The translations under genes were made by a program, and so were the position numbers. Below, piece after piece: positions 1-64,000 of a DNA stretch of 64,000 bases. Positions within the stretch are counted from its first letter, which is position 1, and the number at the start of each line of letters is the position of its first letter. The stretch covers positions 155,755 through 219,754 of the forward strand of contig CAWEHO010000003.1 of NCBI GenBank assembly GCA_963808905.1. The letters run 5' to 3'. The notes under the pieces are model-generated. The model searched no databases, had not been told where the DNA came from, and saw nothing but the letters and a program-made list of their open reading frames with translations. The DNA comes from an uncultured Actinomycetota bacterium. Lineage in GTDB: Bacteria; Actinomycetota; Actinomycetes; Propionibacteriales; Propionibacteriaceae.

Positions 1-123
1 GTACGGGGTGGCCGCCCTCATCGTGGGAGTCGTGCTCGGATTGCGTTCGCGGCGCAATCCCGTAGAGGAAAGCCCGGCTCGCGTCGAAGCCGGGGATGCT
101 TGATCGATATCGGGGCGAAGGAT

Positions 124-768
124 TTACTTCTTGATCAGTTTGCCGGAGCCGCTGATCTGTTGTGTGACCTTCGGATCTCCGCTGTAGGTCAGCGTCCCGC
201 TGCCGCTGATCGTGACGTCCAACGTGTCGCTGACCAGCACACTTGCGTTTCCGCTGCCGGAGATGCGCGCCTTGACACTCTTGCTCGTCAATTGCTCGGC
301 CCGATATCCGCCGGAGCCTGAGATGTCAAGATCTTGGGCGCCGACGGTGCCGCTTGGGGTGATCGTTCCGGAGCCGCTGATCTTGGTGCTCAGCGAATTG
401 GTCGCAAGTTCGGACGCCCGAACACTCCCGGAGCCTGATACGGAGAGTCCGGTGAGATCCTTCACAGTCAGCGAGTAGGTGATCGGCTTGCTTGGGACGA
501 TTTCGGCATTGGGCTTGGTACCGAGCACGAGGGTGTCGCCCGAAACCTCACTGGTCAGCAACGGCAGCATGTTGTCCTCCGCCGAGATCGTAAGGGACTC
601 CGTCCCCGTTTTCTCGATCGTGAGTTCGCCCGTTCCGTTGAGCTCGACCTTGGTGAAGCCGGCAACTTGGCGTGTCTCGGTGGTGACCTGGCCGGAGCCT
701 TTGGTGATCGAGCACGCCGTCACCGACAGCAGGATGATCATCAAGGCAAGCGCAATACGCAATCGCAT
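124..768 (-). CDS. Lipoprotein with head GIN (DUF2807) domain
   Basis: ATG at 768 gives MRLRIALALMIILLSVTAC (lipoprotein signal, Cys after hydrophobic stretch). Repeated GSG/ISGSG beta-strand motifs (KGSGQVTTETR, LSVSGSGSV, LDISGSG) are typical of DUF2807. Confidence 0.85.
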   Translation of the reverse strand: MRLRIALALMIILLSVTACSITKGSGQVTTETRQVAGFTKVELNGTGELTIEKTGTESLTISAEDNMLPLLTSEVSGDTLVLGTKPNAEIVPSKPITYSLTVKDLTGLSVSGSGSVRASELATNSLSTKISGSGTITPSGTVGAQDLDISGSGGYRAEQLTSKSVKARISGSGNASVLVSDTLDVTISGSGTLTYSGDPKVTQQISGSGKLIKK

Positions 769-819
769 AGGGACGTAACCTCCCAACAAGGGAACAGGCT
801 CATAGAGATGAGGAGTTTG

Positions 820-1653
820 ATGAACCGAGCCATCGATACACACTATCTAGACGTCCTTGGGGCGAAAATCTATTACGAAGTGCGGGGGTCAGGTCCGTTG
901 CTCGCGCTCATTGCGGCACCGATGGGTAGCACTGGCTTTGTGGCACTTGCGGATCTGCTGGCCTCGCAGTACACCGTCGTGACCTATGACCCACGTGGAA
1001 GCGATCACAGCACCGTTACGGACAGGACTGAGATCACCCCGCCCGAGCTGCTGGCCGATGATGTCCATCGCGTGCTGAACAGCGTCTCTGACGAGCCGGC
1101 GGCGATCCTGGGCAGCAGCGGTGGCGCGATCACGGGCGTTGCCCTCGTCACCGCGCACCCCGAGCAGGTGAGCGTCCTCGTCGCGCACGAGCCTCCGTTA
1201 CTGACGTTGTTGAGCAACGCCGAGGAGGAGCTCGCTGTCGTTCAGGAGATCTATCAGACATATCTGCGGGCAGGCAGCGACTCCGCAATGCGCCGATTCC
1301 TGCTGTCCATTGGCGTACTCGGTGAAGAGGGCTCGCGACAGCTTGCCGCTAGCCCGGAACCCGAAGCGGTACCGGCGCCACCAGTTCCGCAGAGCGACAA
1401 TGACTTCTTCTATGCCAACCAGCTCCGTGCCACGACTGGCTATCGCCCTGATCTGCAGGCACTATCGGAAGCGTCAACCAGGATCGTCGTTGGTGTTGGC
1501 GCGGCGTCGGCCGGTCAGTTGGCGAATCGGGGCGGCCTGGCGCTCGCCGAACATCTCGGCCTACCGGCCACCGAGTTTCCGGGCGACCACGGCGGATTCG
1601 TTGGTGAGGCGCCGGCCTTTGCCGAGAGGCTTCGCGAGGTGCTAGCGCACTAG
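820..1653 (+). CDS. Alpha/beta fold hydrolase
   Basis: AGGAG RBS at 811-815 then ATG 820. Motifs YYEVRGSGP, YDPRG, GSSGG nucleophile elbow, HEPP, PGDHGGF. Confidence 0.9.
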   Translation: MNRAIDTHYLDVLGAKIYYEVRGSGPLLALIAAPMGSTGFVALADLLASQYTVVTYDPRGSDHSTVTDRTEITPPELLADDVHRVLNSVSDEPAAILGSSGGAITGVALVTAHPEQVSVLVAHEPPLLTLLSNAEEELAVVQEIYQTYLRAGSDSAMRRFLLSIGVLGEEGSRQLAASPEPEAVPAPPVPQSDNDFFYANQLRATTGYRPDLQALSEASTRIVVGVGAASAGQLANRGGLALAEHLGLPATEFPGDHGGFVGEAPAFAERLREVLAH

Positions 1654-2084
1654 CCCCACCAGTTCGAGGGCAGGTCGGCCACGCTGATGCGCCGGCCGGT
1701 CACGATCTCCGGCGTGATGCGGACGTACTGAGAACGATCGCCGGGTGCCCACGGGAGGAGTGGAGTCTGACGGAGATCATCGAGCTCCTGAGGATCCAGG
1801 ACCTCCTGGGCCCGACCAAAGACGACAACGCTCCAGCCGGTTCTCTCGCGTTCGTCAATTCCGTCAATCTCAAACGAAACCGTCGCTGACCGCAGTGCGC
1901 TGCCCAGCTTGCTGTCGGGGTCGGTTCGAAATACGACTGTATTGGCATGCATCAGGTAGTTCACCGGCATGATCATCGGCGCCCTGTCAGCCCTGTCCGT
2001 AAAAGCGACTCGGCCGAAATGACGCCCGTTGAGTAGCTCGAGACACACACTCTCTGCCATGTCTTCCATCAGGCTGTTCGCCAT
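1650..2084 (-). CDS. Pyridoxamine 5'-phosphate oxidase-like (FMN-binding split barrel) protein
   Basis: ECLELL...GRVAF, PVNY, VFRT, VSFEID, GWSVVVFGRA, YVRITP motifs. GGGAG RBS before ATG 2084. Confidence 0.9.
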   Translation of the reverse strand: MANSLMEDMAESVCLELLNGRHFGRVAFTDRADRAPMIMPVNYLMHANTVVFRTDPDSKLGSALRSATVSFEIDGIDERERTGWSVVVFGRAQEVLDPQELDDLRQTPLLPWAPGDRSQYVRITPEIVTGRRISVADLPSNWWG

Positions 2085-2300
2085 CGGCCCTCCCATTTCG
2101 CCCGTGAGTGATGATGCCGTACGTGGCGGTCCCAACTGGAACGCACGCGTCCCGAGCCGCCTCATACGTCTTGCCGACTGTGATGAGAACCGTATCGCCG
2201 TGCGTCCTCGCGAATGAATGTGGCGCCAAAGCGATGATCATCTGTTGCATGCGCCACAGTTGCTGGTGATCTGTGAATTCGGAGGGAGCACACTGAGTCC

Positions 2301-2957
2301 ATGGCGGACTGCTGCAGCCGGAGTGGCTACCAGACGGTGTTCAGCGACCGCTTCGCCCGGCGAGTCGCCCGCACATATCGCAAGCGAGGGCTCGACAGCA
2401 CGCAGCGCCGCCTCGTGTCCTTCCTGACCGACCGCGGGATCACAGATGCATCGGTACTGGAGATCGGCGGCGGGGTGGGTGAGATTCAGATTGAGCTGCT
2501 GTCTCGCGGTGCCCGCGAAGCAACGAATCTGGAGATCTCGCAGAACTATGAGGCGCAGGCGGCGGCGCTGCTCGAACGGTCTGGGATGGCCGATCGTGTG
2601 ACGCGACAGTTCGTGGATATTGCGACCTCGCCGGAGGCGGCCGAGCCGGCTGACGTGGTGGTCCTGCATCGAGTCGTGTGCTGCTATCCCGACTATGCGC
2701 GGCTGCTCACCGCGGCCGCCGGCCATGCGAAGCGGCTGCTGGTGTTCTCTCATCCACCCGAGAACGTGCTGAGCCGGATGATCATCGGCGGTGAGAATCT
2801 GCTGCGTCGATTGAGCCGCAATGACTTCCGCGCATTCGTACACCCGCCGAACGCGATGATCAGGGCGGCGCAGGCGGAGGGGATGTCGGTGACGTATCGG
2901 CATCGCGGTCTGTCGTGGAACATTGTGGGTTTCGAACGATTGGCTCCGGCGATCTAG
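2301..2957 (+). CDS. Class I SAM-dependent methyltransferase
   Basis: VLEIGGGVG SAM-binding motif and DVVVLHRVVCCYPD. Confidence 0.85.
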   Translation: MADCCSRSGYQTVFSDRFARRVARTYRKRGLDSTQRRLVSFLTDRGITDASVLEIGGGVGEIQIELLSRGAREATNLEISQNYEAQAAALLERSGMADRVTRQFVDIATSPEAAEPADVVVLHRVVCCYPDYARLLTAAAGHAKRLLVFSHPPENVLSRMIIGGENLLRRLSRNDFRAFVHPPNAMIRAAQAEGMSVTYRHRGLSWNIVGFERLAPAI

Positions 2958-3147
2958 AGCGTTCTCGCGTCGTATGAGTGATCATCAGCCTCCGCCAGCG
3001 GGCTGAACTGGATGCCGGCTAGTCGTCATCGAGTGCAGCGCTTCGGACGCTGACGGAATGTTCGATCGTGGAATACTCGACAGGACGCGTTACTGCTGAG
3101 AATGGCGTCCAGCTCGGATGTCGCGTCTCGAGGAGCCCAGGCGGCAA

Positions 3148-5529
3148 ATGGCGGAGTACGTCTGCGACAGATGCGGTGAAGTGAACCCAGTCGGCACCGT
3201 TTTTTGTGTCAACTGTCATGCGTTCCTTGCCTGGGATGAGGTCGAGCGTGACGAGCGGCTCGCGGGGGAAGCCGCGGCCGGCACGTCCGGCGACTCCGGG
3301 CCAAAATCTGAACAGAACGTTGAGACCCGGGTGATGCCGCGGATCAGGGTGCCGGCCACCCCGCCGGACAGCGACCCGGACAGCGACCCGGACAGCGACC
3401 CCGACAGCGACACAGCCGCGACATCGTCCGCGCGGCAGGGCGTTCCGACTGACAGCACCGAGGGTCTGTTCCGGATCACGGCCGAACAGCGCGCAGTGAC
3501 CTTGCCGCCAACCGGGGAGCCGGCGGTGCTGTCCCTGCGCGCCATGAACACCTCCGCAATTGTTGATGGCTACCTGGTGGAGGCTCCGGGCGCACCGGAA
3601 TGGCTGAGCGTGGATCCGAGTCAGGTCCGCCTCCTTCCGGGCAGTGAGGAGGCGTTGCCCGTCAGGATGCGAGTCTCTTCGGCTGCCCTGGTTCCGGCGC
3701 AGGAGCTCGAGATCACCTTGCGCATTCGATCGATGAGCCAGGCGCCGGCGCACGCAGACCTGCCCGTGCTGGTCACCGTGCCAGCGGTGGACGTACCTGT
3801 TCGCCTTGATCCCGAGCCAAGCCTGCTGCGAGTGCGCGATCGAGACACTGCCCAATGCACCGTGATCGTCGACAATTCGGGCAGCAACCGGCCGGTGCGG
3901 TTGCGGTTCTCGGGGTCGGATCCCGAATTGGCAGTGCGATTCGGTTTTGAGCCCGACCTGCTCGAGGTCGGACCTGGCGCATCCGGGTCATTGCTGGTCT
4001 CCGTTACGGCGGCCAGGCCTGAACCGGGACAGGAGATCTCGCGGCCGTTGACTCTAACGGCACACGAAGGCACCCGTCGGGTCGACACGGTGATCACGTT
4101 CCAGCAATCCACGAGTGTCCGGGTCGAGGACCCGATGGTCACGCTCGAGGTTGAGCCGAGTTTGGTCCGCGTCCGCGACAGGACTGTCGGCATGGCCCGA
4201 GTTGTCGTGGACAATCGCGAGGGCCGGGACCGGGCTCACGTCCAGCTCAGGGCCAGCGATCCGGAAGGGCTCGTCAGGGTGAGTTGGTCTTCAGCGGAGC
4301 TTCACGTGCCTCCCGGCGAAACCGCGCAAACCGATGTCCGGTTCGAAGCACCGTTACCAGATGCTGGCAGTGAGGTCAGCCGGACGCTGACAATCAGTGC
4401 AGTGGTAGGTCGTCGCACCGCAACCGCTACCGCGACATTTGTGCAGGCCAGGAGTGCTTCGCCGATGTCGACGCTGGCCCTGCGCGTCGAGCCGAGCATC
4501 GTACGCGTGCAGGATGCCGACGGCGCCACGCTCCAGATCATGATCGACAACCGCCGGGGGCACGACGGAGTGCGGATCTTCCTCGATGGCAGCGACCCCG
4601 AACGGGCCGTCCGGGCCACGTTCTCGCCGCAAGTGGTGGACCTAGGCCCGGGTCAGGTGCGAGCGGTATCCCTTCGGCTGGATTCCTGGCGTCCACCGCC
4701 GGGCCAGGAATGGACTCGTGAATTTACGATCACTGCTAGCGACGGATACACCTCAGTTGATGCGTCGGGATCCCTGGTCCAGACATCGTCCCGCGCAGCG
4801 ATCGAAGTGCTGGGCGTCCGGCTTGACCCGAGTGTGCTACGACTCTCCGGCCGACGCGGAGTGCTCAGGGCGACGATCGACAATCGCAACGGTGCTCAGC
4901 CCATTCGGGTCAGGATGCGCGGTAACGACCCAGAGAACATTGTGCGTTTCACGTTTGGACCGGGAGTGCTCGACATCCCGCCCGGGCAGGTAGCGAGCAC
5001 CACAGTGACGCTAGCTGCGTCGCGCGCGCCGGCTGGACAGCAGGTGACCCGCCCGTTTGTGATCTTGGCATCCGATGGCCAGTCGGAGGTTCAGGCCGAG
5101 GGCAGTCTCATCCAATCCTCGGCAGAGCGGCGTCCCCTGGCTCGGCTGCTGCTCACTGTGTTGGGCGGCCTGGCCATGATCATCGGGGTCTTCCTCCCTT
5201 GGCACGCAGCGACTGGCCAGCGCGGTGTGGACCTCAACCTAGACAGCCTCATGCAGGTGTTCAATTTCAGTCTTGACCTGGGCGGCTTCGGACAGTGGAT
5301 CTCGGTCGGGCTGGCGATCTTGGTTCTGGCAGCGCTGATGATCTTCGGGCTGACCGGACGCTCTGGCCGACTGAGCCGATTGTCTGCGCTGTTGGCCGCG
5401 TTGCTGGTCGTCGGCACATTCGTCACGTTTGCCGTTGCCGGTCGCGATATTGCCCCGGCATCGGGAGCGATCTTGGTCTTCGCCGGCTGCATCGCAGGTT
5501 ACATTGGCGGTCTGCTCGCACGACGCTGA
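3148..5529 (+). CDS. Zinc-ribbon / tandem Ig-like (COG1470-like) repeat membrane protein
   Basis: N-terminal CDRC-x10-CVNC, four ~112-aa repeats, C-terminal hydrophobic helices. The start could be 3118 or 3148. Confidence 0.7.
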   Translation: MAEYVCDRCGEVNPVGTVFCVNCHAFLAWDEVERDERLAGEAAAGTSGDSGPKSEQNVETRVMPRIRVPATPPDSDPDSDPDSDPDSDTAATSSARQGVPTDSTEGLFRITAEQRAVTLPPTGEPAVLSLRAMNTSAIVDGYLVEAPGAPEWLSVDPSQVRLLPGSEEALPVRMRVSSAALVPAQELEITLRIRSMSQAPAHADLPVLVTVPAVDVPVRLDPEPSLLRVRDRDTAQCTVIVDNSGSNRPVRLRFSGSDPELAVRFGFEPDLLEVGPGASGSLLVSVTAARPEPGQEISRPLTLTAHEGTRRVDTVITFQQSTSVRVEDPMVTLEVEPSLVRVRDRTVGMARVVVDNREGRDRAHVQLRASDPEGLVRVSWSSAELHVPPGETAQTDVRFEAPLPDAGSEVSRTLTISAVVGRRTATATATFVQARSASPMSTLALRVEPSIVRVQDADGATLQIMIDNRRGHDGVRIFLDGSDPERAVRATFSPQVVDLGPGQVRAVSLRLDSWRPPPGQEWTREFTITASDGYTSVDASGSLVQTSSRAAIEVLGVRLDPSVLRLSGRRGVLRATIDNRNGAQPIRVRMRGNDPENIVRFTFGPGVLDIPPGQVASTTVTLAASRAPAGQQVTRPFVILASDGQSEVQAEGSLIQSSAERRPLARLLLTVLGGLAMIIGVFLPWHAATGQRGVDLNLDSLMQVFNFSLDLGGFGQWISVGLAILVLAALMIFGLTGRSGRLSRLSALLAALLVVGTFVTFAVAGRDIAPASGAILVFAGCIAGYIGGLLARR
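3364..3411 (+). repeat. 12-bp tandem repeat (CCGGACAGCGAC x4) encoding (PDSD)4
   Basis: Read directly; three exact copies and one with one mismatch. Confidence 0.95.
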
Positions 5530-5707
5530 TCACTGCGAAATCGCGCGAGCAAATGCTGACAGATCGCCAGCTCTCTCGCTCACAATCGTGCGGTTTGCGA
5601 GCAGTTTCTCCGGTTGATCTTTGAGGGCCCGGGTATGCCAGGCACAGCCAGTTAGCAGCTTGCTGGTACGCCGTGTGCTGCCAGCTCCTGAAGGAATGGA
5701 GGAGTCG

Positions 5708-5920
5708 ATGAGCGAGTCAACGTTTGGTGGCGATACCGGGATCGAGGAAGAAGAAGAAACCTCGGCCAGCGCCGATGCCCGAGCTGGCTTCGATTCCGAC
5801 TCAGACGGGAACCAGCCGCCCGAACGCGTTGTCGAGGAGACCACCGAAGATGATGTGGATTCGCACGCCGCCGACGTTGCCGCCGGCTACGACGACAAAG
5901 ACGTAGAGGACGTCACCTGA
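5708..5920 (+). CDS. Small highly acidic hypothetical protein (70 aa)
   Basis: GGAGG RBS before ATG 5708; Asp/Glu-rich MSESTFGGDTGIEEEEETS... Confidence 0.55.
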   Translation: MSESTFGGDTGIEEEEETSASADARAGFDSDSDGNQPPERVVEETTEDDVDSHAADVAAGYDDKDVEDVT

Positions 5921-5986
5921 GTCCTACTCGGCTGCCCCTCTGGACTCTTTGTTTGTGACGTGAAACGTCGCTGGCGCGGCGATGGA

Positions 5987-6065
5987 TATCAGAAGTACCT
6001 TCTTGGCAGGCACTCGGAGGCGGTAGGACTTGACCTCGGTGCAGGGCTCGACAGCCGGGCCATGC
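5987..6065 (+). pseudogene. Possible remnant of an LCM-type SAM-dependent methyltransferase
   Basis: QKYLLGRHSEAVGLDLGAGLDSRAM resembles the F(L)xxHPxAVVLxLGxGLDTR motif; no full-length ORF. Confidence 0.4.
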
Positions 6066-6223
6066 CGAAAGGGCGCGGTCGTCCTGCACTTCCGTTTCGA
6101 GTGAACATCGACGGCCAATCCACGGTCACCCCTCAAGGGTGATGATTGCTCCGGCCGCTTGCGGGATGGTGCCATCGTGACTCGCTCACTCGGGGTTGGT
6201 GCCATTCATTTGTAGGAGAGATC

Positions 6224-8965
6224 ATGACGACGACCGCGCCATCCCGGAACACCACGGCTGAGCACGCTCGGCTCGGTCAGGCCGCCGGACGGTTGGAGGA
6301 CAGCCTCTCCGATGCGAACCCGTGGTACGAATGGGGCCCTTATCTGTCCGAGCGCGCTTGGGGCACCGTACGCGAGGACTACAGCGACAACGGTGATGCA
6401 TGGAGTTTCTTTCCACATGATCATGCGCGATCGCGTGCCTATCGGTGGAACGAAGACGGCATGGCCGGCCTGTCGGATATCCACCACGAGTTATGTCTGG
6501 CCCTGGCGTTGTGGAACGGTGTCGATCCGATCTTGAAGGAGCGAATGTTCGGTCTCACTGGGCCGCAAGGAAACCATGGTGAGGATGTCAAGGAGTACTG
6601 GTGGTATCTCGACGGGTTGCCAAGCCATGCTTGGCTGCGCTGGCGTTATCACTATCCGCAGGAGTCTTTTCCCTATCAGTGGCTGATCGACGAGAACGGC
6701 CGGCGTTCTCGCGACGAGCCCGAGTTCGAGTTGATGGACACCGGTGTCTTTGATCATGGACGGTACTGGGCCGTCGACGTCGCTTACGCCAAGGCGTCAC
6801 CAAGCGAGATACTAGCCAAGATCACGATCAAGAATCATGCCTCCGAAGAGGCGACCCTCTCGGTGCTGCCCACCTTGTGGTTCCGCAACACCTGGCGGTT
6901 CAGCGGCAGCGAACCTCCGAGCTTGTCGCTGCAAGGCGACGCCATCGTCGTTGATCATCCAACGCTCTCCGGGTATCGGCTGGAGGCCGCACCATCCTCG
7001 CACGGCAGCCATCCGCAGGCATTGTTCTGTGACAACGAAACCAATAACCCCAGGCTGTTCGATGCTGCGGCTATCAGCGACTATCCAAAGGATGGAATCA
7101 ACGACCACGTGATCACTGGCGCGAACACGGTGAACCCGGACCAATCTGGCACCAAGGCTTCGTGGTGGTACCAGATCAGCGTTCCTGCCGGAGGCGTTGC
7201 GGAGGTACGTCTCAGGCTTTACCGGCCTGATCAGAACGTGACCCCGACATCCGGCACCTGGTCTGGCCACTATTTCGAGGAGATCATCGCCAGCCGTGAG
7301 CGGGAAGCCGATGAGTTCTACGCCGCATTGGCACCCGATGACATCGGCGAAGAGAAGATGCGCGTGCTGCGTCAGTCATGTGCCGGTCTGATCTGGAGCA
7401 AGCAGATATACCCGTACCGGGTGGCCCGCTGGCTGGACGGCGATCCCGGCCAACCAGCACCGCCGCCAGGGCACCGAACCGGCCGTAATTCCGGTTGGCG
7501 GCATCTTGACTCCTTCGATGTTCTGGCTATGCCGGATCCTTGGGAGTATCCGTGGTTTGCCGCATGGGATCTCGCATTTCACACGATTCCCTGGGCTCAC
7601 CTCGATCCGGCGTTCGCGAAATATCAGTTGCTCGTGCTATTGCGGGAATGGTTCCAGCATCCGAATGGAGCGCTTCCGGCGTACGAATGGAATTTCGACG
7701 ACGTCAATCCTCCGGTCCACGCCCTAGCCGCGCTCCGGGTGTTCGTCATTGACGGTGCGACCGATCTCGACTTTCTCGAGCGCGTCTTCCAGAAGCTTCT
7801 ACTCAACTTCACCTGGTGGCTCAACCGTGAGGATCCCGAGGGCAACAACATCTTCGGTGGCGGCTTCCTCGGGCTCGACAACATCAGTCCCATCGATCGT
7901 TCCCACCTGCCTCCCGGCGTCAAGCTCGACCAGGCCGACGGAACCGCATGGATGGCCTACTACTCAGGCGCAATGCTCGCCCTGGCTGTACTCCTTGCCG
8001 AGCGCGACAGCGTCTATGAGGACATGGTTGTGAAGTTCCTCGAGCAGCTGGTCCTCGTCATGGATGCGCTTGAGGACTCGGGTTGCTATGACCCTGACGA
8101 CGGATTCTTCTATGACCTGCTCACCGATGCCTTCGGGAACAGGGAGCCGATCAAGGTGCAGACACTCGTGGGGGTGATTCCCGCCCTGCCCGCAATGACG
8201 CTGCCAGCTCGAAACGCCGATCGAATCCAACGCTTGCAGAAGCGGTTTGCCCGCAGGATGGAAGCGCAGAATCGGCAGATTTTGGATTGGCGCATCCGCG
8301 GCACCGGGGATGGTCGCCGAGGCCTGGTGTCTATCGTGCCACCGGATCAACTGGCACGGATCTTTGCGACTTTGTTCGACGAGAGCGCATTCTTGTCTCC
8401 GCATGGGTTGCGCGCTATATCAAAACGTCACTCCACGCCTTATCAGGTCCCCGGTATGCCCGGTGCGACGATCGAATATGAGCCCGCCGAATCTCACACG
8501 GCAATGTATGGTGGCAACTCCAACTGGCGTGGACCGGTATGGTTCCCGATCAATTACCTGGTCATTCGCTCACTGCTGCAGTACGACCAGTTCTTTGGGC
8601 CTGAATTCACGATCGAATATCCGACCGGATCAGGACAGAAGTTAGCTTTGCGTGACGTTGCCGACGATCTCGCCGACCGGCTGATCAGCATTTGGCTTCC
8701 GGACCCGGACGGCCGCCGGCCCGTCTATGGAGGCGTCGAACTTCTGCAGACTGACCCCGCCTGGAAGGACAACCTGTTTTTCAATGAGTACTTTCACGGG
8801 GACAACGGAGCCGGACTTGGGGCCACGCATCAGACCGGCTGGACCGCCCTGGTCGCAGACCTGTTACTCGATCCACCTGGCCGGACGCATCGGTTGATCT
8901 TCTACGACGACGACGACCGTGCGGCGCCAGACGTGACGCCGCTCGCCGCAGGCCCGGCCGGTTAG
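6224..8965 (+). CDS. MGH1-like (GH63-related) glucosidase
   Basis: AGGAG RBS, ATG 6224. [76 protein letters not shown] motifs. Confidence 0.92.
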
Positions 8966-8988
8966 TACCACGAACCAGGAGCGGCGCC

Positions 8989-10488
8989 ATGCCATCGGCG
9001 TTGAACAAGATCACTCAACCATTTCTCTACGAGATCAACACCTGGCCCTGGCTTGCGGCAATCAGCCACGACGAAGGACGAGCAATCGATCTTGGATCGG
9101 TCCCCGATCGTTACTGGGATGAAATAGCCGATCTTGGTTTCGATGGCGTTTGGCTGATGGGCGTCTGGCAGCGTAGTCCAGCTGGTATCGCGATCGCGTT
9201 GTCGAATGAGGGCCTGCGCGCCAGCTTCGGAGCCGCACTACCCGATTGGCAAGTTGACGATGTCGTCGGGTCGCCCTACTGCGTACGAGGTTACGTAGTC
9301 GACGATCATTTCGGCGGACGCACCGGCCTGGCTAGCGCGCGCGAAGCTTTGGCGGCACGAGGCCTCGGGCTCATCTTGGATTTCGTACCCAATCACGTAG
9401 CGCCTGACCATCAATGGACGACAACCAGTCCGGAACTGTTCGTGCCGGGCGCTACCCCAGATCTGGAGAGGGACCCGGCGTCGTTTGTCGAGATTGCCGG
9501 GCGAGTCCTTGCCAACGGCCGCGATCCGTACTTTCCGGCCTGGCCCGATGTCGTTCAGCTCAACGCGTTTGATCCAGCCCTGCGCGCCGCCGTGATCGAG
9601 ACGCTGAACGACATCGCCGACCAATGCGACGGCGTTCGTTGCGACATGGCCATGCTGGTCATGAATGACGTCTTCGCACGGACCTGGGGTGATCGGGTCG
9701 GACCAACCCCGAGCACCGACTATTGGCCAACTGTGATCCCCGCGGTTCGCGATACCCACCCCGGATTCGTGTTCCTGGCCGAGGCGTACTGGGACATGGA
9801 GTGGGCATTGCAGCAACAGGGATTCAACTACTGCTACGACAAGCGGCTCTACGACCGCATCGTGCAAGGACCTGCCGAGCAGGTACGCCTGCACCTGATG
9901 GCCGACGACGAATACCAGCACCGCCTTGTGCGGTTCATCGAGAACCACGACGAACCGCGGGCCGCGGCGACATTTGGTTCCACCAGATCGCAGGTCGCTG
10001 CCGTCACAGCGCTCACTCAGACCGGCGCGAGGCTGGTCCACAACGGCCAACTCGAGGGAGCGACGGTACATCTGCCGGTATTCCTCGGCCGATACCCCGC
10101 GGAGCCGACTGACGCCGCACTTCTCGCGTTCTATCGCTCACTCCTGCCGGCACTGGCTGACCGAACATTTCGCAGCGGCCGCTGGCGCCTGTGCGATCGG
10201 CTCGGATGGCCGGGCGATGATCGATACCAAAACCTTCTTGCCTGGTCCTGGGAGGGCGACACACGTTGGCTGATCGTGGTGAATCTCAGCGGTGCTACTG
10301 CGGCAGGCCTGGTGCGAACGCCCTGGGCCGATCTGCGGGGACGCCCATGGCAGCTTGCGGACCCGACGCAGAACCTCGTATTCGTGCGCTCCGGAGACGA
10401 TCTTGTCGATGGGCTGTTTGTTGAGCTTGATGCGTGGCGGTGGCAGATGTTCCGCATCGACCCGACTTCGAACGTCCCACCCACGTGA
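8989..10488 (+). CDS. GH13 alpha-amylase family glycosyl hydrolase
   Basis: LDFVPNH, DGVRCDMA (nucleophile), FLAEAY (acid/base), FIENHD motifs. Confidence 0.92.
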   Translation: MPSALNKITQPFLYEINTWPWLAAISHDEGRAIDLGSVPDRYWDEIADLGFDGVWLMGVWQRSPAGIAIALSNEGLRASFGAALPDWQVDDVVGSPYCVRGYVVDDHFGGRTGLASAREALAARGLGLILDFVPNHVAPDHQWTTTSPELFVPGATPDLERDPASFVEIAGRVLANGRDPYFPAWPDVVQLNAFDPALRAAVIETLNDIADQCDGVRCDMAMLVMNDVFARTWGDRVGPTPSTDYWPTVIPAVRDTHPGFVFLAEAYWDMEWALQQQGFNYCYDKRLYDRIVQGPAEQVRLHLMADDEYQHRLVRFIENHDEPRAAATFGSTRSQVAAVTALTQTGARLVHNGQLEGATVHLPVFLGRYPAEPTDAALLAFYRSLLPALADRTFRSGRWRLCDRLGWPGDDRYQNLLAWSWEGDTRWLIVVNLSGATAAGLVRTPWADLRGRPWQLADPTQNLVFVRSGDDLVDGLFVELDAWRWQMFRIDPTSNVPPT

Positions 10489-10608
10489 GGCTCAGCGGCA
10501 GCGATTCAGCAAGCGCTTACTGTTGGTGATCACAACCGCTATCCAGCGCCGCGAGCTGTAGCCCGACGCGGCCTATGGCGATAGAGGTAGCCGAGTTACA
10601 GATGTAAC

Positions 10609-11184
10609 TTGGGCTTTGTGACAGATATTGCAGACGCACAGGTGCGACGCCAGTGGGTGGTGGTGCTCGCTCGGCTGCCGGCAGAGCCGGCACGCCACCG
10701 AATGGCGCTGTGGCGTGAGCTCCGGCGTTCCGGCGCTATCGCGCTCGGCCAGGCAGTATGGGCCGTTCCGGACCTGCCCGCAGCGCGGCCATTGCTAGCG
10801 CGTCTGACGGGCCTCGTCGAGGGGGCCAACGGGACCCTGTTGCTGCTGGCCGCGAAGGGCTTCGACGATGGGGACGTGTCCCGCCTTGAGCAGCTGTACG
10901 CGGCTGCCCGCGAGGAGGAATGGGCAGAGTTCGCTGCCGACTGTGGCAAGTACCTGGCCGAGCTGGACAAAGAAGAGCGACTCGGCAAATACACACTGGC
11001 CGAGCTCGAAGAAGAAGAGCAGAGCCTCGACCGGTTGCGCCGCTGGTACCGGGAGCTACGGAGTCGCGATCTGCTCGGGATCGCCCCAACCACGGACTCA
11101 GCCACATCTCTCAAGCAATGCGAGGAGCGGTTCGAGGCGTACGCGGAGCATGTGTACGCCGCCCTTAGCCGTCCCACAGCCTGA
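10609..11184 (+). CDS. Chromate resistance protein ChrB N-terminal domain protein
   Basis: WVVVLARLPAEPARHRMALWRELRRSG and ELEEEEQSLDRLRRWY are typical of actinobacterial ChrB-domain proteins; start codon uncertain. Confidence 0.75.
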   Translation: MGFVTDIADAQVRRQWVVVLARLPAEPARHRMALWRELRRSGAIALGQAVWAVPDLPAARPLLARLTGLVEGANGTLLLLAAKGFDDGDVSRLEQLYAAAREEEWAEFAADCGKYLAELDKEERLGKYTLAELEEEEQSLDRLRRWYRELRSRDLLGIAPTTDSATSLKQCEERFEAYAEHVYAALSRPTA

Positions 11185-11230
11185 TCGTCAGAAAATCGCA
11201 GAGGCTTGCACGCTCAGCCGGAAGGTAAGG

Positions 11231-11755
11231 ATGTTCAAACCGAAGGACACGCTGGACCGGATCTTCGAGATCGGGATCATCGCCAAAGGCCTCAATGGAC
11301 TCGCCGAGCTGGTGGGCGGCCTGCTTTTGCTGTTCGTGACCCCGAGCAATATCCATCATCTGGTCGCGCTGCTGACGCAGGATGAGTTATCAGAGGACCC
11401 GCACGACGTCATCGCCCACTATCTGTTGCACACCGCGAACGGACTCACTGGCGGCGCCGTGCTCTTTGGCGCCGTGTACCTGTTGATACACGGGGCCGTG
11501 AAGGTCGTGCTGGTCGTCGCATTGTTGCTGAACAAGCTCTGGGCCTATCCCTGCCTGATCGTTGTTCTGCTGGTCTTCATCTGCTACCAGCTGTATCGGA
11601 TTGCTCTCAATCCGACTGCGGGCTTGGTCGCCCTGACCGTGTTCGATTCAGTGATTGTCGCGTTGACCTGGCGCGAATACCGGCGACTACGCCGGGTCCC
11701 GCCCGACCCTCCAAGTCCCGTCGACAGTGCTCCAAGGCAGGCTGTCGAGCGGTGA
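11231..11755 (+). CDS. DUF2127 family membrane protein
   Basis: AAGG RBS, ATG 11231. FEIGIIAKGLNGLAE, YLLIHGAVK, LWAYP, YQLYR motifs. Confidence 0.85.
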   Translation: MFKPKDTLDRIFEIGIIAKGLNGLAELVGGLLLLFVTPSNIHHLVALLTQDELSEDPHDVIAHYLLHTANGLTGGAVLFGAVYLLIHGAVKVVLVVALLLNKLWAYPCLIVVLLVFICYQLYRIALNPTAGLVALTVFDSVIVALTWREYRRLRRVPPDPPSPVDSAPRQAVER

Positions 11756-13071
11756 GCAAGCAAACAGAGGGGCGACCGGCCGTAGCCGCTGACGTCTCAT
11801 CAGCTGCCGCGCCAGGTACTGTGCACCCTTCATGGTCGCCGTGGCGCACGGTCGTGGGATTTGGGGTGGTGAGTCTCGCCGCGGACATGGTGTACGAGGG
11901 CGCCCGATCGGTTACCGGCCCGTTGCTGGCGGCGCTTGGCGCATCTGCCGTGTTGGTAGGGCTGGTCAGCGGCGCGGGCGAGGCCACGGCGCTTCTGATG
12001 CGTGTGGTCTTCGGGTCATGGGCGGACCGCACTCGGAGCTACTGGCCACTGACTTTCGCTGGGTATGCCCTGACTGCAGTCTGCGTACCTGCACTCGCCA
12101 TTACGCCGTTCCTGGCCGGGGCCGGGCTTGCGCTGGCCTGCGTCCTCATCCTGGGGGAGCGGCTCGGGAAGGCGGTTCGGAGTCCAGCGAAGACAGCACT
12201 GCTCGCTCATGCCGCCAGTGCAGTCGGCCTCGGACGCGGCTTCGGCGTGTACCAAGCACTTGATCAGATAGGTGCCGTTGCGGGGCCCGTCCTCGTCGCG
12301 GCGGTGGCCGCCGCGGCGGGGACACTCTGGCCGGCCATGGCCGTGCTGATCATTCCGGGAGCGATCTCGATGCTCATCCTGGTTCGGATCTGGCGACATA
12401 TGGGCAATCCTGTTGTCAGCGGCGAGGACCCGGATCCAACGGAAACTACATCTCGGGCTGGGCGTCGAGAGTCACTGGTCTCGCAATTGCACGGTCGCCT
12501 ACCCAGAGTGTTCTGGCTGTTCGCGGCTGCCTCGGCGGCAATCAGTGCAGGGCTGGTCACGTTCGCCATCATCGCCTATCACCTCACGCAAGATCACGTC
12601 GTTGGTGTCGCGGCTGTGCCTTTGATCTACGCCGCGGCGATGGGCGCAGGATCCGTGGCCGCGCTGGGATCCGGCTGGCTCTTCGATCGCACCAGGGGCG
12701 GCGCGCTGTTGGGCCTGCCCTTCATCGTGTCCGCCGTGCCAGTCTTCGCGTTCGCGTCATCAGCCCTCGTCGCCATAGCGGGTGCGCTGCTCTGGGGCGC
12801 GGCGGGCGGCGTACTCGACTCCACCATCAAGGCGCTGGTTGCCGACCTCGTACCCGCACCCAGACGCGCCACCGCGTACGGAGTGTTCGCTGCCGTGCAA
12901 GGCGCCGCGGCCGTCGTCGGTGGAGTCATGGCGGGCGCCCTCTACGAGCGATCGCTGCCGATACTGATCGCGGCTGTCGCGGCCACCCAGGTCATCGCTC
13001 TGGTCTTGCTCATCGCAACGCTGCGGCGCCGTCGGAAGACCCGGACCGAACCGGGCTCCGGTGCCACGTGA
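11752..13071 (+). CDS. MFS transporter
   Basis: About 12 hydrophobic segments; DMVYEGARS, ERLGKAVRSPAK, GRGFG..ALDQ motifs; GTGA overlap with the upstream stop. Confidence 0.9.
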   Translation: MSKQTEGRPAVAADVSSAAAPGTVHPSWSPWRTVVGFGVVSLAADMVYEGARSVTGPLLAALGASAVLVGLVSGAGEATALLMRVVFGSWADRTRSYWPLTFAGYALTAVCVPALAITPFLAGAGLALACVLILGERLGKAVRSPAKTALLAHAASAVGLGRGFGVYQALDQIGAVAGPVLVAAVAAAAGTLWPAMAVLIIPGAISMLILVRIWRHMGNPVVSGEDPDPTETTSRAGRRESLVSQLHGRLPRVFWLFAAASAAISAGLVTFAIIAYHLTQDHVVGVAAVPLIYAAAMGAGSVAALGSGWLFDRTRGGALLGLPFIVSAVPVFAFASSALVAIAGALLWGAAGGVLDSTIKALVADLVPAPRRATAYGVFAAVQGAAAVVGGVMAGALYERSLPILIAAVAATQVIALVLLIATLRRRRKTRTEPGSGAT

Positions 13072-13104
13072 CGCAGAGTCGGAGAAAGAGTCGGAGAAGC
13101 TGCA

Positions 13105-14469
13105 TCAATCCTCGCCGCCATCGGCGCCGTCGACGTTGTGGGGTTCGTCAGTCTGTTTGGCGAACGGGCGACGCCAGCTTGCCCCGGGTGGTAGTCCACG
13201 CAGCGACGGCCGATCGGGGTGGGGAAGAGCTGCGTGGATGATCGGCGGCAGCTGGGACAGTGGCTTGGCGCGCTGCGCATCCTTCCACTGTTGCCGAGAA
13301 CGGGCGCGATCTTCGAGGTTCAGTTGGTTCAGCACATGCTCGACCGCGGCGAGGATGGAACCGCGCAGCAGCCATGAGGACTTGTTCTCGCCGACGTTGA
13401 TCATGATCAACTCGGTCAAGATCGCCTGCGTTTCACGCAGGATCTCGAGGCTCTCGTCAAGGGACCGCTCAGCCTCCTCCTCGCGTGCCTCTACCTCGGC
13501 GAGGACCAGGCTGCCGAACGCCCGTATGCAATCGGCAATGTCGTGCAGCACGACAGCGAACGCGGCGCGCAGTTCTTCACCGTACGGGTCGTCAGGTCTG
13601 TCCTCGGTCGGAACTTCAGTGAGCAAGACCACGAGGAGAGCGCGGATTGCCAACAGGCAGCTTTCCAACGTGTTGAGCCCGCTCGCCAAGACTGGCTCGA
13701 TGTCAGTTGTTGCCAGGGCGCGCGGATTGAAGCGCCGGCTGTCTTTCAACGAAGCAACTGTTTCGGTGGCAGACGTCAGGCGACGAGCGCCCGCGCGGAC
13801 GAGGTCGAGCCAGTCCTGGACTTGTTCACGTCTGATCGGTCCCTCGGCCAAGGCTTGGCTTGCTACGTCGAGTGGGGCGGCCGTCGCTTCCGCGGCGTCG
13901 ATCACGGCTCGGCCTGCTCTCCGGGTCGGGAGCGCGGGCGGGTAGATCAAATTGAACGCGATCCCCACCCCGGCGCCAATCAAGGTGTTCAGGATTCTGA
14001 TCTCTGCTGCGACATTCGGGCTGGTGACGCCAAGGATCAACATGGCGCTGATCGGCGCTTCCAGGGCCTGCTCTCCCAGCCGGAAAATCCTCGCAAGGAT
14101 CAAAGAGGCGGCGATTGCCAGGCCCAGACTCCACCAGGTGAGGCCGATCCAGATCGAAAGGAGAGTAGCGACCAGAACGCCGGCCAGGACCGCGCCGACT
14201 CGAACCGCGCCCATCTTGAGAGTGGAGTAGGCCGATGCCTGCATGACCAGCAAGGCTGTGAGCGGTCCGGTCAGATCAATCGCGCCACTCGTCACGACCA
14301 GGGTCAGGAGGTAGGAGACCACGGCTGCGGCAGTCAACCGGAAGATATTGACCATGGCGGGGCGTAACCGACGCGGGACATCTCGCCATCGCGTCGGCCG
14401 CCCTGGCCACGCCATGTTGGCCAGGTGCTGCCACCGGAGGTAACGAACCGCCGACTCGATCTTGCTCAT
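13105..14469 (-). CDS. FUSC / aromatic acid exporter family membrane protein
   Basis: N-terminal TM bundle (LTGPLTALLVMQAS..RVGAV, ISAMLIL) followed by a helical soluble domain. Confidence 0.75.
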   Translation of the reverse strand: MSKIESAVRYLRWQHLANMAWPGRPTRWRDVPRRLRPAMVNIFRLTAAAVVSYLLTLVVTSGAIDLTGPLTALLVMQASAYSTLKMGAVRVGAVLAGVLVATLLSIWIGLTWWSLGLAIAASLILARIFRLGEQALEAPISAMLILGVTSPNVAAEIRILNTLIGAGVGIAFNLIYPPALPTRRAGRAVIDAAEATAAPLDVASQALAEGPIRREQVQDWLDLVRAGARRLTSATETVASLKDSRRFNPRALATTDIEPVLASGLNTLESCLLAIRALLVVLLTEVPTEDRPDDPYGEELRAAFAVVLHDIADCIRAFGSLVLAEVEAREEEAERSLDESLEILRETQAILTELIMINVGENKSSWLLRGSILAAVEHVLNQLNLEDRARSRQQWKDAQRAKPLSQLPPIIHAALPHPDRPSLRGLPPGASWRRPFAKQTDEPHNVDGADGGED

Positions 14470-14487
14470 TCGGCCACCTCTCCGACG

Positions 14488-14787
14488 TCAGGGTGGATCG
14501 AACCCGGTAAGCCAGGTCAGCTGGGACTCACCCTCTTCAATGAGGCTGCTGAGCTGACGATTGAAAATCAGGCCGTACTCGGCGCTGATGTGCGCTTCAA
14601 AGCTGGCCTCATCGAGATACTGCTCGGAAACGAAGAACTTACCTGGGTTGTCGCGCTCCCGATAGACGGTGAACTCGATGTCGCCGGGCTCACGTCGCAC
14701 CTTCTCGGCCAGGCCGGAGATGAGCCTCCCAACCCCCGATTCAGATCCCGGTTTGGCCGTGAACTCGGCGTACAAAATCATGGGCAC
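14488..14787 (-). CDS. Putative quinol monooxygenase (ABM family)
   Basis: FTAKPG, VRREPG, FFVSEQY.DEASFEAH motifs. Confidence 0.85.
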   Translation of the reverse strand: MPMILYAEFTAKPGSESGVGRLISGLAEKVRREPGDIEFTVYRERDNPGKFFVSEQYLDEASFEAHISAEYGLIFNRQLSSLIEEGESQLTWLTGFDPP

Positions 14788-14920
14788 GTCGGACTTCCTA
14801 TCATGCTCGACGTTACCTACCTGACGCTTGCCATAACGGCGCTGCTGCCGGTGTGCTTGACCAGGTCATGAGGCGACGCGAGCATGGCAGTCCTCAGCCG
14901 AATGCTCCCAAGGAGCCGCG

Positions 14921-15652
14921 ATGACCGATGCGGCCGTACGCGCCAAAACGAAGGTGCCCCGCGCGTGCTCGGACGTGTTCCGCTTCTGGGTGTCGCTTGC
15001 GCTAGGCGTTTTGGTTGCACTTGTCTTCGAGATCGTTGTGTTCGCGCTCCAGGTCACGGGGGCGCGGGGGCACACGGACGAGCAATTCGAGCTCGAGTTC
15101 GGATTCGGCGCGAGACTGACTACCTGGATTGGGTTCGCGGTCACCTACCTTGCCTTGGGACTGCGCGCTTTCGCCCGCTGTGATCGGGCAGAACTGGTGC
15201 GGCGCGTTCTGGCAAAGCCTCTGCCGACATCACCTGTCAAGAGATGGTTACTCGCCGGGGGTGGCGGTACCGGTTGGCCAGTCGTCATTGCAGCCATTGC
15301 TTTTTTCACGATCATCACTGCGGTGCTCCGGCGCGGCCAAAGCACCCCGCTTGTCCTGGGGCTCGCCGCCTTCACGGTGGTGACCTGCTGGATGGTGATC
15401 ACGTTCAGCTTCGCGCTGCAGTATGCGCGCCGGGACATTGAGCAAGGCGGACTGCAATTCCCGGGGGCGCACCAGCCGGTGTTCACTGACTACAGCTACC
15501 TGGCCATCGGATGTTCAGCGACATTCGGCACCACGGATACGACTGTGGTCAACACCTCGATGCGCCGTATCGTCAGCGTGCACAGCGTGCTTGGGCTGCT
15601 GATGAATACCGTCGTTGTTGCCGTGTTGCTGTCGATCATTGTCTCAAGTTGA
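14921..15652 (+). CDS. DUF1345 family membrane protein
   Basis: FALQYAR, GLQFPG..P..TDYSYLA, TFGTTDT, RRIVSVHSVL motifs. Confidence 0.85.
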   Translation: MTDAAVRAKTKVPRACSDVFRFWVSLALGVLVALVFEIVVFALQVTGARGHTDEQFELEFGFGARLTTWIGFAVTYLALGLRAFARCDRAELVRRVLAKPLPTSPVKRWLLAGGGGTGWPVVIAAIAFFTIITAVLRRGQSTPLVLGLAAFTVVTCWMVITFSFALQYARRDIEQGGLQFPGAHQPVFTDYSYLAIGCSATFGTTDTTVVNTSMRRIVSVHSVLGLLMNTVVVAVLLSIIVSS

Positions 15653-15708
15653 GCCGCTAACATTGGATTGGACTTATTCGCCGATTCGGCTGCGAATGGC
15701 CGGGGGCG

Positions 15709-15714
15709 TATAAT
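15709..15714 (+). promoter_or_regulatory. Consensus -10 box TATAAT upstream of the kinase-STAND gene
   Basis: Exact TATAAT 26 nt before TTG 15740 (GAAGGGG RBS-like). No consensus -35 at 17 bp. Confidence 0.45.
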
Positions 15715-15739
15715 TCCGTCTGAAGATGAAGGGGTTCAC

Positions 15740-18700
15740 TTGCCGGAATTAGTCACCGACTTCCAATCCTTACCAGAAGAATACCAGCACCTCATTCGTC
15801 TGGCGGAGGAGACTCACAAGATCGCCGTTGCTCCGCTTCAGCTACTGGTCGGAGGTTGGTCGGGTGCTGTCGTCTATCTTGTCAGTGTTTCGAACAAAGA
15901 CACGAAACGCGTTCAACACTGCATTCTCAAACTAGACCGCAGGGGCAGGAGCGCCAAATCGGACGAAATAACACGGCATAACACGCTGATCAGCAAGTGC
16001 ACACCCGAGTTTGCCCGGGATCATATTGCGGAGTTGGTCTTTGATCGTGTTGAGCATGATGGCACAATTGCCATTTTCTATAGAATTGCCGGTCAATCCT
16101 TGCTCAAGTATCGTCCCTTGTCAGACTACGAACGGCAAAGCCAATTAAGAACCATTTTTGCCAAGACCAATGAAGTACTTCTTGTCGAGTGGAACAGCGC
16201 TCCATCGTTTGAAGCCGTCCACCCGCACAAGATATTGCAGAGATGGTTGGGTTTCCGCTTGGATTCCGGCGGAAACATCGAATCGTTCTTACAAGAAGAT
16301 TTACACCTGAGCCCAGATAGTGCGGGCTTACTCGTCAACGGACGCGTGTTCCCCAATCCGTTGAGCTATGCGCGAAAGGCTGACCTATGGGGCAAGGCTC
16401 GGCCTATCGATATTGCGTCCGGATTTATCCATGGCGACTTGAATGCTAACAATATCTTAGTCAGATTTTCCGAAAACAACGAATTTCTTGATGGCTACTA
16501 TCTGATCGACTTCGCGCTCTTCAAGGATCAAATGCCACTGTTCTACGATCAGCGTTATTTGGAAATGTCCTACCTGACGCACGCCATGTCACGTATCTCA
16601 TTTGCCAAGTGCATAGATTTTCTCACGTTGCTGGCTGTGGCGGATGTGCCAGATCCTCATAAGGTGCCGATCGAGATGTCCGGCGTCTCTTCGGTCATTG
16701 GGTCTGCTCGAGACGCATTTGGTGGGTGGGTGCAAGACAGTCATCCGAGTTTGCATGATGATCTTTGGGGACAGTACTGGTTGGCCGGAGTCGCCGCCGG
16801 GTTGGGTTACTGTCACAAGGTTGGTTTGTCCGCTGAGCAGCGCTTGGCCGGATTGATTTACGCGGCTGCCAATCTCAAACGGTATGCCGTGACGTTCAAC
16901 CTGCCGGCACCCACCAATGTAGAACCGCTCTACGATGAGAGCCAGGCCGACACAGGCCCTTCTACAATGGGGAAATCTACGATCGGAAACCGAAGCATAA
17001 CCTCCCTAGCTCAACCCACTCCCTTCATCGGGCGCCAGTCGGAACTGACAGCTGTGAAAGACCTCCTGACGCGCGACCAACAGGAGGCACGTCTCGTAAC
17101 ACTGACCGGTCCGGGCGGCACAGGAAAGACCCGTTTGGCGGTTCAGGCTGCTGCAGACCTGGTCAGTCGCTTCTCGGATGGCGTCTATTTCGTCGACCTT
17201 GCGCCGATTCGGGAGCCCGAAGCTGTGCTGACGACGATTGCCCGGACGGTAGCCATCAGAGAAAGTAGCGATCGGCGGTTGCTAGATGAGATCAAAGAGC
17301 AGTTGCAGTCTAAAGCGATGTTGCTGGTGCTCGATAACTTCGAGCAGGTTACGGCGGCGGCCCCATCGGTAGGGGAAGTGCTTCAAGGCTGTCCGCAGTT
17401 GAAACTGCTGGTAACCAGCCGGGAACCCTTGCACTTGCGTGGCGAGCATATTCGCTCGGTGCCTCCGCTCACTCTCCCGCGCGCCGATCACAAGCAACAA
17501 TCTCTCGAACAATTGACTCAGTGTGAAGCGGTGAGATTGTTTGTCGAACGCGCTATGACGGTCAAGTCGGATTTTGAATTGACAAACGAGAACGCTCCCG
17601 CTGTTACCGAGATCTGCCTCCGGCTGGACGGGTTGCCGCTCGCAATCGAGCTTGCGGCGGCCCGAATGAGGCTGTTTTCGCCGCGAGCCCTACTTGAGCG
17701 ACTAGGTGGTCGGTTGCAGATGCTTCGGGGTGGCGCCCGGGACCTCCCTGTTCGACAACAAACGCTGCGCGACACTATTGACTGGAGCTATGAACTGCTT
17801 GGCGATGGTGAGCAAAGATTGTTTGCGCTGCTCTCAGTGTTCGCAGGTTGGACATTCGACGCGATTGAGACAGTCACCGCCAAGATGAATCATCATCTCG
17901 ATGGGTTGAAGCTCGATGCTCTCGAGGGGCTGGACTCGCTTGTGGATAAAAGCCTGATCCGACAGACAGATCAAGACACCGGCGAGCCTCGGTTGCTGAT
18001 GCTGGAAACAATCCGAGAATACGCAACGGAACGGCTTGCGCAGGATGAGGAGTTCGCCGCGGCGGCTCACCAGGCCCACGCCGTGTACTACGCCGATTTT
18101 GCCGCGCGTCAATGGGAACGCATGAGCGGCGATGGTCGTGAGGCTGCTCTGCGGGAGATGGAATCTGATATCGAGAACTTGCGGATTTCTTGGCGCCATT
18201 GGGTTGAAAAAAAGGATCTGGAACAACTCAACAAGTTTGTCAACGGTCTCGGATTGCTGTATGACGCGCGCGGTTGGTACCACGCTACCGTGGAACTCAC
18301 GAATGATTTACTAAACGTCCTGGCTGCTACGCCCTCCACACCGGAACGCGTAGAACAGGAGATAATGTTGCAAACCAGCCTCGCTCGCGCGCTGATGGTA
18401 AGCAAGGGATATGGCGAAGAAGCTGAGCAGGCATACGTCCGGGCGCTGGAACTTTGCGAAAAGGCGGGCGAAATTCCTCAGGTGTTTCCCGTACTGCGCG
18501 GCCTGGCCTCGCTTTATAATTTCCGTAATGAGTCAGATAAGGCTGAGCAGCTGGGTGAGCGCATGTTGGATCTGGCCGAACGTCTTGGCGATGTAGATAT
18601 GAAGATTGAAGGGCTGCTGGTTACTGGCTCTAACCTAGCGTTTACTACGAGTCCACAATTGGGTCTGGAGCATATCGAAAGAGGGATCCTCTTATATAAC

Positions 18701-19523
18701 TCACAACGTCAACCCAGCAGGGGCCTTGGTATTGGACCGAATCCGGGAGTGGTAAGTCTCAACGTGTCGGCTTTGTTCCTTTGGACCGGCGGCTATCCCG
18801 ATCGCGCCTACAATCGTGCGGCCGGAGGCGATAGCGCTGGCGCGGAAACTCAACCACCCTTACAGCCTCACCTATGCCCAGTTCCACAACGGTCTACTCA
18901 ATATGTGGCTAAGGAATTACGAAATTGCTCGGGACAGCGCCGAAGCCGTACTGGAACTCGCCGAGACGTACGGATTCCAGATTTGGAGTGCGATTGGCTC
19001 CTGTCTGCGTGGTGCGGCCTTGGTCAACCTCGGAAGGATAGCGGAGGGCCTTGTGTTGACCGAACAAGGGCTCAGGGCGTATCGCGGACTTAAAACCCCT
19101 CCGGTCTTTTGGCCGCTGCTTCTCCATCTTTGTGCAGGCGCATATGGCGCAGCCTCACGACCAAGGGATGGGTTAGCTCTGCTGGACGAGGCTATGGCGG
19201 TGGAGAAATTCAGCTCAAGTTCCTCGGAGAGCTTGACTGGCGAGTTTTTGAGCCTGAAAGGTGATTTTCTCCTGGCGCTGTCGTCCGATAATGCTGCCGA
19301 CGCGGAATCTCTTTATCAAGGTGCTGTGAATAGTGCTCGTCAAGCGGGTGCAGCAATGGTTGAACTACAGGCAGCCATGAGATTGAGCCGCCTATGGCAG
19401 GATCACGGAAAATCCGAGCAGGCGCGAGAATTACTGAGCGCGGCGTACTCAAAAATCACCGAAGGCTTCACTACGGCGGACATGAAGGAAGCAAATGCCC
19501 TTCTCGCCGCACTGTCGTCATGA
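15740..19523 (+). CDS. Phosphotransferase-fold kinase + STAND (NB-ARC-like) ATPase + TPR-like repeat protein (apparent +1 frameshift at ~18824)
   Basis: Kinase motifs GGWSGAVV, ILKLD, HGDLNANN (16430-16453), LIDFA. Walker A GPGGTGKT (17108-17131), Walker B LLVLDNFE, LVTSRE, GLPLAI, TIDWSYELL. Removing one G at 18824-18825 joins ...AYNRAA to EAIALARKLNHPYS, giving ~1260 aa. Confidence 0.85.
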
Positions 19524-20353
19524 CGGTAAATCCTGACGAAATCGGGGTTGGTGCAACCGACGAATTGAGCCTACGCGTGAGCGTCGCCACGCTGGTGAGG
19601 GTGCTTTTCAAGAATCCCAGCAATGATGAATTGATGTTGGCTCTGGAGCGCAAAGCGACTCTGCGTAGAACAGCAGAGGGCGGAGCGGTCCGAGTAAAAT
19701 CCCAACCTTTTGGCGGCGCGATCCGGATATTGGATTTGAGTACGGTGCACGACCTGGTCGACGACTTTCACTTTGATAGCGAGCGCTCGCGAGCCGAGCA
19801 GGACTTCCGCATATTCATTAGACCATCATCCTGGTCGTCGCTCCGGGAGTTCTGTCTACAGCACATCGTTCTTGACGACGATCTCATTCTTGAGACCAGT
19901 CCAAGTCGAGAACTGGTCGAAGAGTTCGCCGAAACATTAGGCGTTGAATTGAGGCCGGAGCAGTATGTCAGCAAGCCGGTAGCAACAATAGTCGAGAATA
20001 GGGCGATATCGACCGAAAACATTTATGCGTCGGGAACTTCCACGGTTAGAATCTATCGCATTTACGAAGCCATCATCACAGATTTGTTCTTGCCACATGT
20101 CATGCTTGAGCACGGAAACGATTTGTCTCATCAGAGACTATGTGAACTGGCAATTGCAGATGCTCAAAGCGGCGGGAAGGGAAAGGCAAATGCCGTTTTG
20201 ACTCTGCCATGGGAACGTCTCCAAAATGTTTACCGAGCCATGGCGCCAGCAGAACGCGACATCCCCATTGTGTTTGAGGAGAATCGGTTGGATTCGAGTG
20301 TCGCAGCGATTTTGGAAGAGATCGCCGTGCCACGGTATCAAGGCGTGTACTAG
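19520..20353 (+). CDS. NUDIX-fold protein resembling the SMODS-associated NUDIX domain
   Basis: ATGA overlap with the upstream stop. LRVSVATLVR, QPFGG, QDFR and ETSPSRELVEEF match my recollection of the Sa_NUDIX pattern (RVS.AYL.R, QPVGG, DLR, E.SP.RE..EE). Confidence 0.65.
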   Translation: MTVNPDEIGVGATDELSLRVSVATLVRVLFKNPSNDELMLALERKATLRRTAEGGAVRVKSQPFGGAIRILDLSTVHDLVDDFHFDSERSRAEQDFRIFIRPSSWSSLREFCLQHIVLDDDLILETSPSRELVEEFAETLGVELRPEQYVSKPVATIVENRAISTENIYASGTSTVRIYRIYEAIITDLFLPHVMLEHGNDLSHQRLCELAIADAQSGGKGKANAVLTLPWERLQNVYRAMAPAERDIPIVFEENRLDSSVAAILEEIAVPRYQGVY

Positions 20354-20560
20354 TGGTCTGGCGCTGAAATCCTCTCCCGGCGGCGGCCGCAACGTCTCAG
20401 CGATGATCTTCCGCTGGTCGACCAACCGGGTGATACCGGCATCGACATGTCGGGACCGCCACACAGTCACGGTCGGCCGCGATACCCAGACCCGATTGGC
20501 GATCTCGGCGTTGCGCAGGCCTTCGGAAGCCAACAGTCGGATCCTGCGAACAGCGCGTCA
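20340..20560 (-). mobile_element. Decayed IS630-family transposase N-terminal fragment
   Basis: RRIRLLASEGLRNAEIANRVWVSRPTVTVWRSRH...DQRKIIAETLRPPP resembles the IS630 HTH region. In-frame stop just upstream, internal deletion, no DDE domain. Confidence 0.75.
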
Positions 20561-20754
20561 CGGTGCAATCCCAGGCAGCGCCGGCACACACAATCAAGCA
20601 CCGCGGGTAGGTCCATGCGTAGATCCACGGCCCAAGGCTGTCGTGATCGTCTTCAGCCGAGGACCTCCTGCACGCCCGTGAGAGAATTTGCAGGATATCG
20701 AGCCCACAAATTCCCTTGTCCCATAATTCCGGGATAACCGGAGAGCGAGCACAT

Positions 20755-23700
20755 ATGGCTGTTGATCTCAATACCACAGCGGACCGGACGTCCGCCGAAG
20801 CGGAGCCGGCTCAGCATAAGCCTGTCCGCACCGATGTGCTGCGAGATGATCGCTGGCCTGACTGGCTGGCGACAGCGATGTTCGCGTTTGCGGCGCTCGT
20901 CGTGGTCGCCACCTTTATTCCGCCACTGAGACGGTACTTCGCCCGGTCGCACGACGTCGTATCGATGTTGACGATCCCGATCGTGCCGAATCTCGTCTAT
21001 GCGGCATTGCTCATCGCGGTCGGTATCGCTTTACGCCGTCGGCTTCGCGCAGCCTGGTGGATCTTCGTCATCTGGTGGATCATCCTTCCTCAGTTAGCTC
21101 GGATTGTTTCGATCTTCAGCGGTGGCCCGCTGCTGCAGATAGCAGGCCTAGTGATCATGAGCGCAGTTCTGGTGATCCTCTGGCGTGCCAAGCCGCAATT
21201 CCAGGCTCGCGGCAGGGTGAGAAATCTCTTCGCCGCGATCGCCTGCTTCCTTGCCGGCGGCGTAGTGATCTTGCTTCTCGGCACCTGGCTCGTGAGCACA
21301 TTCGGCACCACACCGGATCTACCAACCGCGACGCTCCACGTACTCGACAAGATGCTGGGCGACGTCGGGCTGGTCGACGCCGACCAGGTGCACTCGCCCT
21401 TCTGGGTCACGATCTTGTTGGACGTCCTGGGCGCGGCGGTCATCCTCGCCTCGACCTACCTGCTTTTCAAGCCACCACCAGAGACGCACACTTTGAGCGC
21501 GGTGGATGAGGCCCGGGTGCGAACCCTGCTGCGCTCTTTCGGCGATTGGGACTCACTGGGCTATTTCGCCACCCGCCGAGACAAGTCCATCATGTGGAAC
21601 ACCGGCGAACCGGCGACGGCGCAAGCAGGCGTTTCCTACCGGGTGATCGGATCGGTGAGCCTGGCCAGCGGCAACCCTGTGGGCGACCCCCAGCATTGGG
21701 GATCGGCCATCGAGCAGTGGCGTGCCAAGGCTCGCGCTCACGGTTGGTCATGCGCTGTGATGGGCGCGGGCGAGTTGGGCGGAGCCGCATATACCGAGGC
21801 CGGGCTTGACAGCGTTCGAGATCGGCGACGAAGCGATCCTCGACATGCGAACCTTCTCGCTCAACGGCCCCGGAATGAAGTCAGTGCGCCAGTCGGTCAG
21901 CAGATTGCAACGCCGCGGGTACACCACGATGTGGCCCGGCACGGTGATGTGGACCCTGCACATTTCGACGAACTGTCTGCGTCGGCGTCGCATTGGCGAG
22001 GCGACGGTGGTGACGAACGAGGCTTCTCGATGGCGCTTGGGCGTCTCGGGGACCCACTGGACGCCCAGTGCGTGCTCGTGGAGGCCCACGATGCCGAGGG
22101 CGAACTGCGAGCGTTCCTCAGCTTCGTGCCGTGGGGCCGTAACGGTTTGTCGCTCGATCTGATGCGCCGCGATCCCACCGCCGACAACGGCCTTGTCGAG
22201 CTCATGGTGGCCTCGCTGGCGGAGCGAGCAGCTGTATTCGGCATCGGGCGGGTATCGCTGAACTTTGCCATGTTCCGCGAGGCTTTCGAACGCGGCGCGG
22301 AGCTTGGCGCCGGGCCGATCGCGCGACTGTGGCGGCAGGCACTCGTGCTAGCCAGCAGGAGCTGGCAGTTGGAGTCCCTCTACCGCTCGAATGCCAAGTA
22401 CCAACCTGAGTGGCAGCCTCGATACATCTGCTTCGAGTACCCCTCAGATCTGCCTCGCGTCGGCACCGCCGCGGGCAGCGCCGAAGGTTTCCTGACGCGA
22501 CCCACGCTGGCGACGTTGAGAGGTCACGGCAACGAACCAGAGGCAGGTGCGCTGGAACGAGCCGGGGAGGAGTACGTGGCAGAGGTACAGGCCAACATTC
22601 CTGCTGAGCCTGATGCCCTTGCCGAGGCCCTGTCCACCGAAGGCTTGCCCGAACAGGTCCGCGTACGCCGCGAGAAGCTGGAGCGGCTGCGTGGCGAAGG
22701 CGTCGATCCATATCCAGTGACGTTCCCGCGCACGCACACGCTGGCCCAGGTCAGAGCCGAGGCAGGTGATCTTCCGCCGGATACGCGCACGGGTCGGCGG
22801 GTCTCAATTGCTGGCCGAGTCATCCTCAGTCGGGATGGCGGCAAGCTTTGTTTCGCCACGTTGCGCGACGGCTCCGGCGACTTGCAGGTCATGATCGCTC
22901 TCGACGCCGTTGGACCCGAGATGCTGCAGCACTGGCGGCAGGACGTCGACTTGGGTGATCACGTCGGCGTCACCGGCGAGGTGATCACCACCAAGCGCGG
23001 GGAGCTGACTGTCCGCGCCGACTCGTTCATGATCACCAGCAAGTCGATTCGACCCTTGCCCGACAAGCACAAGGGCCTCACCGACCCCGAGGCCCGCGTC
23101 CGGGCACGCTATGTCGACTTGATCGTGAGACCGGAAGCCCGTGAGGTGGCCTACGCTCGCGCCACGGTCGTCCGCAGCGTCCGCGAATCTCTGCATGATC
23201 GAGGTTTCACCGAGGTCGAGACGCCGGTCTTGCAGCTGATCCACGGCGGCGCGAACGCCCGGCCCTTCGAGACCCACATCAACGCATATGATCTTGATCT
23301 CTACCTGCGGATCGCCACCGAGTTGCACCTGAAGCGGCTGATCGTCGGAGGCATGGAGAAGGTGTTCGAGATCGGTCGCCAGTTCCGCAACGAAGGAGTT
23401 GACTTCAAGCACAACCCGGAGTTCACCTCCATGGAGGTGTATGAGACCTATGGTGACTACAACACCATGCGGGTGTTGACCCAGCAGATCATCCAGGAAG
23501 CCGCCACGGCGGTTTACGGCTCACCGATCGCGCGTAGGGCAGACGCCGATGGCAAGATCACCGAGTATGACTTCTCCGGCGACTGGCCGGTCAAGACGAT
23601 CTGCCAAGCGGTTTCGGAAGCACTGGGCGAGGAGATCACTGTTGATACCCCGGTATCGGTGCTGCACAAGCACGCTCGAGCGATCGGGCTCGAGCTCGAG

Positions 23701-24126
23701 TCCAACGCGAGCTGGGGATATGTGCTGGAGGAGATCTACGGCGAACTGTGCGAGGGCCAAACTACGACACCGGTCTTCTACACCGATTTCCCGAAGGAGA
23801 ATTCGCCGCTCGCCCGCGAACATCGGGACGATCCGCGGCTAGCGGAAAAGTGGGATCTCGTGATCTTCGGCTCGGAGCAGGGCACCGCGTATTCCGAACT
23901 GACCGATCCGCTCGAGCAACGGGAGCGGCTCGTCGCTCAATCTCTTAGGGCCGCCGCGGGCGATGCGGAGGCGATGCAGGTCGACGAGGACTTTCTCCAG
24001 GCTTTGGAGTACGGCATGCCGCCGACCGGCGGCATGGGCATGGGTATCGACCGCTTGGTGATGAACCTCACTGGCCTCGGAATCCGGGAGACGATCTTGT
24101 TCCCACTCGTGAAGCCACAGGCCTGA
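20755..24126 (+). CDS. lysX: Bifunctional lysylphosphatidylglycerol synthetase / lysine--tRNA ligase LysX
   Basis: TM domain, MprF-like SLGYFATRRDKS and SLDLMRR, then class II LysRS (GGANARPFETH, FRNEG, GMPPTGGMGMGIDRL). Two compensating indels at ~21803 and ~21930. Confidence 0.93.
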   Translation: MAVDLNTTADRTSAEAEPAQHKPVRTDVLRDDRWPDWLATAMFAFAALVVVATFIPPLRRYFARSHDVVSMLTIPIVPNLVYAALLIAVGIALRRRLRAAWWIFVIWWIILPQLARIVSIFSGGPLLQIAGLVIMSAVLVILWRAKPQFQARGRVRNLFAAIACFLAGGVVILLLGTWLVSTFGTTPDLPTATLHVLDKMLGDVGLVDADQVHSPFWVTILLDVLGAAVILASTYLLFKPPPETHTLSAVDEARVRTLLRSFGDWDSLGYFATRRDKSIMWNTGEPATAQAGVSYRVIGSVSLASGNPVGDPQHWGSAIEQWRAKARAHGWSCAVMGAGELGGAAYTEAGLDSVRDRRRSDPRHANLLAQRPRNEVSAPVGQQIATPRVHHDVARHGDVDPAHFDELSASASHWRGDGGDERGFSMALGRLGDPLDAQCVLVEAHDAEGELRAFLSFVPWGRNGLSLDLMRRDPTADNGLVELMVASLAERAAVFGIGRVSLNFAMFREAFERGAELGAGPIARLWRQALVLASRSWQLESLYRSNAKYQPEWQPRYICFEYPSDLPRVGTAAGSAEGFLTRPTLATLRGHGNEPEAGALERAGEEYVAEVQANIPAEPDALAEALSTEGLPEQVRVRREKLERLRGEGVDPYPVTFPRTHTLAQVRAEAGDLPPDTRTGRRVSIAGRVILSRDGGKLCFATLRDGSGDLQVMIALDAVGPEMLQHWRQDVDLGDHVGVTGEVITTKRGELTVRADSFMITSKSIRPLPDKHKGLTDPEARVRARYVDLIVRPEAREVAYARATVVRSVRESLHDRGFTEVETPVLQLIHGGANARPFETHINAYDLDLYLRIATELHLKRLIVGGMEKVFEIGRQFRNEGVDFKHNPEFTSMEVYETYGDYNTMRVLTQQIIQEAATAVYGSPIARRADADGKITEYDFSGDWPVKTICQAVSEALGEEITVDTPVSVLHKHARAIGLELESNASWGYVLEEIYGELCEGQTTTPVFYTDFPKENSPLAREHRDDPRLAEKWDLVIFGSEQGTAYSELTDPLEQRERLVAQSLRAAAGDAEAMQVDEDFLQALEYGMPPTGGMGMGIDRLVMNLTGLGIRETILFPLVKPQA

Positions 24127-24143
24127 GCGGTCCCAGAATGCAC

Positions 24144-24180
24144 GCTGAGCCTGTCGAAGGCGCGGACTGACAAGCTCAGC
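24144..24180. repeat. REP-like hairpin between convergent genes (possible bidirectional terminator)
   Basis: GCTGAGCCTGTC (24144-24155) pairs with GACAAGCTCAGC (24169-24180); same family as the 26150 and 33086 copies. Confidence 0.7.
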
Positions 24181-24190
24181 CCGCACTTCG

Positions 24191-26068
24191 TCAGAAGGAG
24201 CCTGATCGAGCGATCGCGTCCGAGAGCCGGCCCGTCAAGCCCTTCTCTTCGGCGATGTCTGCGCGTTCTTTGACGCCGAGGTCCGGTTGGTCCGAGATGA
24301 TGCCGTCGACCGCGTCGTTCAAGTAGTCGCGCATCTGCTGCTGGTCGTCGACTGTCCAGACGATCACGTTGTAGCCGGCCGCCCACGCCTGTCGTTCGAA
24401 TCTGGGGCTGTAGGACTGCTGTTCAACGACGAGAAAGTCGGCCTCGACATTGGGTACGCCACCGAAGTTGATCGGCATGATGAAACCGACAACCACTTGG
24501 GGCCGCAGTCGCTTCAGCTCCTCGACTACCTCTCTGCTGAGCGTGTGGTAGGTGTAGGACTCCGTCACCCCGGCTCGATCGAGCACGGCAAGCAGTCGCG
24601 GCACCAGATCGGGAGTTTCGCCACCGTGCAGCTTGATCTCGAGCAATTGAGGCAGGTTGAGCTGAATCGACAGCTGGATCCACTCCTCGAGCGAGGGGAT
24701 CTTGGCCTCCATATTTCCCGATCGGACAGTGATCTGCGTCAACTCGTCTTGGGTGAGATCCTTGACGTTGAGATTCTTGCCTGCCAATCGCTTGAGGTTG
24801 GTGTCGTGCATCACGACAAACTTTCCATCCTTGGTTTCCATCACGTCGAACTCAACCCTGTCGGCTCCAGCCTTGGCGGCCGCCTGCAGTGCGGGAAGAG
24901 TGTTTTCAACCCCGCCCTGGACGAATCCGCGATGGGCTATGACCTCGGTCTCCTCGCTGTCGACGAGATTGAGCATGGTCTGGTGGTTCAACACGGCGGT
25001 GACAGCGAAAGCCACCACAATCACCACCGCCGACAAACCCCAGAGCACATTGCGACGCCGAACCGTGATGTGCGAGGGCTCTGAGTATGAAATAACGACC
25101 GGGGTATGTCGATGACCTTCGGGCAATCGGGCCAGCCAATCGCGCATCATCGCGGTCAGCGATTGGACGATCATGATCGTGAGCAGTGCCGTGATCACAA
25201 AGATGCCGATCTGCCAGACACTGAGTCCAACGGCGGCCATCCACGCTGACGCAGCGGGTTCGAGCAGGTCGGTGGCGATCGTTGGGGTGATGGTCAACGC
25301 GGCCAGTAGAAATGTGGCGAGCCCCGCCGGGATGGAGACGACAATCAGCAGGCCGACGATGCGCAGTGACCGCCAACGTGTCAGCCGCCAGCTGGTCACG
25401 AAGGCTTCCCAGACACCAGCTGTTGTCGTACCCAGCAGCGGCAGAGTGAAGAGCAATCGCACATTCGCGTAGAAGACCACGAGCAAAAAGGCGCCATAGA
25501 GGAGGCTTCCCGACCCGCTCTTGGTCAGTTCCTCACTGACGAATGGTGGCACCGCCACCTTCTTGGTCAAGATCGCGGTTAGTCCTAGCTGGCCCAGTGG
25601 CAGCAACAAGATCAGGTAGATGACCATCAGCAGGCCCTGCGGGTGAACCAGTTTCTTGATCGTCTCCCAAACCTGATGGAGCATCAGCCGGAACGAGGTG
25701 GCATCGCCGTCCTGGTGGTGCGATGCCACCACGAACAATGTGATCAGTTCGGCCATGATCGTGACAACTGCGACGATCGCGATCAGCAACAGCGTGACGT
25801 CGGCCAGCGGATTGCGCAGCACATGAGAAATCCGGTCGTACGCGATGCTGCCCAACCCCGTCTCAACCAGCACCAGTTGATAGAGCAACCGGATCACCGG
25901 AATGGCGATGACGAGCACCAACAGCTGCATTGCGCCAACCACGAGGACATACAGCTGTGGCCTACGCCACGTCGTGCGATGCGCGGTACGGATGGCGCGG
26001 AAGATGCCAACTGGCTTGTCAGTTGATTGGGGTAGTCGCTTCTCCTCAGCAAGCTTGCTCGCACCCAC
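24191..26068 (-). CDS. Membrane-domain glycerophosphodiester phosphodiesterase
   Basis: N-terminal multi-TM domain plus AHRG...ENT, VEFDV, VVMHD, LLEIK, VWTVD, DGIISD GDPD motifs. Confidence 0.9.
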   Translation of the reverse strand: MGASKLAEEKRLPQSTDKPVGIFRAIRTAHRTTWRRPQLYVLVVGAMQLLVLVIAIPVIRLLYQLVLVETGLGSIAYDRISHVLRNPLADVTLLLIAIVAVVTIMAELITLFVVASHHQDGDATSFRLMLHQVWETIKKLVHPQGLLMVIYLILLLPLGQLGLTAILTKKVAVPPFVSEELTKSGSGSLLYGAFLLVVFYANVRLLFTLPLLGTTTAGVWEAFVTSWRLTRWRSLRIVGLLIVVSIPAGLATFLLAALTITPTIATDLLEPAASAWMAAVGLSVWQIGIFVITALLTIMIVQSLTAMMRDWLARLPEGHRHTPVVISYSEPSHITVRRRNVLWGLSAVVIVVAFAVTAVLNHQTMLNLVDSEETEVIAHRGFVQGGVENTLPALQAAAKAGADRVEFDVMETKDGKFVVMHDTNLKRLAGKNLNVKDLTQDELTQITVRSGNMEAKIPSLEEWIQLSIQLNLPQLLEIKLHGGETPDLVPRLLAVLDRAGVTESYTYHTLSREVVEELKRLRPQVVVGFIMPINFGGVPNVEADFLVVEQQSYSPRFERQAWAAGYNVIVWTVDDQQQMRDYLNDAVDGIISDQPDLGVKERADIAEEKGLTGRLSDAIARSGSF

Positions 26069-26149
26069 TTGGCATCACCTACTGAGGTTCCGCGTCATCT
26101 CCAGATAATGCCAAGTCCACGTAAGAATAATGCGAAGTAAGAATGCGTC

Positions 26150-26187
26150 CTGAGCCCTTCGACAAGCTCAGGGCGGCGCCTGTCGAA
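26150..26187 (+). repeat. REP-like palindromic element
   Basis: CTGAGCCCTTCGACAAGCTCAGGGCGGCGCCTGTCGAA; 36/38 identical to the reverse complement of 33086-33123. Confidence 0.85.
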
Positions 26188-26201
26188 AGGCGCATCAAGC
26201 G

Positions 26202-27416
26202 CTATCCAGATGTCGGAGCCCTTCGCTTGATACCAAAGAGCGTGAAGAGCAATGCGCCGGCCGCAGTGATCGTCAGCAGCACCAGTCCGATTGTGTAACT
26301 GTGCTGGGCCTCGTTGTACGTGGCTCCCATGACCAGTGGCGGGAAGAAGCCTCCCAGCCCGCCGCATGCGCCGACGATTCCGGTGATCGCGCCGACTCGC
26401 TCGGCGGGTGCCAGCTCAGCAACCCACGCGAAAACTCCGCCGGTGCCGAGTCCGAGGAAGAGTGCCAGCAGAACGAATGACGTACCCGCTGGAATCTCCG
26501 GTGGCAGCCTGAGCGCGACGATCACGGACATGACGGCTGCCCCGGCGAGAGAGATGGCGACAACCTTACGCGGGCCGATCTTGTCGGCCAGAATGCCACC
26601 GACGGGACGCGCGATCACTGCTGCGATGGCGAAGCCTGCGGTTCTGGTGCCAGCCTCGGTCAAGCCGAAGCCGTAGACATTCTTCAAATAGGTCGGCAGG
26701 TAGGTGGAGAAGGCCACGAACCCGCCGAAAGCAACGGCGTAGAGGAACGACATCTGCCAGGTGAGTGGCAGCTTGGCGGCGGCGGTCAGCTTGGGTACGA
26801 CGGGTGCGAGATTGGGCTTCCAGGCCGGTGAGTCTCGCATCAGCAACCAAAGCACGGCGCCGACAACCACCAGGGCGGCAGCTATCAGCAAATGGGTCGG
26901 GACGTAGCCGATGGTCTTCACCAGTCGCGGAGTGAAGAACGCGGAGAGTGCGGTGCCGCCCATGCCAGCGCCGAAGACCCCGGTCGCGAAACCCCGTCGT
27001 GCTGGTTCGAACCAGGCGTTGACGAATGGGATGCCGACGGCGAATGTGGTGCCGGCGATCCCAAGAAAGAAACCGAAGACCAGCAGCAACGGGTAGGACT
27101 TCAACGAGCCCGCGAAGGCAACGAGTAGCACAGGGATGGCCGAGGCGAGCGTGAGCACGGTGAACATCAGGCGACCGCCATAACGGTCGGTGAGGGCTCC
27201 GACCGGGACCCGGCCCAAGGATCCGACGAGCACCGGCATGGCAACAAGCAGCGATTGCTGGGTCGAACTCAGGCCCAGTTGAGTGCTGTATTGCACGCCG
27301 AGCGGCGCAATGATGTTCCACGCCCAGAAGGTGATCGTGAACCCGAGGAGCGCCAGAATCAGGTTCTTGGTCTGACCCGTCTGAAGTGTCGTGGCACTTG
27401 CAGTCGTGCTGGTCAC
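26202..27416 (-). CDS. narK: NarK-type nitrate/nitrite MFS transporter
   Basis: GTG 27416 after a GAGAGGAAG RBS. GSLGRVPVG, GTTFAVG, GVFGAG, FGGFVA, ARPVGG, GGLGGFFPP nitrate signatures; directly after narI. Confidence 0.92.
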   Translation of the reverse strand: MTSTTASATTLQTGQTKNLILALLGFTITFWAWNIIAPLGVQYSTQLGLSSTQQSLLVAMPVLVGSLGRVPVGALTDRYGGRLMFTVLTLASAIPVLLVAFAGSLKSYPLLLVFGFFLGIAGTTFAVGIPFVNAWFEPARRGFATGVFGAGMGGTALSAFFTPRLVKTIGYVPTHLLIAAALVVVGAVLWLLMRDSPAWKPNLAPVVPKLTAAAKLPLTWQMSFLYAVAFGGFVAFSTYLPTYLKNVYGFGLTEAGTRTAGFAIAAVIARPVGGILADKIGPRKVVAISLAGAAVMSVIVALRLPPEIPAGTSFVLLALFLGLGTGGVFAWVAELAPAERVGAITGIVGACGGLGGFFPPLVMGATYNEAQHSYTIGLVLLTITAAGALLFTLFGIKRRAPTSG

Positions 27417-27429
27417 CAAACTCTTCCTC

Positions 27430-28182
27430 TCAGGCGTCTCGGGAGCGGTCGCGCGTGCCGACAGGTGCCCAGCCGCGGTGGGTTGGGGCGGCTCCCGGAG
27501 CTGGCAGATCATCCCGGCTCCGGTAGACGATGTAGGGACGGAACAGGTAGTGCAGCGGAACCGTGAAGGCATGCACCAACCGCGTGAATGGCCAGATGGT
27601 GAACAGCAGCATCCCGATGAGAGTGTGGACCTGGAAGGCGAGCGGAGCCGCCGCCATCGAGTCGATCTTGGGCGAGAAGTAGAACAGCGAGCGGAACCAG
27701 GGAGACACAGTGTCCCGGTACGTCGCGTCGGAGTGTCCGCCGAACACGCTGAGCACCGTGGTCGCCAACCCGGCCACGATCGCCGCCACCAGGACCACAT
27801 ACATCGCCTTGTCGTTCTTCGTGGTAGCCATGAACACCGGACCGGTGGTGCGGCGACGATAGATCAAGATCAATATCCCGGCCAGGGTGCAGAGGCCGGC
27901 GAGAGTGCCCCACAGCAACGCATTGAAGTGATAGATGCCTTCGGTGATTCCGAGCGCCGCGGTCCACGACTTCGGGATCACCAGACCGCCGAAGTGGCCG
28001 ACGATCACGACGAGAATTCCGAAGTGGAACAACGGAGAGCCGATCCGCAGCAGCCGCGACTCGTAGAGCTGCGATGATCTTGTGGTCCACCCGAACTGGT
28101 CGTAGCGATACCGCCAGATGAGTCCGCCGACCAGGATCGCCATCATGACGTACGGCAGGACGCCCCACAGCAAGACGCTCAT
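27430..28182 (-). CDS. narI: Respiratory nitrate reductase gamma subunit
   Basis: RYDQFGWTTRSSQLYE, LFHFG..GH, FQVH, WPFTRLVH haem b ligand motifs. Confidence 0.95.
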   Translation of the reverse strand: MSVLLWGVLPYVMMAILVGGLIWRYRYDQFGWTTRSSQLYESRLLRIGSPLFHFGILVVIVGHFGGLVIPKSWTAALGITEGIYHFNALLWGTLAGLCTLAGILILIYRRRTTGPVFMATTKNDKAMYVVLVAAIVAGLATTVLSVFGGHSDATYRDTVSPWFRSLFYFSPKIDSMAAAPLAFQVHTLIGMLLFTIWPFTRLVHAFTVPLHYLFRPYIVYRSRDDLPAPGAAPTHRGWAPVGTRDRSRDA

Positions 28183-28818
28183 CGTGGCGCTCCCTTGGGC
28201 AGAAGTGGAAGGGATTTCGGCTCCAGCCCGACCATCTCCGCCGGCGGACCGGCGGCCGCCATTGCCATGACGGCCTTGCGATCGGCTGGTGACGAGCCGG
28301 GCAAGGTCGCACACACGGCTGTCACTACACCGGCGTACGGCGTGCTCCGTTCGATCAGAGCCAATCGCAGCAGCTCGAGGCTGCTGCGGTACTGCTGCAG
28401 CAATGCGGTCCCATCGACCGGGTCGACGACTGCCGCGTATTCCAGCACCATCGGCAGGTAGTCGGGCAGCTCGCCCCTGGTGTCGACCAGGAAACCGGAA
28501 CGCCGGTAGCGCTGCTTGAACGCGGCCAGGACTTCACCGCGCCGGCGGGTGTCGCCGTCGGTCCAGTACGACAGGTAGAGGCTGTGCTTGCGGGACAGAT
28601 CAAAGACATCGACGTAGTGGGTTTGGATCGCTGCCAGATCCGACGAATCCCAGAACGCGAGCAGCAGCTCGAAAGCTCTCGACCGCGTCCGGAGCGCTCT
28701 CAGCCAGGGCCGTACGAAGCAAACCCGACGTTGCGATGATGTCAGCTTCCGGATAACCCAGGCAGACCGCGGCCGCCTGACGAACCACCCGCGCCGACCC
28801 TCGGCGCTGCCTTTTCAC
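28179..28818 (-). CDS. narJ: Nitrate reductase molybdenum cofactor assembly chaperone (apparent +1 frameshift at ~28673)
   Basis: CLGYP, YVDVFD, LYLSYWTDGDTRRRG, ELPDYLP. Removing one T in a TTT run joins the two frames; GTGA/ATGA overlaps at both ends. Confidence 0.88.
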
Positions 28819-30475
28819 GCTGGCTCCCCGCGGCTGGGGAACATTCCCTCGGGTGCACCCTTGCCATCCCAATTGAGCAAATTCACCCGGCCCTGGAGCT
28901 CCTCGCCGGAAACACTCACGTCCGATGTCTGCCGTTGCCGCAGCGCATGGAAGGTCTCGACGGCGACTGGGGACGGGCGGCCACTGGCTTCCCCGAAGGG
29001 TCCCTGCTCGTACGGCCCACCGTCGAAGTCGAGCGAGCAGCCGAGTTCCTCCAGCTCGTGGGCCTGCTCGACGTGGGCGGTGGGGATCACGTAGCGCTCG
29101 TGGTATTTCGCGATGGCCATCAAGCGGTACATCTCGCGCATGCTCTGGTCGGTCATGCCCACCGATGCAGCAATCGAATCGTCCTGTGGCTGATCCAGAG
29201 TGATGTTGCGCATATGCGCGCGCATGGCCGCCAAGATCGTCAGCACGCGCTCGATCTCGCCCACGTCCCCTGCGGTGAACAGCTCTGCCAGGTACTCCAG
29301 TGGAATCCGCAGTGCTCGAATGGCCCCGAACAGGACACCCGGTGATTCAGCCTCGTGGCCTTGATCACGAAGCAGATCGACGATCGGCGAAAGCGGCGGG
29401 ATGTACCAGACCATCGGCATCGTGCGATATTCCGGATGCAACGGAAGCGCGACCTTGTAGCTCTTGGCCAGTGCGTACACCGGCGAGCGACGTGCGGCAT
29501 CGAGCCAGTCGGCCGGGATGCCCTGCTGCCGAGCTGCAGCAACGACCTCGGATCATTGGGGATCCAAGATCAGATCCAGCTGCGCGGCGTACAGGTCCTT
29601 CACATCGGGTGTCCTGCGGCCGCGGTGGTGACCCGGTCGGCGTCATAGAGGAAGAGGCCGAGGTAGCGCAGCCGTCCGACGCAGGTCTCCGAGCACACCG
29701 TCGGCAGCCCGACCTCGATCCGCGGATAGCACAGCGTGCACTTCTCGGCCTTGCCCGTCTTGTGGTTGAAATAGATCTTCTTGTACGGACAGCCAGTCAC
29801 GCACTGCCGCCAACCACGGCAACGATCTTGGTCGACCAGCACGATGCCGTCCTCGGCCCGTTTGTAGATCGCACCCGAAGGGCAGGACGCCATGCACGAC
29901 GGGTTCAGGCAGTGCTCGCAGATCCGCGGCAGGTAGAACATAAAGGTCTGCTGGAAGTCGAACTTGATCTTCTCTTCGGACTGCTGCCGTACCCGCTGCA
30001 CGATCGGGTCGAGATGTCCCTGTTCGCTGACGCCGCCGAGGTTGTCGTCCCAGTTCGCCGACCAGGTGATCTTGGTGTCCTCGCCGGTGATCAACGACTT
30101 GGGCCGGGCCACCGGAAAGTCGTCACCAAGTGGTGCATCGATCAACGTCCGATAGTCGTACGTCCACGGCTCGTAGTAGTCCGCGAGTTTGGGTTGCACC
30201 GGGGAGGCGAAGATGCCTAGCAACTTGCGGACCCTGCCCCCGGCCTTGAGCTTCAGCCGGCCACGGCTGTTCAGCGTCCAGCCGCCCCGCCAGGCTTCCT
30301 GATCTTCGTAACGGCGCGGATAGCCCTGGCCGGGCCGGGTCTCCACATTGTTGAACCAGACGTACTCCGTGCCAGCCCGGTTGGTCCAGGCCTGCTTGCA
30401 GGTCACCGAACAGGTGTGGCAACCAATGCACTTGTCCAGGTTCATCACCATGCCCATCTGGGCCATGACGCGCAT
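28815..30475 (-). CDS. narH: Respiratory nitrate reductase beta subunit (apparent frameshift at ~29613)
   Basis: MVMNLDKCIGCHTC, CEHCLNPSC, CRGWRQC, KCTLCYP, then in the other frame ALPLHPEYRTMPMVWY. Confidence 0.93.
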
Positions 30476-33400
30476 CAGTACTGGACCTCCTGGGAGCGGC
30501 GCCGGATGGTGGAGACGATGTCTCGCTGGTTGCCCGTTGGGCCGAGGTAGTTGAACGCGTACGACAACTGGGCATATCCGCCGATCAGGTGAGTGGGCTT
30601 CACCAGCAGACGGGTCACCGAGTTGTGGATACCACCGCGACGACCGGTCGCCTCGGACTTCGGCACGTCGATGATCCGCTCCTGAGCGTGGTGGACGTAC
30701 ACCACGCCCTCCGGCATGCGGTGGCTGACGATGGCACGCCCCACCAGCACGCCGTTGGCGTTCACGCATTCCATCCAGTCGTTGTCCGCCACGCCGATCG
30801 CAGTGGCGTCCGCCGGGCTGAGCCAGATGGTTGGTCCGCCACGGGACAGCGACAGCATGAATAAGTTGTCCTGATATTCGGAGTGGATCGACCACTTCGA
30901 GTGAGGAGTCAGGTAGCGCACCGTCACTTGCTTGGCCCCGTCGGGGCCTAGAGTCGGCTCGCCGAACAGCCGGTGCATGTCGAGCGGTGGACGGTAGGTG
31001 GGCAGCGCCTCACCAAGATCACGCATCCAGTCATGATCAAGGAAGAAATGCATCCGGCCGGTCAGCGTATGCCAAGGCTTCAGACGCTCCACATTGACGG
31101 TGAACGGAGCATATCGGCGGCCGCCGGTCTCCGATCCCGACCACTCCGGCGATGTGATCACCGGAACCGGCGCCTGCTGGGTCTGGGCGAACGTGATCCT
31201 TTTCTCCTCCGACCCCTCAGCAAGATCAGCAAGGTGGACACCGGTGCGTTGCTCCAAGGATCTGAACCCTTGGACTGCCAGCTCGCCGTTGGTGGTACCG
31301 GAGAAGGTGAGAATGGCCTCGGCCATCTTGGCGTCAGTGTCTATGGCTGGTCGTCCATCGGCCGCACCGCCGAGCATCACACCACCCGAGGCCGCCAGTT
31401 GAGCCAGTTGCTGGTCCAGCCGGTAAGTGACGTTCTTCACCGTGAAGCCAAGCTTGTCCGCCAGCGGACCGACAGCGGCGAGCTTGTCGGCGATGGCGGT
31501 GTAATCGCGCTCGACGATCTGGAAGCTGGGCATCGTCGTACCCGGCATGCCTCTGACATCTCCGCGCTTCCAGTCACGGACGATCCCATTCGGCTGGGCG
31601 GTCTCGCCCGGGGTGTCGTGCTGCATCGGAACGGCGACCAGGTCGTGCCGGGTGCCCAGGTGCGTCTTCGCCTGACGAGAGAGTTCCCGGGCGATCAGGT
31701 GGAACATCTCGAAGTCGCTCTTCGCCTCCCACGGCGGGTCGATCGCCGGCGTGAACGCGTGCACGAAGGGATGCATGTCGGTGCTCGACAGGTCGTATTT
31801 CTCATACCAGGTGGCTGCCGGCAGCACGATGTCGGACAGCAGCGTCGTCGATGTCATCCGGAAGTCGGCCGACAACAACAAGTCGAGCTTGCCCTCCGGT
31901 GCCTCCTCTTGCCAGACGACGTCGCTTGGGCGTACATCGGTCGCTCCCTCTTCGGCCATCACGTTGGAGTGGGTGCCGAGCAGGTACTTGAGGAAGTACT
32001 CGTTGCCCTTGGCCGAGGAGCCGAACAAGTTGGAGCGCCACAAGGTCAGCGTCCGCGGCCAGTTCTCCGGTGCATCGACGTCCTCGATCGAGGCCTTGAT
32101 CGTGCCGGCTGCCAGCGCGTTTGCCACATAGGAGGCGGTGTCGGGAGCCGAGCCCGCAGCGACTGCAGCCTCGGCTTGGTCAGCGAGCTCCAGCGGGTTG
32201 ACATTGAACTGTGGATAGAACGGCATCCATCCCAGCCGCGCCGATTGAGCGATCGTGTCAGCAGTGTGCATGCCAGCCAAATGCCCCTCAGCCAGTGGAG
32301 AGGTGAGGGCGTCGGCCGCGTACCCGTCGAAGCGCCACTGATCGGTATGCATATACCAGTACGCGGTACCGATCATGGTCCGGGGAGGCCGCGACCAATC
32401 CAGCGCGTTGGCCAGCGAGATCCATCCGGTGATCGGCCGGCATTTCTCCTGTCCGACGTAGTGCGCCCAGCCGCCGCCGTTACGCCCCATGCTGCCGGTC
32501 AAGATCAACAGGCTCAGAATCGATCGATAGGTGGCATCAGCATGGAACCACTGGCAGATTCCGGCACCCATGATGATCATGGACCGGCCCTTGGATTGCT
32601 CCGCGTTGGTGGCGAATTCGCGGGCGATCCGGATGCATGCCTCGGCCGGCACGCTGGTGATCTCTGCCTGCCACGCGGGCGTGTAGGGAGCAGTCGAGTC
32701 GTCGTAGCCGGTAGGCCAGTCACCGGGCAGATCAGGCCGGGCGACTCCATAGTGGGCGAGCATGAGGTCGAACACTGTGGTGACGACGTGATCGCCGATC
32801 CTGAGAATCGGGACGCCGCGACGGAGCACGGACCCTGATCCGTCGGCCGCCTCAAAGCAGGGGAGCAGCACTTCGACGACCTCGTTTGTCGTCGACCTCG
32901 CGAATCGAGAGAGCCGGCGTCACGCCCCCGAGATCAAGATTCCAGCGACCAACGCCGGAGTCGGCGTAGCGGAACCCCATGGAACCGTTGGGAACTACCG
33001 GCTTGCCGCTGCCGGCGTCCAGCAATACCGTCTTCCACGCCGCTTCGGGCGGGGACTTGCGCTCGGAGTCCGCCAAAGAGCGCTCTTCGACAGGCGCCGT
33101 CCTGAGCTTGTCGAAGGGTTCAGAGTGCATCTCCAGATCGGCCGCGGTCAGGAACTTGCCAGGCACCAGGCCGCCGTGCTCGGCGTTCTCAGTCAGTGTG
33201 ATCAAGAAAGGCAGATCGGTGTAGGTCTTGACGAAGTCGGTGAAGAACGGCACCTGCCGGTCGAGGAAGAATTCCTTCAAGATCACGTGGCCCATCGCCA
33301 TGGCGAGAGCGGCATCCGTGCCGGCCTGAGCCGGCAACCATTCATCAGCGAACTTGGTGTTGTCGGCGTAGTCCGGGCTGACGGTGACGATCTTGGTGCC

Positions 33401-34258
33401 CCGATAGCGCACTTCGGCCATCCAGTGCGCATCGGGCGTTCGGGTGACGGGAACGTTGGAGCCCCACATCATCAAATAGGTGGCGTCCCACCAGTCACCG
33501 GATTCCGGCACGTCAGTTTGATCACCGAAGACCTGTGGACTGGCGACCGGCAGGTCGGCGTACCAGTCATAGAACGACGTCATTACTCCGCCGATGAGCT
33601 GGGTGAAGCGAGTCCCTACGCAGTGGGAGACCATCGACATCGCCGGGATGGGTGAGAAGCCGGCGATCCGATCCGGCCCGTATGTCTTGATCGTGTGTAC
33701 CTGGGCAGCAGCGATCATCTCCACCGCTTCGGCCCAGGACACGCGTACCAGCCCGCCCTTGCCGCGGGCCCGGTGATAGCGACGCCGACGTTCCGGATCG
33801 CCGACCACATCGGCCCAGGCCAGCACCGGGTCCTTCAGTCGCTGCTTGGCTTCGCGATACATCTCCAGCAGAACGCCGCGGGCGTACGGATACCTGACCC
33901 GAGTGGGCGAGTAGGTGTACCACGAGAAGGCGGCACCACGCGGGCAGCCGCGAGGCTCATACTCCGGTCGATCCGGACCGACGGACGGATAGTCGGTCTG
34001 CTGTGCTTCCCACGTGATGATGCCGTCGCGGACATAGATCTTCCAGGAGCAGGAACCTGTGCAATTCACACCATGAGTGGATCGCACCACCTTGTCGTGA
34101 CTCCACCGATCCCGATAGAACACATCGCCAGCCCGACCGCCCTGACGAAAAACCACCCGACCGTCCTCGGACTCCTCCCATCTGGTGAAGAACCGGCCTA
34201 GCTTCAACAGCGCCTCGGAGGCGCGCCCATCAACGCCGGCAGGGACCGGAGGATTCAT
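30475..34258 (-). CDS. narG: Respiratory nitrate reductase alpha subunit (apparent +1 frameshift at ~32886)
   Basis: STHGVNCTGSCSW, EPRGCPRGA, DWYADLP, HYVGQEK, LTPHSKWSIHS, NYLGPTGNQRD. Removing one A in an AAA run joins the two ORFs. Confidence 0.95.
33086..33123 (-). repeat. REP-like element inserted in frame in narG
   Basis: 36/38 identical to the intergenic copy at 26150-26187; translated as (S)EPFDKLRTAPVE in NarG. Confidence 0.85.
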
Positions 34259-34265
34259 GACTATG

Positions 34266-34309
34266 ACCTTAGGGATCGCATTTCCAGCTCGGGAAGTGAC
34301 TAATGTCCT
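34266..34309 (-). promoter_or_regulatory. narG promoter: TANNNT -10 (TAAGGT) 7 nt before ATG and a degenerate DosR/DevR-like box
   Basis: Minus-strand TAAGGT at 34271-34266, no SD. GTGAC-TAAT-GTCCT at 34296-34309 matches 8 of 10 positions of GGGAC-N4-GTCCC. Confidence 0.45.
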
Positions 34310-34429
34310 TTCTGTGGACTGATTTCGGGCTTACCCCTCGGAAGTGAGTGACGCCGAACGAATTGGCCCTGTCTGCCGGCCAGTGTGTATCTTGGTCCGT
34401 TGGTGCCGCCCCTTGCGTGGCATTGACGC

Positions 34430-34502
34430 GCCCCTATAGCTCAGCAGGCAGAGCGTCTCCATGGTAAGGAGAAGGTCTGCGGTTCGATTCCGCATGGGGG
34501 CT
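34430..34502 (+). tRNA. tRNA-Thr(GGT)
   Basis: Acceptor GCCCCTA/TGGGGGC, anticodon arm TCTCC-ATGGTAA-GGAGA, GGTTCGATTCC T-arm; CCA not encoded. Confidence 0.95.
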
Positions 34503-34592
34503 CGGACTCCTTCTCCGATGCCACCGCGCGTCGGCGGAATATGCGGTCGATGCAGACCGTTGCCCGACCGGGAAACTGGTAGGGGAGCCCAC

Positions 34593-34665
34593 AGCGGGAT
34601 AGCTCAGGCGGTAGAGCAAGCGGCTCATAATCGCTGTGTCGCGGGTTCGAGTCCCGCTCCCGCTA
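34593..34665 (+). tRNA. tRNA-Met(CAT)
   Basis: Acceptor AGCGGGA/TCCCGCT, anticodon arm AGCGG-CTCATAA-TCGCT, GGTTCGAGTCC T-arm. Confidence 0.95.
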
Positions 34666-34745
34666 CCGGCACCACGAGCACCACAAAGAGCACTACGACA
34701 GCACCGACAAAGTTTGAACAACAGAGATTCTGAGGACACAGGACT

Positions 34746-34913
34746 ATGGCCAAGACCGTCGATATCCGGCCGAAGATCACGCTGGCTTGCACCCAATGCA
34801 AGGAGCGGAACTACATCACCAAGAAGAACCGGCGCAACGATCCGGATCGTCTTGAGCTGAAGAAGTTTTGCCCGCGCTGCAAGACGCACACGCCACATCG
34901 CGAGACCCGCTGA
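34746..34913 (+). CDS. rpmG: 50S ribosomal protein L33 (Zn-binding C+ form)
   Basis: Translated by hand (below the ORF-track cutoff): [55 protein letters not shown]. Confidence 0.97.
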
Positions 34914-35623
34914 CCAAGCGGAGTGATCTCGGCCCTCCACTGATCGGGCTCGCCCACGGCAGCAGGCATCCGGAGGGCAGTCAGGGGATCCAGCGGCTCA
35001 TGGCTGCGGTATCTCAACAGGCAAAGATCACAGCTATTTCGGCCTATCTTGATCTGGCGGAGCCAGACCTCGAGGCGGCGGCCGGAGAGCTCGCTGAAGC
35101 TGGGTACACGAACGCAGTCGTCATCCCGCTCCTGTTCACCGAGGCCTTTCATGCCACGGTTGATGTCCCTGAAACGGTCGGGAATGTCACCGAGTCTCTC
35201 CCCATCCAACTCATCGTCGCCGACATTCTCGGCACGGGCGACGACGTCGCGGACGTGCTGCATAAGAGCCTGGTCGAGGCACGCATCGATGATCATTCCT
35301 CAGTGCTGCTCTTTGCTGTCGGGTCGTCCAGGCCGGCGGCCAACGAGGCCATTGCTGATCTTGCGGCTCGGCTGGCGACCGGCAGGCGTGGCGCCGTGCG
35401 CGCCTGCTTCGGTACCTGCTTCCCTGGCGTCGCTGATGTGGTCGATGAGCTCACCGAGCCTATTGCCGTCCTTCCCCTGTTCTTGACCGAGGGCCTGCTG
35501 CTTGTGCCGGTCCGCGCGCTTGCCGCTCAGCGTGGCTGGCGAATCATCGAACCGCTCGGAGAGCGAGCGGCAGGCCTGGTGCGTCGGCGTTACGACAGCG
35601 CACTAGCTACCCAGGTCCGTTAG
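34910..35623 (+). CDS. Sirohydrochlorin chelatase (CbiX/SirB family)
   Basis: [36 protein letters not shown], second domain AVGSS..AN and PLFLTEG; start codon uncertain. Confidence 0.85.
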
Positions 35624-35632
35624 CGTTGCTCC

Positions 35633-36059
35633 ATGGCGATCACCGAGGCACACGCCGGTCGGCGCTATCCAGCGTGCGATCCCTATCAGTTATCTGCGGC
35701 GAAGATCGCCGAGTTCGCGGCTGCCTTGGGCGATGACAATCCCCGGTATCGCGGCGACTCGCCGATCGCTCCGCCAACTTTTGCCAACGTCATTTCAGCG
35801 CATGCGTGGGATCAGCTCTTCGGCGACCCCGAGCTTGAGCTCGCGCTGGATCGAGTTGTGCACGCCGACCAACGCTTCAGCTTCGTGCGACCACTCCGCA
35901 CCGGTGACATGGTCATCGCGACGCTGACCATCGACAAAGTACGGGTGCGTGCAGGTTCGGAACTGTTCTCGGCCACCGTGGACATTTCGAGCATCGGACG
36001 CCGAGCCCATCTGCTCCTCGCACGCCACGTTCCTGCATGCCCGTGAGGCATCGGGATGA
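35633..36059 (+). CDS. MaoC-like dehydratase, HadA-like subunit (apparent +1 frameshift at ~35996)
   Basis: KIAEFAAALGD, APPTF, VVHADQRFSFVRPL. Removing one G extends it to ...DAEPICSSHATFLHAREASG* with an ATGA overlap onto the next gene. Confidence 0.85.
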
Positions 36060-36520
36060 AGGCCACAGTGGTCGAAGGTGTCGATGTTGGCACCCAGCTT
36101 CCGTCACTCGCTGTCCGGTTCACCAGAGAACGGCTGGTGCGTTACGCAGGCGCTGCGACGGACTTCAATCCCATCCACTATTCAGAACACTTCGCCCGTC
36201 AGGTCGGCCTGCCCGGCGTCATCGCCCACGGCATGCTCACGATGGGCGCGGCGCTTCGCGCCGTGACGAACTGGGTAGGGGACCCCAGCCGAGTCACCTC
36301 CTACTTCGTCCGGTTCACCCGGCCAGTGCCGGTGCCCGATGATCCGGATGGAGTTGAGGTGGAATTCAGTGCGAGGGTCGTGGCGATCGATGGATCGCTT
36401 GTGACTATCGGTATCGAAGCGATCTGTAACGGGCAGAAGGTGCTAGGCGCGGCGCGCGCTGAAGTTGATCTTGGCATACGGGTACCGCATGCTGATCATG
36501 GAGCTGTACATGCGCCCTGA
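36056..36520 (+). CDS. MaoC/PaaZ family dehydratase, HadB-like subunit
   Basis: LVRYAGAATDFNPIH, VIAHGMLTMG, VRFTRPV. Confidence 0.9.
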   Translation: MKATVVEGVDVGTQLPSLAVRFTRERLVRYAGAATDFNPIHYSEHFARQVGLPGVIAHGMLTMGAALRAVTNWVGDPSRVTSYFVRFTRPVPVPDDPDGVEVEFSARVVAIDGSLVTIGIEAICNGQKVLGAARAEVDLGIRVPHADHGAVHAP

Positions 36521-36552
36521 GCTCACTGACCTTCGGCACCCCCAGCTCACCG

Positions 36553-37628
36553 ATGTGGGCCCTGAGCCCATCGAGACTGCGCCTTGAGTCTGCAGAGGGG
36601 CGCCCTGAGCTGCTGGCTCACCACACGACCCTCCGGGTCGGCGGTCCGGCGCGACGGATGATCATTGTTGAAACCGAGACCGAGTTGGTCGAGGCCGTAC
36701 GGGGGTCTGGACGCGGCCAAAGAACCGATCTTCATCCTGGGTGGCGGGTCCAACGTACTGATCGGCGACGCCGGCTTCGACGGCACGGTGATCAAGATCG
36801 CGACGCGCGGCATTGCGGAAGACACCGCCGCTTGTTCCGGTGCTGTGATCACGGTGGCGGCGGGTGAGCGGTGGGACTCGCTGGTGCGAGCTCTCCATCG
36901 AAAGAGATTGGAGCGGCCTGGAAGCAATGTCCGGCATCCCAGGACTGGCGGGAGCGACGCCGATCCAAAACGTCGGCGCGTACGGGGCCGAAGTCAGCGA
37001 GTTGATCTCACTGGTGCGCACCCTCGACCGGTCCACGGGACATATCAGGACTCTTTTTCCCGTGGAATGCGGCTTCGGCTATCGGACATCACGATTCAAG
37101 TCCGACCCCGGGCGCTTTCTGGTGCTCTCGGTGACCTTCCAGCTCCGACTTGGCTCGATGTCGCAGCCCATCCGCTATCCCGAGTTGGCCCGAGCATTGG
37201 AAGTTGAGGTAGGTCAGCGGGCCCCGGCAGCGGACGTGCGCCAGGCCGTACTGGATCTGCGCAGCGCCAAGGGCATGGTCTTGGCCGAGGATGATCATGA
37301 CACCTGGAGCGTCGGGTCCTTCTTCACCAACCCGCTCCTTGCTGCGACCAAGGCTTCGGAGTTGCCCGGCGAGGCGCCACGCTTCAGGCAACCTGATGGC
37401 ATGGTCAAGACCAGCGCGGCCTGGCTGATCGAGCATGCCGGCTTTGCCAGGGGCTACGGTGATGGCGCAGCGCGATTGTCGGACAAGCACACGCTTGCGT
37501 TGACCAACCGAGGCGGAGCCACCTCAGCGGATCTGCTGAGTTTGGCCCGCGAGATCCGAGCTGGCGTGCAGGCGAAGTTTGGCATCCAGCTAGTACCTGA
37601 GCCAGTTCTTGTGGGGTGCGAATTGTGA
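36553..37628 (+). CDS. murB: UDP-N-acetylmuramate dehydrogenase (two apparent +1 frameshifts at ~36703 and ~36886; start uncertain)
   Basis: HTTLRVGGPA, LGGGSN, GIPG.AGATPIQNVGAYG, FGYRTS.FK, GSFFTNP, SAAWLIE, HTLALTN, EP across three frames. Confidence 0.92.
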
Positions 37629-39452
37629 GTCTGGCACGGTTCGTCGTTTGGGCACCGCGACGGTCGTCAGTAACGCTGATGATCAAGGAACTATGGCGCG
37701 GATACCGCGGTCAGGGTCGCCATGGAACGTGACGAGGACGGTTGGTGGTTTCCCGCCGAGCCGCTCCCGTCAAACGGAATCGGCGAATTCGATTACGGCT
37801 ACATCCTCGATGACTCCGACGCAGTGCTACCGGATCCACGCTCCCGCCGCCAGCCCAATGGTGTGCATGACTGGTCGCGGAGCTTCGATCCCGACGAGTA
37901 CATCTGGTCAGATCAAAAGTGGACCGGCAAGCAACTTGCGGGCTGCATCATCTACGAGCTGCATGTCGGCACCTTCACTTCCGAAGGCACACTGGTCGCA
38001 GCAATCGACAGGCTCGACCACCTGGTGCAGCTCGGGATCGACTTCGTGGAACTGATGCCAGTCAACGCCTTCAACGGCCCACACAACTGGGGCTACGACG
38101 GTGTGCTCTGGTACGCCATACACGAGGGGTATGGAGGGCCTCTGGGCTACATGCAGTTTGTCGATGCCTGCCACCAGGCGGGTCTTGGCGTGATCCAGGA
38201 TGTCGTCTACAACCATCTCGGGCCCAGCGGCAACTACCTGTCCCAATTTGCGCCCTACCTCAGGAACGATGCCGGTCCCTCCGTCTGGGGAGACGAGCCG
38301 AACCTCGATGGCGAGGAATCCGACGAAGTACGCCGCTACATCATCGACAACGCCTTGATGTTCATCACCGAGTATCACGTGGATGGTTTACGTCTCGATG
38401 CCGTGCACGCTCTGCACGACACCAGAGCCACGCATCTGCTCGAAGAACTGAATATCGACGTCTCGACGCGCGGCACGTTCCTGCGCCGACCGATACCACT
38501 GATAGCAGAGTCCGACCTCAACGACCCGCGGCTGATCACAGCGCGTGAAGGCGGCGGCTATGGCTTGACCGCGCAGTGGAGCGACGACTTCCACCACGCC
38601 CTCTACGTCAGCCTGACCGGCGATGCCAGCGGCTACTACGCCGATTTCGATTCTCTCGCCGCGCTCGGCAAGGTGTTCGAGAGCGGGTTCTTCCACACTG
38701 GCACCCGATCCAGCTTTCGCGGCCGCACCCACGGACATCCCATCGACACCTGGCGTACGCCGACCTGGCGGCTGGTCGTCTGCTCGGACAACCATGATCA
38801 GATCGGTAATCGTGCCAAGGGCGAACGGCTCTCGAACAAGATCAGTCCAGCGCAGCAAGCCATCGCGGCCATGGTCACGCTGCTCAGTCCCTTCACGCCG
38901 ATGATCTTCATGGGTGAGGAGTGGGGCGCCTCGACGCCGTGGCGTTTCTTCACCTCCCACCCCGAGCCCGAGCTTGCCGAGATGGTCCGCGCGGGCCGGC
39001 TCGAGGAGTTCGCACAGATGGAGTGGGACACCAGCTATGTGCCCGATCCGCAGGATCCGCGGACCTTCGAGGTATCGCGGCTGGATTGGTCGGAGCTCGA
39101 ACAGCCCCGCCATGCCGAGTTGCTCGCTCTGACGAGGCAACTGATCGAGATCCGGCGTACCTATCCCGACTTCACCGATCCGCGTTTCGACCAGGGACAC
39201 GCCCTGTCGAATGACGAGGCCGGCTGGCTGTTTCTGGAGCGCGGCGAGATGATCATGGTGGTGAACTTCCGCGACCGGCCGACTGAGGTCGATGTCGGGC
39301 GCTCGGTGGATCCGGTGATCAGCATCGGGCACGTCGAAGTGGTCGGCAACGTGGTGCACCTAGGCGCGCACAGCGCGATCGCAGCCGACGCAACACAGCA
39401 GCGGGTCTTCTCGGCCCCCCGTCGCGCTGACGCCGTCGTCCGGGGGCGATAG
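37625..39452 (+). CDS. treZ: Malto-oligosyltrehalose trehalohydrolase (apparent frameshift at ~37690)
   Basis: GTG overlapping the murB stop gives F.VWAP, then LPDPRSRRQPNGVH, YELHVGTFT, WGYDGV, DVVYNHLGP, LRLDAVH, NHDQIGNR, PMIFMGEEW. Confidence 0.92.
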
Positions 39453-39482
39453 CCCACACCGGTGGCGGCTCGCTGACGGATC

Positions 39483-40994
39483 TCAGGATTCGAACTTGAT
39501 CTCCCGCTTCAAGATCTTGCCGGTCGGACCTTTCGGGATAGGCCCGAAGCGGACGATCCGGGGATACTTGAATACCGCGATCCGCTCCTTCACATAGTCA
39601 CGCAACTCGCCATCGGTCGCCGAAGCACCGTCCTTGAGTGTCACCAACGCGGCCACTTCCTCCCCGCACGCCGCATCCGGCACCCCGAAGACCGCTGCTT
39701 CTGCGACCGCCGGGTGGGCGTAAAGGATCTCCTCGACCTCGCGAGGGTAGACCTTGTAGCCATTGCGGATGATCATGTCCTTCTTACGATCGACGATGAA
39801 GTAGAAGCCGTCCTCATCGCGCCGGGCAAGATCCCCGGAGTGGAACCAACCGCCGCGCATAGCGTCGGCAGTCGCCTCCGGTTTGTTCCAGTAGCCCTTC
39901 ATGACGTTCTCGCCGCGGATGACGATCTCACCGATCTCGCCGTCGGCCACCTCCTGGTCGTCTTCGTCGCGCAGCCCGAACTCAACGCCACGAATCGGTA
40001 TTCCGATCGAGCCCGGCTTTCTGGGCCGATCGGGGTGGTTGAAGGACGCGACCGGCGAGGTCTCTGAGAGCCCGTAACCCTCGAGCAACACGAAGCCAAA
40101 TGTCTGCTCGACACCGCGCAACACCTCGACCGGCAGCGATGCTCCGCCTGAGGCCGCGACCTTGAGTGTGGAAGTGTCGAACCGCTCCTTGTTCTTGACC
40201 GCGAGCAGCCCCATGTACATGGTCGGTACGCCGAGGAAGATCGTCACTCGGTCGTTGGAAATGATCGACAACGCCTCCTCTCCATCAAATTTCGGCAGCA
40301 AGGTCAAGCACGCCCCGCCTGCCATCGCAGCATTCAAGCCCACTGTCTGGCCGAAGGAATGGAACAGCGGCAGCCCACCGAAGATCACGTCGCCGGGTGC
40401 CATAGGCAGCAGGGTGTCGATCGTGGTGTGAACGTTGCTGCTGAGGTTGGCGTGGGTCAGCTCGGCGCCCTTGGGCTGGCCGGTGGTCCCGGATGTGTAC
40501 AAGATCACCGCGGTTTCGTCACCGCTTTGCTCGGCAACCCGATCGGTTGGATCGGTCCGCGCCAGCTCAGCGTCGAACTCGCCGGGGACGGTAAGGATCA
40601 CCTCGGTCCCTGTTGCGCTTCCTGCCTTGGCAGCTTCCTCTGCGAAGAGCGGGAACACAACCGCCACCTTGACGTCGCAGTCGTTCCAGACAAAGGAGAT
40701 CTCACCCGCTTTGAGCAGTGGGTTCATCGGTACAGCGATGGCACCGATCCTCAAGATCGCGTAGTAGACGATCGGGAAATAGGCCACGTTCGGCATGATC
40801 ATCGCAACTCGATCGCCCGCCGTGACACCGCGAGCACTGAGGATCGTTGCGCATCGGGCAACGGCCGCATCCAAAATGGCGTAGCTCAGAGTGATCTCGC
40901 CCTGTTTGATCGCCGGCAGGCCGGGGTCGCTGGCAGCTCGTTGCTTAACCCAGATCCCGATATTGGCCGTGGCGGGATTCGACGACGTTGTCAT
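39483..40994 (-). CDS. Long-chain fatty acid--CoA ligase
   Basis: LYTSGTTGQPKG, EGYGLSETSP, WFHSGDLA, DRKKDMIIR, PKGPTGKILKR. Confidence 0.93.
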   Translation of the reverse strand: MTTSSNPATANIGIWVKQRAASDPGLPAIKQGEITLSYAILDAAVARCATILSARGVTAGDRVAMIMPNVAYFPIVYYAILRIGAIAVPMNPLLKAGEISFVWNDCDVKVAVVFPLFAEEAAKAGSATGTEVILTVPGEFDAELARTDPTDRVAEQSGDETAVILYTSGTTGQPKGAELTHANLSSNVHTTIDTLLPMAPGDVIFGGLPLFHSFGQTVGLNAAMAGGACLTLLPKFDGEEALSIISNDRVTIFLGVPTMYMGLLAVKNKERFDTSTLKVAASGGASLPVEVLRGVEQTFGFVLLEGYGLSETSPVASFNHPDRPRKPGSIGIPIRGVEFGLRDEDDQEVADGEIGEIVIRGENVMKGYWNKPEATADAMRGGWFHSGDLARRDEDGFYFIVDRKKDMIIRNGYKVYPREVEEILYAHPAVAEAAVFGVPDAACGEEVAALVTLKDGASATDGELRDYVKERIAVFKYPRIVRFGPIPKGPTGKILKREIKFES

Positions 40995-41022
40995 GTTTCG
41001 ACCCTACTTTGCCGTTTCTGGC

Positions 41023-41223
41023 TGCTCGCTGCGCTCGCTGCATTTTCGCACTCGGACGCCGCCTCGGCTCTCTTCTCCTCACGCAGCCGCGCGAAACGGT
41101 GTTTGATTTGCTCGCACCGCTCGCTGCGTTTCGCGCTTTGGGCCGCCTCGTTCGTCGGCGTTCGCCGAGGAAAGAACGCCTCGGCTCTCTTCTCCTCATT
41201 GCGGCGGCGCGCGAAACGGTGTT
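41023..41223. repeat. Composite direct/inverted repeat in a divergent intergenic region
   Basis: CGCCTCGGCTCTCTTCTCCTCA...GCGCGAAACGGTGTT at 41060-41103 and 41177-41223; inverted CGTTTCGCGC at 41127-41136. Confidence 0.85.
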
Positions 41224-41326
41224 ACGAGGCGAATGAACCGAGGTCGCCCTAATACCCCGATAGGTGGTCGAGGTCCGACACTAGACTCGCGCACGGCCTC
41301 AATCTCGCAATCGAAAGCTGAATCAA

Positions 41327-42619
41327 ATGATGTCTTTGTCCGACCTCAGCCACGACGAGCTGGCAGGAATGCACGAGGAGCAATCCAGGGCGTACGAGGA
41401 GTTGCTGACCAAAGGCTTGAAGCTCGACCTGACCCGCGGCAAGCCGTCGCCGGCGCAGCTCGACCTCTCCAATGAGTTGCTCACGCTGCCGGGGGAGGGT
41501 AACTACACCGACGCCACAGGCACTGACTGTCGGAACTACGGCGGCACTCAAGGGCTGCCCGGGATCCGGACGATCTTTGCGCCGCTGCTCAATGTTCCGG
41601 TCAACCAACTCGTGGCGGGCGACAATTCCAGCCTGTCGATCATGCACGACGCGCTTGTGTACTCCCTGCTCCTAGGCACCGTGGACTCAGTTGAACCGTG
41701 GTCACGCAGCCCGATCAAGTTCCTCTGTCCCGTTCCTGGCTACGACCGGCACTTTGCGCTGTGTGAGCAGTACGGCATCGAGATGGTCTCGGTTCCGCTC
41801 AGCGAGGATGGGCCCGATCTCGACCGGGTCCGGCAACTGCTCGCCGAGGATCCATACATCAAGGGCATGTGGATCGTTCCGATGTACTCCAATCCGAACG
41901 GCGCGATCTACACCGAGGAGGTCACTCGGGCGCTGCTCGAGATGCCGGCGGCCGGCGATTTCCGCATGTTCTGGGACAACGCGTACGCGGTGCATCACCT
42001 GACCGATGTGGAGACTCCCGCGCTCGACGTGCTCACCATGGCAGCTGAGGCCGGGCATCCGAACCGGGTGTTCCTGTTCGCCTCGACGTCGAAGATCACC
42101 TTTGCTGGGGCCGGGGTCTCGTTCTTTGCGAGCTCACCGTCAAATGTGGACTGGTATCTGAAGAATCTGAGCAAGCGCAGCATCGGGCCCGACAAGATCA
42201 ACCATCTGCGGCACGCGCTGTACTTGGGGGGTGCCGATGGCGTGACCCAGCTGATGCGCAAGCACCGTGAGATCTTGGCGCCGAAGTTTGACCAGGTGAC
42301 TTCGATCCTCGGCAAGCGCCTGGGGGATTACCAAGGGGCGACCTGGACCGACCCCGACGGCGGATATTTCGTCAGTCTCGATGTCGCGGACGGCACGGCG
42401 ACTCGCGTGGTCGAGCTGGCAAAAGGCGCGGGCATCTCGATGACAGGAGCTGGCGCAGCTTTTCCGTATGGCCGGGACCCGCGCGACCGGAACATCAGGA
42501 TCGCGCCGAGCTTTCCCTCTCCGGACGAAGTCGCCGCGGCCATTGACGGCCTCGCCACCTGTGTCCTGCTCGCAGCCACCGAGAAGTTGCTCGGCGAATC
42601 GGACTCAGCTCAGCAGTAA
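41327..42619 (+). CDS. PLP-dependent aminotransferase class I/II (Rv3722c/AspB-like)
   Basis: LDLTRGKPS, RNYGG, PGYDRHF, YSNPNG, WDNAY, STSKITF (PLP Lys), RIAPS. Confidence 0.9.
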   Translation: MMSLSDLSHDELAGMHEEQSRAYEELLTKGLKLDLTRGKPSPAQLDLSNELLTLPGEGNYTDATGTDCRNYGGTQGLPGIRTIFAPLLNVPVNQLVAGDNSSLSIMHDALVYSLLLGTVDSVEPWSRSPIKFLCPVPGYDRHFALCEQYGIEMVSVPLSEDGPDLDRVRQLLAEDPYIKGMWIVPMYSNPNGAIYTEEVTRALLEMPAAGDFRMFWDNAYAVHHLTDVETPALDVLTMAAEAGHPNRVFLFASTSKITFAGAGVSFFASSPSNVDWYLKNLSKRSIGPDKINHLRHALYLGGADGVTQLMRKHREILAPKFDQVTSILGKRLGDYQGATWTDPDGGYFVSLDVADGTATRVVELAKGAGISMTGAGAAFPYGRDPRDRNIRIAPSFPSPDEVAAAIDGLATCVLLAATEKLLGESDSAQQ

Positions 42620-43231
42620 CCCCGCGGCCAGGCCCAGCATGATGAGCGCTGAGCAGACCGAGATCCCTAGTTGCCCGCGACGACTGCTCAGCACCCGGCC
42701 GAGCAGATGGCCGCTTCCGGTGAGCATTAGTTGCCAGGCAGCCGATGCCACAAAAGCGCCGACCGCGAACAGCACGACTGCAGGCCAGGCCGCGTTCCCC
42801 CCGGACTGGGAGCGACCGATCACGACCGCTGCAAAAGTGATCAACGTTGCTGGGTTCAGAGCCGTGAGCGCCACCAGGCTGAAGTAGGCGCGTGCCGGAC
42901 TCAGCATTCGGGGTCGTCCGACTCTGCCGGCGATGCTGCGATAACGACGAAGCGCAACCAGGAGCGTACGAACCGCGACCGCGGCGAGGACAACGGTCGC
43001 TACCCACTCCAGCCAGTCGGACGCCTCGTTCACGAGGGCCTGCAATCCGGCTCCGCCGACAGCGGCAACAACGGCGTAACCGCCATCCACCGAGGCGACG
43101 CCCAGCGCGGCAGCCGTGGCGACAGAAATGCGCTCCCGAGCGCCAAGGCCGACCAAATAACTTCCCACAGCTCCGACAGGCATAGCGACCGCTAAACCGG
43201 CCAGGATGCCCGACGCGAAGTCGCTGATCAT
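42605..43231 (-). CDS. LysE family exporter
   Basis: GLAVAMPVGAV, ALGVASVDGGY, LTALNPATLITF motifs. Confidence 0.85.
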   Translation of the reverse strand: MISDFASGILAGLAVAMPVGAVGSYLVGLGARERISVATAAALGVASVDGGYAVVAAVGGAGLQALVNEASDWLEWVATVVLAAVAVRTLLVALRRYRSIAGRVGRPRMLSPARAYFSLVALTALNPATLITFAAVVIGRSQSGGNAAWPAVVLFAVGAFVASAAWQLMLTGSGHLLGRVLSSRRGQLGISVCSALIMLGLAAGLLLS

Positions 43232-43727
43232 GATCTTCGAGTACGCACCAGACCGCAGTCCGCACCAGCTTGCTGGCGCGGCATATCTCGGCGAGCCAGC
43301 GGATACGGATAGGCGACGGTGATCATGACCTGCACCCTGGCACCGGAACCCTTCGGAGACAACCGATTTTGAGAGCGCGCTCCAGCGAAAGGGCCCAGCG
43401 TGCCCAGTGCGGCGAGGCGATGGCCGGGCAGACCGACCGCACAACAGCACAAGATCCCCCAGCAGCGCAAGGTCTCAACAGCAGAGGCGGGTCCCACAGC
43501 AAGCGGGCGTTGTGGGGTGGCTTGGCCTCACTGGAAGATGGAGCCGTTCCGCATCGTTGGTGAACGTATCCGCGCGAGCAGAGAGGCCTCCGGTACCTCA
43601 TCCCAGCCCGTTCGACTCTCGTCGTAATCGTCAGTAGACTCTGTGGTTTGGTGGCTCGTCACCCTTGTTTTGGTGCGCCCACGTAACGGTGGGCCGGCGC
43701 ACAAAGCATGCGGTGAAGAGGTGCCGA

Positions 43728-43800
43728 AGGGCAATAGCTCAACTGGCAGAGCATCGGTCTCCAAAACCGAAGGTTGGGGGTTCAAGTCCCTCTTGCCCTG
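43728..43800 (+). tRNA. tRNA-Trp(CCA)
   Basis: Acceptor AGGGCAA/TTGCCCT, anticodon arm TCGGT-CTCCAAA-ACCGA, GGTTCAAGTCC; canonical position before secE. Confidence 0.96.
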
Positions 43801-43842
43801 CAGGGTGGAGGCGAAACAGATCGCGGCAGGGAAGGTCGTAGC

Positions 43843-44351
43843 GTGGCAGACAAGGAAGAGGTGGAGTCGACCGCCGAGGCGGGCTCTTCCGAGTTGTCCG
43901 GCCCTAGCCAGACCAGCGCAGACCTGAAGACCTCACCGACAGGGACCAACGGCACTGAGGCGGCCACGGACGAGGTAACAGAGAAACAACAATGGACGAG
44001 GCAACCACGGACGAGGCGAACCCAGACACCCCATCGGGAAAGGTGCTCGAACCGGCAAGCGTCGCGGCTGCGACCGACGGCGCCAGTGCGAAGACCGCGA
44101 CCCGCCGTGCCGCACGAGCGCCCAAAGGTGCACCGACGAAAAAGCGCGACCAGCGGGTCAAGCCGGAACGTACGACGCCGGTGAAGTTCGTTCGGCAATC
44201 GATCGCCGAACTTCGCAAGGTCGTCTACCCGACTGGCCAGCAGCTGATCAACTACTTCGTCGTGGTGCTGGTCTTTGTACTGTTTGTGATCGCCTACGTA
44301 AGCCTGCTCGACCTCGGCCTCGGTTGGGCAATCTTCAAGATCTTTAGCTGA
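43843..44351 (+). CDS. secE: Preprotein translocase subunit SecE with long N-terminal extension (apparent frameshift at ~43985)
   Basis: GGAAGG RBS, GTG 43843; C-terminal [17 protein letters not shown] and one TM helix; TGATG overlap with nusG. Confidence 0.88.
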
Positions 44352-45250
44352 TGACCAACGAACCACGCAACGGAGATATTGACGTGCCCGACGAACCGCA
44401 GCAGGATGCAGAGGCGCTGGAAACTCTCGCATCTTCGTCATCCGCCGAGACACCGGAGGACGACTTCGATATCGACTTGGGCAGTTACCCAGCGAGCCGG
44501 GAGGACGAGGTCGATATCAACCTCGACTTCGGCGGGGCCCCTGCCGAGCGTCCTCAGGACGACTTCGGGATCGATTTCGGCCTCGCAGAGACAGCGGAGG
44601 AGCCGGAGGCGGCCGAGGCTGAGCCTGAGGAGGAGACCGAAGCGGGTCACGACGCGCTCGAGGCGTTCCGTTCGGATCTGAGGTCCAAGCCAGGGGATTG
44701 GTACGTCGTACACACCTACTCCGGCATGGAGAACCGGGTACTGCAGAACCTGGAGAACCGAGTGTCCTCTCTCAACATGGAGGACTACATCTACGAGATC
44801 ATCGTGCCGACCGAAGAAGTCACCGAGATCCGCAACGGCCAGCGCAAGCAGGTGAGGCGTACGGTGCTCCCAGGCTACGTGCTGGTGCGTATGGATCTCA
44901 CTGACGAGTCCTGGTCGACAGTGCGTCATACCCCCTCGGTCACCGGTTTCGTCGGCCATTCCAACTCTCCGGTGGCGCTCAGCCTTGACGAGGTGGAGAA
45001 GATGTTGGCGCCTGCTGTCGTTGCTGCGGCGACGGCGTCCAGCGAAGGCCCCACCCGTCGTAAGAAGAAGGTCGAGGTCGCCGACTTCGTTGTCGGGGAC
45101 TCGGTCATGGTGGTCGACGGACCGTTCGCGGGGGTTCACGCAACCATTACTGAGATCAACGTGAACAATCAGCGTCTCAAGGCCCTTGTGGAGATCCTGG
45201 GCCGGGAGACTCCAGTCGATCTGACCTTCCCACAGATTCAGAAAGTCTGA
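44351..45250 (+). CDS. nusG: Transcription termination/antitermination factor NusG with acidic N-terminal extension
   Basis: [35 protein letters not shown] domain [14 protein letters not shown]. Confidence 0.96.
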
Positions 45251-45303
45251 GCGTCACGGCAGTTCGTTTTCCACCGCGGTCGCATTGACCGCCACACGAC
45301 CAC

Positions 45304-45339
45304 GACAAGGATCAAGAAAGAGACAAGGATCAAGAAAGA
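45304..45339 (+). repeat. 18-bp perfect tandem duplication in the rplK leader
   Basis: GACAAGGATCAAGAAAGA x2, ending 3 nt before the ATG. Confidence 0.95.
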
Positions 45340-45342
45340 GAA

Positions 45343-45777
45343 ATGCCTCCCAAGAGAAGGAAAGTCGCCGCGCTTGTCAAGATCGCGTTGAATGCCGGCG
45401 CCGCGACGCCAGCGCCCCCCGTCGGTACCGCCCTTGGTCCCCATGGCGTCAACATCATGGAGTTCTGCAAGGCGTACAACGCAGCAACCGAGGCGATGCG
45501 CGGCACGATCATTCCGGTCGAGATCACCATCTACGAAGATCGCACCTTCACCTTTATCACCAAGACGCCGCCAGCCGCCGAGCTGATCAAGAAAGCAGCC
45601 GGAGTGCAGAAAGGGTCTGGCGTGCCGCATCGGGAAAAGGTGGGGAAGATCAGCCGAGATCAGGTGCGTGACATCGCCACCACCAAGTTGCCCGACCTCA
45701 ACGCCAATGATCTTGATGCCGCAATGAAGATCGTCGAAGGTACCGCTCGCAGCATGGGGGTAACCGTCGCCGACTGA
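45343..45777 (+). CDS. rplK: 50S ribosomal protein L11
   Basis: [38 protein letters not shown]. Confidence 0.98.
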
Positions 45778-45806
45778 CAGCTTGACAACTCGGCTGAAAG
45801 AGATCC

Positions 45807-45834
45807 GTGGAGGAGCCGGCGCGGCTCGTACCAC
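45807..45834 (+). promoter_or_regulatory. Putative L1-binding autoregulatory hairpin between rplK and rplA
   Basis: GTGG/CCAC outer stem and AGCCG/CGGCT inner stem with a purine-rich internal loop, at the position typical for actinobacteria. Confidence 0.5.
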
Positions 45835-45887
45835 AACTGGCCACCAAGATTTCGGACACAGATTTTGGACACAGAAAGAGACCAGAC

Positions 45888-46589
45888 ATGAAGCGCAGCA
45901 AGTCTTATCGCGGGGTCGCGGCGGAGGTCGACCCGGGAAAGCTGTACACACCGACCGAGGCCATGGACTTCGCGAAGGCCAACACCAAGGCCAAGTTCGA
46001 CGAGACGGTGGACGTCGCCGTACGACTCGGAGTCGATCCGCGCAAGGCGGACCAGATGGTGCGGGGGACCGTCAATCTGCCCAATGGCACTGGCAAGACG
46101 GCGAAGGTGCTCGTCTTCGCCACCGGTGACAAGGCAGAGGCTGCCATCGCCGCCGGCGCCGACGAAGTGGGGTCCGACGAACTGATCGACAAAATCTCCA
46201 AGGGCTACCTGGACTTCGATGCAGTCGTCGCAACGCCGGACATGATGGGCAAGGTTGGTCGCCTCGGCCGTATCCTCGGACCTCGCGGCCTGATGCCGAA
46301 TCCGAAGACTGGAACGGTCACTGTCGACGTGGCGAAGGCCGTAACCGACATCAAAGGCGGGAAGATCGAGTTCCGGGTCGACCGGCACGCCAACCTGCAC
46401 TTCATCATCGGCAAGGCGTCCTTCAGCCCCAAGCAACTGTCACAGAACTACTTTGCGGCGCTGGATGAGATCGTTCGGCTGAAGCCGAGCGCTGCCAAGG
46501 GTCGCTATCTCCGCAAGATCACTCTGTCGACCACTATGGGCCCGGGAATCCCCATCGATACCAACAAGACGCGTCCGGACTGGGAATAG
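45888..46589 (+). CDS. rplA: 50S ribosomal protein L1
   Basis: [44 protein letters not shown]. Confidence 0.98.
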
Positions 46590-46666
46590 CCTCCGACCTA
46601 ACCCAAGCTCGCAGCGGCGAGCTCCTTGATCGAGGACCGCATCTGGCCGGGTCGGAGGTTGTTCGC

Positions 46667-47479
46667 ATGCTGGTGCTGAGCTGGTTGGGAGCGATCGTTG
46701 CCTGCTTGGGGTACGGGGTCGCCTCCGTTCTTCAGTCGGTTGCCGCCAAGCGCGCTGCGGAGGTGGTTGGGCTCACTGGACTGGCCCTGATCATCAAGCA
46801 GGGGCCATATCTGCTGGGTCTGGTCGCGGACGGCCTCGGTTTCGCTGGCAATGTGCTGGCTCTGCAGCGACTTCCGTTGTTCCTGGTTCAGTCGGTCGTC
46901 GCAGGCAGCGTTGGAGTCACCGCCGTCATTGCCAGCGTGCGCGGCGCACACCTGTCGTGGAAGGACTGGACCTCACTTGCTGTGCTCGGTACTGGCTTGA
47001 TCTTCCTCAGCCTCACCGCTGTCCCCACCGCGGCCGCGCGGATTTCGTTGATCGATGAACGGGTCATTCTGCTGCTGGCAATCGTGCCGGTGATCATCGG
47101 ACTCATCGGCTTCAGGATGAAGGGTCGCGCTTCCACCATTGTCCTGTCCTGCGCCGCTGGCCTCGGGTTCACGGGTGTGGCTGTGGCTGCCCGCGGCATC
47201 GGCGCCGCCGACATTGCTTGGCCTTTGCTGCTCAATCCATTGATCTGGGCCATCATCGTGCACGGTGCCGTCGGCATGAGCTTCTTCACCATCGCGCTGC
47301 AGCGAGATGCCGTCACGGTCGTCACGGCAATCACATTGGTGTTCGAGGTCCTCGTGCCGTCCTTGATCGGCATAGGGCTGTTCGGCGATGCCATCGAACC
47401 TGGGCGCATGCCCCTTGCCGTAGCAGGGTTCGTCCTTGCTATTGGCGGAGCGGTGTCCCTCAGCCGCTTCGCGGAGTGA
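46667..47479 (+). CDS. Integral membrane protein (DMT/EamA-like)
   Basis: About 9 hydrophobic helices; ALQRLPLFLVQ motif. Confidence 0.65.
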   Translation: MLVLSWLGAIVACLGYGVASVLQSVAAKRAAEVVGLTGLALIIKQGPYLLGLVADGLGFAGNVLALQRLPLFLVQSVVAGSVGVTAVIASVRGAHLSWKDWTSLAVLGTGLIFLSLTAVPTAAARISLIDERVILLLAIVPVIIGLIGFRMKGRASTIVLSCAAGLGFTGVAVAARGIGAADIAWPLLLNPLIWAIIVHGAVGMSFFTIALQRDAVTVVTAITLVFEVLVPSLIGIGLFGDAIEPGRMPLAVAGFVLAIGGAVSLSRFAE

Positions 47480-47489
47480 GTTGGGGCAG

Positions 47490-47972
47490 TCAGGCAGAGG
47501 CGCCGACTTCCACGAGCGCGTCGCCACTGAGTCGATAGACAGTCCATTCGTCCATGGCGACCGCTCCAAGTCCGCGGTAGAAGTCGATCGCCGGCTGGTT
47601 CCAGTCGAGAACAGCCCACTCCAGCCGTGCATACCCCCGCTCGACCGCAACCTCAGCGAGCGATATCAGCAAGGCTTTGCCCAGACCCGAGCCGCGGTAT
47701 TCAGGCATGACGTAGAGATCCTCGAGATAGAGCCCGTGGACTCCTTCCCAGGTTGAAAAGTTCCGGAAGTAGAGGGCGAAGCCGACCACCCGCTCGTCAC
47801 TCTCCGCTACGAGTGCGTACGCCGCTGGCTGCGGTCCGAACAACGCGACCCGAAGCTGCTCGATCGTGGTCTTCACCTCGTGGGCAGCCCGTTCGTAGGT
47901 CGCTAGGTCAACGATCAGCTGAAGGATTCGCTCGAGGTCAGATTCCCGCGCCTCGCGTACGCCGGGATGCAT
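47490..47972 (-). CDS. GNAT family N-acetyltransferase
   Basis: LATYER, FSTWEG..GLYLEDLYV.PEYRGSGLGK, WAVLDWN..AIDFY. Confidence 0.92.
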   Translation of the reverse strand: MHPGVREARESDLERILQLIVDLATYERAAHEVKTTIEQLRVALFGPQPAAYALVAESDERVVGFALYFRNFSTWEGVHGLYLEDLYVMPEYRGSGLGKALLISLAEVAVERGYARLEWAVLDWNQPAIDFYRGLGAVAMDEWTVYRLSGDALVEVGASA

Positions 47973-48111
47973 CGACCCATCCTCACAGCAAGTGGCCGCA
48001 AACGACACGGAGCTGACGGGATTCCCTGTCGCCTGCGACCACTTTGCGGTCCCCTGTGCGTGGTCTTGAAGCTGCTCGCACAATGCCGATGCTCGCGCAG
48101 CTTGGTGGGGT

Positions 48112-49063
48112 TCAGCCAGGCCGGCGTGCGCCCATGTACGGCATGTACTTCATCTTGATGTAGGTCACCTTCTTGCCCGGATGCGGTGCATGGATGACCT
48201 TGCCGTGGCCGGCGTAGAGCGCCACATGCCTGATGCCTGGGTAGAAGAAGACCAGATCACCGTTCCTCAGCTGGGACTTGGAGATCTTTTTGCCAATGCG
48301 GTACTGCTTCCCGGCCGAATGCGGCAACTTGATCCCCGCCGCCTTCCAGGCCTTCATGGTCAAGCCAGAGCAGTCCCAGCCGTTCGGTCCGGTGCCCCCA
48401 TACACGTAGCGATCGCCGAGTTGTTTTTTGGCGAAGGCGAGTGCCTTCTCACCCTTGGTTCCCGTCTTCGGTGCTTGGGAGACCGGCTTAGGGCTCGGCT
48501 TCTTGGCAACGACCGTCGTGGCGGTGATTTTTCCGGCCTGCAGTGACTTCCAGAAGTCGGCATTGACCTGCCCGGTTTGCTTGAGGTGGCGCGACTTCTG
48601 GGCCGTCTTGATCACGGCAACGGTGCTAGCGCTGTACTTGCCTGTCGTGGGGATCTTGGCGAACCCCGCCGACCGCAGCGCCAGCTGCAGCCGAACGACA
48701 TTCTTGCCCTCGTCACCAACCTCGAGGTGGGGTGTCGTGCCCCGCGAGAGCAATGCGCTCCAGGCGCGACGTCCGCCCACGAGAATCGGCTGGAGACCTA
48801 TGGATTTGCGGAACTTGGCCAATTCCTTAGCGTCGGCGGCAGAGAAATGACCGTTGACGGTGGTCGCGAAGCCAGCATTTGTGAAGCAGGCACTCCATCG
48901 CCTTTGCCTGGGCTCCAGAGGAGCCCTCCCTGATCGGGTTGTACGTGTTGAAGGTGACGTCACACCTTGTCGCAGCTTCCGCCGGGACCGTGCCCACCGT
49001 GGCAGTGGCAGCCAATGCGAGTCCGGTAGCCAGGGATGCTGCGGCCTTAAGAATCCTCCCCAT
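48112..49063 (-). CDS. Secreted NlpC/P60 peptidase with peptidoglycan-binding domains (apparent +1 frameshift at ~48879)
   Basis: Signal peptide MGRILKAAASLATGLAL...AEA, two PG-binding-like repeats, YVYGGTGPNGWDCSGL, DLVFF, HVALY. Removing one A in AAA joins the frames. Confidence 0.88.
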
Positions 49064-49311
49064 GTGGTGGATCTCCCCCGAGTAAGACAACACCGGCCCC
49101 GGTACTTGGACCGCCCTCTGACGAGCCGTGGATCGACGGTCGTGTCGAAACGGCCAGCCTGGCCACGTTATCAAATCGAGACATTTATCACTACGGGCGA
49201 CGGAAATTATTTCGATTAGGTCACGGTACGGATGCAGCACATCTGCTTCGAGGAGCGGAATCCGCGCGATTTTGCTGGCGGTTTGCGCGGTCGGTACAGT
49301 GGGTGGCTGCC

Positions 49312-49455
49312 GAAGACCGCTGGTTGGTCGAGCCCAGCTCGACCCGAAGTGTCCGTACGAGAGCACGGGCGGCCCGCGTAGGTGAGTCAAGAGTGTTGAG
49401 GGAGACAGCTGGTTTCCCAATTGCCCTTTGCCGCCTGCGCAAAGGGCTTCCTCAT
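49312..49455 (+). promoter_or_regulatory. Putative ribosomal protein L10 leader
   Basis: GAAGACCGCTGGT...CCCGCGTAGGTG...CCCTTTGCCGCCTGCGCAAAGGG resembles actinobacterial rplJ leaders and lies upstream of rplJ. Confidence 0.55.
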
Positions 49456-49461
49456 CTCTAC

Positions 49462-49508
49462 GGCCCCTTCTCAAACGGCCCCTTCTCAAACCGGGCCCCT
49501 TCTCAAAC
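49462..49508 (+). repeat. 15-bp repeat x3 in the rplJ leader
   Basis: GGCCCCTTCTCAAAC at 49462, 49477 and 49494. Confidence 0.95.
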
Positions 49509-49569
49509 CGGGAGAGCCAGCCCTTCGGGAACGCTTCGGACGAAGCGTGTGACGAAGTGGAGGTAACAC

Positions 49570-50358
49570 ATGGCGAGGTCGGACAAGGTAGCGGCCGTCG
49601 CTGAGCTGGCCAACAGATTCTCCAGCTCGGCCGGCGTCGTGTTGACCGAGTATCGCGGACTCTCGGTGAAGGCACTCAAGGATCTGCGCCGCTCTCTCGG
49701 ACATGACGCCAGCTACGCGGTCTCGAAGAACACGCTGACGACAATCGCTGCCCGTGAGGCCGGCGTCGACGGGATCGAACAGCATCTCGTCGGGCCGACG
49801 GCGATTGCCTTCATCGATGGCGATCCCGTCGTTGTGGCCAAAGGTCTGCGCGATTTCGCGCGGACAAATCCGCAACTCGTGATCAAGGGCGGGGTGCTGG
49901 ACGGCAAGTTCATGACCCCCGATGAAGTCAGAAAACTGGCGGATCTCGAGTCGCGCGAGGTTCTGCTCGCCAAGGTCGCTGGCGCCATGCAAGGCGTCCT
50001 TCAGCAGGCCATCTCGCTGGTATCCGCACCGCTCTCCCAGGCTGCTCGGCTGTTTGCCGCCCTGGAAAAGGCGGCTGCCGAGAATCCGTCGCTCCTCGCC
50101 AGCGGGCCAGAGACGACCTCGGAGCCGACCGATGAGGAACTCGCCCCCGAAGCCACTGGCGAGCCGACGAACGAGGGGCTCGCGGCCGAAGCGGCCCCTG
50201 GGCCAACGAATGAAGAACCCGGCGTCGAGACGATCTCGGAGCCGACCAACGAAGAACTCGCCGCTGAAGCGGCGCCATCTGCAGCGTCAGCTGCACCTGA
50301 AGCGGGCACCACGCCCGCGGCAGAACCACTGGCAGCACCCGCTGCGGACGACAACTAG
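49570..50358 (+). CDS. rplJ: 50S ribosomal protein L10 with repeat-containing acidic C-terminal extension
   Basis: GGAGG RBS; [33 protein letters not shown]; extra ~85 aa tail. Confidence 0.96.
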
Positions 50359-50372
50359 GAAGGACGCCCATT

Positions 50373-50768
50373 ATGGCGAAGCTCAGCACTGCAGAGCTCC
50401 TTGACGCTTTCAAGGAGCTGACCTTGATCGAGCTCAGTGAGTTCGTCAAGGAATTCGAGACCACTTTCGGCGTGACCGCGGCCGCTCCGGTTGCTGCTGC
50501 AGCCGCTGCGCCGGCCGCCGGGGGCGGCGAAGCCGGTCCGGTCGAGGAAGAGGCCAGCGACGAGGTCGATGTCATCCTCGAGGCAGCCGGCGACAAGAAG
50601 ATCCAGGTGATCAAGGAGGTGCGTTCGCTCACCAGTCTTGGCCTGAAGGAGGCCAAGGATCTGGTCGAGGCTGCTCCGAAGGCCGTTCTGGAGAAGGTCA
50701 ACAAGGAAGCCGCGGACAAGGCGCGCGAGGCCCTCGAGGCCGCGGGCGCGACCGTCTCGTACAAGTAG
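50373..50768 (+). CDS. rplL: 50S ribosomal protein L7/L12
   Basis: [36 protein letters not shown]. Confidence 0.98.
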
Positions 50769-50798
50769 AAGTAGAAGTGGGGTCGCAGAGACCGTAGC

Positions 50799-50840
50799 GT
50801 GTGTGTCCTTTCTCCCGATGTCGGGAGAAAGGACGCACAC
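50799..50840. terminator. Long hairpin between convergent rplL and SDR genes
   Basis: GTGTGTCCTTTCTCCCG-ATGT-CGGGAGAAAGGACGCAC (one G-T pair). Confidence 0.75.
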
Positions 50841-50886
50841 GAGAATCCCGCGACAGAAGCCCCGTCCGGCCGGTAGGGCCTCGCCA

Positions 50887-51783
50887 TCAGCGCACAGGGG
50901 CGAAGGGGAACTTGACTCCCGTCAGCTCTTCAGACAATGTCCATAGCCGCTTAGCCATCTCGACATCGGAGGCAGCGGCGGTGCGGCCGACCAGTGTGGG
51001 ATAGCCACGATGCTCGCCGAACCCATCGGGCCCGACGTAGCTTGCCCCAGGCAGATCCTGGCTGGCTGCGAACAATGTCGGCCGCGCTCCGGCTTCGTCT
51101 GTCTGGGCGAACAGCCGGTTTGCAATGGCCATCACACGATCCTCTAGCCCTCTCTCGGTGCGGAATTGAAGATTGGTGGCTGCATAGCCCGGATGCGCCG
51201 CCACGGTACGGATCGGCGAGTCGGCAGCGGTCAGCCTCCGCTGTAGCTCCAACGTGAACAGTAAGTTCGCCAGTTTCGACTGTTGGTAAGCCGCCCAGCG
51301 CTGATAGCTCCGACGTTGCCAATTGAGGTCGTCCAAGGAGATCGAGCCACCGCGGTGGGCGCCTGAGGCGACGGTCACGACTCGATCCGTCACGCGCGGA
51401 AGGAGCAGATTGGTCAGGGCGAAGTGGCCGAGGTGGTTGGTCCCGATCTGCAGCTCGAATCCGTCAGCAGTACGCCTCTCGGGCGTTCTCATGACACCGG
51501 CGTTGTTGATCAATACGTCAACCCCGCCCTGCCATGAGTCCGCGAAGGCGTGGATCGATGCGAGGTCGGCAAGATCAAGACGGCGAACCTCACAATCGCC
51601 GGAAATGGACCGGGCAGCGGCCTCGCCCCGGTCCGCGTCGCGTACGGCGAGTACGACATGGGCACCTGCTTCGGCAAGCGCGCGCGTCGTGGGGAGTCCG
51701 ATGCCGCTGTTGGCGCCGGTGATGACGACGATCCGTCCGTGCTGTGATGGCAGGTCCGCTGCGGTCCACCGGTGTGTGGTCAT
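50887..51783 (-). CDS. Short-chain dehydrogenase/reductase (oxidoreductase)
   Basis: ITGANSGIG, LINNAG, TNHLGHF, YQQSK, AHPGY motifs. Confidence 0.92.
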   Translation of the reverse strand: MTTHRWTAADLPSQHGRIVVITGANSGIGLPTTRALAEAGAHVVLAVRDADRGEAAARSISGDCEVRRLDLADLASIHAFADSWQGGVDVLINNAGVMRTPERRTADGFELQIGTNHLGHFALTNLLLPRVTDRVVTVASGAHRGGSISLDDLNWQRRSYQRWAAYQQSKLANLLFTLELQRRLTAADSPIRTVAAHPGYAATNLQFRTERGLEDRVMAIANRLFAQTDEAGARPTLFAASQDLPGASYVGPDGFGEHRGYPTLVGRTAAASDVEMAKRLWTLSEELTGVKFPFAPVR

Positions 51784-51920
51784 GATCTTGGACTCTAGAC
51801 GCTGAACAGCGAGGTTGTCATGATCACATGCCAGAGATTGGTCGCGGACGACATGAAATCGGGTGGGATTCATGTCGCCCGCGACCCTTCTCGGGGGAGG
51901 AGCGATGCAAGTCCCAGTAG

Positions 51921-52346
51921 CTATGGATCCCTGAGTTCAAAACCTTCCACGGTATTGAGAGGCAGGCAGATCACCGAGGTCCGTACGTCGGGGGGCCAGT
52001 CCTCTTCAAATGCCGCCTGATCGATCATCGGCCGTTGGCCGCTCTCCGCCAAGGCGGCTGTACCGGTGACGATGACGGTTTCGCGATGGGCGGCGGGAGT
52101 ACCCCCGTCGACGTCGAGGCTGACCTCAGCACCAGGCGCATAGTGCACGATGTCGTTGTAGTCGGGCAGCCGGACCAGGATCTGATCTCCGGCGACGGCG
52201 TAGGAGACAACGACCGAACGATGTCCGCGGCCAGATTGATATCCCATCCTGCCCTCGTGATGGCTGCAGAGCCAGGCCTTGCACTCATGCGGGGAGAGCC
52301 GGCGCAGGCGCTCGCCCGGAGAAACGTGACCCCCAAAAGTTGGCAT
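51921..52346 (-). CDS. Pyridoxamine 5'-phosphate oxidase-like (FMN-binding split barrel) protein
   Basis: AGGAG RBS; ECKAWL..H.EGRMG, VSYAV, VSLDVD, VIVTG.A. Confidence 0.75.
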   Translation of the reverse strand: MPTFGGHVSPGERLRRLSPHECKAWLCSHHEGRMGYQSGRGHRSVVVSYAVAGDQILVRLPDYNDIVHYAPGAEVSLDVDGGTPAAHRETVIVTGTAALAESGQRPMIDQAAFEEDWPPDVRTSVICLPLNTVEGFELRDP

Positions 52347-52434
52347 GATCGACTCCTGTTCCACCCACCCTTATCTCGATTGTGCGCTTGTCGTGATCAA
52401 CCCGGTAGGGGTTGGGGCGGGCCCAAAAATAAAT

Positions 52435-52450
52435 TGGGACCAAAGTCCCA
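52435..52450. promoter_or_regulatory. DosR/DevR-like palindromic box
   Basis: TGGGAC-CAAA-GTCCCA, a perfect inverted repeat matching GGGAC-N4-GTCCC, 89 nt upstream of ATG 52346. Confidence 0.7.
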
Positions 52451-52524
52451 TCCCGCAACCGGTTTCGGCAGTGATCATCATCACAGAGGCGCTGCTCGGG
52501 CCCGAATTTCCCACATATCAAGGC

Positions 52525-52965
52525 TCAGCCGGACCGGGCCGCCACCACCCGACCGGACACGCGGCGCGGAGTGACCTGTATGAAGACATTCCTCACCCCG
52601 GCAGCCCAGGGAACGACGCCGCCAACTGTCCACATGCGTACCAGCTGATCGGGTTCTGCAACTCCCTGGGCGCGGCCCTGCACCACGACGCTCCAGCCGC
52701 GCCGGCTGTCCTGATCAAGCTCATCGATCTCCAGTGCGACGTCGGTTGGCCGGACCAGCTCAGACAGCACGCCGTATGGCGAGGTCCTGAAGATGATCGT
52801 TCCCTCGTGCCAGGCGTAGGTGACTGGCAGGATTTGCAGCCCGTCAGCGGCCTGCCATGCTATGCGGCCGACGCTTTGGCTCTGCAGCAGTTCCTCGCAG
52901 CGGGCCGGGGTGATGGCTCGAAACTCGCCGGTCGGCTCGTCGTCGATGAATCTCTCCTCCGACAT
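52525..52965 (-). CDS. Pyridoxamine 5'-phosphate oxidase-like (FMN-binding split barrel) protein
   Basis: CEELL..Q.VGRIA, LPVTY, IFRT, VALEID, GWSVVVQG, FIQVTP; TGATG overlap with the upstream gene. Confidence 0.9.
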   Translation of the reverse strand: MSEERFIDDEPTGEFRAITPARCEELLQSQSVGRIAWQAADGLQILPVTYAWHEGTIIFRTSPYGVLSELVRPTDVALEIDELDQDSRRGWSVVVQGRAQGVAEPDQLVRMWTVGGVVPWAAGVRNVFIQVTPRRVSGRVVAARSG

Positions 52966-53483
52966 CACTGCTGCCTTTCCGCAGTTGCCTGATCGAGCTG
53001 GTGGGCAATGTCAGACGCCCAACCACGAATTCGCTCCCAGTCCCGAAAGTCGCCCGAGAGCGGTCCCTTCTCGCCCATCCATCTGCTGAGCGGACCGGTT
53101 GCATGTTCGGTGTCAAGCCGGCCGCCAAAAGTCACTGGTGCGGGCAGCCCGAGTGGAACGATCACTCGCGCGATCGCCTTCGGGGTCTCCACCTGCTCAT
53201 CCCGGGCTCCTTCGCCGCACGGACCGCTGTGGAACAGCCAGGTTCGCTTGGGGTCCAGTCTGTGGGCGTGGTGTTTGAGGAATCGCCTCGCCGCCTTGAC
53301 CCAGCGCCGGGTGTAGATCGCGCTGCCGATGATCACGCCGTCGAATCCATCGGGGTTGACGTCGTCGGCACACGGTGCGACAACCACCTGAATGCCACAA
53401 CGCTCGAGCTCCTGACCGATGGCCTCGGCGATCTCCCGGGTGGAGCCCATCTTGCTCGCATAGGCCACGAGGACCCTTGCCAC
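52965..53483 (-). CDS. Flavodoxin-domain protein (HemG / menaquinone-dependent protoporphyrinogen oxidase-like)
   Basis: GTG 53483 after GAGAGGAA; VAYASKMGSTREIA, DGVIIGSAIY, WLFHSGP, FGGRL, GDFRDWERIRGWA. Confidence 0.88.
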   Translation of the reverse strand: MARVLVAYASKMGSTREIAEAIGQELERCGIQVVVAPCADDVNPDGFDGVIIGSAIYTRRWVKAARRFLKHHAHRLDPKRTWLFHSGPCGEGARDEQVETPKAIARVIVPLGLPAPVTFGGRLDTEHATGPLSRWMGEKGPLSGDFRDWERIRGWASDIAHQLDQATAERQQ

Positions 53484-53566
53484 CTGCGTTCCTCTCAGTC
53501 CTGGGTTGATACAGCTCTGGTCAGTTGATACAGCTCTATTCAAGGGGGCGCCCAGCGGTGCCGGGA

Positions 53567-53580
53567 GGGTCGAAGGTCCC
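53567..53580. promoter_or_regulatory. Second DosR/DevR-like box
   Basis: GGGTC-GAAG-GTCCC fits GGGNC-N4-GNCCC, ~85 nt upstream of the flavodoxin start. Confidence 0.5.
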
Positions 53581-53785
53581 GTCCGGTCAGGCCGAATGGC
53601 GTCAGAAAAAGGCCGTCGCGAGCTGGAGTCCAGGAAACTGGACGCCGGCACATTGTCGAGCTGCTCGGGGTGGGCAAAGGTCTGAAAGCCGCAACATTGC
53701 CCCTTGTCGCACGGCTGTCGAAGAGTATGATCTCTGCCAAGGCAGTCGGGAATTTGACTGCTCTAGTTAGCGCTGCGCCCGCTTC

Positions 53786-53814
53786 TTGACTTTCGGCGTA
53801 ACAACGTCTATATT
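53786..53814 (+). promoter_or_regulatory. Housekeeping sigma promoter for rpoBC
   Basis: TTGACT (53786-53791), 17-nt spacer, TATATT (53809-53814). Confidence 0.75.
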
Positions 53815-53923
53815 GGGGGTTTGCCCTCGCCATCTGCCGACCCGTTTCGCTTTGACACGGGTCGTTCAGCATGCGTAGAAGCATTTTGCTCCTCCACTGC
53901 GAGCCCTCGGAAGGACACAGGAG

Positions 53924-56900
53924 TTGGCAGCCTCGCGCACAGCCTCTAAGACCAAAGTTGTATCCCCTACCGGCCGGATCTCCTTCGCGAAGATCGCCGA
54001 ACCCATGGAAGTTCCATATCTGCTCGATCTGCAGATTGATTCATTTGACTGGCTTGTTGGCAACGAAGCCTGGCGCAGCCGCGTCGCGACCGCGTTGGAC
54101 CAGGGCCGTACGGACATCAACACCAAGTCCGGACTCGAAGAGATCTTTGAGGAGATCTCTCCCATCGAAGACTTCTCCGGCACCATGTCGCTTTCGTTCC
54201 GCGACCACCGGTTCGAGCCGCCGAAGAACACGGTCGACGAATGCAAGGAGCGCGACGTAACCTACGCCGCGCCGCTGTTCGTCACGGCCGAGTTCATGAA
54301 CAACGAGACTGGCGAGATCAAGAGCCAGACGGTCTTCATGGGTGATTTCCCGTTGATGACCGACAAAGGCACCTTCGTCATCAACGGCACCGAGCGTGTT
54401 GTCGTGTCTCAATTGGTTCGCTCGCCGGGTGTCTACTTCGAGCAGACCACCGACAAGACCTCGGACAAAGACATCTTCACCTGCAAGATGATCCCGTCGC
54501 GTGGCGCGTGGCTTGAGTTCGAGATCGACAAGCGCGACATGGTCGGCGTACGCCTCGATCGCAAGCGCAAGCAAAACGTCACCGTGTTGCTCAAGGCGCT
54601 CGGCTGGACCGATGCGCAGATCCTCGAGCAGTTCGGCGACTACGAGTCGATGCGGCTCACCCTGGAGAAGGACCACACCACCACCCAGGATGAGGCGCTG
54701 CTGGACATCTACCGCAAGCTGCGTCCGGGCGAGCCTCCCACCCGCGAAGCCGCCCAGGCATTGCTGGAGAACTACTACTTCAACCCGAAGCGCTACGACC
54801 TGGCCAAGGTTGGTCGGTACAAGATCAACAAGAAGCTTGGTCTGGAGTTGCCGTTCGATCGTACGGTGCTGACCATCGAGGACATCATCGCTGCTATTCG
54901 CTTCGTAGTCGCACTGCACGAGGGTAAGGAGACGCTGGATTCTCCTCGTGGCCAGCTGCTGGTCGAAGAGGACGACATCGACCACTTCGGAAATCGGCGG
55001 TTGCGTACGGTCGGCGAGTTGATCCAAAACCAGCTGCGCACCGGGCTCGGCCGCATGGAGCGCGTGGTCCGTGATCGGATGACCACTCAGGACGTCGAGG
55101 CGATCACGCCGCAGACCTTGATCAACATCCGGCCGGTCGTCGCGGCACTGAAGGAGTTCTTCGGTACCTCGCAGCTTTCCCAGTTCATGGATCAGACCAA
55201 CCCCGTTGCCGGCCTGACGCACAAGAGGCGGCTTTCTGCGCTCGGCCCGGGTGGCCTGTCGCGGGATCGTGCGGGCATGGAGGTCCGCGACGTCCATCCG
55301 TCCCACTACGGCCGGATGTGTCCGATCGAGACCCCTGAGGGACCAAACATCGGCCTCATCGGCTCCCTTGCCTCGTTTGCGCGGGTGAACGCCTTCGGGT
55401 TCGTGGAGACTCCTTATCGCAAGGTGGAGAAGGGCCATGTCACCGATCAGATCGACTACCTGACCGCTGACGAGGAAGACCGGTACGTCACGGCGCAGGC
55501 CAATGCCAAGCTGGACGACAAGTTCCATTTCACTGAGGATCGGGTGCTGGTCCGCAAGCGCCACGGCGAGGTCGACTATGTCGCCCCGAACGAGGTGCAC
55601 TACATGGACGTGTCACCGCGGCAGATGGTGTCGGTCGCGACCGCGATGATTCCGTTCCTGGAGCACGACGACGCGTCTCGTGCCTTGATGGGCTCGAACA
55701 TGCAGCGTCAGGCCGTTCCGCTGATCAAGTCAGAGGCACCATTCGTGGGCACCGGCATGGAGTACCGCGGCGCTGTGGATGCGGGCGATGTGACGGTGGC
55801 CACCCAGGCCGGCGTGGTCACCTCGGTGAGTGCGGACCTGATCGACGTGGCACAGGACGACGACACGTTCAAGACCTACCGGCTGAGCAAGTTCCGCCGC
55901 TCGAACCAGGGCACGTGCATCAACCAGCGCCCACTCGTGACCGTGGGACAGCGGATCGAGAGGGGTACGCCGCTGGCGGATGGCCCCTGCACCGATCACG
56001 CCGAGATGGCGCTGGGCCGTAACCTGCTGGTCGCGTTCATGCCGTGGGAGGGCCACAACTACGAGGACGCGATCATCTTGAGCCAGCGGCTCGTTCAAGA
56101 CGACGTGCTCACCTCGATTCACATCGAGGAGCATGAGGTTGACGCTCGCGACACGAAATTGGGCGCAGAGGAGATCACTCGCGACATCCCCAATGTCAGC
56201 GAGGAGATGCTCGCAGACCTCGACGAGCGCGGCATCATTCGCATCGGCGCCGAGGTCTCGACCGGTGACATCCTGGTCGGCAAGGTGACCCCGAAGGGCG
56301 AGACCGAGTTGACCCCGGAGGAGCGGCTGTTGCGTGCGATCTTCGGTGAGAAGGCGCGCGAGGTTCGTGATACCTCGCTCAAGGTGCCGCACGGCGAGTC
56401 GGGCACTGTCATTGGCGTACGCGTCTTCGATCGCGATGCCGACGATGAGCTTTCGCCGGGCGTCAATCAGCTGGTGCGGGTCTATGTCGCCCAGAAGCGC
56501 AAGATCCAGGACGGCGACAAGCTCGCCGGACGCCACGGCAACAAGGGCGTCATTTCCAAGATCTTGCCGATCGAGGACATGCCGTTCATGGAGGACGGGA
56601 CTCCGGTCGATATCGTGCTCAACCCGCTCGGCGTGCCGAGCCGGATGAACGTCGGTCAGGTGCTGGAGACTCACCTCGGATGGGTCGCCATGCAGGGCTG
56701 GGATATCGACGGTCTCAAGGCTGCCTGGTCCAACCGGCTGCGTAGCGTTGGCCTCAACCACGTGGAGGGGCCGGCCCATCTGGCAACCCCGGTCTTCGAC
56801 GGTGCTACCGAGGAGGAGATCACCGGCCTGCTCGGCCAGACCTTGCCGACCCGCGACGGGCAGCGCATGGTGAACGCCGACGGCAAGGCCCACCTCTTCG

Positions 56901-57403
56901 ACGGTCGCTCGGGCGAACCGTTCCCAGAGCCGGTCGGCGTTGGCTACATCTACATGTTGAAGCTGCACCACCTGGTCGACGACAAGATCCATGCTCGCTC
57001 GACTGGGCCGTACTCGATGATCACCCAGCAGCCCCTGGGCGGTAAGGCACAGTTCGGCGGACAGCGCTTCGGTGAGATGGAGGTTTGGGCGCTCGAGGCG
57101 TACGGGGCCGCCTGGGCCTTGCAGGAGCTGCTGACCATCAAGTCCGACGACGTTCCCGGCCGCGTGAAGGTCTACGAGGCGATCGTCAAGGGCGAGAACA
57201 TCCCCGAGCCTGGCATTCCGGAGTCGTTCAAGGTGCTGGTCAAGGAAATGAAGTCGCTATGCCTCAACGTTGAGGTGTTGTCGAGCGACGGCACCGAGGT
57301 GGAGCTGCGAGACTCCGAGGACGACTACCGGTCGTCTGAGGACTTCGGCATCGACCTGTCCCGTCGCCCCGGTGACTCCCTCGGCGGAGTCGAAGAAGTC
57401 TGA
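53924..57403 (+). CDS. rpoB: DNA-directed RNA polymerase subunit beta
   Basis: [62 protein letters not shown]. Confidence 0.99.
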
Positions 57404-57411
57404 GTGCCTCT

Positions 57412-57477
57412 GCCTCTCCGACTTGTCAGCGTCTCAACGGGCTATAGCCCTCTGAAACGCTGACAAGTCGGCGGAGG
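57412..57477. other. Long hairpin in the rpoB-rpoC intergenic region
   Basis: CCGACTTGTCAGCGT (57418-57432) pairs perfectly with 57457-57471; inner palindrome GGGCTATAGCCC at 57439-57450. Confidence 0.85.
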
Positions 57478-57542
57478 TGAAGGTTCAGTCAATCGACAAC
57501 TTCAGATATCGCGTTAGTTGAGAGAAGAGAGATAACCAAAGA

Positions 57543-61400
<3,858 letters not shown>

Positions 61401-61413
61401 GTTTCACAGCTGC

Positions 61414-61443
61414 GAGGGGCGGGCCGGGATGGGCCCGCCCCTC
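61414..61443 (+). terminator. GC-rich hairpin after rpoC
   Basis: GAGGGGCGGGCC-GGGATG-GGCCCGCCCCTC perfect 12-bp stem; no U-tract. Confidence 0.7.
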
Positions 61444-61532
61444 ATGCATGCGGTGAAACACCCACGCCCGGTGCTGGGAATTGAGTAGTTGTCTCGATGC
61501 GCGGAACGGCTCTCCGGTCCTACCGTCGCCGC

Positions 61533-62253
61533 ATGACACCACAGCAACCCTCGAACCGAGGCGTGTCGAGCCAGCGGAGCGGGAGCGAGATCCAAGCGAT
61601 CGGGGCGGTCGCGGGCATGATTGGGCCGATTCTTTTCACCGTTGGATTCGTCGTCCAGGGCTTGTTCCGGCGTGGCGAATACGATCCTGTCGCCGAGACC
61701 GTGAGCGCCCTGGAGGCCGGTCCGAACGGCTGGATCCAGCAACTCGACTTTTTCATTTTCGGCATCCTGATGATGATCTTCGCGGTCGGGCTAGGCGCCG
61801 GCTTGCGTGGCGGTCGTCGGCGCATCGGATCCGTAGTGGTCATCTGGTGGGGAGTTGGTCTCCTGGTGGCCGGCCTCTTTCCGCTCCGCGAGAACGTCGA
61901 CGGCGAGACCTTCGATCCCACCGGGCTGCACCAACCCAATGGTGGGGTCTTCTTTGCGAGCCTCTGGGTCGGTCTGGCCGTGCTGTCCTGGTGTCTGCGA
62001 CCAAGATCCCTACTGGCGAGGTCTCGCCCGATACACGCTGCTGACGAGTGGGGCGTTGGCGGTCCTGTTTCTCGTTATGGCCGCTTTCGGAATCTCGTCT
62101 TCAGCTCCGTTGCATCCGTGGGCAGGTCTCATCCAACGTCTCGTGTTGGCAGTGTGGTTTCCGTGCCTCATTGCGCTGGCGGCTCGGCTCCTCCAGGTGA
62201 GCCGGTCCGCATCGGCAATGCCGGTTGCAGGGCATACGGTGTCGGTCGTCTAG
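61533..62253 (+). CDS. DUF998 family membrane protein (apparent +1 frameshift at ~62001)
   Basis: YDPVAETVSALE, GLFP, GLHQ, GLIQRL. Removing one C gives ...LRQDPYWRGLARYT. Confidence 0.75.
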
Positions 62254-62783
62254 ACAGCCGCTTTGTCGAGATTGGCAAGGATGTCGGCAACTGTCTCGTC
62301 CGTGGTTTGGCTACTGCAGTCAAGCCAGTAGCCAATTTGGGAAGTCTCCCGTCGCAGCACCTCGTCCAGGGCTTCGGCTGAGAGGTGGACGTAGCCGGCC
62401 TTCGTACGCTGCTCCTCTTGCCACTCCAGGGCTGACAGGCTGGGGGAGAGGACCACGAGGTAGCGCTCATGTGAAGCAATGCGTTTGACGAAGTCAGCCA
62501 GATCCTTGCCCAAGATCACGTCTTGGACGATTGCGTCAAAGCCCTCCTCGGCAAAGCGGTCAGCGGCCTGCGCCGCCAAGTCGTAGCGCAGATTGAGCTG
62601 AGCGAGCGCCTCTGCACTCGGATTGGGTGTCATGTTTGCGCGACCATTGATAACCATCCGCCGAAACATGTCGCCATGGATATGGACCGACTTGGGTAGT
62701 CGGATAGCCAGCAAATCGGCCACCGACGACTTTCCAGCTGCCATCGCGCCGGTGATCACGATGACTCTTCCGTGAGCGGACAT
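62250..62783 (-). CDS. P-loop kinase / AAA family protein (chloramphenicol phosphotransferase-like)
   Basis: ITGAMAAGKS Walker A, HIHGDMFRRM, LDCSSQT.DETV. Confidence 0.8.
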   Translation of the reverse strand: MSAHGRVIVITGAMAAGKSSVADLLAIRLPKSVHIHGDMFRRMVINGRANMTPNPSAEALAQLNLRYDLAAQAADRFAEEGFDAIVQDVILGKDLADFVKRIASHERYLVVLSPSLSALEWQEEQRTKAGYVHLSAEALDEVLRRETSQIGYWLDCSSQTTDETVADILANLDKAAV

Positions 62784-62988
62784 CACACAACGAAGTGTGT
62801 TGTGTTGCGGGCCCAAGAGCCAGCACCGACATTCCGTTTCACCCAATCTCGTCAGGGTCGTTAGGCGGGAGCCACCCGATGAGGTGAGTACGTGGCCCAA
62901 ACGGAAGAAATGCCTCAGGCCGGTGGATCGACGTCAGGCTACGTGCCGGCATGTCGCCGCCTCCACTGGCACGGCTGAGAATGGGTGC

Positions 62989-63459
62989 GTGGATCTCCGC
63001 GAACTCTTCCTTCCGATGCTGGGCAACTGGGCGGGTGTCGAGCAGCACGCGGCGTCGCCGGGGGCTCCGGCAACCACGGCGAGGGCGATGATCGTCTTCA
63101 AACTGGATGTCGGTGATCAGGTTGTCGTGCAGGACTACCGGCAAGTGAGGGCCGACCGTACAGAGTTCTGCGGACACGGGGTGTTCATGATCGACAGTGA
63201 TGACCAGACGGCGCCCAATTCTCATACGCCGATCCTCTGGTGGTTCTTCGACTCCGTTGGATATCCACCGCAGCCAGCTCGGGGCGGCTGGCGAGGCGAC
63301 GAGCTGATCATGCACAAAACGACGCCGCGGGGGATGGCCGAGCATCGTTTCGCCATAGCCGACGGGCAGTTGACCTATCGGATTCGCGTACAACTCCACG
63401 ACGACGCAGAGTTGGAAGATTTTCTGAGCGGAACTTATCGACGTTTCAGCGGGCACTGA
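62989..63459 (+). CDS. DUF1579-like hypothetical protein
   Basis: LGNWAGVE, VVVQDY, FCGHGVF, WWFFDS.G, F.SGTYRR. Confidence 0.55.
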   Translation: MDLRELFLPMLGNWAGVEQHAASPGAPATTARAMIVFKLDVGDQVVVQDYRQVRADRTEFCGHGVFMIDSDDQTAPNSHTPILWWFFDSVGYPPQPARGGWRGDELIMHKTTPRGMAEHRFAIADGQLTYRIRVQLHDDAELEDFLSGTYRRFSGH

Positions 63460-63488
63460 GATCGCCGCGTACGCACCACGCCGAAGGC

Positions 63489-64000
63489 TCAGACGGCACA
63501 GCTGAAGGTGAGCTGGTAGCCGCTGGATGGATCGCCCATCAGCGTCGGCATCTGCAGGTCGTATCCATCGCTGAAGACGTTGTCACTGCCAAGGCTCACG
63601 CGGCTGAGATTGCTGGTGCTTTGCTCATATCCAGTGGTCGCATAGACGGCCTTGGCAGTCGCCTCCGGCAGGGCCATCTGCGATGTGGCGATCTTGTTGG
63701 CGCTGTTGGTTGCCTTGGCCAGGCTTGGGTAGACCTCGAAGTGAATGTGCGGCCAGCGGCCCGAGTAGCAGGCCGGGAAGATCGTGGTGAATTTCACCTG
63801 ACCGCGGTCATCGGTCTCTTGTACACCACGTAGGTAGTTCTCCTTCGTCACACCCTGGGAATACAGGGAGTATCTTCCTTCCCGATCGCAGTGCCACAGG
63901 TAGACCGCACCACCGGCAAGCGGCGATTTGTTGTTCGCGAAGTCGTTGATCGTCATGGTGACGGTGAGCGGCACGCCTTCCGCTTTGGTGGTGCTGGATC
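63489..64000 (-). CDS. Intradiol ring-cleavage dioxygenase-like protein (5' end outside the window)
   Basis: GVPL, VYLWHCDREGRYS, YLRGVQ.TD, TIFPACY.GRWPHIHFEV; the frame is open to the window edge. Confidence 0.88.
   Translation of the reverse strand, partial: SSTTKAEGVPLTVTMTINDFANNKSPLAGGAVYLWHCDREGRYSLYSQGVTKENYLRGVQETDDRGQVKFTTIFPACYSGRWPHIHFEVYPSLAKATNSANKIATSQMALPEATAKAVYATTGYEQSTSNLSRVSLGSDNVFSDGYDLQMPTLMGDPSSGYQLTFSCAV

What the first reader, a model, noticed from the sequence alone, without database searches (positions are those of the whole stretch)
15740..20353. Candidate new system: kinase-STAND-TPR protein coupled to a SMODS-associated-NUDIX-like protein
Seen: two genes joined by an ATGA overlap (19520-19523), lower in GC than the flanks, preceded by a perfect TATAAT and followed by an IS630 remnant. 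Gene 1 is kinase + NB-ARC-like ATPase + TPR-like repeats; gene 2 carries a NUDIX-like REL.EE helix. Established: STAND NTPases with an N-terminal effector and C-terminal repeat sensor act as NLR-like switches, several of them antiviral (Avs, bacterial NACHT), and the Sa_NUDIX family is known from CBASS/SMODS neighbourhoods. Inference: ligand-triggered oligomerisation activates the phosphotransferase, and the NUDIX protein makes, removes or detoxifies a phosphorylated nucleotide product. I know of no named system with this pairing.
Basis: partly seen in the sequence, partly recalled or inferred. Interest (0 to 1): 0.88.

Follow-up and report, generated by a model that had tools for sequence, protein, structure and literature searches.

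The report
Kinase-STAND switch paired with Nudix enzyme
A horizontally acquired two-gene unit, a large switch protein carrying a kinase-like enzyme head plus a small Nudix-fold enzyme, is conserved as a pair in soil Chloroflexota and a few Actinomycetota; no function is described for it, and I found no evidence yet that it is an antiviral system.

Summary
Gene 1 (15740-19523) has an APH/EcKL-like kinase head that matches Pfam TCAD9, then an NB-ARC STAND ATPase, then TPRs. Gene 2 (19520-20353) overlaps it by ATGA and is predicted with high confidence to have a Nudix fold with an invariant RELxEE helix. The unit lies in a 4.9-kb low-GC island that ends in a 41-residue IS630 remnant.

Gene 1 is broken by one extra G near 18824. 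narG, narH and narJ in the same window also carry frame breaks, so this may be an assembly error.

The pairing is conserved. In 23 of 24 public genome loci with enough upstream DNA, the kinase-STAND gene lies directly upstream of gene 2. The kinase head and the Nudix gene stay together on three different middle and C-terminal scaffolds (two NB-ARC/TPR types and a class III cyclase type).

A kinase tree nests the actinobacterial copies inside Chloroflexota, which points to horizontal transfer. The pair is rare: 4 of 37 genomes in the window's genus and 3 of 201 Anaerolineales.

The antiviral reading has no support so far. There are no relevant PADLOC hits and no defence-island context (one R-M pair among 110 neighbouring ORFs). 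No SMODS gene lies next to the pair. Some gene-1 relatives lack gene 2.

Verdict: a new, untested variant of NLR-like STAND modules, of moderate interest.

The parts
15660..20540 (.). Low-GC island holding the two genes and the IS630 remnant (GC 0.545 against 0.62 in the flanks)
   Evidence: patchy presence within the genus; kinase tree nests the actinobacterial copies inside Chloroflexota
15710..15715 (+). Perfect TATAAT hexamer, a possible -10 element 25 nt before the start codon; not significant on its own
15740..16954 (+). Gene 1, N-terminal APH/EcKL-like (TCAD9-type) kinase domain. Motifs: GGWSGA 15851-15868, Lys64 in ILKLD 15923-15937, HGDLNANN 16430-16453, IDFA 16505-16516
   Evidence: Pfam TCAD9 at 66.5 bits. 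The motifs are invariant in 26 homologues. Secondary Pfam hits: EcKL in 26 of 26 and APH in 21 of 26, with no Pkinase hit. Coordinates
17036..17671 (+). Gene 1, NB-ARC (AP-ATPase) STAND NTPase. Motifs: Walker A GPGGTGKTR 17108-17134, Walker B LLVLDNFEQ 17321-17347, TSR 17411-17425, GLPL 17630-17653
   Evidence: Pfam NB-ARC at 42.6 bits; motif coordinates
18137..19523 (+). Gene 1, C-terminal TPR-type repeat region, read across the frameshift. The stop overlaps the gene 2 start
   Evidence: TPR_12 and TPR_21 hits, and a partial NCBIfam TOMM_kin_cyc match over the TPR part. The region is 65-85% identical to intact homologues
18821..18827 (+). Frameshift site: one extra G (GCCGGAG against GCC-GAG in five homologues) splits gene 1 into ORFs 15668/15740-19093 and 18816-19523
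19520..20353 (+). Gene 2, 277 aa, a divergent Nudix-fold protein. Motifs: QPFGG 19703-19717, DFRIF 19802-19816, RELVEEF 19907-19927. ATGA overlap with gene 1
20354..20533 (-). Remnant of the N-terminal helix-turn-helix of an IS630-family transposase (about 41 residues)
   Evidence: NCBIfam NF033545 positions 9-49, E 7e-6; Pfam HTH_23, weak; no other copy in the genome

Best explanation
This is a mobile two-gene STAND (NLR-like) switch module. Its constant core is an APH/EcKL-like kinase domain and a dedicated Nudix-fold enzyme.

Shown:
- Gene 1 is kinase + NB-ARC ATPase + TPR, and all kinase and P-loop motifs are conserved.
- Gene 2 overlaps gene 1 by ATGA, so the two are probably translationally coupled. 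It has a Nudix fold with an invariant R-E-x-x-E-E helix.
- The kinase head and the Nudix gene stay together while the scaffold between them differs: two NB-ARC/TPR types, or a class III cyclase + AAA + TPR.
- The unit is rare, patchy and horizontally transferred from Chloroflexota into this actinobacterial genus.

Inferred:
- A ligand bound by the TPR array drives nucleotide-dependent oligomerisation of the NB-ARC domain. This brings the kinase heads together and switches them on.
- The kinase phosphorylates a small nucleotide-like substrate (its nearest families are small-molecule kinases), creating a diphosphate-linked product.
- The Nudix partner hydrolyses that product or its precursor. 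It would act either as the second step of the output or as the off-switch that limits background activity.
- The physiological role is most likely a conflict or stress response of the abortive-infection type in filamentous bacteria, but this is unproven.

The copy in this window is interrupted by one extra G, so it is either inactive or mis-assembled.
For: Domains and motifs.

Nudix fold: AlphaFold2 pLDDT 96, pTM 0.92. All top-50 PDB Foldseek matches are Nudix proteins (best E 2.5e-4, probability up to 0.96), and the viral library (BFVD) matches are also mostly Nudix proteins. Sa_NUDIX gives sub-threshold hits in 11 of 49 family members. E43, G65, G66, D95, R97, E131 and E135 are invariant.

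Conserved adjacency: in 23 of 24 genome loci with at least 3.4 kb upstream, the kinase-STAND gene lies directly upstream. Metagenome contexts differ around the pair.

Same kinase and Nudix on different scaffolds.

Patchy distribution and transfer. Low GC plus the IS630 remnant.

Decay in some genomes: gene 1 is deleted in G026, and its kinase N-lobe is deleted in L003.
Against: - No defence-island enrichment and no relevant PADLOC hit. The pair is absent from the phage and plasmid collections.
- Some gene-1 relatives lack gene 2 (L016, L058), and one carries a LuxR-type DNA-binding C-terminus (L060). That fits ordinary signal transduction.
- Within one scaffold class the TPR region is only slightly less conserved than the kinase, so there is no sign of sensor hypervariability.
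- The kinase substrate and the Nudix substrate are unknown.
- Foldseek TM-scores for the Nudix fold are low (0.2-0.47), and the spacing of the Nudix box is non-canonical.
Confidence: 0.5

Rival explanations
1. This is an ordinary, non-immune signal-transduction module, in the manner of MalT/AfsR-type STAND regulators or the mycobacterial PknG-RenU pair. An endogenous metabolite or stress signal bound by the TPR array switches on the kinase. The Nudix enzyme then adjusts a nucleotide cofactor pool such as NADH, FAD or ADP-ribose.
For: - The NB-ARC/TPR part matches the actinobacterial regulators AfsR, FxSxx_TPR and HaaT only partially and below their cut-offs.
- One variant ends in a LuxR-type GerE domain, and another carries a class III nucleotide cyclase.
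- The commonest neighbours are two-component regulators, and there is no defence-island context.
- There is a precedent for a TPR-bearing kinase that works with an adjacent Nudix hydrolase in redox homeostasis (PMC4401782, found).
Against: - No neighbouring target genes are conserved in any context.
- The pair is present in only 1-2% of Anaerolineales genomes and 4 of 37 genomes of the window's genus.
- It has crossed phyla and decays repeatedly. That is unusual for a housekeeping regulator.
Confidence: 0.3
2. The Nudix protein is the kinase's protein substrate or effector rather than a metabolic partner. The activated kinase phosphorylates or recruits the Nudix enzyme, which then depletes an essential nucleotide such as NAD+, ATP or dNTPs, or removes RNA 5' caps or triphosphates.
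For: - Tight overlap of the two genes and their strict co-inheritance.
- Both proteins are very strongly conserved: mean column identity is 70% in the gene 2 alignment and 74% in the kinase alignment. That would fit a conserved protein-protein interface.
- The best structural matches include the decapping enzyme g5Rp, RppH and ADP-ribose or NAD-binding Nudix proteins.
- S21, S87 and T175 are nearly invariant in gene 2.
Against: - The kinase's nearest families are small-molecule kinases (APH, EcKL, Kdo) and not protein kinases.
- Gene 2 stays intact where gene 1 is deleted.
- No interaction evidence could be computed here.
Confidence: 0.25
3. In this particular genome the locus is a decaying relic with no current function. 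Gene 1 is a true pseudogene left after horizontal acquisition.
For: - The single-base insertion breaks gene 1 at residue 1028 of about 1259.
- Related genomes show real loss: gene 1 is deleted in G026, the kinase N-lobe is deleted in L003, and only a TPR-tail remnant is left in L055.
- An IS630 fragment lies next to the pair.
Against: - narG, narH and narJ in the same window also show frame breaks when compared with a close relative.
- Related long-read MAGs show frame breaks in both genes, so an assembly indel error is at least as likely.
- The extra base extends a G run, a typical homopolymer-type error.
Confidence: 0.35

Closest known systems
Bacterial NLR-like STAND defence proteins (Avs/AVAST, bNACHT) and AP-ATPase/NB-ARC STAND proteins in general
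   Same: Three-part layout: N-terminal enzymatic effector, central STAND NTPase with Walker A, Walker B and GLPL motifs, and a C-terminal repeat array (TPR). Patchy distribution with horizontal transfer.
   Different: The effector is an APH/EcKL-like kinase, and the protein has an obligate overlapping Nudix partner gene. There are no PADLOC matches to Avs or bNACHT models and no defence-island context. No phenotype is known.
TCAD9 (Pfam PF19974). It probably corresponds to the APH-like kinase effector that Kaur et al. 2020 (PMC7159879) noted in vWA-MoxR (VMAP) ternary conflict systems; that link is my inference, because the string TCAD does not occur in the paper's main text
   Same: The kinase domain scores above the TCAD9 cut-off in all 26 homologues tested and keeps all catalytic residues. 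The paper suggests this kind of kinase acts on low-molecular-weight substrates.
   Different: Only the C-lobe part of the profile (positions about 268-371 of 429) matches. No vWA, MoxR or VMAP genes are nearby. The domain is fused to NB-ARC/TPR or to a cyclase, and is coupled to a Nudix gene that the paper does not mention.
Sa_NUDIX (Pfam PF18167), the SMODS-associated Nudix domain of CBASS-type neighbourhoods
   Same: It is the only Pfam family that gene 2 and its relatives hit. The REx2EE helix is shared.
   Different: Scores are below the gathering threshold (16.5 against 25 bits). No SMODS or CD-NTase gene is adjacent, and none is present in 9 of 11 carrier genomes. Gene 2 also has an insert of about 55 residues between the GG strand and the catalytic helix, and a C-terminal extension of about 90 residues.
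Mycobacterial PknG-RenU redox system (RHOCS; PMC4401782)
   Same: A kinase carrying a TPR domain is encoded next to a Nudix hydrolase and works with it functionally, in Actinobacteria.
   Different: PknG is a Hanks-type protein kinase without a STAND ATPase, and RenU is a canonical small Nudix protein. No sequence relationship to either gene was found here. This is an analogy only.
Actinobacterial cyclase-ATPase-TPR(-LuxR) and LAL/MalT-type STAND regulators
   Same: The NB-ARC/AAA + TPR scaffold. Some relatives of gene 1 carry a class III cyclase or a GerE domain.
   Different: Those regulators lack the kinase head and the Nudix partner, and they usually sit next to the genes they control.

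Membership tests
STAND NTPase, NB-ARC/AP-ATPase clade | P-loop NTPase with Walker A, Walker B, TSR/RNBS-B and GLPL motifs; Pfam NB-ARC above its cut-off | tested here: met
   NB-ARC at 42.6 bits against a cut-off of 23.5. GPGGTGKTR, LLVLDNFEQ, VTSRE and GLPLAIEL were located
STAND NTPase, NB-ARC/AP-ATPase clade | C-terminal superstructure-forming repeats and an N-terminal effector domain | tested here: met
   TPR_12, TPR_21 and TOMM_kin_cyc TPR-part matches. Homologues carry TPR_12 or TPR_MalT. The kinase head occupies residues 1-405
STAND NTPase, NB-ARC/AP-ATPase clade | Ligand-triggered, nucleotide-dependent oligomerisation | not testable with these tools
   Needs biochemistry or cryo-EM
TCAD9 kinase-like domain (PF19974) | Profile score above the Pfam gathering threshold | tested here: met
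   66.5 bits against a cut-off of 40. All 26 homologues hit, but only over profile positions about 268-371 of 429
TCAD9 kinase-like domain (PF19974) | Active-site residues of the protein-kinase-like fold (Gly loop, beta3 Lys, alphaC Glu, HxDxxxxN, DFG-like Asp) | tested here: met
   G38, G39, S41, G42, A43, K64, E76, H231, D233, N238 and D257-F-A are invariant in 26 sequences
TCAD9 kinase-like domain (PF19974) | Occurrence in vWA-MoxR (VMAP) ternary systems | tested here: not met
   No vWA, MoxR or VMAP genes next to the pair in any context listed, nor among the families shown for the 110 neighbouring ORFs (top 25 families only)
Nudix hydrolase superfamily | Nudix alpha/beta/alpha fold | tested here: met
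   Model with pLDDT 96 and pTM 0.92. All top-50 PDB matches are Nudix proteins, with probability up to 0.96 but TM-scores of only 0.2-0.47. The viral library matches are also mostly Nudix proteins
Nudix hydrolase superfamily | Nudix box GX5EX7REUXEEXGU | tested here: inconclusive
   R130-E131-L-V-E134-E135 is present on helix 129-140 and is invariant or nearly so. The spacing before it is shortened (E125-x4-R130). The GG at 65-66 is separated from the helix by an insert of about 55 residues. There is no hit to Pfam NUDIX PF00293
Nudix hydrolase superfamily | Mg-dependent hydrolysis of a nucleoside-diphosphate-X substrate | not testable with these tools
   Needs an enzyme assay
Sa_NUDIX (PF18167) / CBASS accessory | Profile score above the gathering threshold (25 bits) | tested here: not met
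   Window protein scores 16.5 bits, E 0.008. Of 49 family members, 11 hit at E <= 0.01, best 9.4e-5
Sa_NUDIX (PF18167) / CBASS accessory | Genomic association with a SMODS/CD-NTase gene | tested here: not met
   SMODS is absent from 9 of 11 carrier genomes, including the window's own. Where present it is 200 kb away or on another contig
Catalogued anti-phage defence systems (PADLOC-DB v2.0) | Match to a defence-system protein model | tested here: not met
   Gene 2 has no hits. Gene 1 has only generic P-loop and TPR hits (best: mad8, E 1.5e-4)
Catalogued anti-phage defence systems (PADLOC-DB v2.0) | Enrichment next to known defence genes (defence islands) | tested here: not met
   Among 110 neighbouring ORFs from 13 loci there is one R-M pair and a few generic hits. 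Occasional VapBC, HEPN or NACHT neighbours appear. No formal background comparison was run

The most novel reading that the evidence does not exclude
The kinase head and the Nudix enzyme make up a previously unknown output chemistry for NLR-like switches. On activation the kinase makes a new phosphorylated (diphosphate-linked) nucleotide or metabolite. That product acts as a toxin or second messenger, or the two enzymes together run an ATP-burning futile cycle that halts the cell. The dedicated Nudix enzyme acts as the built-in antidote or timer. This would be a new class of immune or stress effector found mainly in filamentous Chloroflexota.
Probability: 0.15. Interest if true: 0.8.

Novelty: new variant of a known kind. 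Interest (0 to 1): 0.55.

Why it matters
STAND/NLR-type switches are central to immunity in bacteria, plants and animals. Their characterised bacterial effectors are mostly nucleases, NADases, proteases and pore-formers.

This is a widespread family, with more than 1,300 Nudix-partner sequences in public data. Its effector is a small-molecule-type kinase locked to a dedicated Nudix enzyme. That points to an output chemistry not yet described for these switches, and it gives a concrete enzyme pair to assay.

It would also assign a context to a Nudix family that currently has no Pfam membership and is annotated as hypothetical protein wherever a source names it. It would provide an example of gene transfer from Chloroflexota into Actinomycetota. 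If the module is instead ordinary signalling, it is still an unstudied kinase-Nudix regulatory pair.

Tried and rejected
- Sequence searches of the PDB with gene 2 (profile) and with the kinase domain (single sequence and profile) found nothing meaningful.
- The first AlphaFold2 run, with a shallow alignment of 60-95% identical sequences, gave pLDDT 57. A more diverse alignment was needed.
- That second run used the last structure job, so the kinase domain was not modelled.
- I searched 401 Actinomycetota genomes for bona fide Sa_NUDIX members, to build a profile-profile comparison. None were found, so the comparison was not done.
- The empty-site test failed. The upstream flanking gene has orthologues in G003 and G013, but lysX does not follow it there, so there is no comparable empty site.
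- No flanking direct repeats and no Rfam element were found in or around the island.
- Longer proteins containing the gene 2 domain gave no informative fusion partner.
- A distant stand-alone member (P0210, 31% identical) is not next to a kinase-STAND gene. Its 254-aa downstream neighbour is unrelated to it.
- Programmed frameshifting at 18824 was considered and rejected, because five homologues read straight through with one G fewer.
- On the kinase tree the scaffold classes are interspersed, but the well-supported branches do not force more than one origin per class. Repeated module swapping is therefore suggested, not proven.


Full report
**Observation**

The window holds a 3.4-kb ORF (15668/15740-19093) and a 0.7-kb ORF (18816-19523) in different frames. 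An 834-nt ORF (19520-20353) follows and overlaps the stop of the second ORF by ATGA.

I compared the region with an intact 1276-aa homologue from a genome of the same genus (tblastn). Its residues 11-1045 map to 15704-18823 in one frame, and residues 1046-1276 map to 18825-19517 in the next frame. A DNA alignment with five homologues shows exactly one extra G in the window: GCC-GAG in the homologues, GCCGGAG here. Gene 1 is therefore a single gene of about 1259 codons with a one-base frameshift.

The TTG at 15740 is the likely start, because homologues begin MPEL.TDFQSLPEEYQ at the same point.

The island 15660-20540 has GC 0.545, against 0.62 on both sides.

TATAAT is present at 15710-15715. 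It has no recognisable -35 and is not more than chance would give.

The 180 nt after gene 2, on the minus strand, encode about 41 residues that match positions 9-49 of the IS630 transposase model at E 7e-6. There is no other copy in the genome.

**Is the frameshift real?**

Two lines of evidence point in opposite directions.

For real decay:
- G026 has lost gene 1 entirely but keeps an intact gene 2.
- L003 lacks residues about 52-239 of the kinase.
- L055 keeps only a TPR-tail remnant upstream of gene 2.

For an assembly error:
- narG is split in the middle of its Molybdopterin domain in the same window.
- narH and narJ change frame when compared with a 90%-identical relative.
- Several related MAGs whose names point to long-read assembly have frame breaks in both genes.

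I treat the break as unresolved, with an assembly error at least as likely as a pseudogene.

**Gene 1**

Pfam gives TCAD9 at 66.5 bits (cut-off 40) over residues 195-307, with weak APH and EcKL hits over the catalytic loop. It also gives NB-ARC at 42.6 bits over residues 433-644, and TPR_12. NCBIfam gives only partial, sub-threshold matches to actinobacterial STAND-TPR proteins (HaaT, FxSxx_TPR, AfsR) and to the TPR part of TOMM_kin_cyc.

In an alignment of 26 homologues every kinase catalytic element is invariant:
- the GGWSGA loop
- Lys64 and Glu76
- H231-G-D233-L-N-x-N-N238
- D257-F-A

All 26 hit TCAD9, all 26 hit EcKL weakly, 21 hit APH weakly, and none hits Pkinase. The domain therefore sits in the small-molecule-kinase part of the kinase-like superfamily. 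This fits the description in Kaur et al. [quoted passage not shown]

The Walker A, Walker B, TSR and GLPL motifs of the ATPase are intact.

**Gene 2**

The family is compact. It has 1360 cluster representatives (90% identity clusters) in one database, and 218 clusters at 50% identity among 1.84 billion proteins in another. It is strongly conserved, and where a source gives a name it is "hypothetical protein".

With a diverse 49-sequence alignment AlphaFold2 gave pLDDT 96 and pTM 0.92. All top-50 PDB matches are Nudix-fold proteins, including g5Rp, NUDT11, MERS1, NudI, NrtR, RppH, ADP-ribose pyrophosphatases and RenU. The best E-value is 2.5e-4 and probability reaches 0.96, but TM-scores are only 0.2-0.47. 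The viral structure library gives the same picture.

Invariant residues are E43, G65, G66, D95, R97, E131 and E135. R130 and E134 are nearly invariant. R130-E-L-V-E-E135 lies on helix 129-140, as in the Nudix catalytic helix. About 55 residues are inserted between the GG strand and this helix, and the protein has a C-terminal extension of about 90 residues.

The only Pfam family hit is Sa_NUDIX, below threshold: 16.5 bits for the window protein, and 11 of 49 members at E <= 0.01.

Gene 2 is therefore a divergent, probably active Nudix enzyme. It is related to Sa_NUDIX but is not a member by Pfam's own criterion.

**Conservation of the pair**

Starting from gene 2, 37 loci were found in species-representative genomes. 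Six are Actinomycetota MAGs and the other 31 are Chloroflexota, mostly Anaerolineales.
- Of the 24 loci with at least 3.4 kb of upstream DNA, 23 have the kinase and NB-ARC directly upstream.
- The exception is G026, where gene 1 is deleted.
- The shorter contigs run out inside gene 1.

Metagenome contigs show the same pair in unrelated surroundings.

Starting from the kinase domain, its relatives are 73-99% identical but carry different bodies:
- about 1255 aa: NB-ARC + TPR_12, as in this window
- about 1147 aa: NB-ARC + many TPRs
- about 1327 aa: class III cyclase + AAA + TPR
- about 1221 aa: a GerE C-terminus

Gene 2 follows the first three types (L004/L012; L018, L061, L074, L075; L020). 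In L014 a cyclase type, an NB-ARC type and gene 2 stand in tandem.

Gene 2 is missing after L016, L058 and the GerE variant L060. Gene 2 is therefore essentially always found with the kinase, while the kinase protein sometimes stands alone.

**Distribution and origin**

Gene 2 occurs in 4 of 37 genomes of the window's genus and in none of 24 other genomes of the order. It occurs in 3 of 201 sampled Anaerolineales genomes, and the kinase occurs in 4 of 201.

Within the actinobacterial genus the pair sits at two or more different chromosomal sites: between a BPSS1818-family gene and lysX, and between a molybdopterin oxidoreductase gene and a GDPD gene.

In a maximum-likelihood tree of the kinase domain, the actinobacterial copies form one strongly supported clade nested within Chloroflexota sequences. 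Together with the low GC and the IS630 fragment, this indicates horizontal acquisition.

**Defence or signalling?**

PADLOC has no model for either protein. Among 110 neighbouring ORFs from 13 genome loci there is one R-M pair and a few generic hits. The commonest neighbours are response regulators, GerE proteins and HisKA_3 kinases.

A few contigs show VapBC, HEPN or a NACHT protein nearby. The rest of the surroundings are metabolic.

The pair is not in the phage or plasmid collections. SMODS is absent from 9 of 11 carrier genomes and is never adjacent.

Guilt by association therefore gives no support to an antiviral role. Rarity, mobility, repeated decay and exchangeable scaffolds still fit a conflict or accessory module better than a housekeeping regulator. 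I rate the conflict or stress-switch reading at about 0.5 and ordinary signalling at about 0.3.

**Mechanism**

What is shown is the anatomy and the co-inheritance of the two genes. The following steps are inferred:
1. Ligand binding by the TPR array leads to NB-ARC oligomerisation.
2. Oligomerisation activates the kinase heads by proximity.
3. The kinase phosphorylates a small nucleotide-like substrate.
4. The Nudix enzyme acts on that substrate or product, as a second step or as an off-switch.

An alternative is that the Nudix protein is itself the regulated effector. The PknG-RenU system of mycobacteria is an analogous case of a TPR-bearing kinase working with an adjacent Nudix hydrolase (PMC4401782).

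**Literature**

Searches for TCAD9, Sa_NUDIX, Nudix with STAND, and KINtaro found no description of this pairing. The TCAD9 domain is listed only as a kinase-like family.

**Verdict**

The defence interpretation is untested and not supported by genomic context. This is a new variant of the known NLR-like STAND architecture, of moderate interest.

Noticed in passing
window 28180-34258 (-): The respiratory nitrate reductase genes carry frame breaks. narG is split into ORFs 32852-34258 and 30475-32871, in the middle of its Molybdopterin domain. narH changes frame near 29613 and narJ near 28680, compared with a relative that is about 90% identical. This means either assembly indel errors or decay of the nar operon.
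   Followed up: partly
window 20716-24126 (+): An intact lysX-type gene lies directly downstream of the island. It is a fusion of an MprF-like lysyl-phosphatidylglycerol synthase and a lysyl-tRNA synthetase.
   Followed up: no
L014 7040-15625: A tandem array in a soil metagenome contig: a TCAD9-cyclase-TPR protein (1333 aa), then a TCAD9-NB-ARC protein (1254 aa), then the Nudix gene. The two kinase heads are each about 79% identical to the window's.
   Followed up: partly
L011 (G026) 8489-9430; L003 7002-10004; L055 2533-3983: Three independent cases in which gene 1 is deleted or truncated while the Nudix gene remains. The Nudix gene is intact in G026 and L003 and frameshifted in L055. I did not see the reverse pattern within this clade: an intact gene 1 next to a broken or lost gene 2.
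   Followed up: partly
L060 4427-11666: A kinase-NB-ARC-TPR variant ends in a LuxR-type GerE domain and lacks the Nudix gene. It sits beside a divergently transcribed BTAD-STAND-TPR (AfsR-like) gene, with a SLATT_4 gene nearby.
   Followed up: no
L016 2558-13441: A gene-1 homologue without a Nudix partner is followed by about 1.5 kb with no ORF. An NNH1-NACHT-LRR protein, a Hanks-type kinase and a nucleotidyltransferase/HepT pair lie within 10 kb.
   Followed up: no
L072 9001-10565: The most distant Nudix family member examined (31% identical) is not next to a kinase-STAND gene. It is followed by an unrelated 254-aa ORF that looks hydrophobic at its N-terminus.
   Followed up: partly
G069 contig C334 7383-8339 (-): A Propionibacteriaceae MAG that carries the pair also has a second, more typical TCAD9 protein elsewhere in its genome (802-aa open frame). 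This one matches the Pfam profile over its full length.
   Followed up: no

What the first reader, a model, noticed from the sequence alone, without database searches (positions are those of the whole stretch)
33060..33135. Palindromic REP-like element domesticated in frame inside narG
Seen: 33086-33123 is 36/38 identical (reverse complement) to the intergenic element at 26150-26187 and keeps the NarG frame, giving ...DLEMHSEPFDKLRTAPVEERSLADSERKSPPEAAWKTV. On the + strand it reads CGTC-CTGAGCTTGTCGAAGG. Established: CGTC-tagged palindromic repeats are a described REP class, and in-frame palindrome insertions in proteins are known (Rickettsia RPEs). Inference: the stretch between FLTAADL and AAWKTVLLD looks ~20 aa longer than in typical NarG, so the repeat created a new surface loop in a molybdoenzyme.
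Basis: partly seen in the sequence, partly recalled or inferred. Interest (0 to 1): 0.66.

Follow-up and report, generated by a model that had tools for sequence, protein, structure and literature searches.

The report
Hairpin repeat nested inside NarG loop
A small, selfish hairpin DNA repeat sits in reading frame in a floppy loop of the nitrate reductase gene. Sister species show that it arrived in two steps, so it looks like a tolerated passenger and not a newly recruited protein part.

Summary
Window 33086-33123 (-) matches 26150-26187 (+) at 36/38, and the repeat core occurs about 95-125 times in this genome.

The narG copy has two layers.
- An old, decayed 51-nt palindrome is shared at the same loop with sister species G277, G003 and G269.
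- A young, consensus-perfect 24-nt module (33094-33117, PFDKLRTA) is found only in this genome. It produces a "Type II" arrangement that also occurs at 7 other sites here and in 51 loci of other genomes.

The same NarG loop carries other arrangements of the repeat, in another frame, in G016, G015, G022 and G193. Most of the family has a loop of 6-11 residues.

No RAYT is present. In 16 of 16 loci examined in genus relatives, a roughly 95-aa GIY-YIG nuclease gene lies between inverted copies of the repeat, as in Ssn systems. This genome lacks that gene, and the repeat does not fit the published SRM motif.

Three more in-frame copies exist in this genome, in LigD, a GH2 beta-galactosidase and a CcsA-like protein.

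"Domesticated" is not supported. The peptide is not conserved, copies decay or are deleted in sister species, and narG and narH carry frameshifts in this assembly.

The parts
33056..33130 (-). Whole repeat-derived insert in narG. It is 75 nt and encodes MHSEPFDKLRTAPVEERSLADSERK. On the coding strand it runs ATGCAC-CTGAAC / 24-nt module / CTGTCGAAGA-GCGC-decayed arm2-CGCAAG.
   Evidence: Orthologues G217, G261, G254, G275, G007 and others lack it.
33094..33117 (-). Young 24-nt module specific to this genome, CCTTCGACAAGCTCAGGACGGCGC (PFDKLRTA). It is nested between CTGAAC and CTGTCGAAG of the older palindrome. The position is ambiguous by +/-1 nt.
   Evidence: In the 5' 2.85 kb of narG compared with G277, it is one of only two indels (the other is the 1-nt frameshift). 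Its core matches the consensus 17/17, whereas the resident arm2 has decayed.
33056..33093 (-). 3' part of the older 51-nt 'Type I' palindrome (b arm, GCGC loop, decayed arm2, CGCAAG end). It is shared with G277, G003 and G269.
33118..33130 (-). 5' end of the older palindrome (ATGCACTCTGAAC), shared with G277 (ATGCGCTCTGAAC).
32852..34258 (-). narG N-terminal ORF (468 aa). It ends at a stop created by the frameshift.
   Evidence: It matches E. coli NarG 1Q16 at E 1e-147.
30475..32871 (-). narG C-terminal ORF (798 aa) in the +1 frame.
   Evidence: It is 97% identical to residues 458-1260 of G277 NarG.
32884..32890 (-). Frameshift site in narG: GACGACAAACGAG here against GACGAC-GACGAG in G277 and G003.
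26143..26193 (+). Intergenic 'Type II' copy between the narK-like MFS gene and the GDPD gene. It is absent at this site in G277.
   Evidence: As DNA it folds at -16.5 kcal/mol, z -3.5.
24144..24161 (-). Weak third copy (3 mismatches) between the convergent lysX-like and GDPD genes.

Best explanation
The stretch is a copy of a high-copy hairpin repeat family with arms CTGAGCYTGTCGAAGG and CCTTCGACARGCTCAGG. In related species these arms form the inverted ends around a small single-domain GIY-YIG nuclease gene. The short copies are therefore MITE-like, nuclease-less derivatives of an Ssn-like element.

Shown:
- A 51-nt palindromic copy entered a length-tolerant loop of NarG, equivalent to E. coli residues ~363-372, in the ancestor of a species clade. 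It has been decaying there, or was deleted, ever since.
- In this genome alone, exactly one 24-nt module was added inside the left arm of the resident copy. The result is the 'Type II' arrangement CTGAGC-(24 nt)-CTGTCGAAGG, which is a dispersed sub-type in its own right.

Inferred:
- The module was copied from another Type II copy by short-patch ectopic templated repair or template switching at the resident hairpin, or by a nuclease-driven homing-like step.
- It cannot be a local duplication. The resident right arm has decayed, while the new module matches the consensus perfectly.
- The frame is kept because the module is 24 nt long and because only 3n-length variants survive inside genes.
- The peptide is a tolerated passenger, not a recruited functional part.
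For: Repeat status: 21 exact copies and 125 at <=3 mismatches in this genome. Across the genus the core count runs from 0 to more than 500 per genome, with controls at 0.

Two layers: G277 (NarG 96% identical, intact at 1260 aa) has ATGCGCTCTGAAC|CTGCCGAAGGGCGCTCTTTGACGGGCTCCGAGCGCAAG at the same site. This genome equals that sequence plus 24 nt. G003 and G269 share the 51-nt form, and G278 keeps only its ends. The tree places these genomes in one clade.

Relative age: the module core is 17/17 consensus, while the older parts fold no better than shuffled sequence (z -0.8 and -1.7). G193's NarG copy is a perfect 26-bp hairpin (-38 kcal/mol, z -13).

Type II is a real sub-type: 8 copies here against 0 in the control, 51 loci elsewhere, and 2-3 tandem modules at the same position in L128, L133, L136 and L161.

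Recent activity in this lineage: a clean 45-nt Type II insertion in a GH2 gene is absent from four relatives, and at the recR-downstream site this genome has Type II where G278 has Type I.

Nuclease link: 16 of 16 small GIY-YIG loci are flanked by inverted cores, against 0 of 8 UvrC control loci. All 17 carrier genomes have >=58 cores, and none of 86 low-copy genomes carries the gene (Fisher p 2e-10).

Frame filter: intragenic units are 21, 24 or 45 nt. Of 11 intergenic array spacings (22-68 nt), only two are multiples of 3.

Not conserved as a peptide: MHSEPFDKLRTAPVEERSLADSERK, MRSEPAEGRSLTGSERK, TRPEIVEGRSSTGSERN and RSSRGAGGRSSTNSENN.
Against: - This genome (93% complete) has no small GIY-YIG gene and no RAYT, so nothing present can be named as the agent of the recent events.
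- The polarity of the 24-nt event rests on parsimony, with G269 as outgroup, in a tree whose basal node is a polytomy.
No independent assembly holds the junction. The insertion therefore rests on one MAG assembly.
- That assembly also shows 1-nt indels in narG, narH and ligD.
- Surface exposure of the loop is inferred from length variation only; the AF2 model was unusable.
Confidence: 0.78

Rival explanations
1. Domesticated loop: the repeat-derived peptide has been recruited for a NarG function such as partner binding, membrane contact or regulation, and is kept by selection.
For: Inserts persist in frame in intact NarG genes of several species: G277 1260 aa, G269 1254, G016 1266, G015 1252, G193 1278. 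The site is occupied in two clades.
Against: The peptide sequence and even the reading frame differ between species (PFDKLR, PSTGSGH, PEIVEGR). Copies decay or are deleted in G278, G018 and G268. Most genus and family members have 6-12 residues at this loop. In this genome narG and narH are frameshifted as assembled.
Confidence: 0.06
2. The Type II form is ancestral at this site, and G277/G003 lost the 24-nt module by slippage. On this reading there was no recent gain in this genome.
For: Tandem 24-nt modules with n = 1-3 exist elsewhere, so contraction is mechanically easy. A gain in this genome and a loss in the G003+G277 ancestor each cost one step within the trio.
Against: G269 has the module-less 51-nt form. 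The module is consensus-perfect, while the flanking parts of the same element have decayed. Other Type II events specific to this genome exist.
Confidence: 0.1
3. Assembly or polishing artefact: the 24 nt, or the whole junction, came from mis-placed repeat reads in a metagenome-assembled genome.
For: The genome is a 31-contig MAG. It shows 1-nt indels in narG, narH and ligD.
Against: The insertion is exactly one module at the canonical module position and keeps the frame. The same architecture occurs at 7 other sites here and in 51 foreign loci. rpoB, rpoC and other long ORFs in the window are intact.
Confidence: 0.05

Closest known systems
Ssn nucleases with NTS/SRM hairpin repeats (SsnA of Neisseria meningitidis; Chenal et al. 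2025, PMC11893778)
   Same: A small single-domain GIY-YIG gene of about 95 aa is bracketed by inverted copies of a 20-50-nt hairpin repeat that is present in tens to hundreds of copies. The nuclease is found only in repeat-rich genomes, and many repeat-rich genomes lack it. The repeats are mostly extragenic.
   Different: The repeat sequence differs and does not fit the published SRM search motif (0 of 95 cores). The CGTC tag occurs only in the Type II sub-type. The host is an actinobacterial genus. The nuclease's nearest solved relatives are UPF0213 proteins (1ZG2, E 1e-10), and cd10448 membership could not be tested. This genome has no nuclease gene. No cleavage data exist.
Rickettsia palindromic elements (RPEs) inserted in frame in protein genes (reviewed in PMC10969869)
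   Same: A palindromic repeat is inserted in frame in unrelated housekeeping and metabolic genes, adding a peptide in loops or linkers without destroying the fold. Here the hosts are NarG, LigD, a GH2 beta-galactosidase and a CcsA-like protein.
   Different: The units are much shorter (24-75 nt against about 150 bp). Different reading frames are used at the same site in different species. There is nesting and tandem 21/24-nt modules, and the host phylum differs. The family is linked here to a GIY-YIG gene.
REP/BIME elements with RAYT (Y1) transposases
   Same: Short imperfect palindromes in high copy, clustered in arrays at gene ends.
   Different: There is no Y1_Tnp gene in this genome. The associated enzyme in relatives is a GIY-YIG nuclease.
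MITEs (non-autonomous derivatives of IS elements)
   Same: The short copies equal the two terminal inverted arms of a longer enzyme-bearing unit with the interior missing.
   Different: No transposase is present. A target-site duplication is not established; a possible GACGG at the GH2 site remains ambiguous.

Membership tests
Ssn / SRM system (Chenal 2025) | Small single-domain GIY-YIG nuclease (cd10448, ~94 aa) encoded in the genome | tested here: not met
   This genome has only two GIY-YIG hits, both in 734- and 622-aa frames. tblastn with five small GIY-YIG proteins from the genus gave a best E of 0.07. Seventeen relatives do carry a 93-105-aa gene. cd10448 assignment is not testable here; the nearest solved structures are UPF0213 proteins 1ZG2 and 1YWL.
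Ssn / SRM system (Chenal 2025) | Nuclease gene flanked on both sides by its hairpin repeat | tested here: met
   All 16 small GIY-YIG loci examined in relatives have '-' cores upstream and '+' cores downstream. None of 8 UvrC-type control loci do.
Ssn / SRM system (Chenal 2025) | Repeat fits the SRM search sequence HGTCWYN(0-2)YYVSBRHN(0-5)WNVSBRGN(0-2)RNCYNB | tested here: not met
   32 hits against 26 in the reversed-genome control. None of 95 repeat cores lies within 40 nt of a hit.
Ssn / SRM system (Chenal 2025) | Nuclease presence goes with high repeat number | tested here: met
   All 17 carriers fall among the 40 genomes with >=58 exact cores, and none among 86 genomes with fewer (Fisher p 1.9e-10).
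Ssn / SRM system (Chenal 2025) | Site-specific cleavage of single-stranded DNA next to the motif | not testable with these tools
   This needs the purified enzyme and oligonucleotide substrates.
REP / RAYT | Y1 (IS200/IS605-like) RAYT transposase in the genome | tested here: not met
   PF01797 gave no match in this genome; the positive controls matched in 6 genomes.
RPE-like in-frame palindromic insertion | Member of a multi-copy palindromic family, inserted without breaking the host reading frame, with insert-free orthologues | tested here: met
   The insert is 75 nt, made of 51 + 24. Caveat: the host gene has an unrelated frameshift 77 codons downstream in this assembly.
RPE-like in-frame palindromic insertion | Insert lies at a structurally permissive surface position | tested here: inconclusive
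   The loop varies from 6 to 41 residues among about 60 orthologues and aligns to E. coli NarG ~363-372. The AF2 model of residues 1-468 was unusable, with pLDDT 35.
MITE | Terminal inverted repeats matching those of an enzyme-bearing parent, plus a target-site duplication | tested here: inconclusive
   The arms match the flanks of the GIY-YIG genes. A duplication is not clear at the one clean empty-site comparison, the GH2 gene.

The most novel reading that the evidence does not exclude
Resident hairpin copies act as landing pads. A GIY-YIG (Ssn-like) nuclease, or hairpin-induced breakage, triggers short-patch copying from other family members. Permissive protein loops such as the NarG loop and the LigD linker are then re-hit and remodelled repeatedly, in 21/24-nt steps. 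The G277-versus-this-genome pair would be a natural before/after snapshot of how this widespread and mechanistically unexplained class of repeats spreads. It would also be a source of protein length polymorphism in core enzymes.
Probability: 0.3. Interest if true: 0.75.

Novelty: new variant of a known kind. Interest (0 to 1): 0.55.

Why it matters
In-frame palindromic insertions are textbook only for Rickettsia. How Ssn-type hairpin repeats multiply is unknown.

This case offers three things.
- An actinobacterial genus in which a distinct repeat/GIY-YIG pair shows the same gene architecture.
- Orthologous sites that capture single steps: a 24-nt gain in narG, a 45-nt gain in a GH2 gene, and a Type I/Type II swap downstream of recR.
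- Two protein sites, the NarG loop and the LigD linker, that carry different versions of the repeat in different species.

Together these give concrete substrates and junctions for testing the copying mechanism. They also mark positions in NarG and LigD that tolerate insertions of up to about 35 residues.

The find is moderate, not large. The kind of event is known, and no function of the peptide is indicated.

Tried and rejected
- **Replichore polarity.** A first listing seemed to show all '+' copies over half of complete genomes. The full listing for G100 shows mixed strands, so the pattern was an artefact of how matches were listed.
- **RAYT.** None found.
- **Published SRM motif.** No enrichment and no overlap with the repeat cores.
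- **Rfam on the intergenic copy.** Only chance-level snoRNA hits.
- **AF2 model of NarG 1-468 with a 24-row alignment.** Mean pLDDT 35, unusable for mapping the loop.
- **Independent assemblies.** The exact protein look-up and two exact junction scans found nothing.
- **grpE tail copy as a fifth in-frame case.** grpE stops just before the repeat, so this was rejected.
- **Local duplication as the source of the 24 nt.** Rejected because the resident arm2 has decayed while the module is consensus-perfect.
- **First in-frame screen.** It was too strict and missed ligD and the GH2 gene. I redid it with looser GC3 limits and checked the hits against Pfam.
- **Literature search for this repeat family.** It gave nothing beyond the Ssn paper and a MITE review.
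Full report
**1. Observation**

The match extends to 51 nt at 86% (33080-33130 against 26143-26193). The 18-nt core CCCTTCGACAAGCTCAGG occurs exactly at both places. A 3-mismatch copy lies at 24144-24161, where 0.05 matches are expected by chance.

The stretch lies inside narG on the minus strand and keeps its frame...GKFLTAADLEMHSEPFDKLRTAPVEERSLADSERKSPPEAAWKTV. The 468-aa N-terminal product matches E. coli NarG (1Q16) at E 1e-147. The loop aligns to E. coli residues ~363-372, where E. coli has 10-12 residues.

**2. It is a real repeat family**

The window's genome is 4.23 Mb in 31 contigs, 64% GC, and 93% complete. It holds 21 exact copies of the core and 125 copies at <=3 mismatches. A 17-nt version gives 168 hits at <=3 mismatches, against 26 in a reversed-genome control.

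Across the 126 species of the genus, the exact 17-mer count runs from 0 to more than 500 per genome. Control counts are 0 everywhere.

The usual unit, which I call "Type I", is a palindrome: ATGCGC-CCTGAGC-CTGTCGAAGG-loop-CCTTCGACAG-GCTCAGG-GCGCAT. It is often followed by partial tandem units.

**3. Comparison with orthologues: two layers**

I collected NarG from 48 genus members and 84 family members.

- Most of the family has 6-11 residues between AADL and (A/F)(W/F)KTV, for example PEHASLTDA.
- The closest relative, G277 (96% aa identity, intact 1260-aa frame), reads at this site GAG|ATGCGCTCTGAAC|CTGCCGAAGGGCGCTCTTTGACGGGCTCCGAGCGCAAG|TCCCCG. This is a 51-nt decayed palindrome encoding MRSEPAEGRSLTGSERK.
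- This genome is identical in layout except for exactly 24 extra bases, CCTTCGACAAGCTCAGGACGGCGC (window 33094-33117). They lie between CTGAAC and CTGTCGAAG.
- Over the 5' 2.85 kb of narG that I compared, this is one of only two indels. The other is a 1-nt frameshift.
- G003 (TRPEIVEGRSSTGSERN) and G269 (RSSRGAGGRSSTNSENN) share the 51-nt form.
- G278 keeps only the two ends (EMGPERK), and G018 keeps a degenerate left arm.

A maximum-likelihood tree of flanking narG sequence puts these genomes in one clade with 100/100 support, arranged as (G278,(own,(G003,G277))). G269 sits at the clade's unresolved base. The 51-nt element is therefore old in this clade, and the 24-nt module is most simply a gain in this lineage.

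Relative ages agree with this reading.
- The module's core is 17/17 consensus.
- The resident right arm (TCTTTGGCGGACTCCGAG) has decayed.
- The older elements fold no better than shuffled sequence (z -0.8 for this genome, -1.7 for G277).

For the same reason the module cannot be a local duplication of the resident arm. Its template must have been another copy.

**4. The same loop in other species**

A second clade carries other arrangements on the same strand but in another reading frame.
- G016: GPSTGSGHGDSTGSEHEQTRPEPVEGP
- G015: RPSTGSGHSPSTSSD
- G022: DPSTGSGHMAGGSGHMAGGSGQ
- G193: RPEPVEGQEQGPSTGSGRTGGGSGQ

G193's copy is a perfect 26-bp hairpin (-38.3 kcal/mol, z -13) inside an intact 1278-aa frame. 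G022 and G193 share their right junction, and G268 looks like a remnant.

I cannot decide between two readings: several independent hits, or one ancient resident copy that is repeatedly rebuilt. Either way the site has been occupied or re-hit over a long time. All genomes with a recognisable NarG copy hold 44-170 cores, while many genomes without one hold none.

**5. The "Type II" sub-type**

The arrangement created in narG is CTGAGC-(CCTTCGACAAGCTCAGGACGGCGC)-CTGTCGAAGG-GCGC.

- It occurs at 8 places in this genome, against 0 in the control. One is the intergenic copy at 26143-26193, which G277 lacks.
- The best match to the narG copy is C19:28927 at 38/39. The neighbouring copy in the window matches at 36/39.
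- The exact 33-mer occurs in 51 loci of other genomes. These are mostly Propionibacteriaceae or "Actinomycetota" MAGs. They also include Anaerolineae MAGs, an alphaproteobacterial MAG, and a 32%-GC contig of Aquimarina litoralis.
- In four of these loci, 2 or 3 tandem modules sit at the same position. So the 24-nt module is a repeatable unit with a defined insertion point.

Orthologous-site comparisons with G277, G003, G278 and G269 show further recent events in this lineage.
- A clean 45-nt Type II insertion in a GH2 beta-galactosidase gene is absent from all four relatives.
- At the site downstream of recR, this genome has Type II where G278 has Type I.

**6. Linked enzyme**

There is no Y1/RAYT transposase in this genome.

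Earlier notes of this scan pointed me to GIY-YIG/Ssn systems (Chenal et al. 2025, PMC11893778). I tested that lead here.

- This genome has only two large GIY-YIG-containing frames. tblastn finds no small one (best E 0.07).
- In the genus, 17 genomes carry a 93-105-aa single-domain GIY-YIG gene.
- In all 16 loci I examined, arm1 units lie upstream and arm2 units downstream of the gene, so the gene sits in the "loop" of a giant copy of the repeat. None of 8 UvrC-type control loci has any core.
- All 17 carriers are among the 40 genomes with >=58 cores, and none of the 86 others is a carrier (p 1.9e-10).
- G269, inside the NarG-insert clade, has such a gene, possibly frameshifted.

This is the NTS-ssnA-NTS architecture. 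The short palindromes look like MITE-like derivatives of it.

Membership in the published family is not established.
- The SRM search motif is not enriched (32 against 26) and overlaps none of the 95 cores.
- The CGTC tag is present only in the Type II sub-type, about 8-10 of 95 copies.
- The nuclease's nearest solved relatives are UPF0213 proteins (1ZG2, E 1e-10).
- cd10448 assignment could not be tested.

**7. Other in-frame copies**

A screen of all cores for spanning coding-like ORFs, checked against Pfam, found three more.
- **LigD:** in the linker between the phosphoesterase and ligase domains (EPFDKVRTAPVEGR, the same frame as in NarG). All five genomes compared carry different arrays there, with 24-nt periods in G269 and G003.
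- **GH2 beta-galactosidase:** between domain 4 and the small-chain domain.
- **CcsA-like protein:** in the N-terminal loop.

A copy next to grpE is not in frame.

Intragenic units are 21, 24 or 45 nt. Of 11 intergenic array spacings (22, 31, 35, 38, 39, 43, 44, 44, 62, 63, 68), only two are multiples of 3. That fits a selective filter for frame-preserving variants. Four of the six frames of the Type II unit are open.

**8. Is it domesticated?**

Nothing supports that.
- The peptides differ between species and use different frames.
- Copies decay and are deleted.
- Most relatives do without an insert.

In this assembly narG is split by a +1 shift at 32884-32890 (GACGACAAACGAG against GACGAC-GACGAG). 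narH has three 1-nt indels within about 90 nt, consistently against six relatives. narI is full length.

rpoB, rpoC and other long ORFs in the window are intact. No other gene in the 36 kb compared with G277 is split. However, ligD elsewhere is also shifted, and several related MAGs show splits in the nar genes.

Whether the operon has recently died here or the consensus is locally wrong cannot be settled without reads.

**9. Mechanism**

Shown: the layered structure, the ectopic origin of the module, the fixed insertion point, the recent activity of Type II in this lineage, and the nuclease-repeat linkage in relatives.

Inferred: the hairpin at the resident copy was broken or stalled. It was then repaired by short-patch copying from a Type II copy, using about 13-nt and 14-nt homologies on the two sides. 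This may have been promoted by a GIY-YIG nuclease that has since been lost or lies in the missing 7% of the assembly. The published Ssn enzyme cuts single-stranded DNA a few bases 5' of its hairpin, which makes such a role plausible but is not evidence for it here.

**10. Verdict**

This is a new variant of a known kind: RPE-like in-frame insertion by an Ssn-like repeat family. Its value lies in the step-by-step orthologous comparisons. No function of the peptide is indicated.

Noticed in passing
window 32884-32890 (narG); ~29615 and ~29550-29560 (narH): narG carries a +1 frameshift. narH carries three 1-nt indels within about 90 nt relative to six relatives. narI is intact. This is either recent decay of the nar operon or local consensus errors.
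   Followed up: partly
genome contig C16:56472-56510 (outside the window): A Type II copy lies in frame in the LigD linker between the phosphoesterase and ligase domains. The same linker holds different repeat arrays in G277, G003, G278 and G269. This genome's ligD also has a frameshift further downstream.
   Followed up: partly
genome contig C19:61630-61668 (outside the window): A clean 45-nt Type II insertion, specific to this genome, lies in frame between domain 4 and the small-chain domain of a GH2 beta-galactosidase. A GACGG target duplication is possible.
   Followed up: partly
genome contig C19:82491-82507 (outside the window): A repeat-derived peptide, GMRPELVDGRDQPSSSAENH, lies in the N-terminal loop of a CcsA/ResC-like cytochrome c assembly protein.
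   Followed up: partly
L129 (Aquimarina litoralis contig), L137, L153, L158 (Anaerolineae MAGs), L132 (alphaproteobacterial MAG): The 33-nt Type II core is identical across phyla, including inside a 32%-GC Bacteroidota contig. That suggests horizontal spread of the element, or contamination of those assemblies.
   Followed up: no
L082-L095, L183, about 60-90 nt upstream of the small GIY-YIG start codons: A conserved GTCCACAG-like box lies between the upstream repeat arm and the nuclease gene. It may be a promoter or operator.
   Followed up: no
L022 (G176, another genus of the family): The NarG loop AGVSTSSTSEAEGSTGEKPDNA contains TCGACAAGCTC. This may be a decayed copy of the same repeat at the same site in another genus.
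   Followed up: no
window 57418-57471: A near-perfect palindrome with adjacent 27-nt arms (89%) lies in the rpoB-rpoC spacer.
   Followed up: no
window 50110-50270 and 44444-44581: Tandem repeats with 39-nt and roughly 45-54-nt periods; a coding context was not checked.
   Followed up: no
L183 (G269:C1:274900-277200): The small GIY-YIG gene of G269 appears to have a 1-nt shift right after its ATG (MPWIYI|...). It is either a pseudogene or an assembly error.
   Followed up: no
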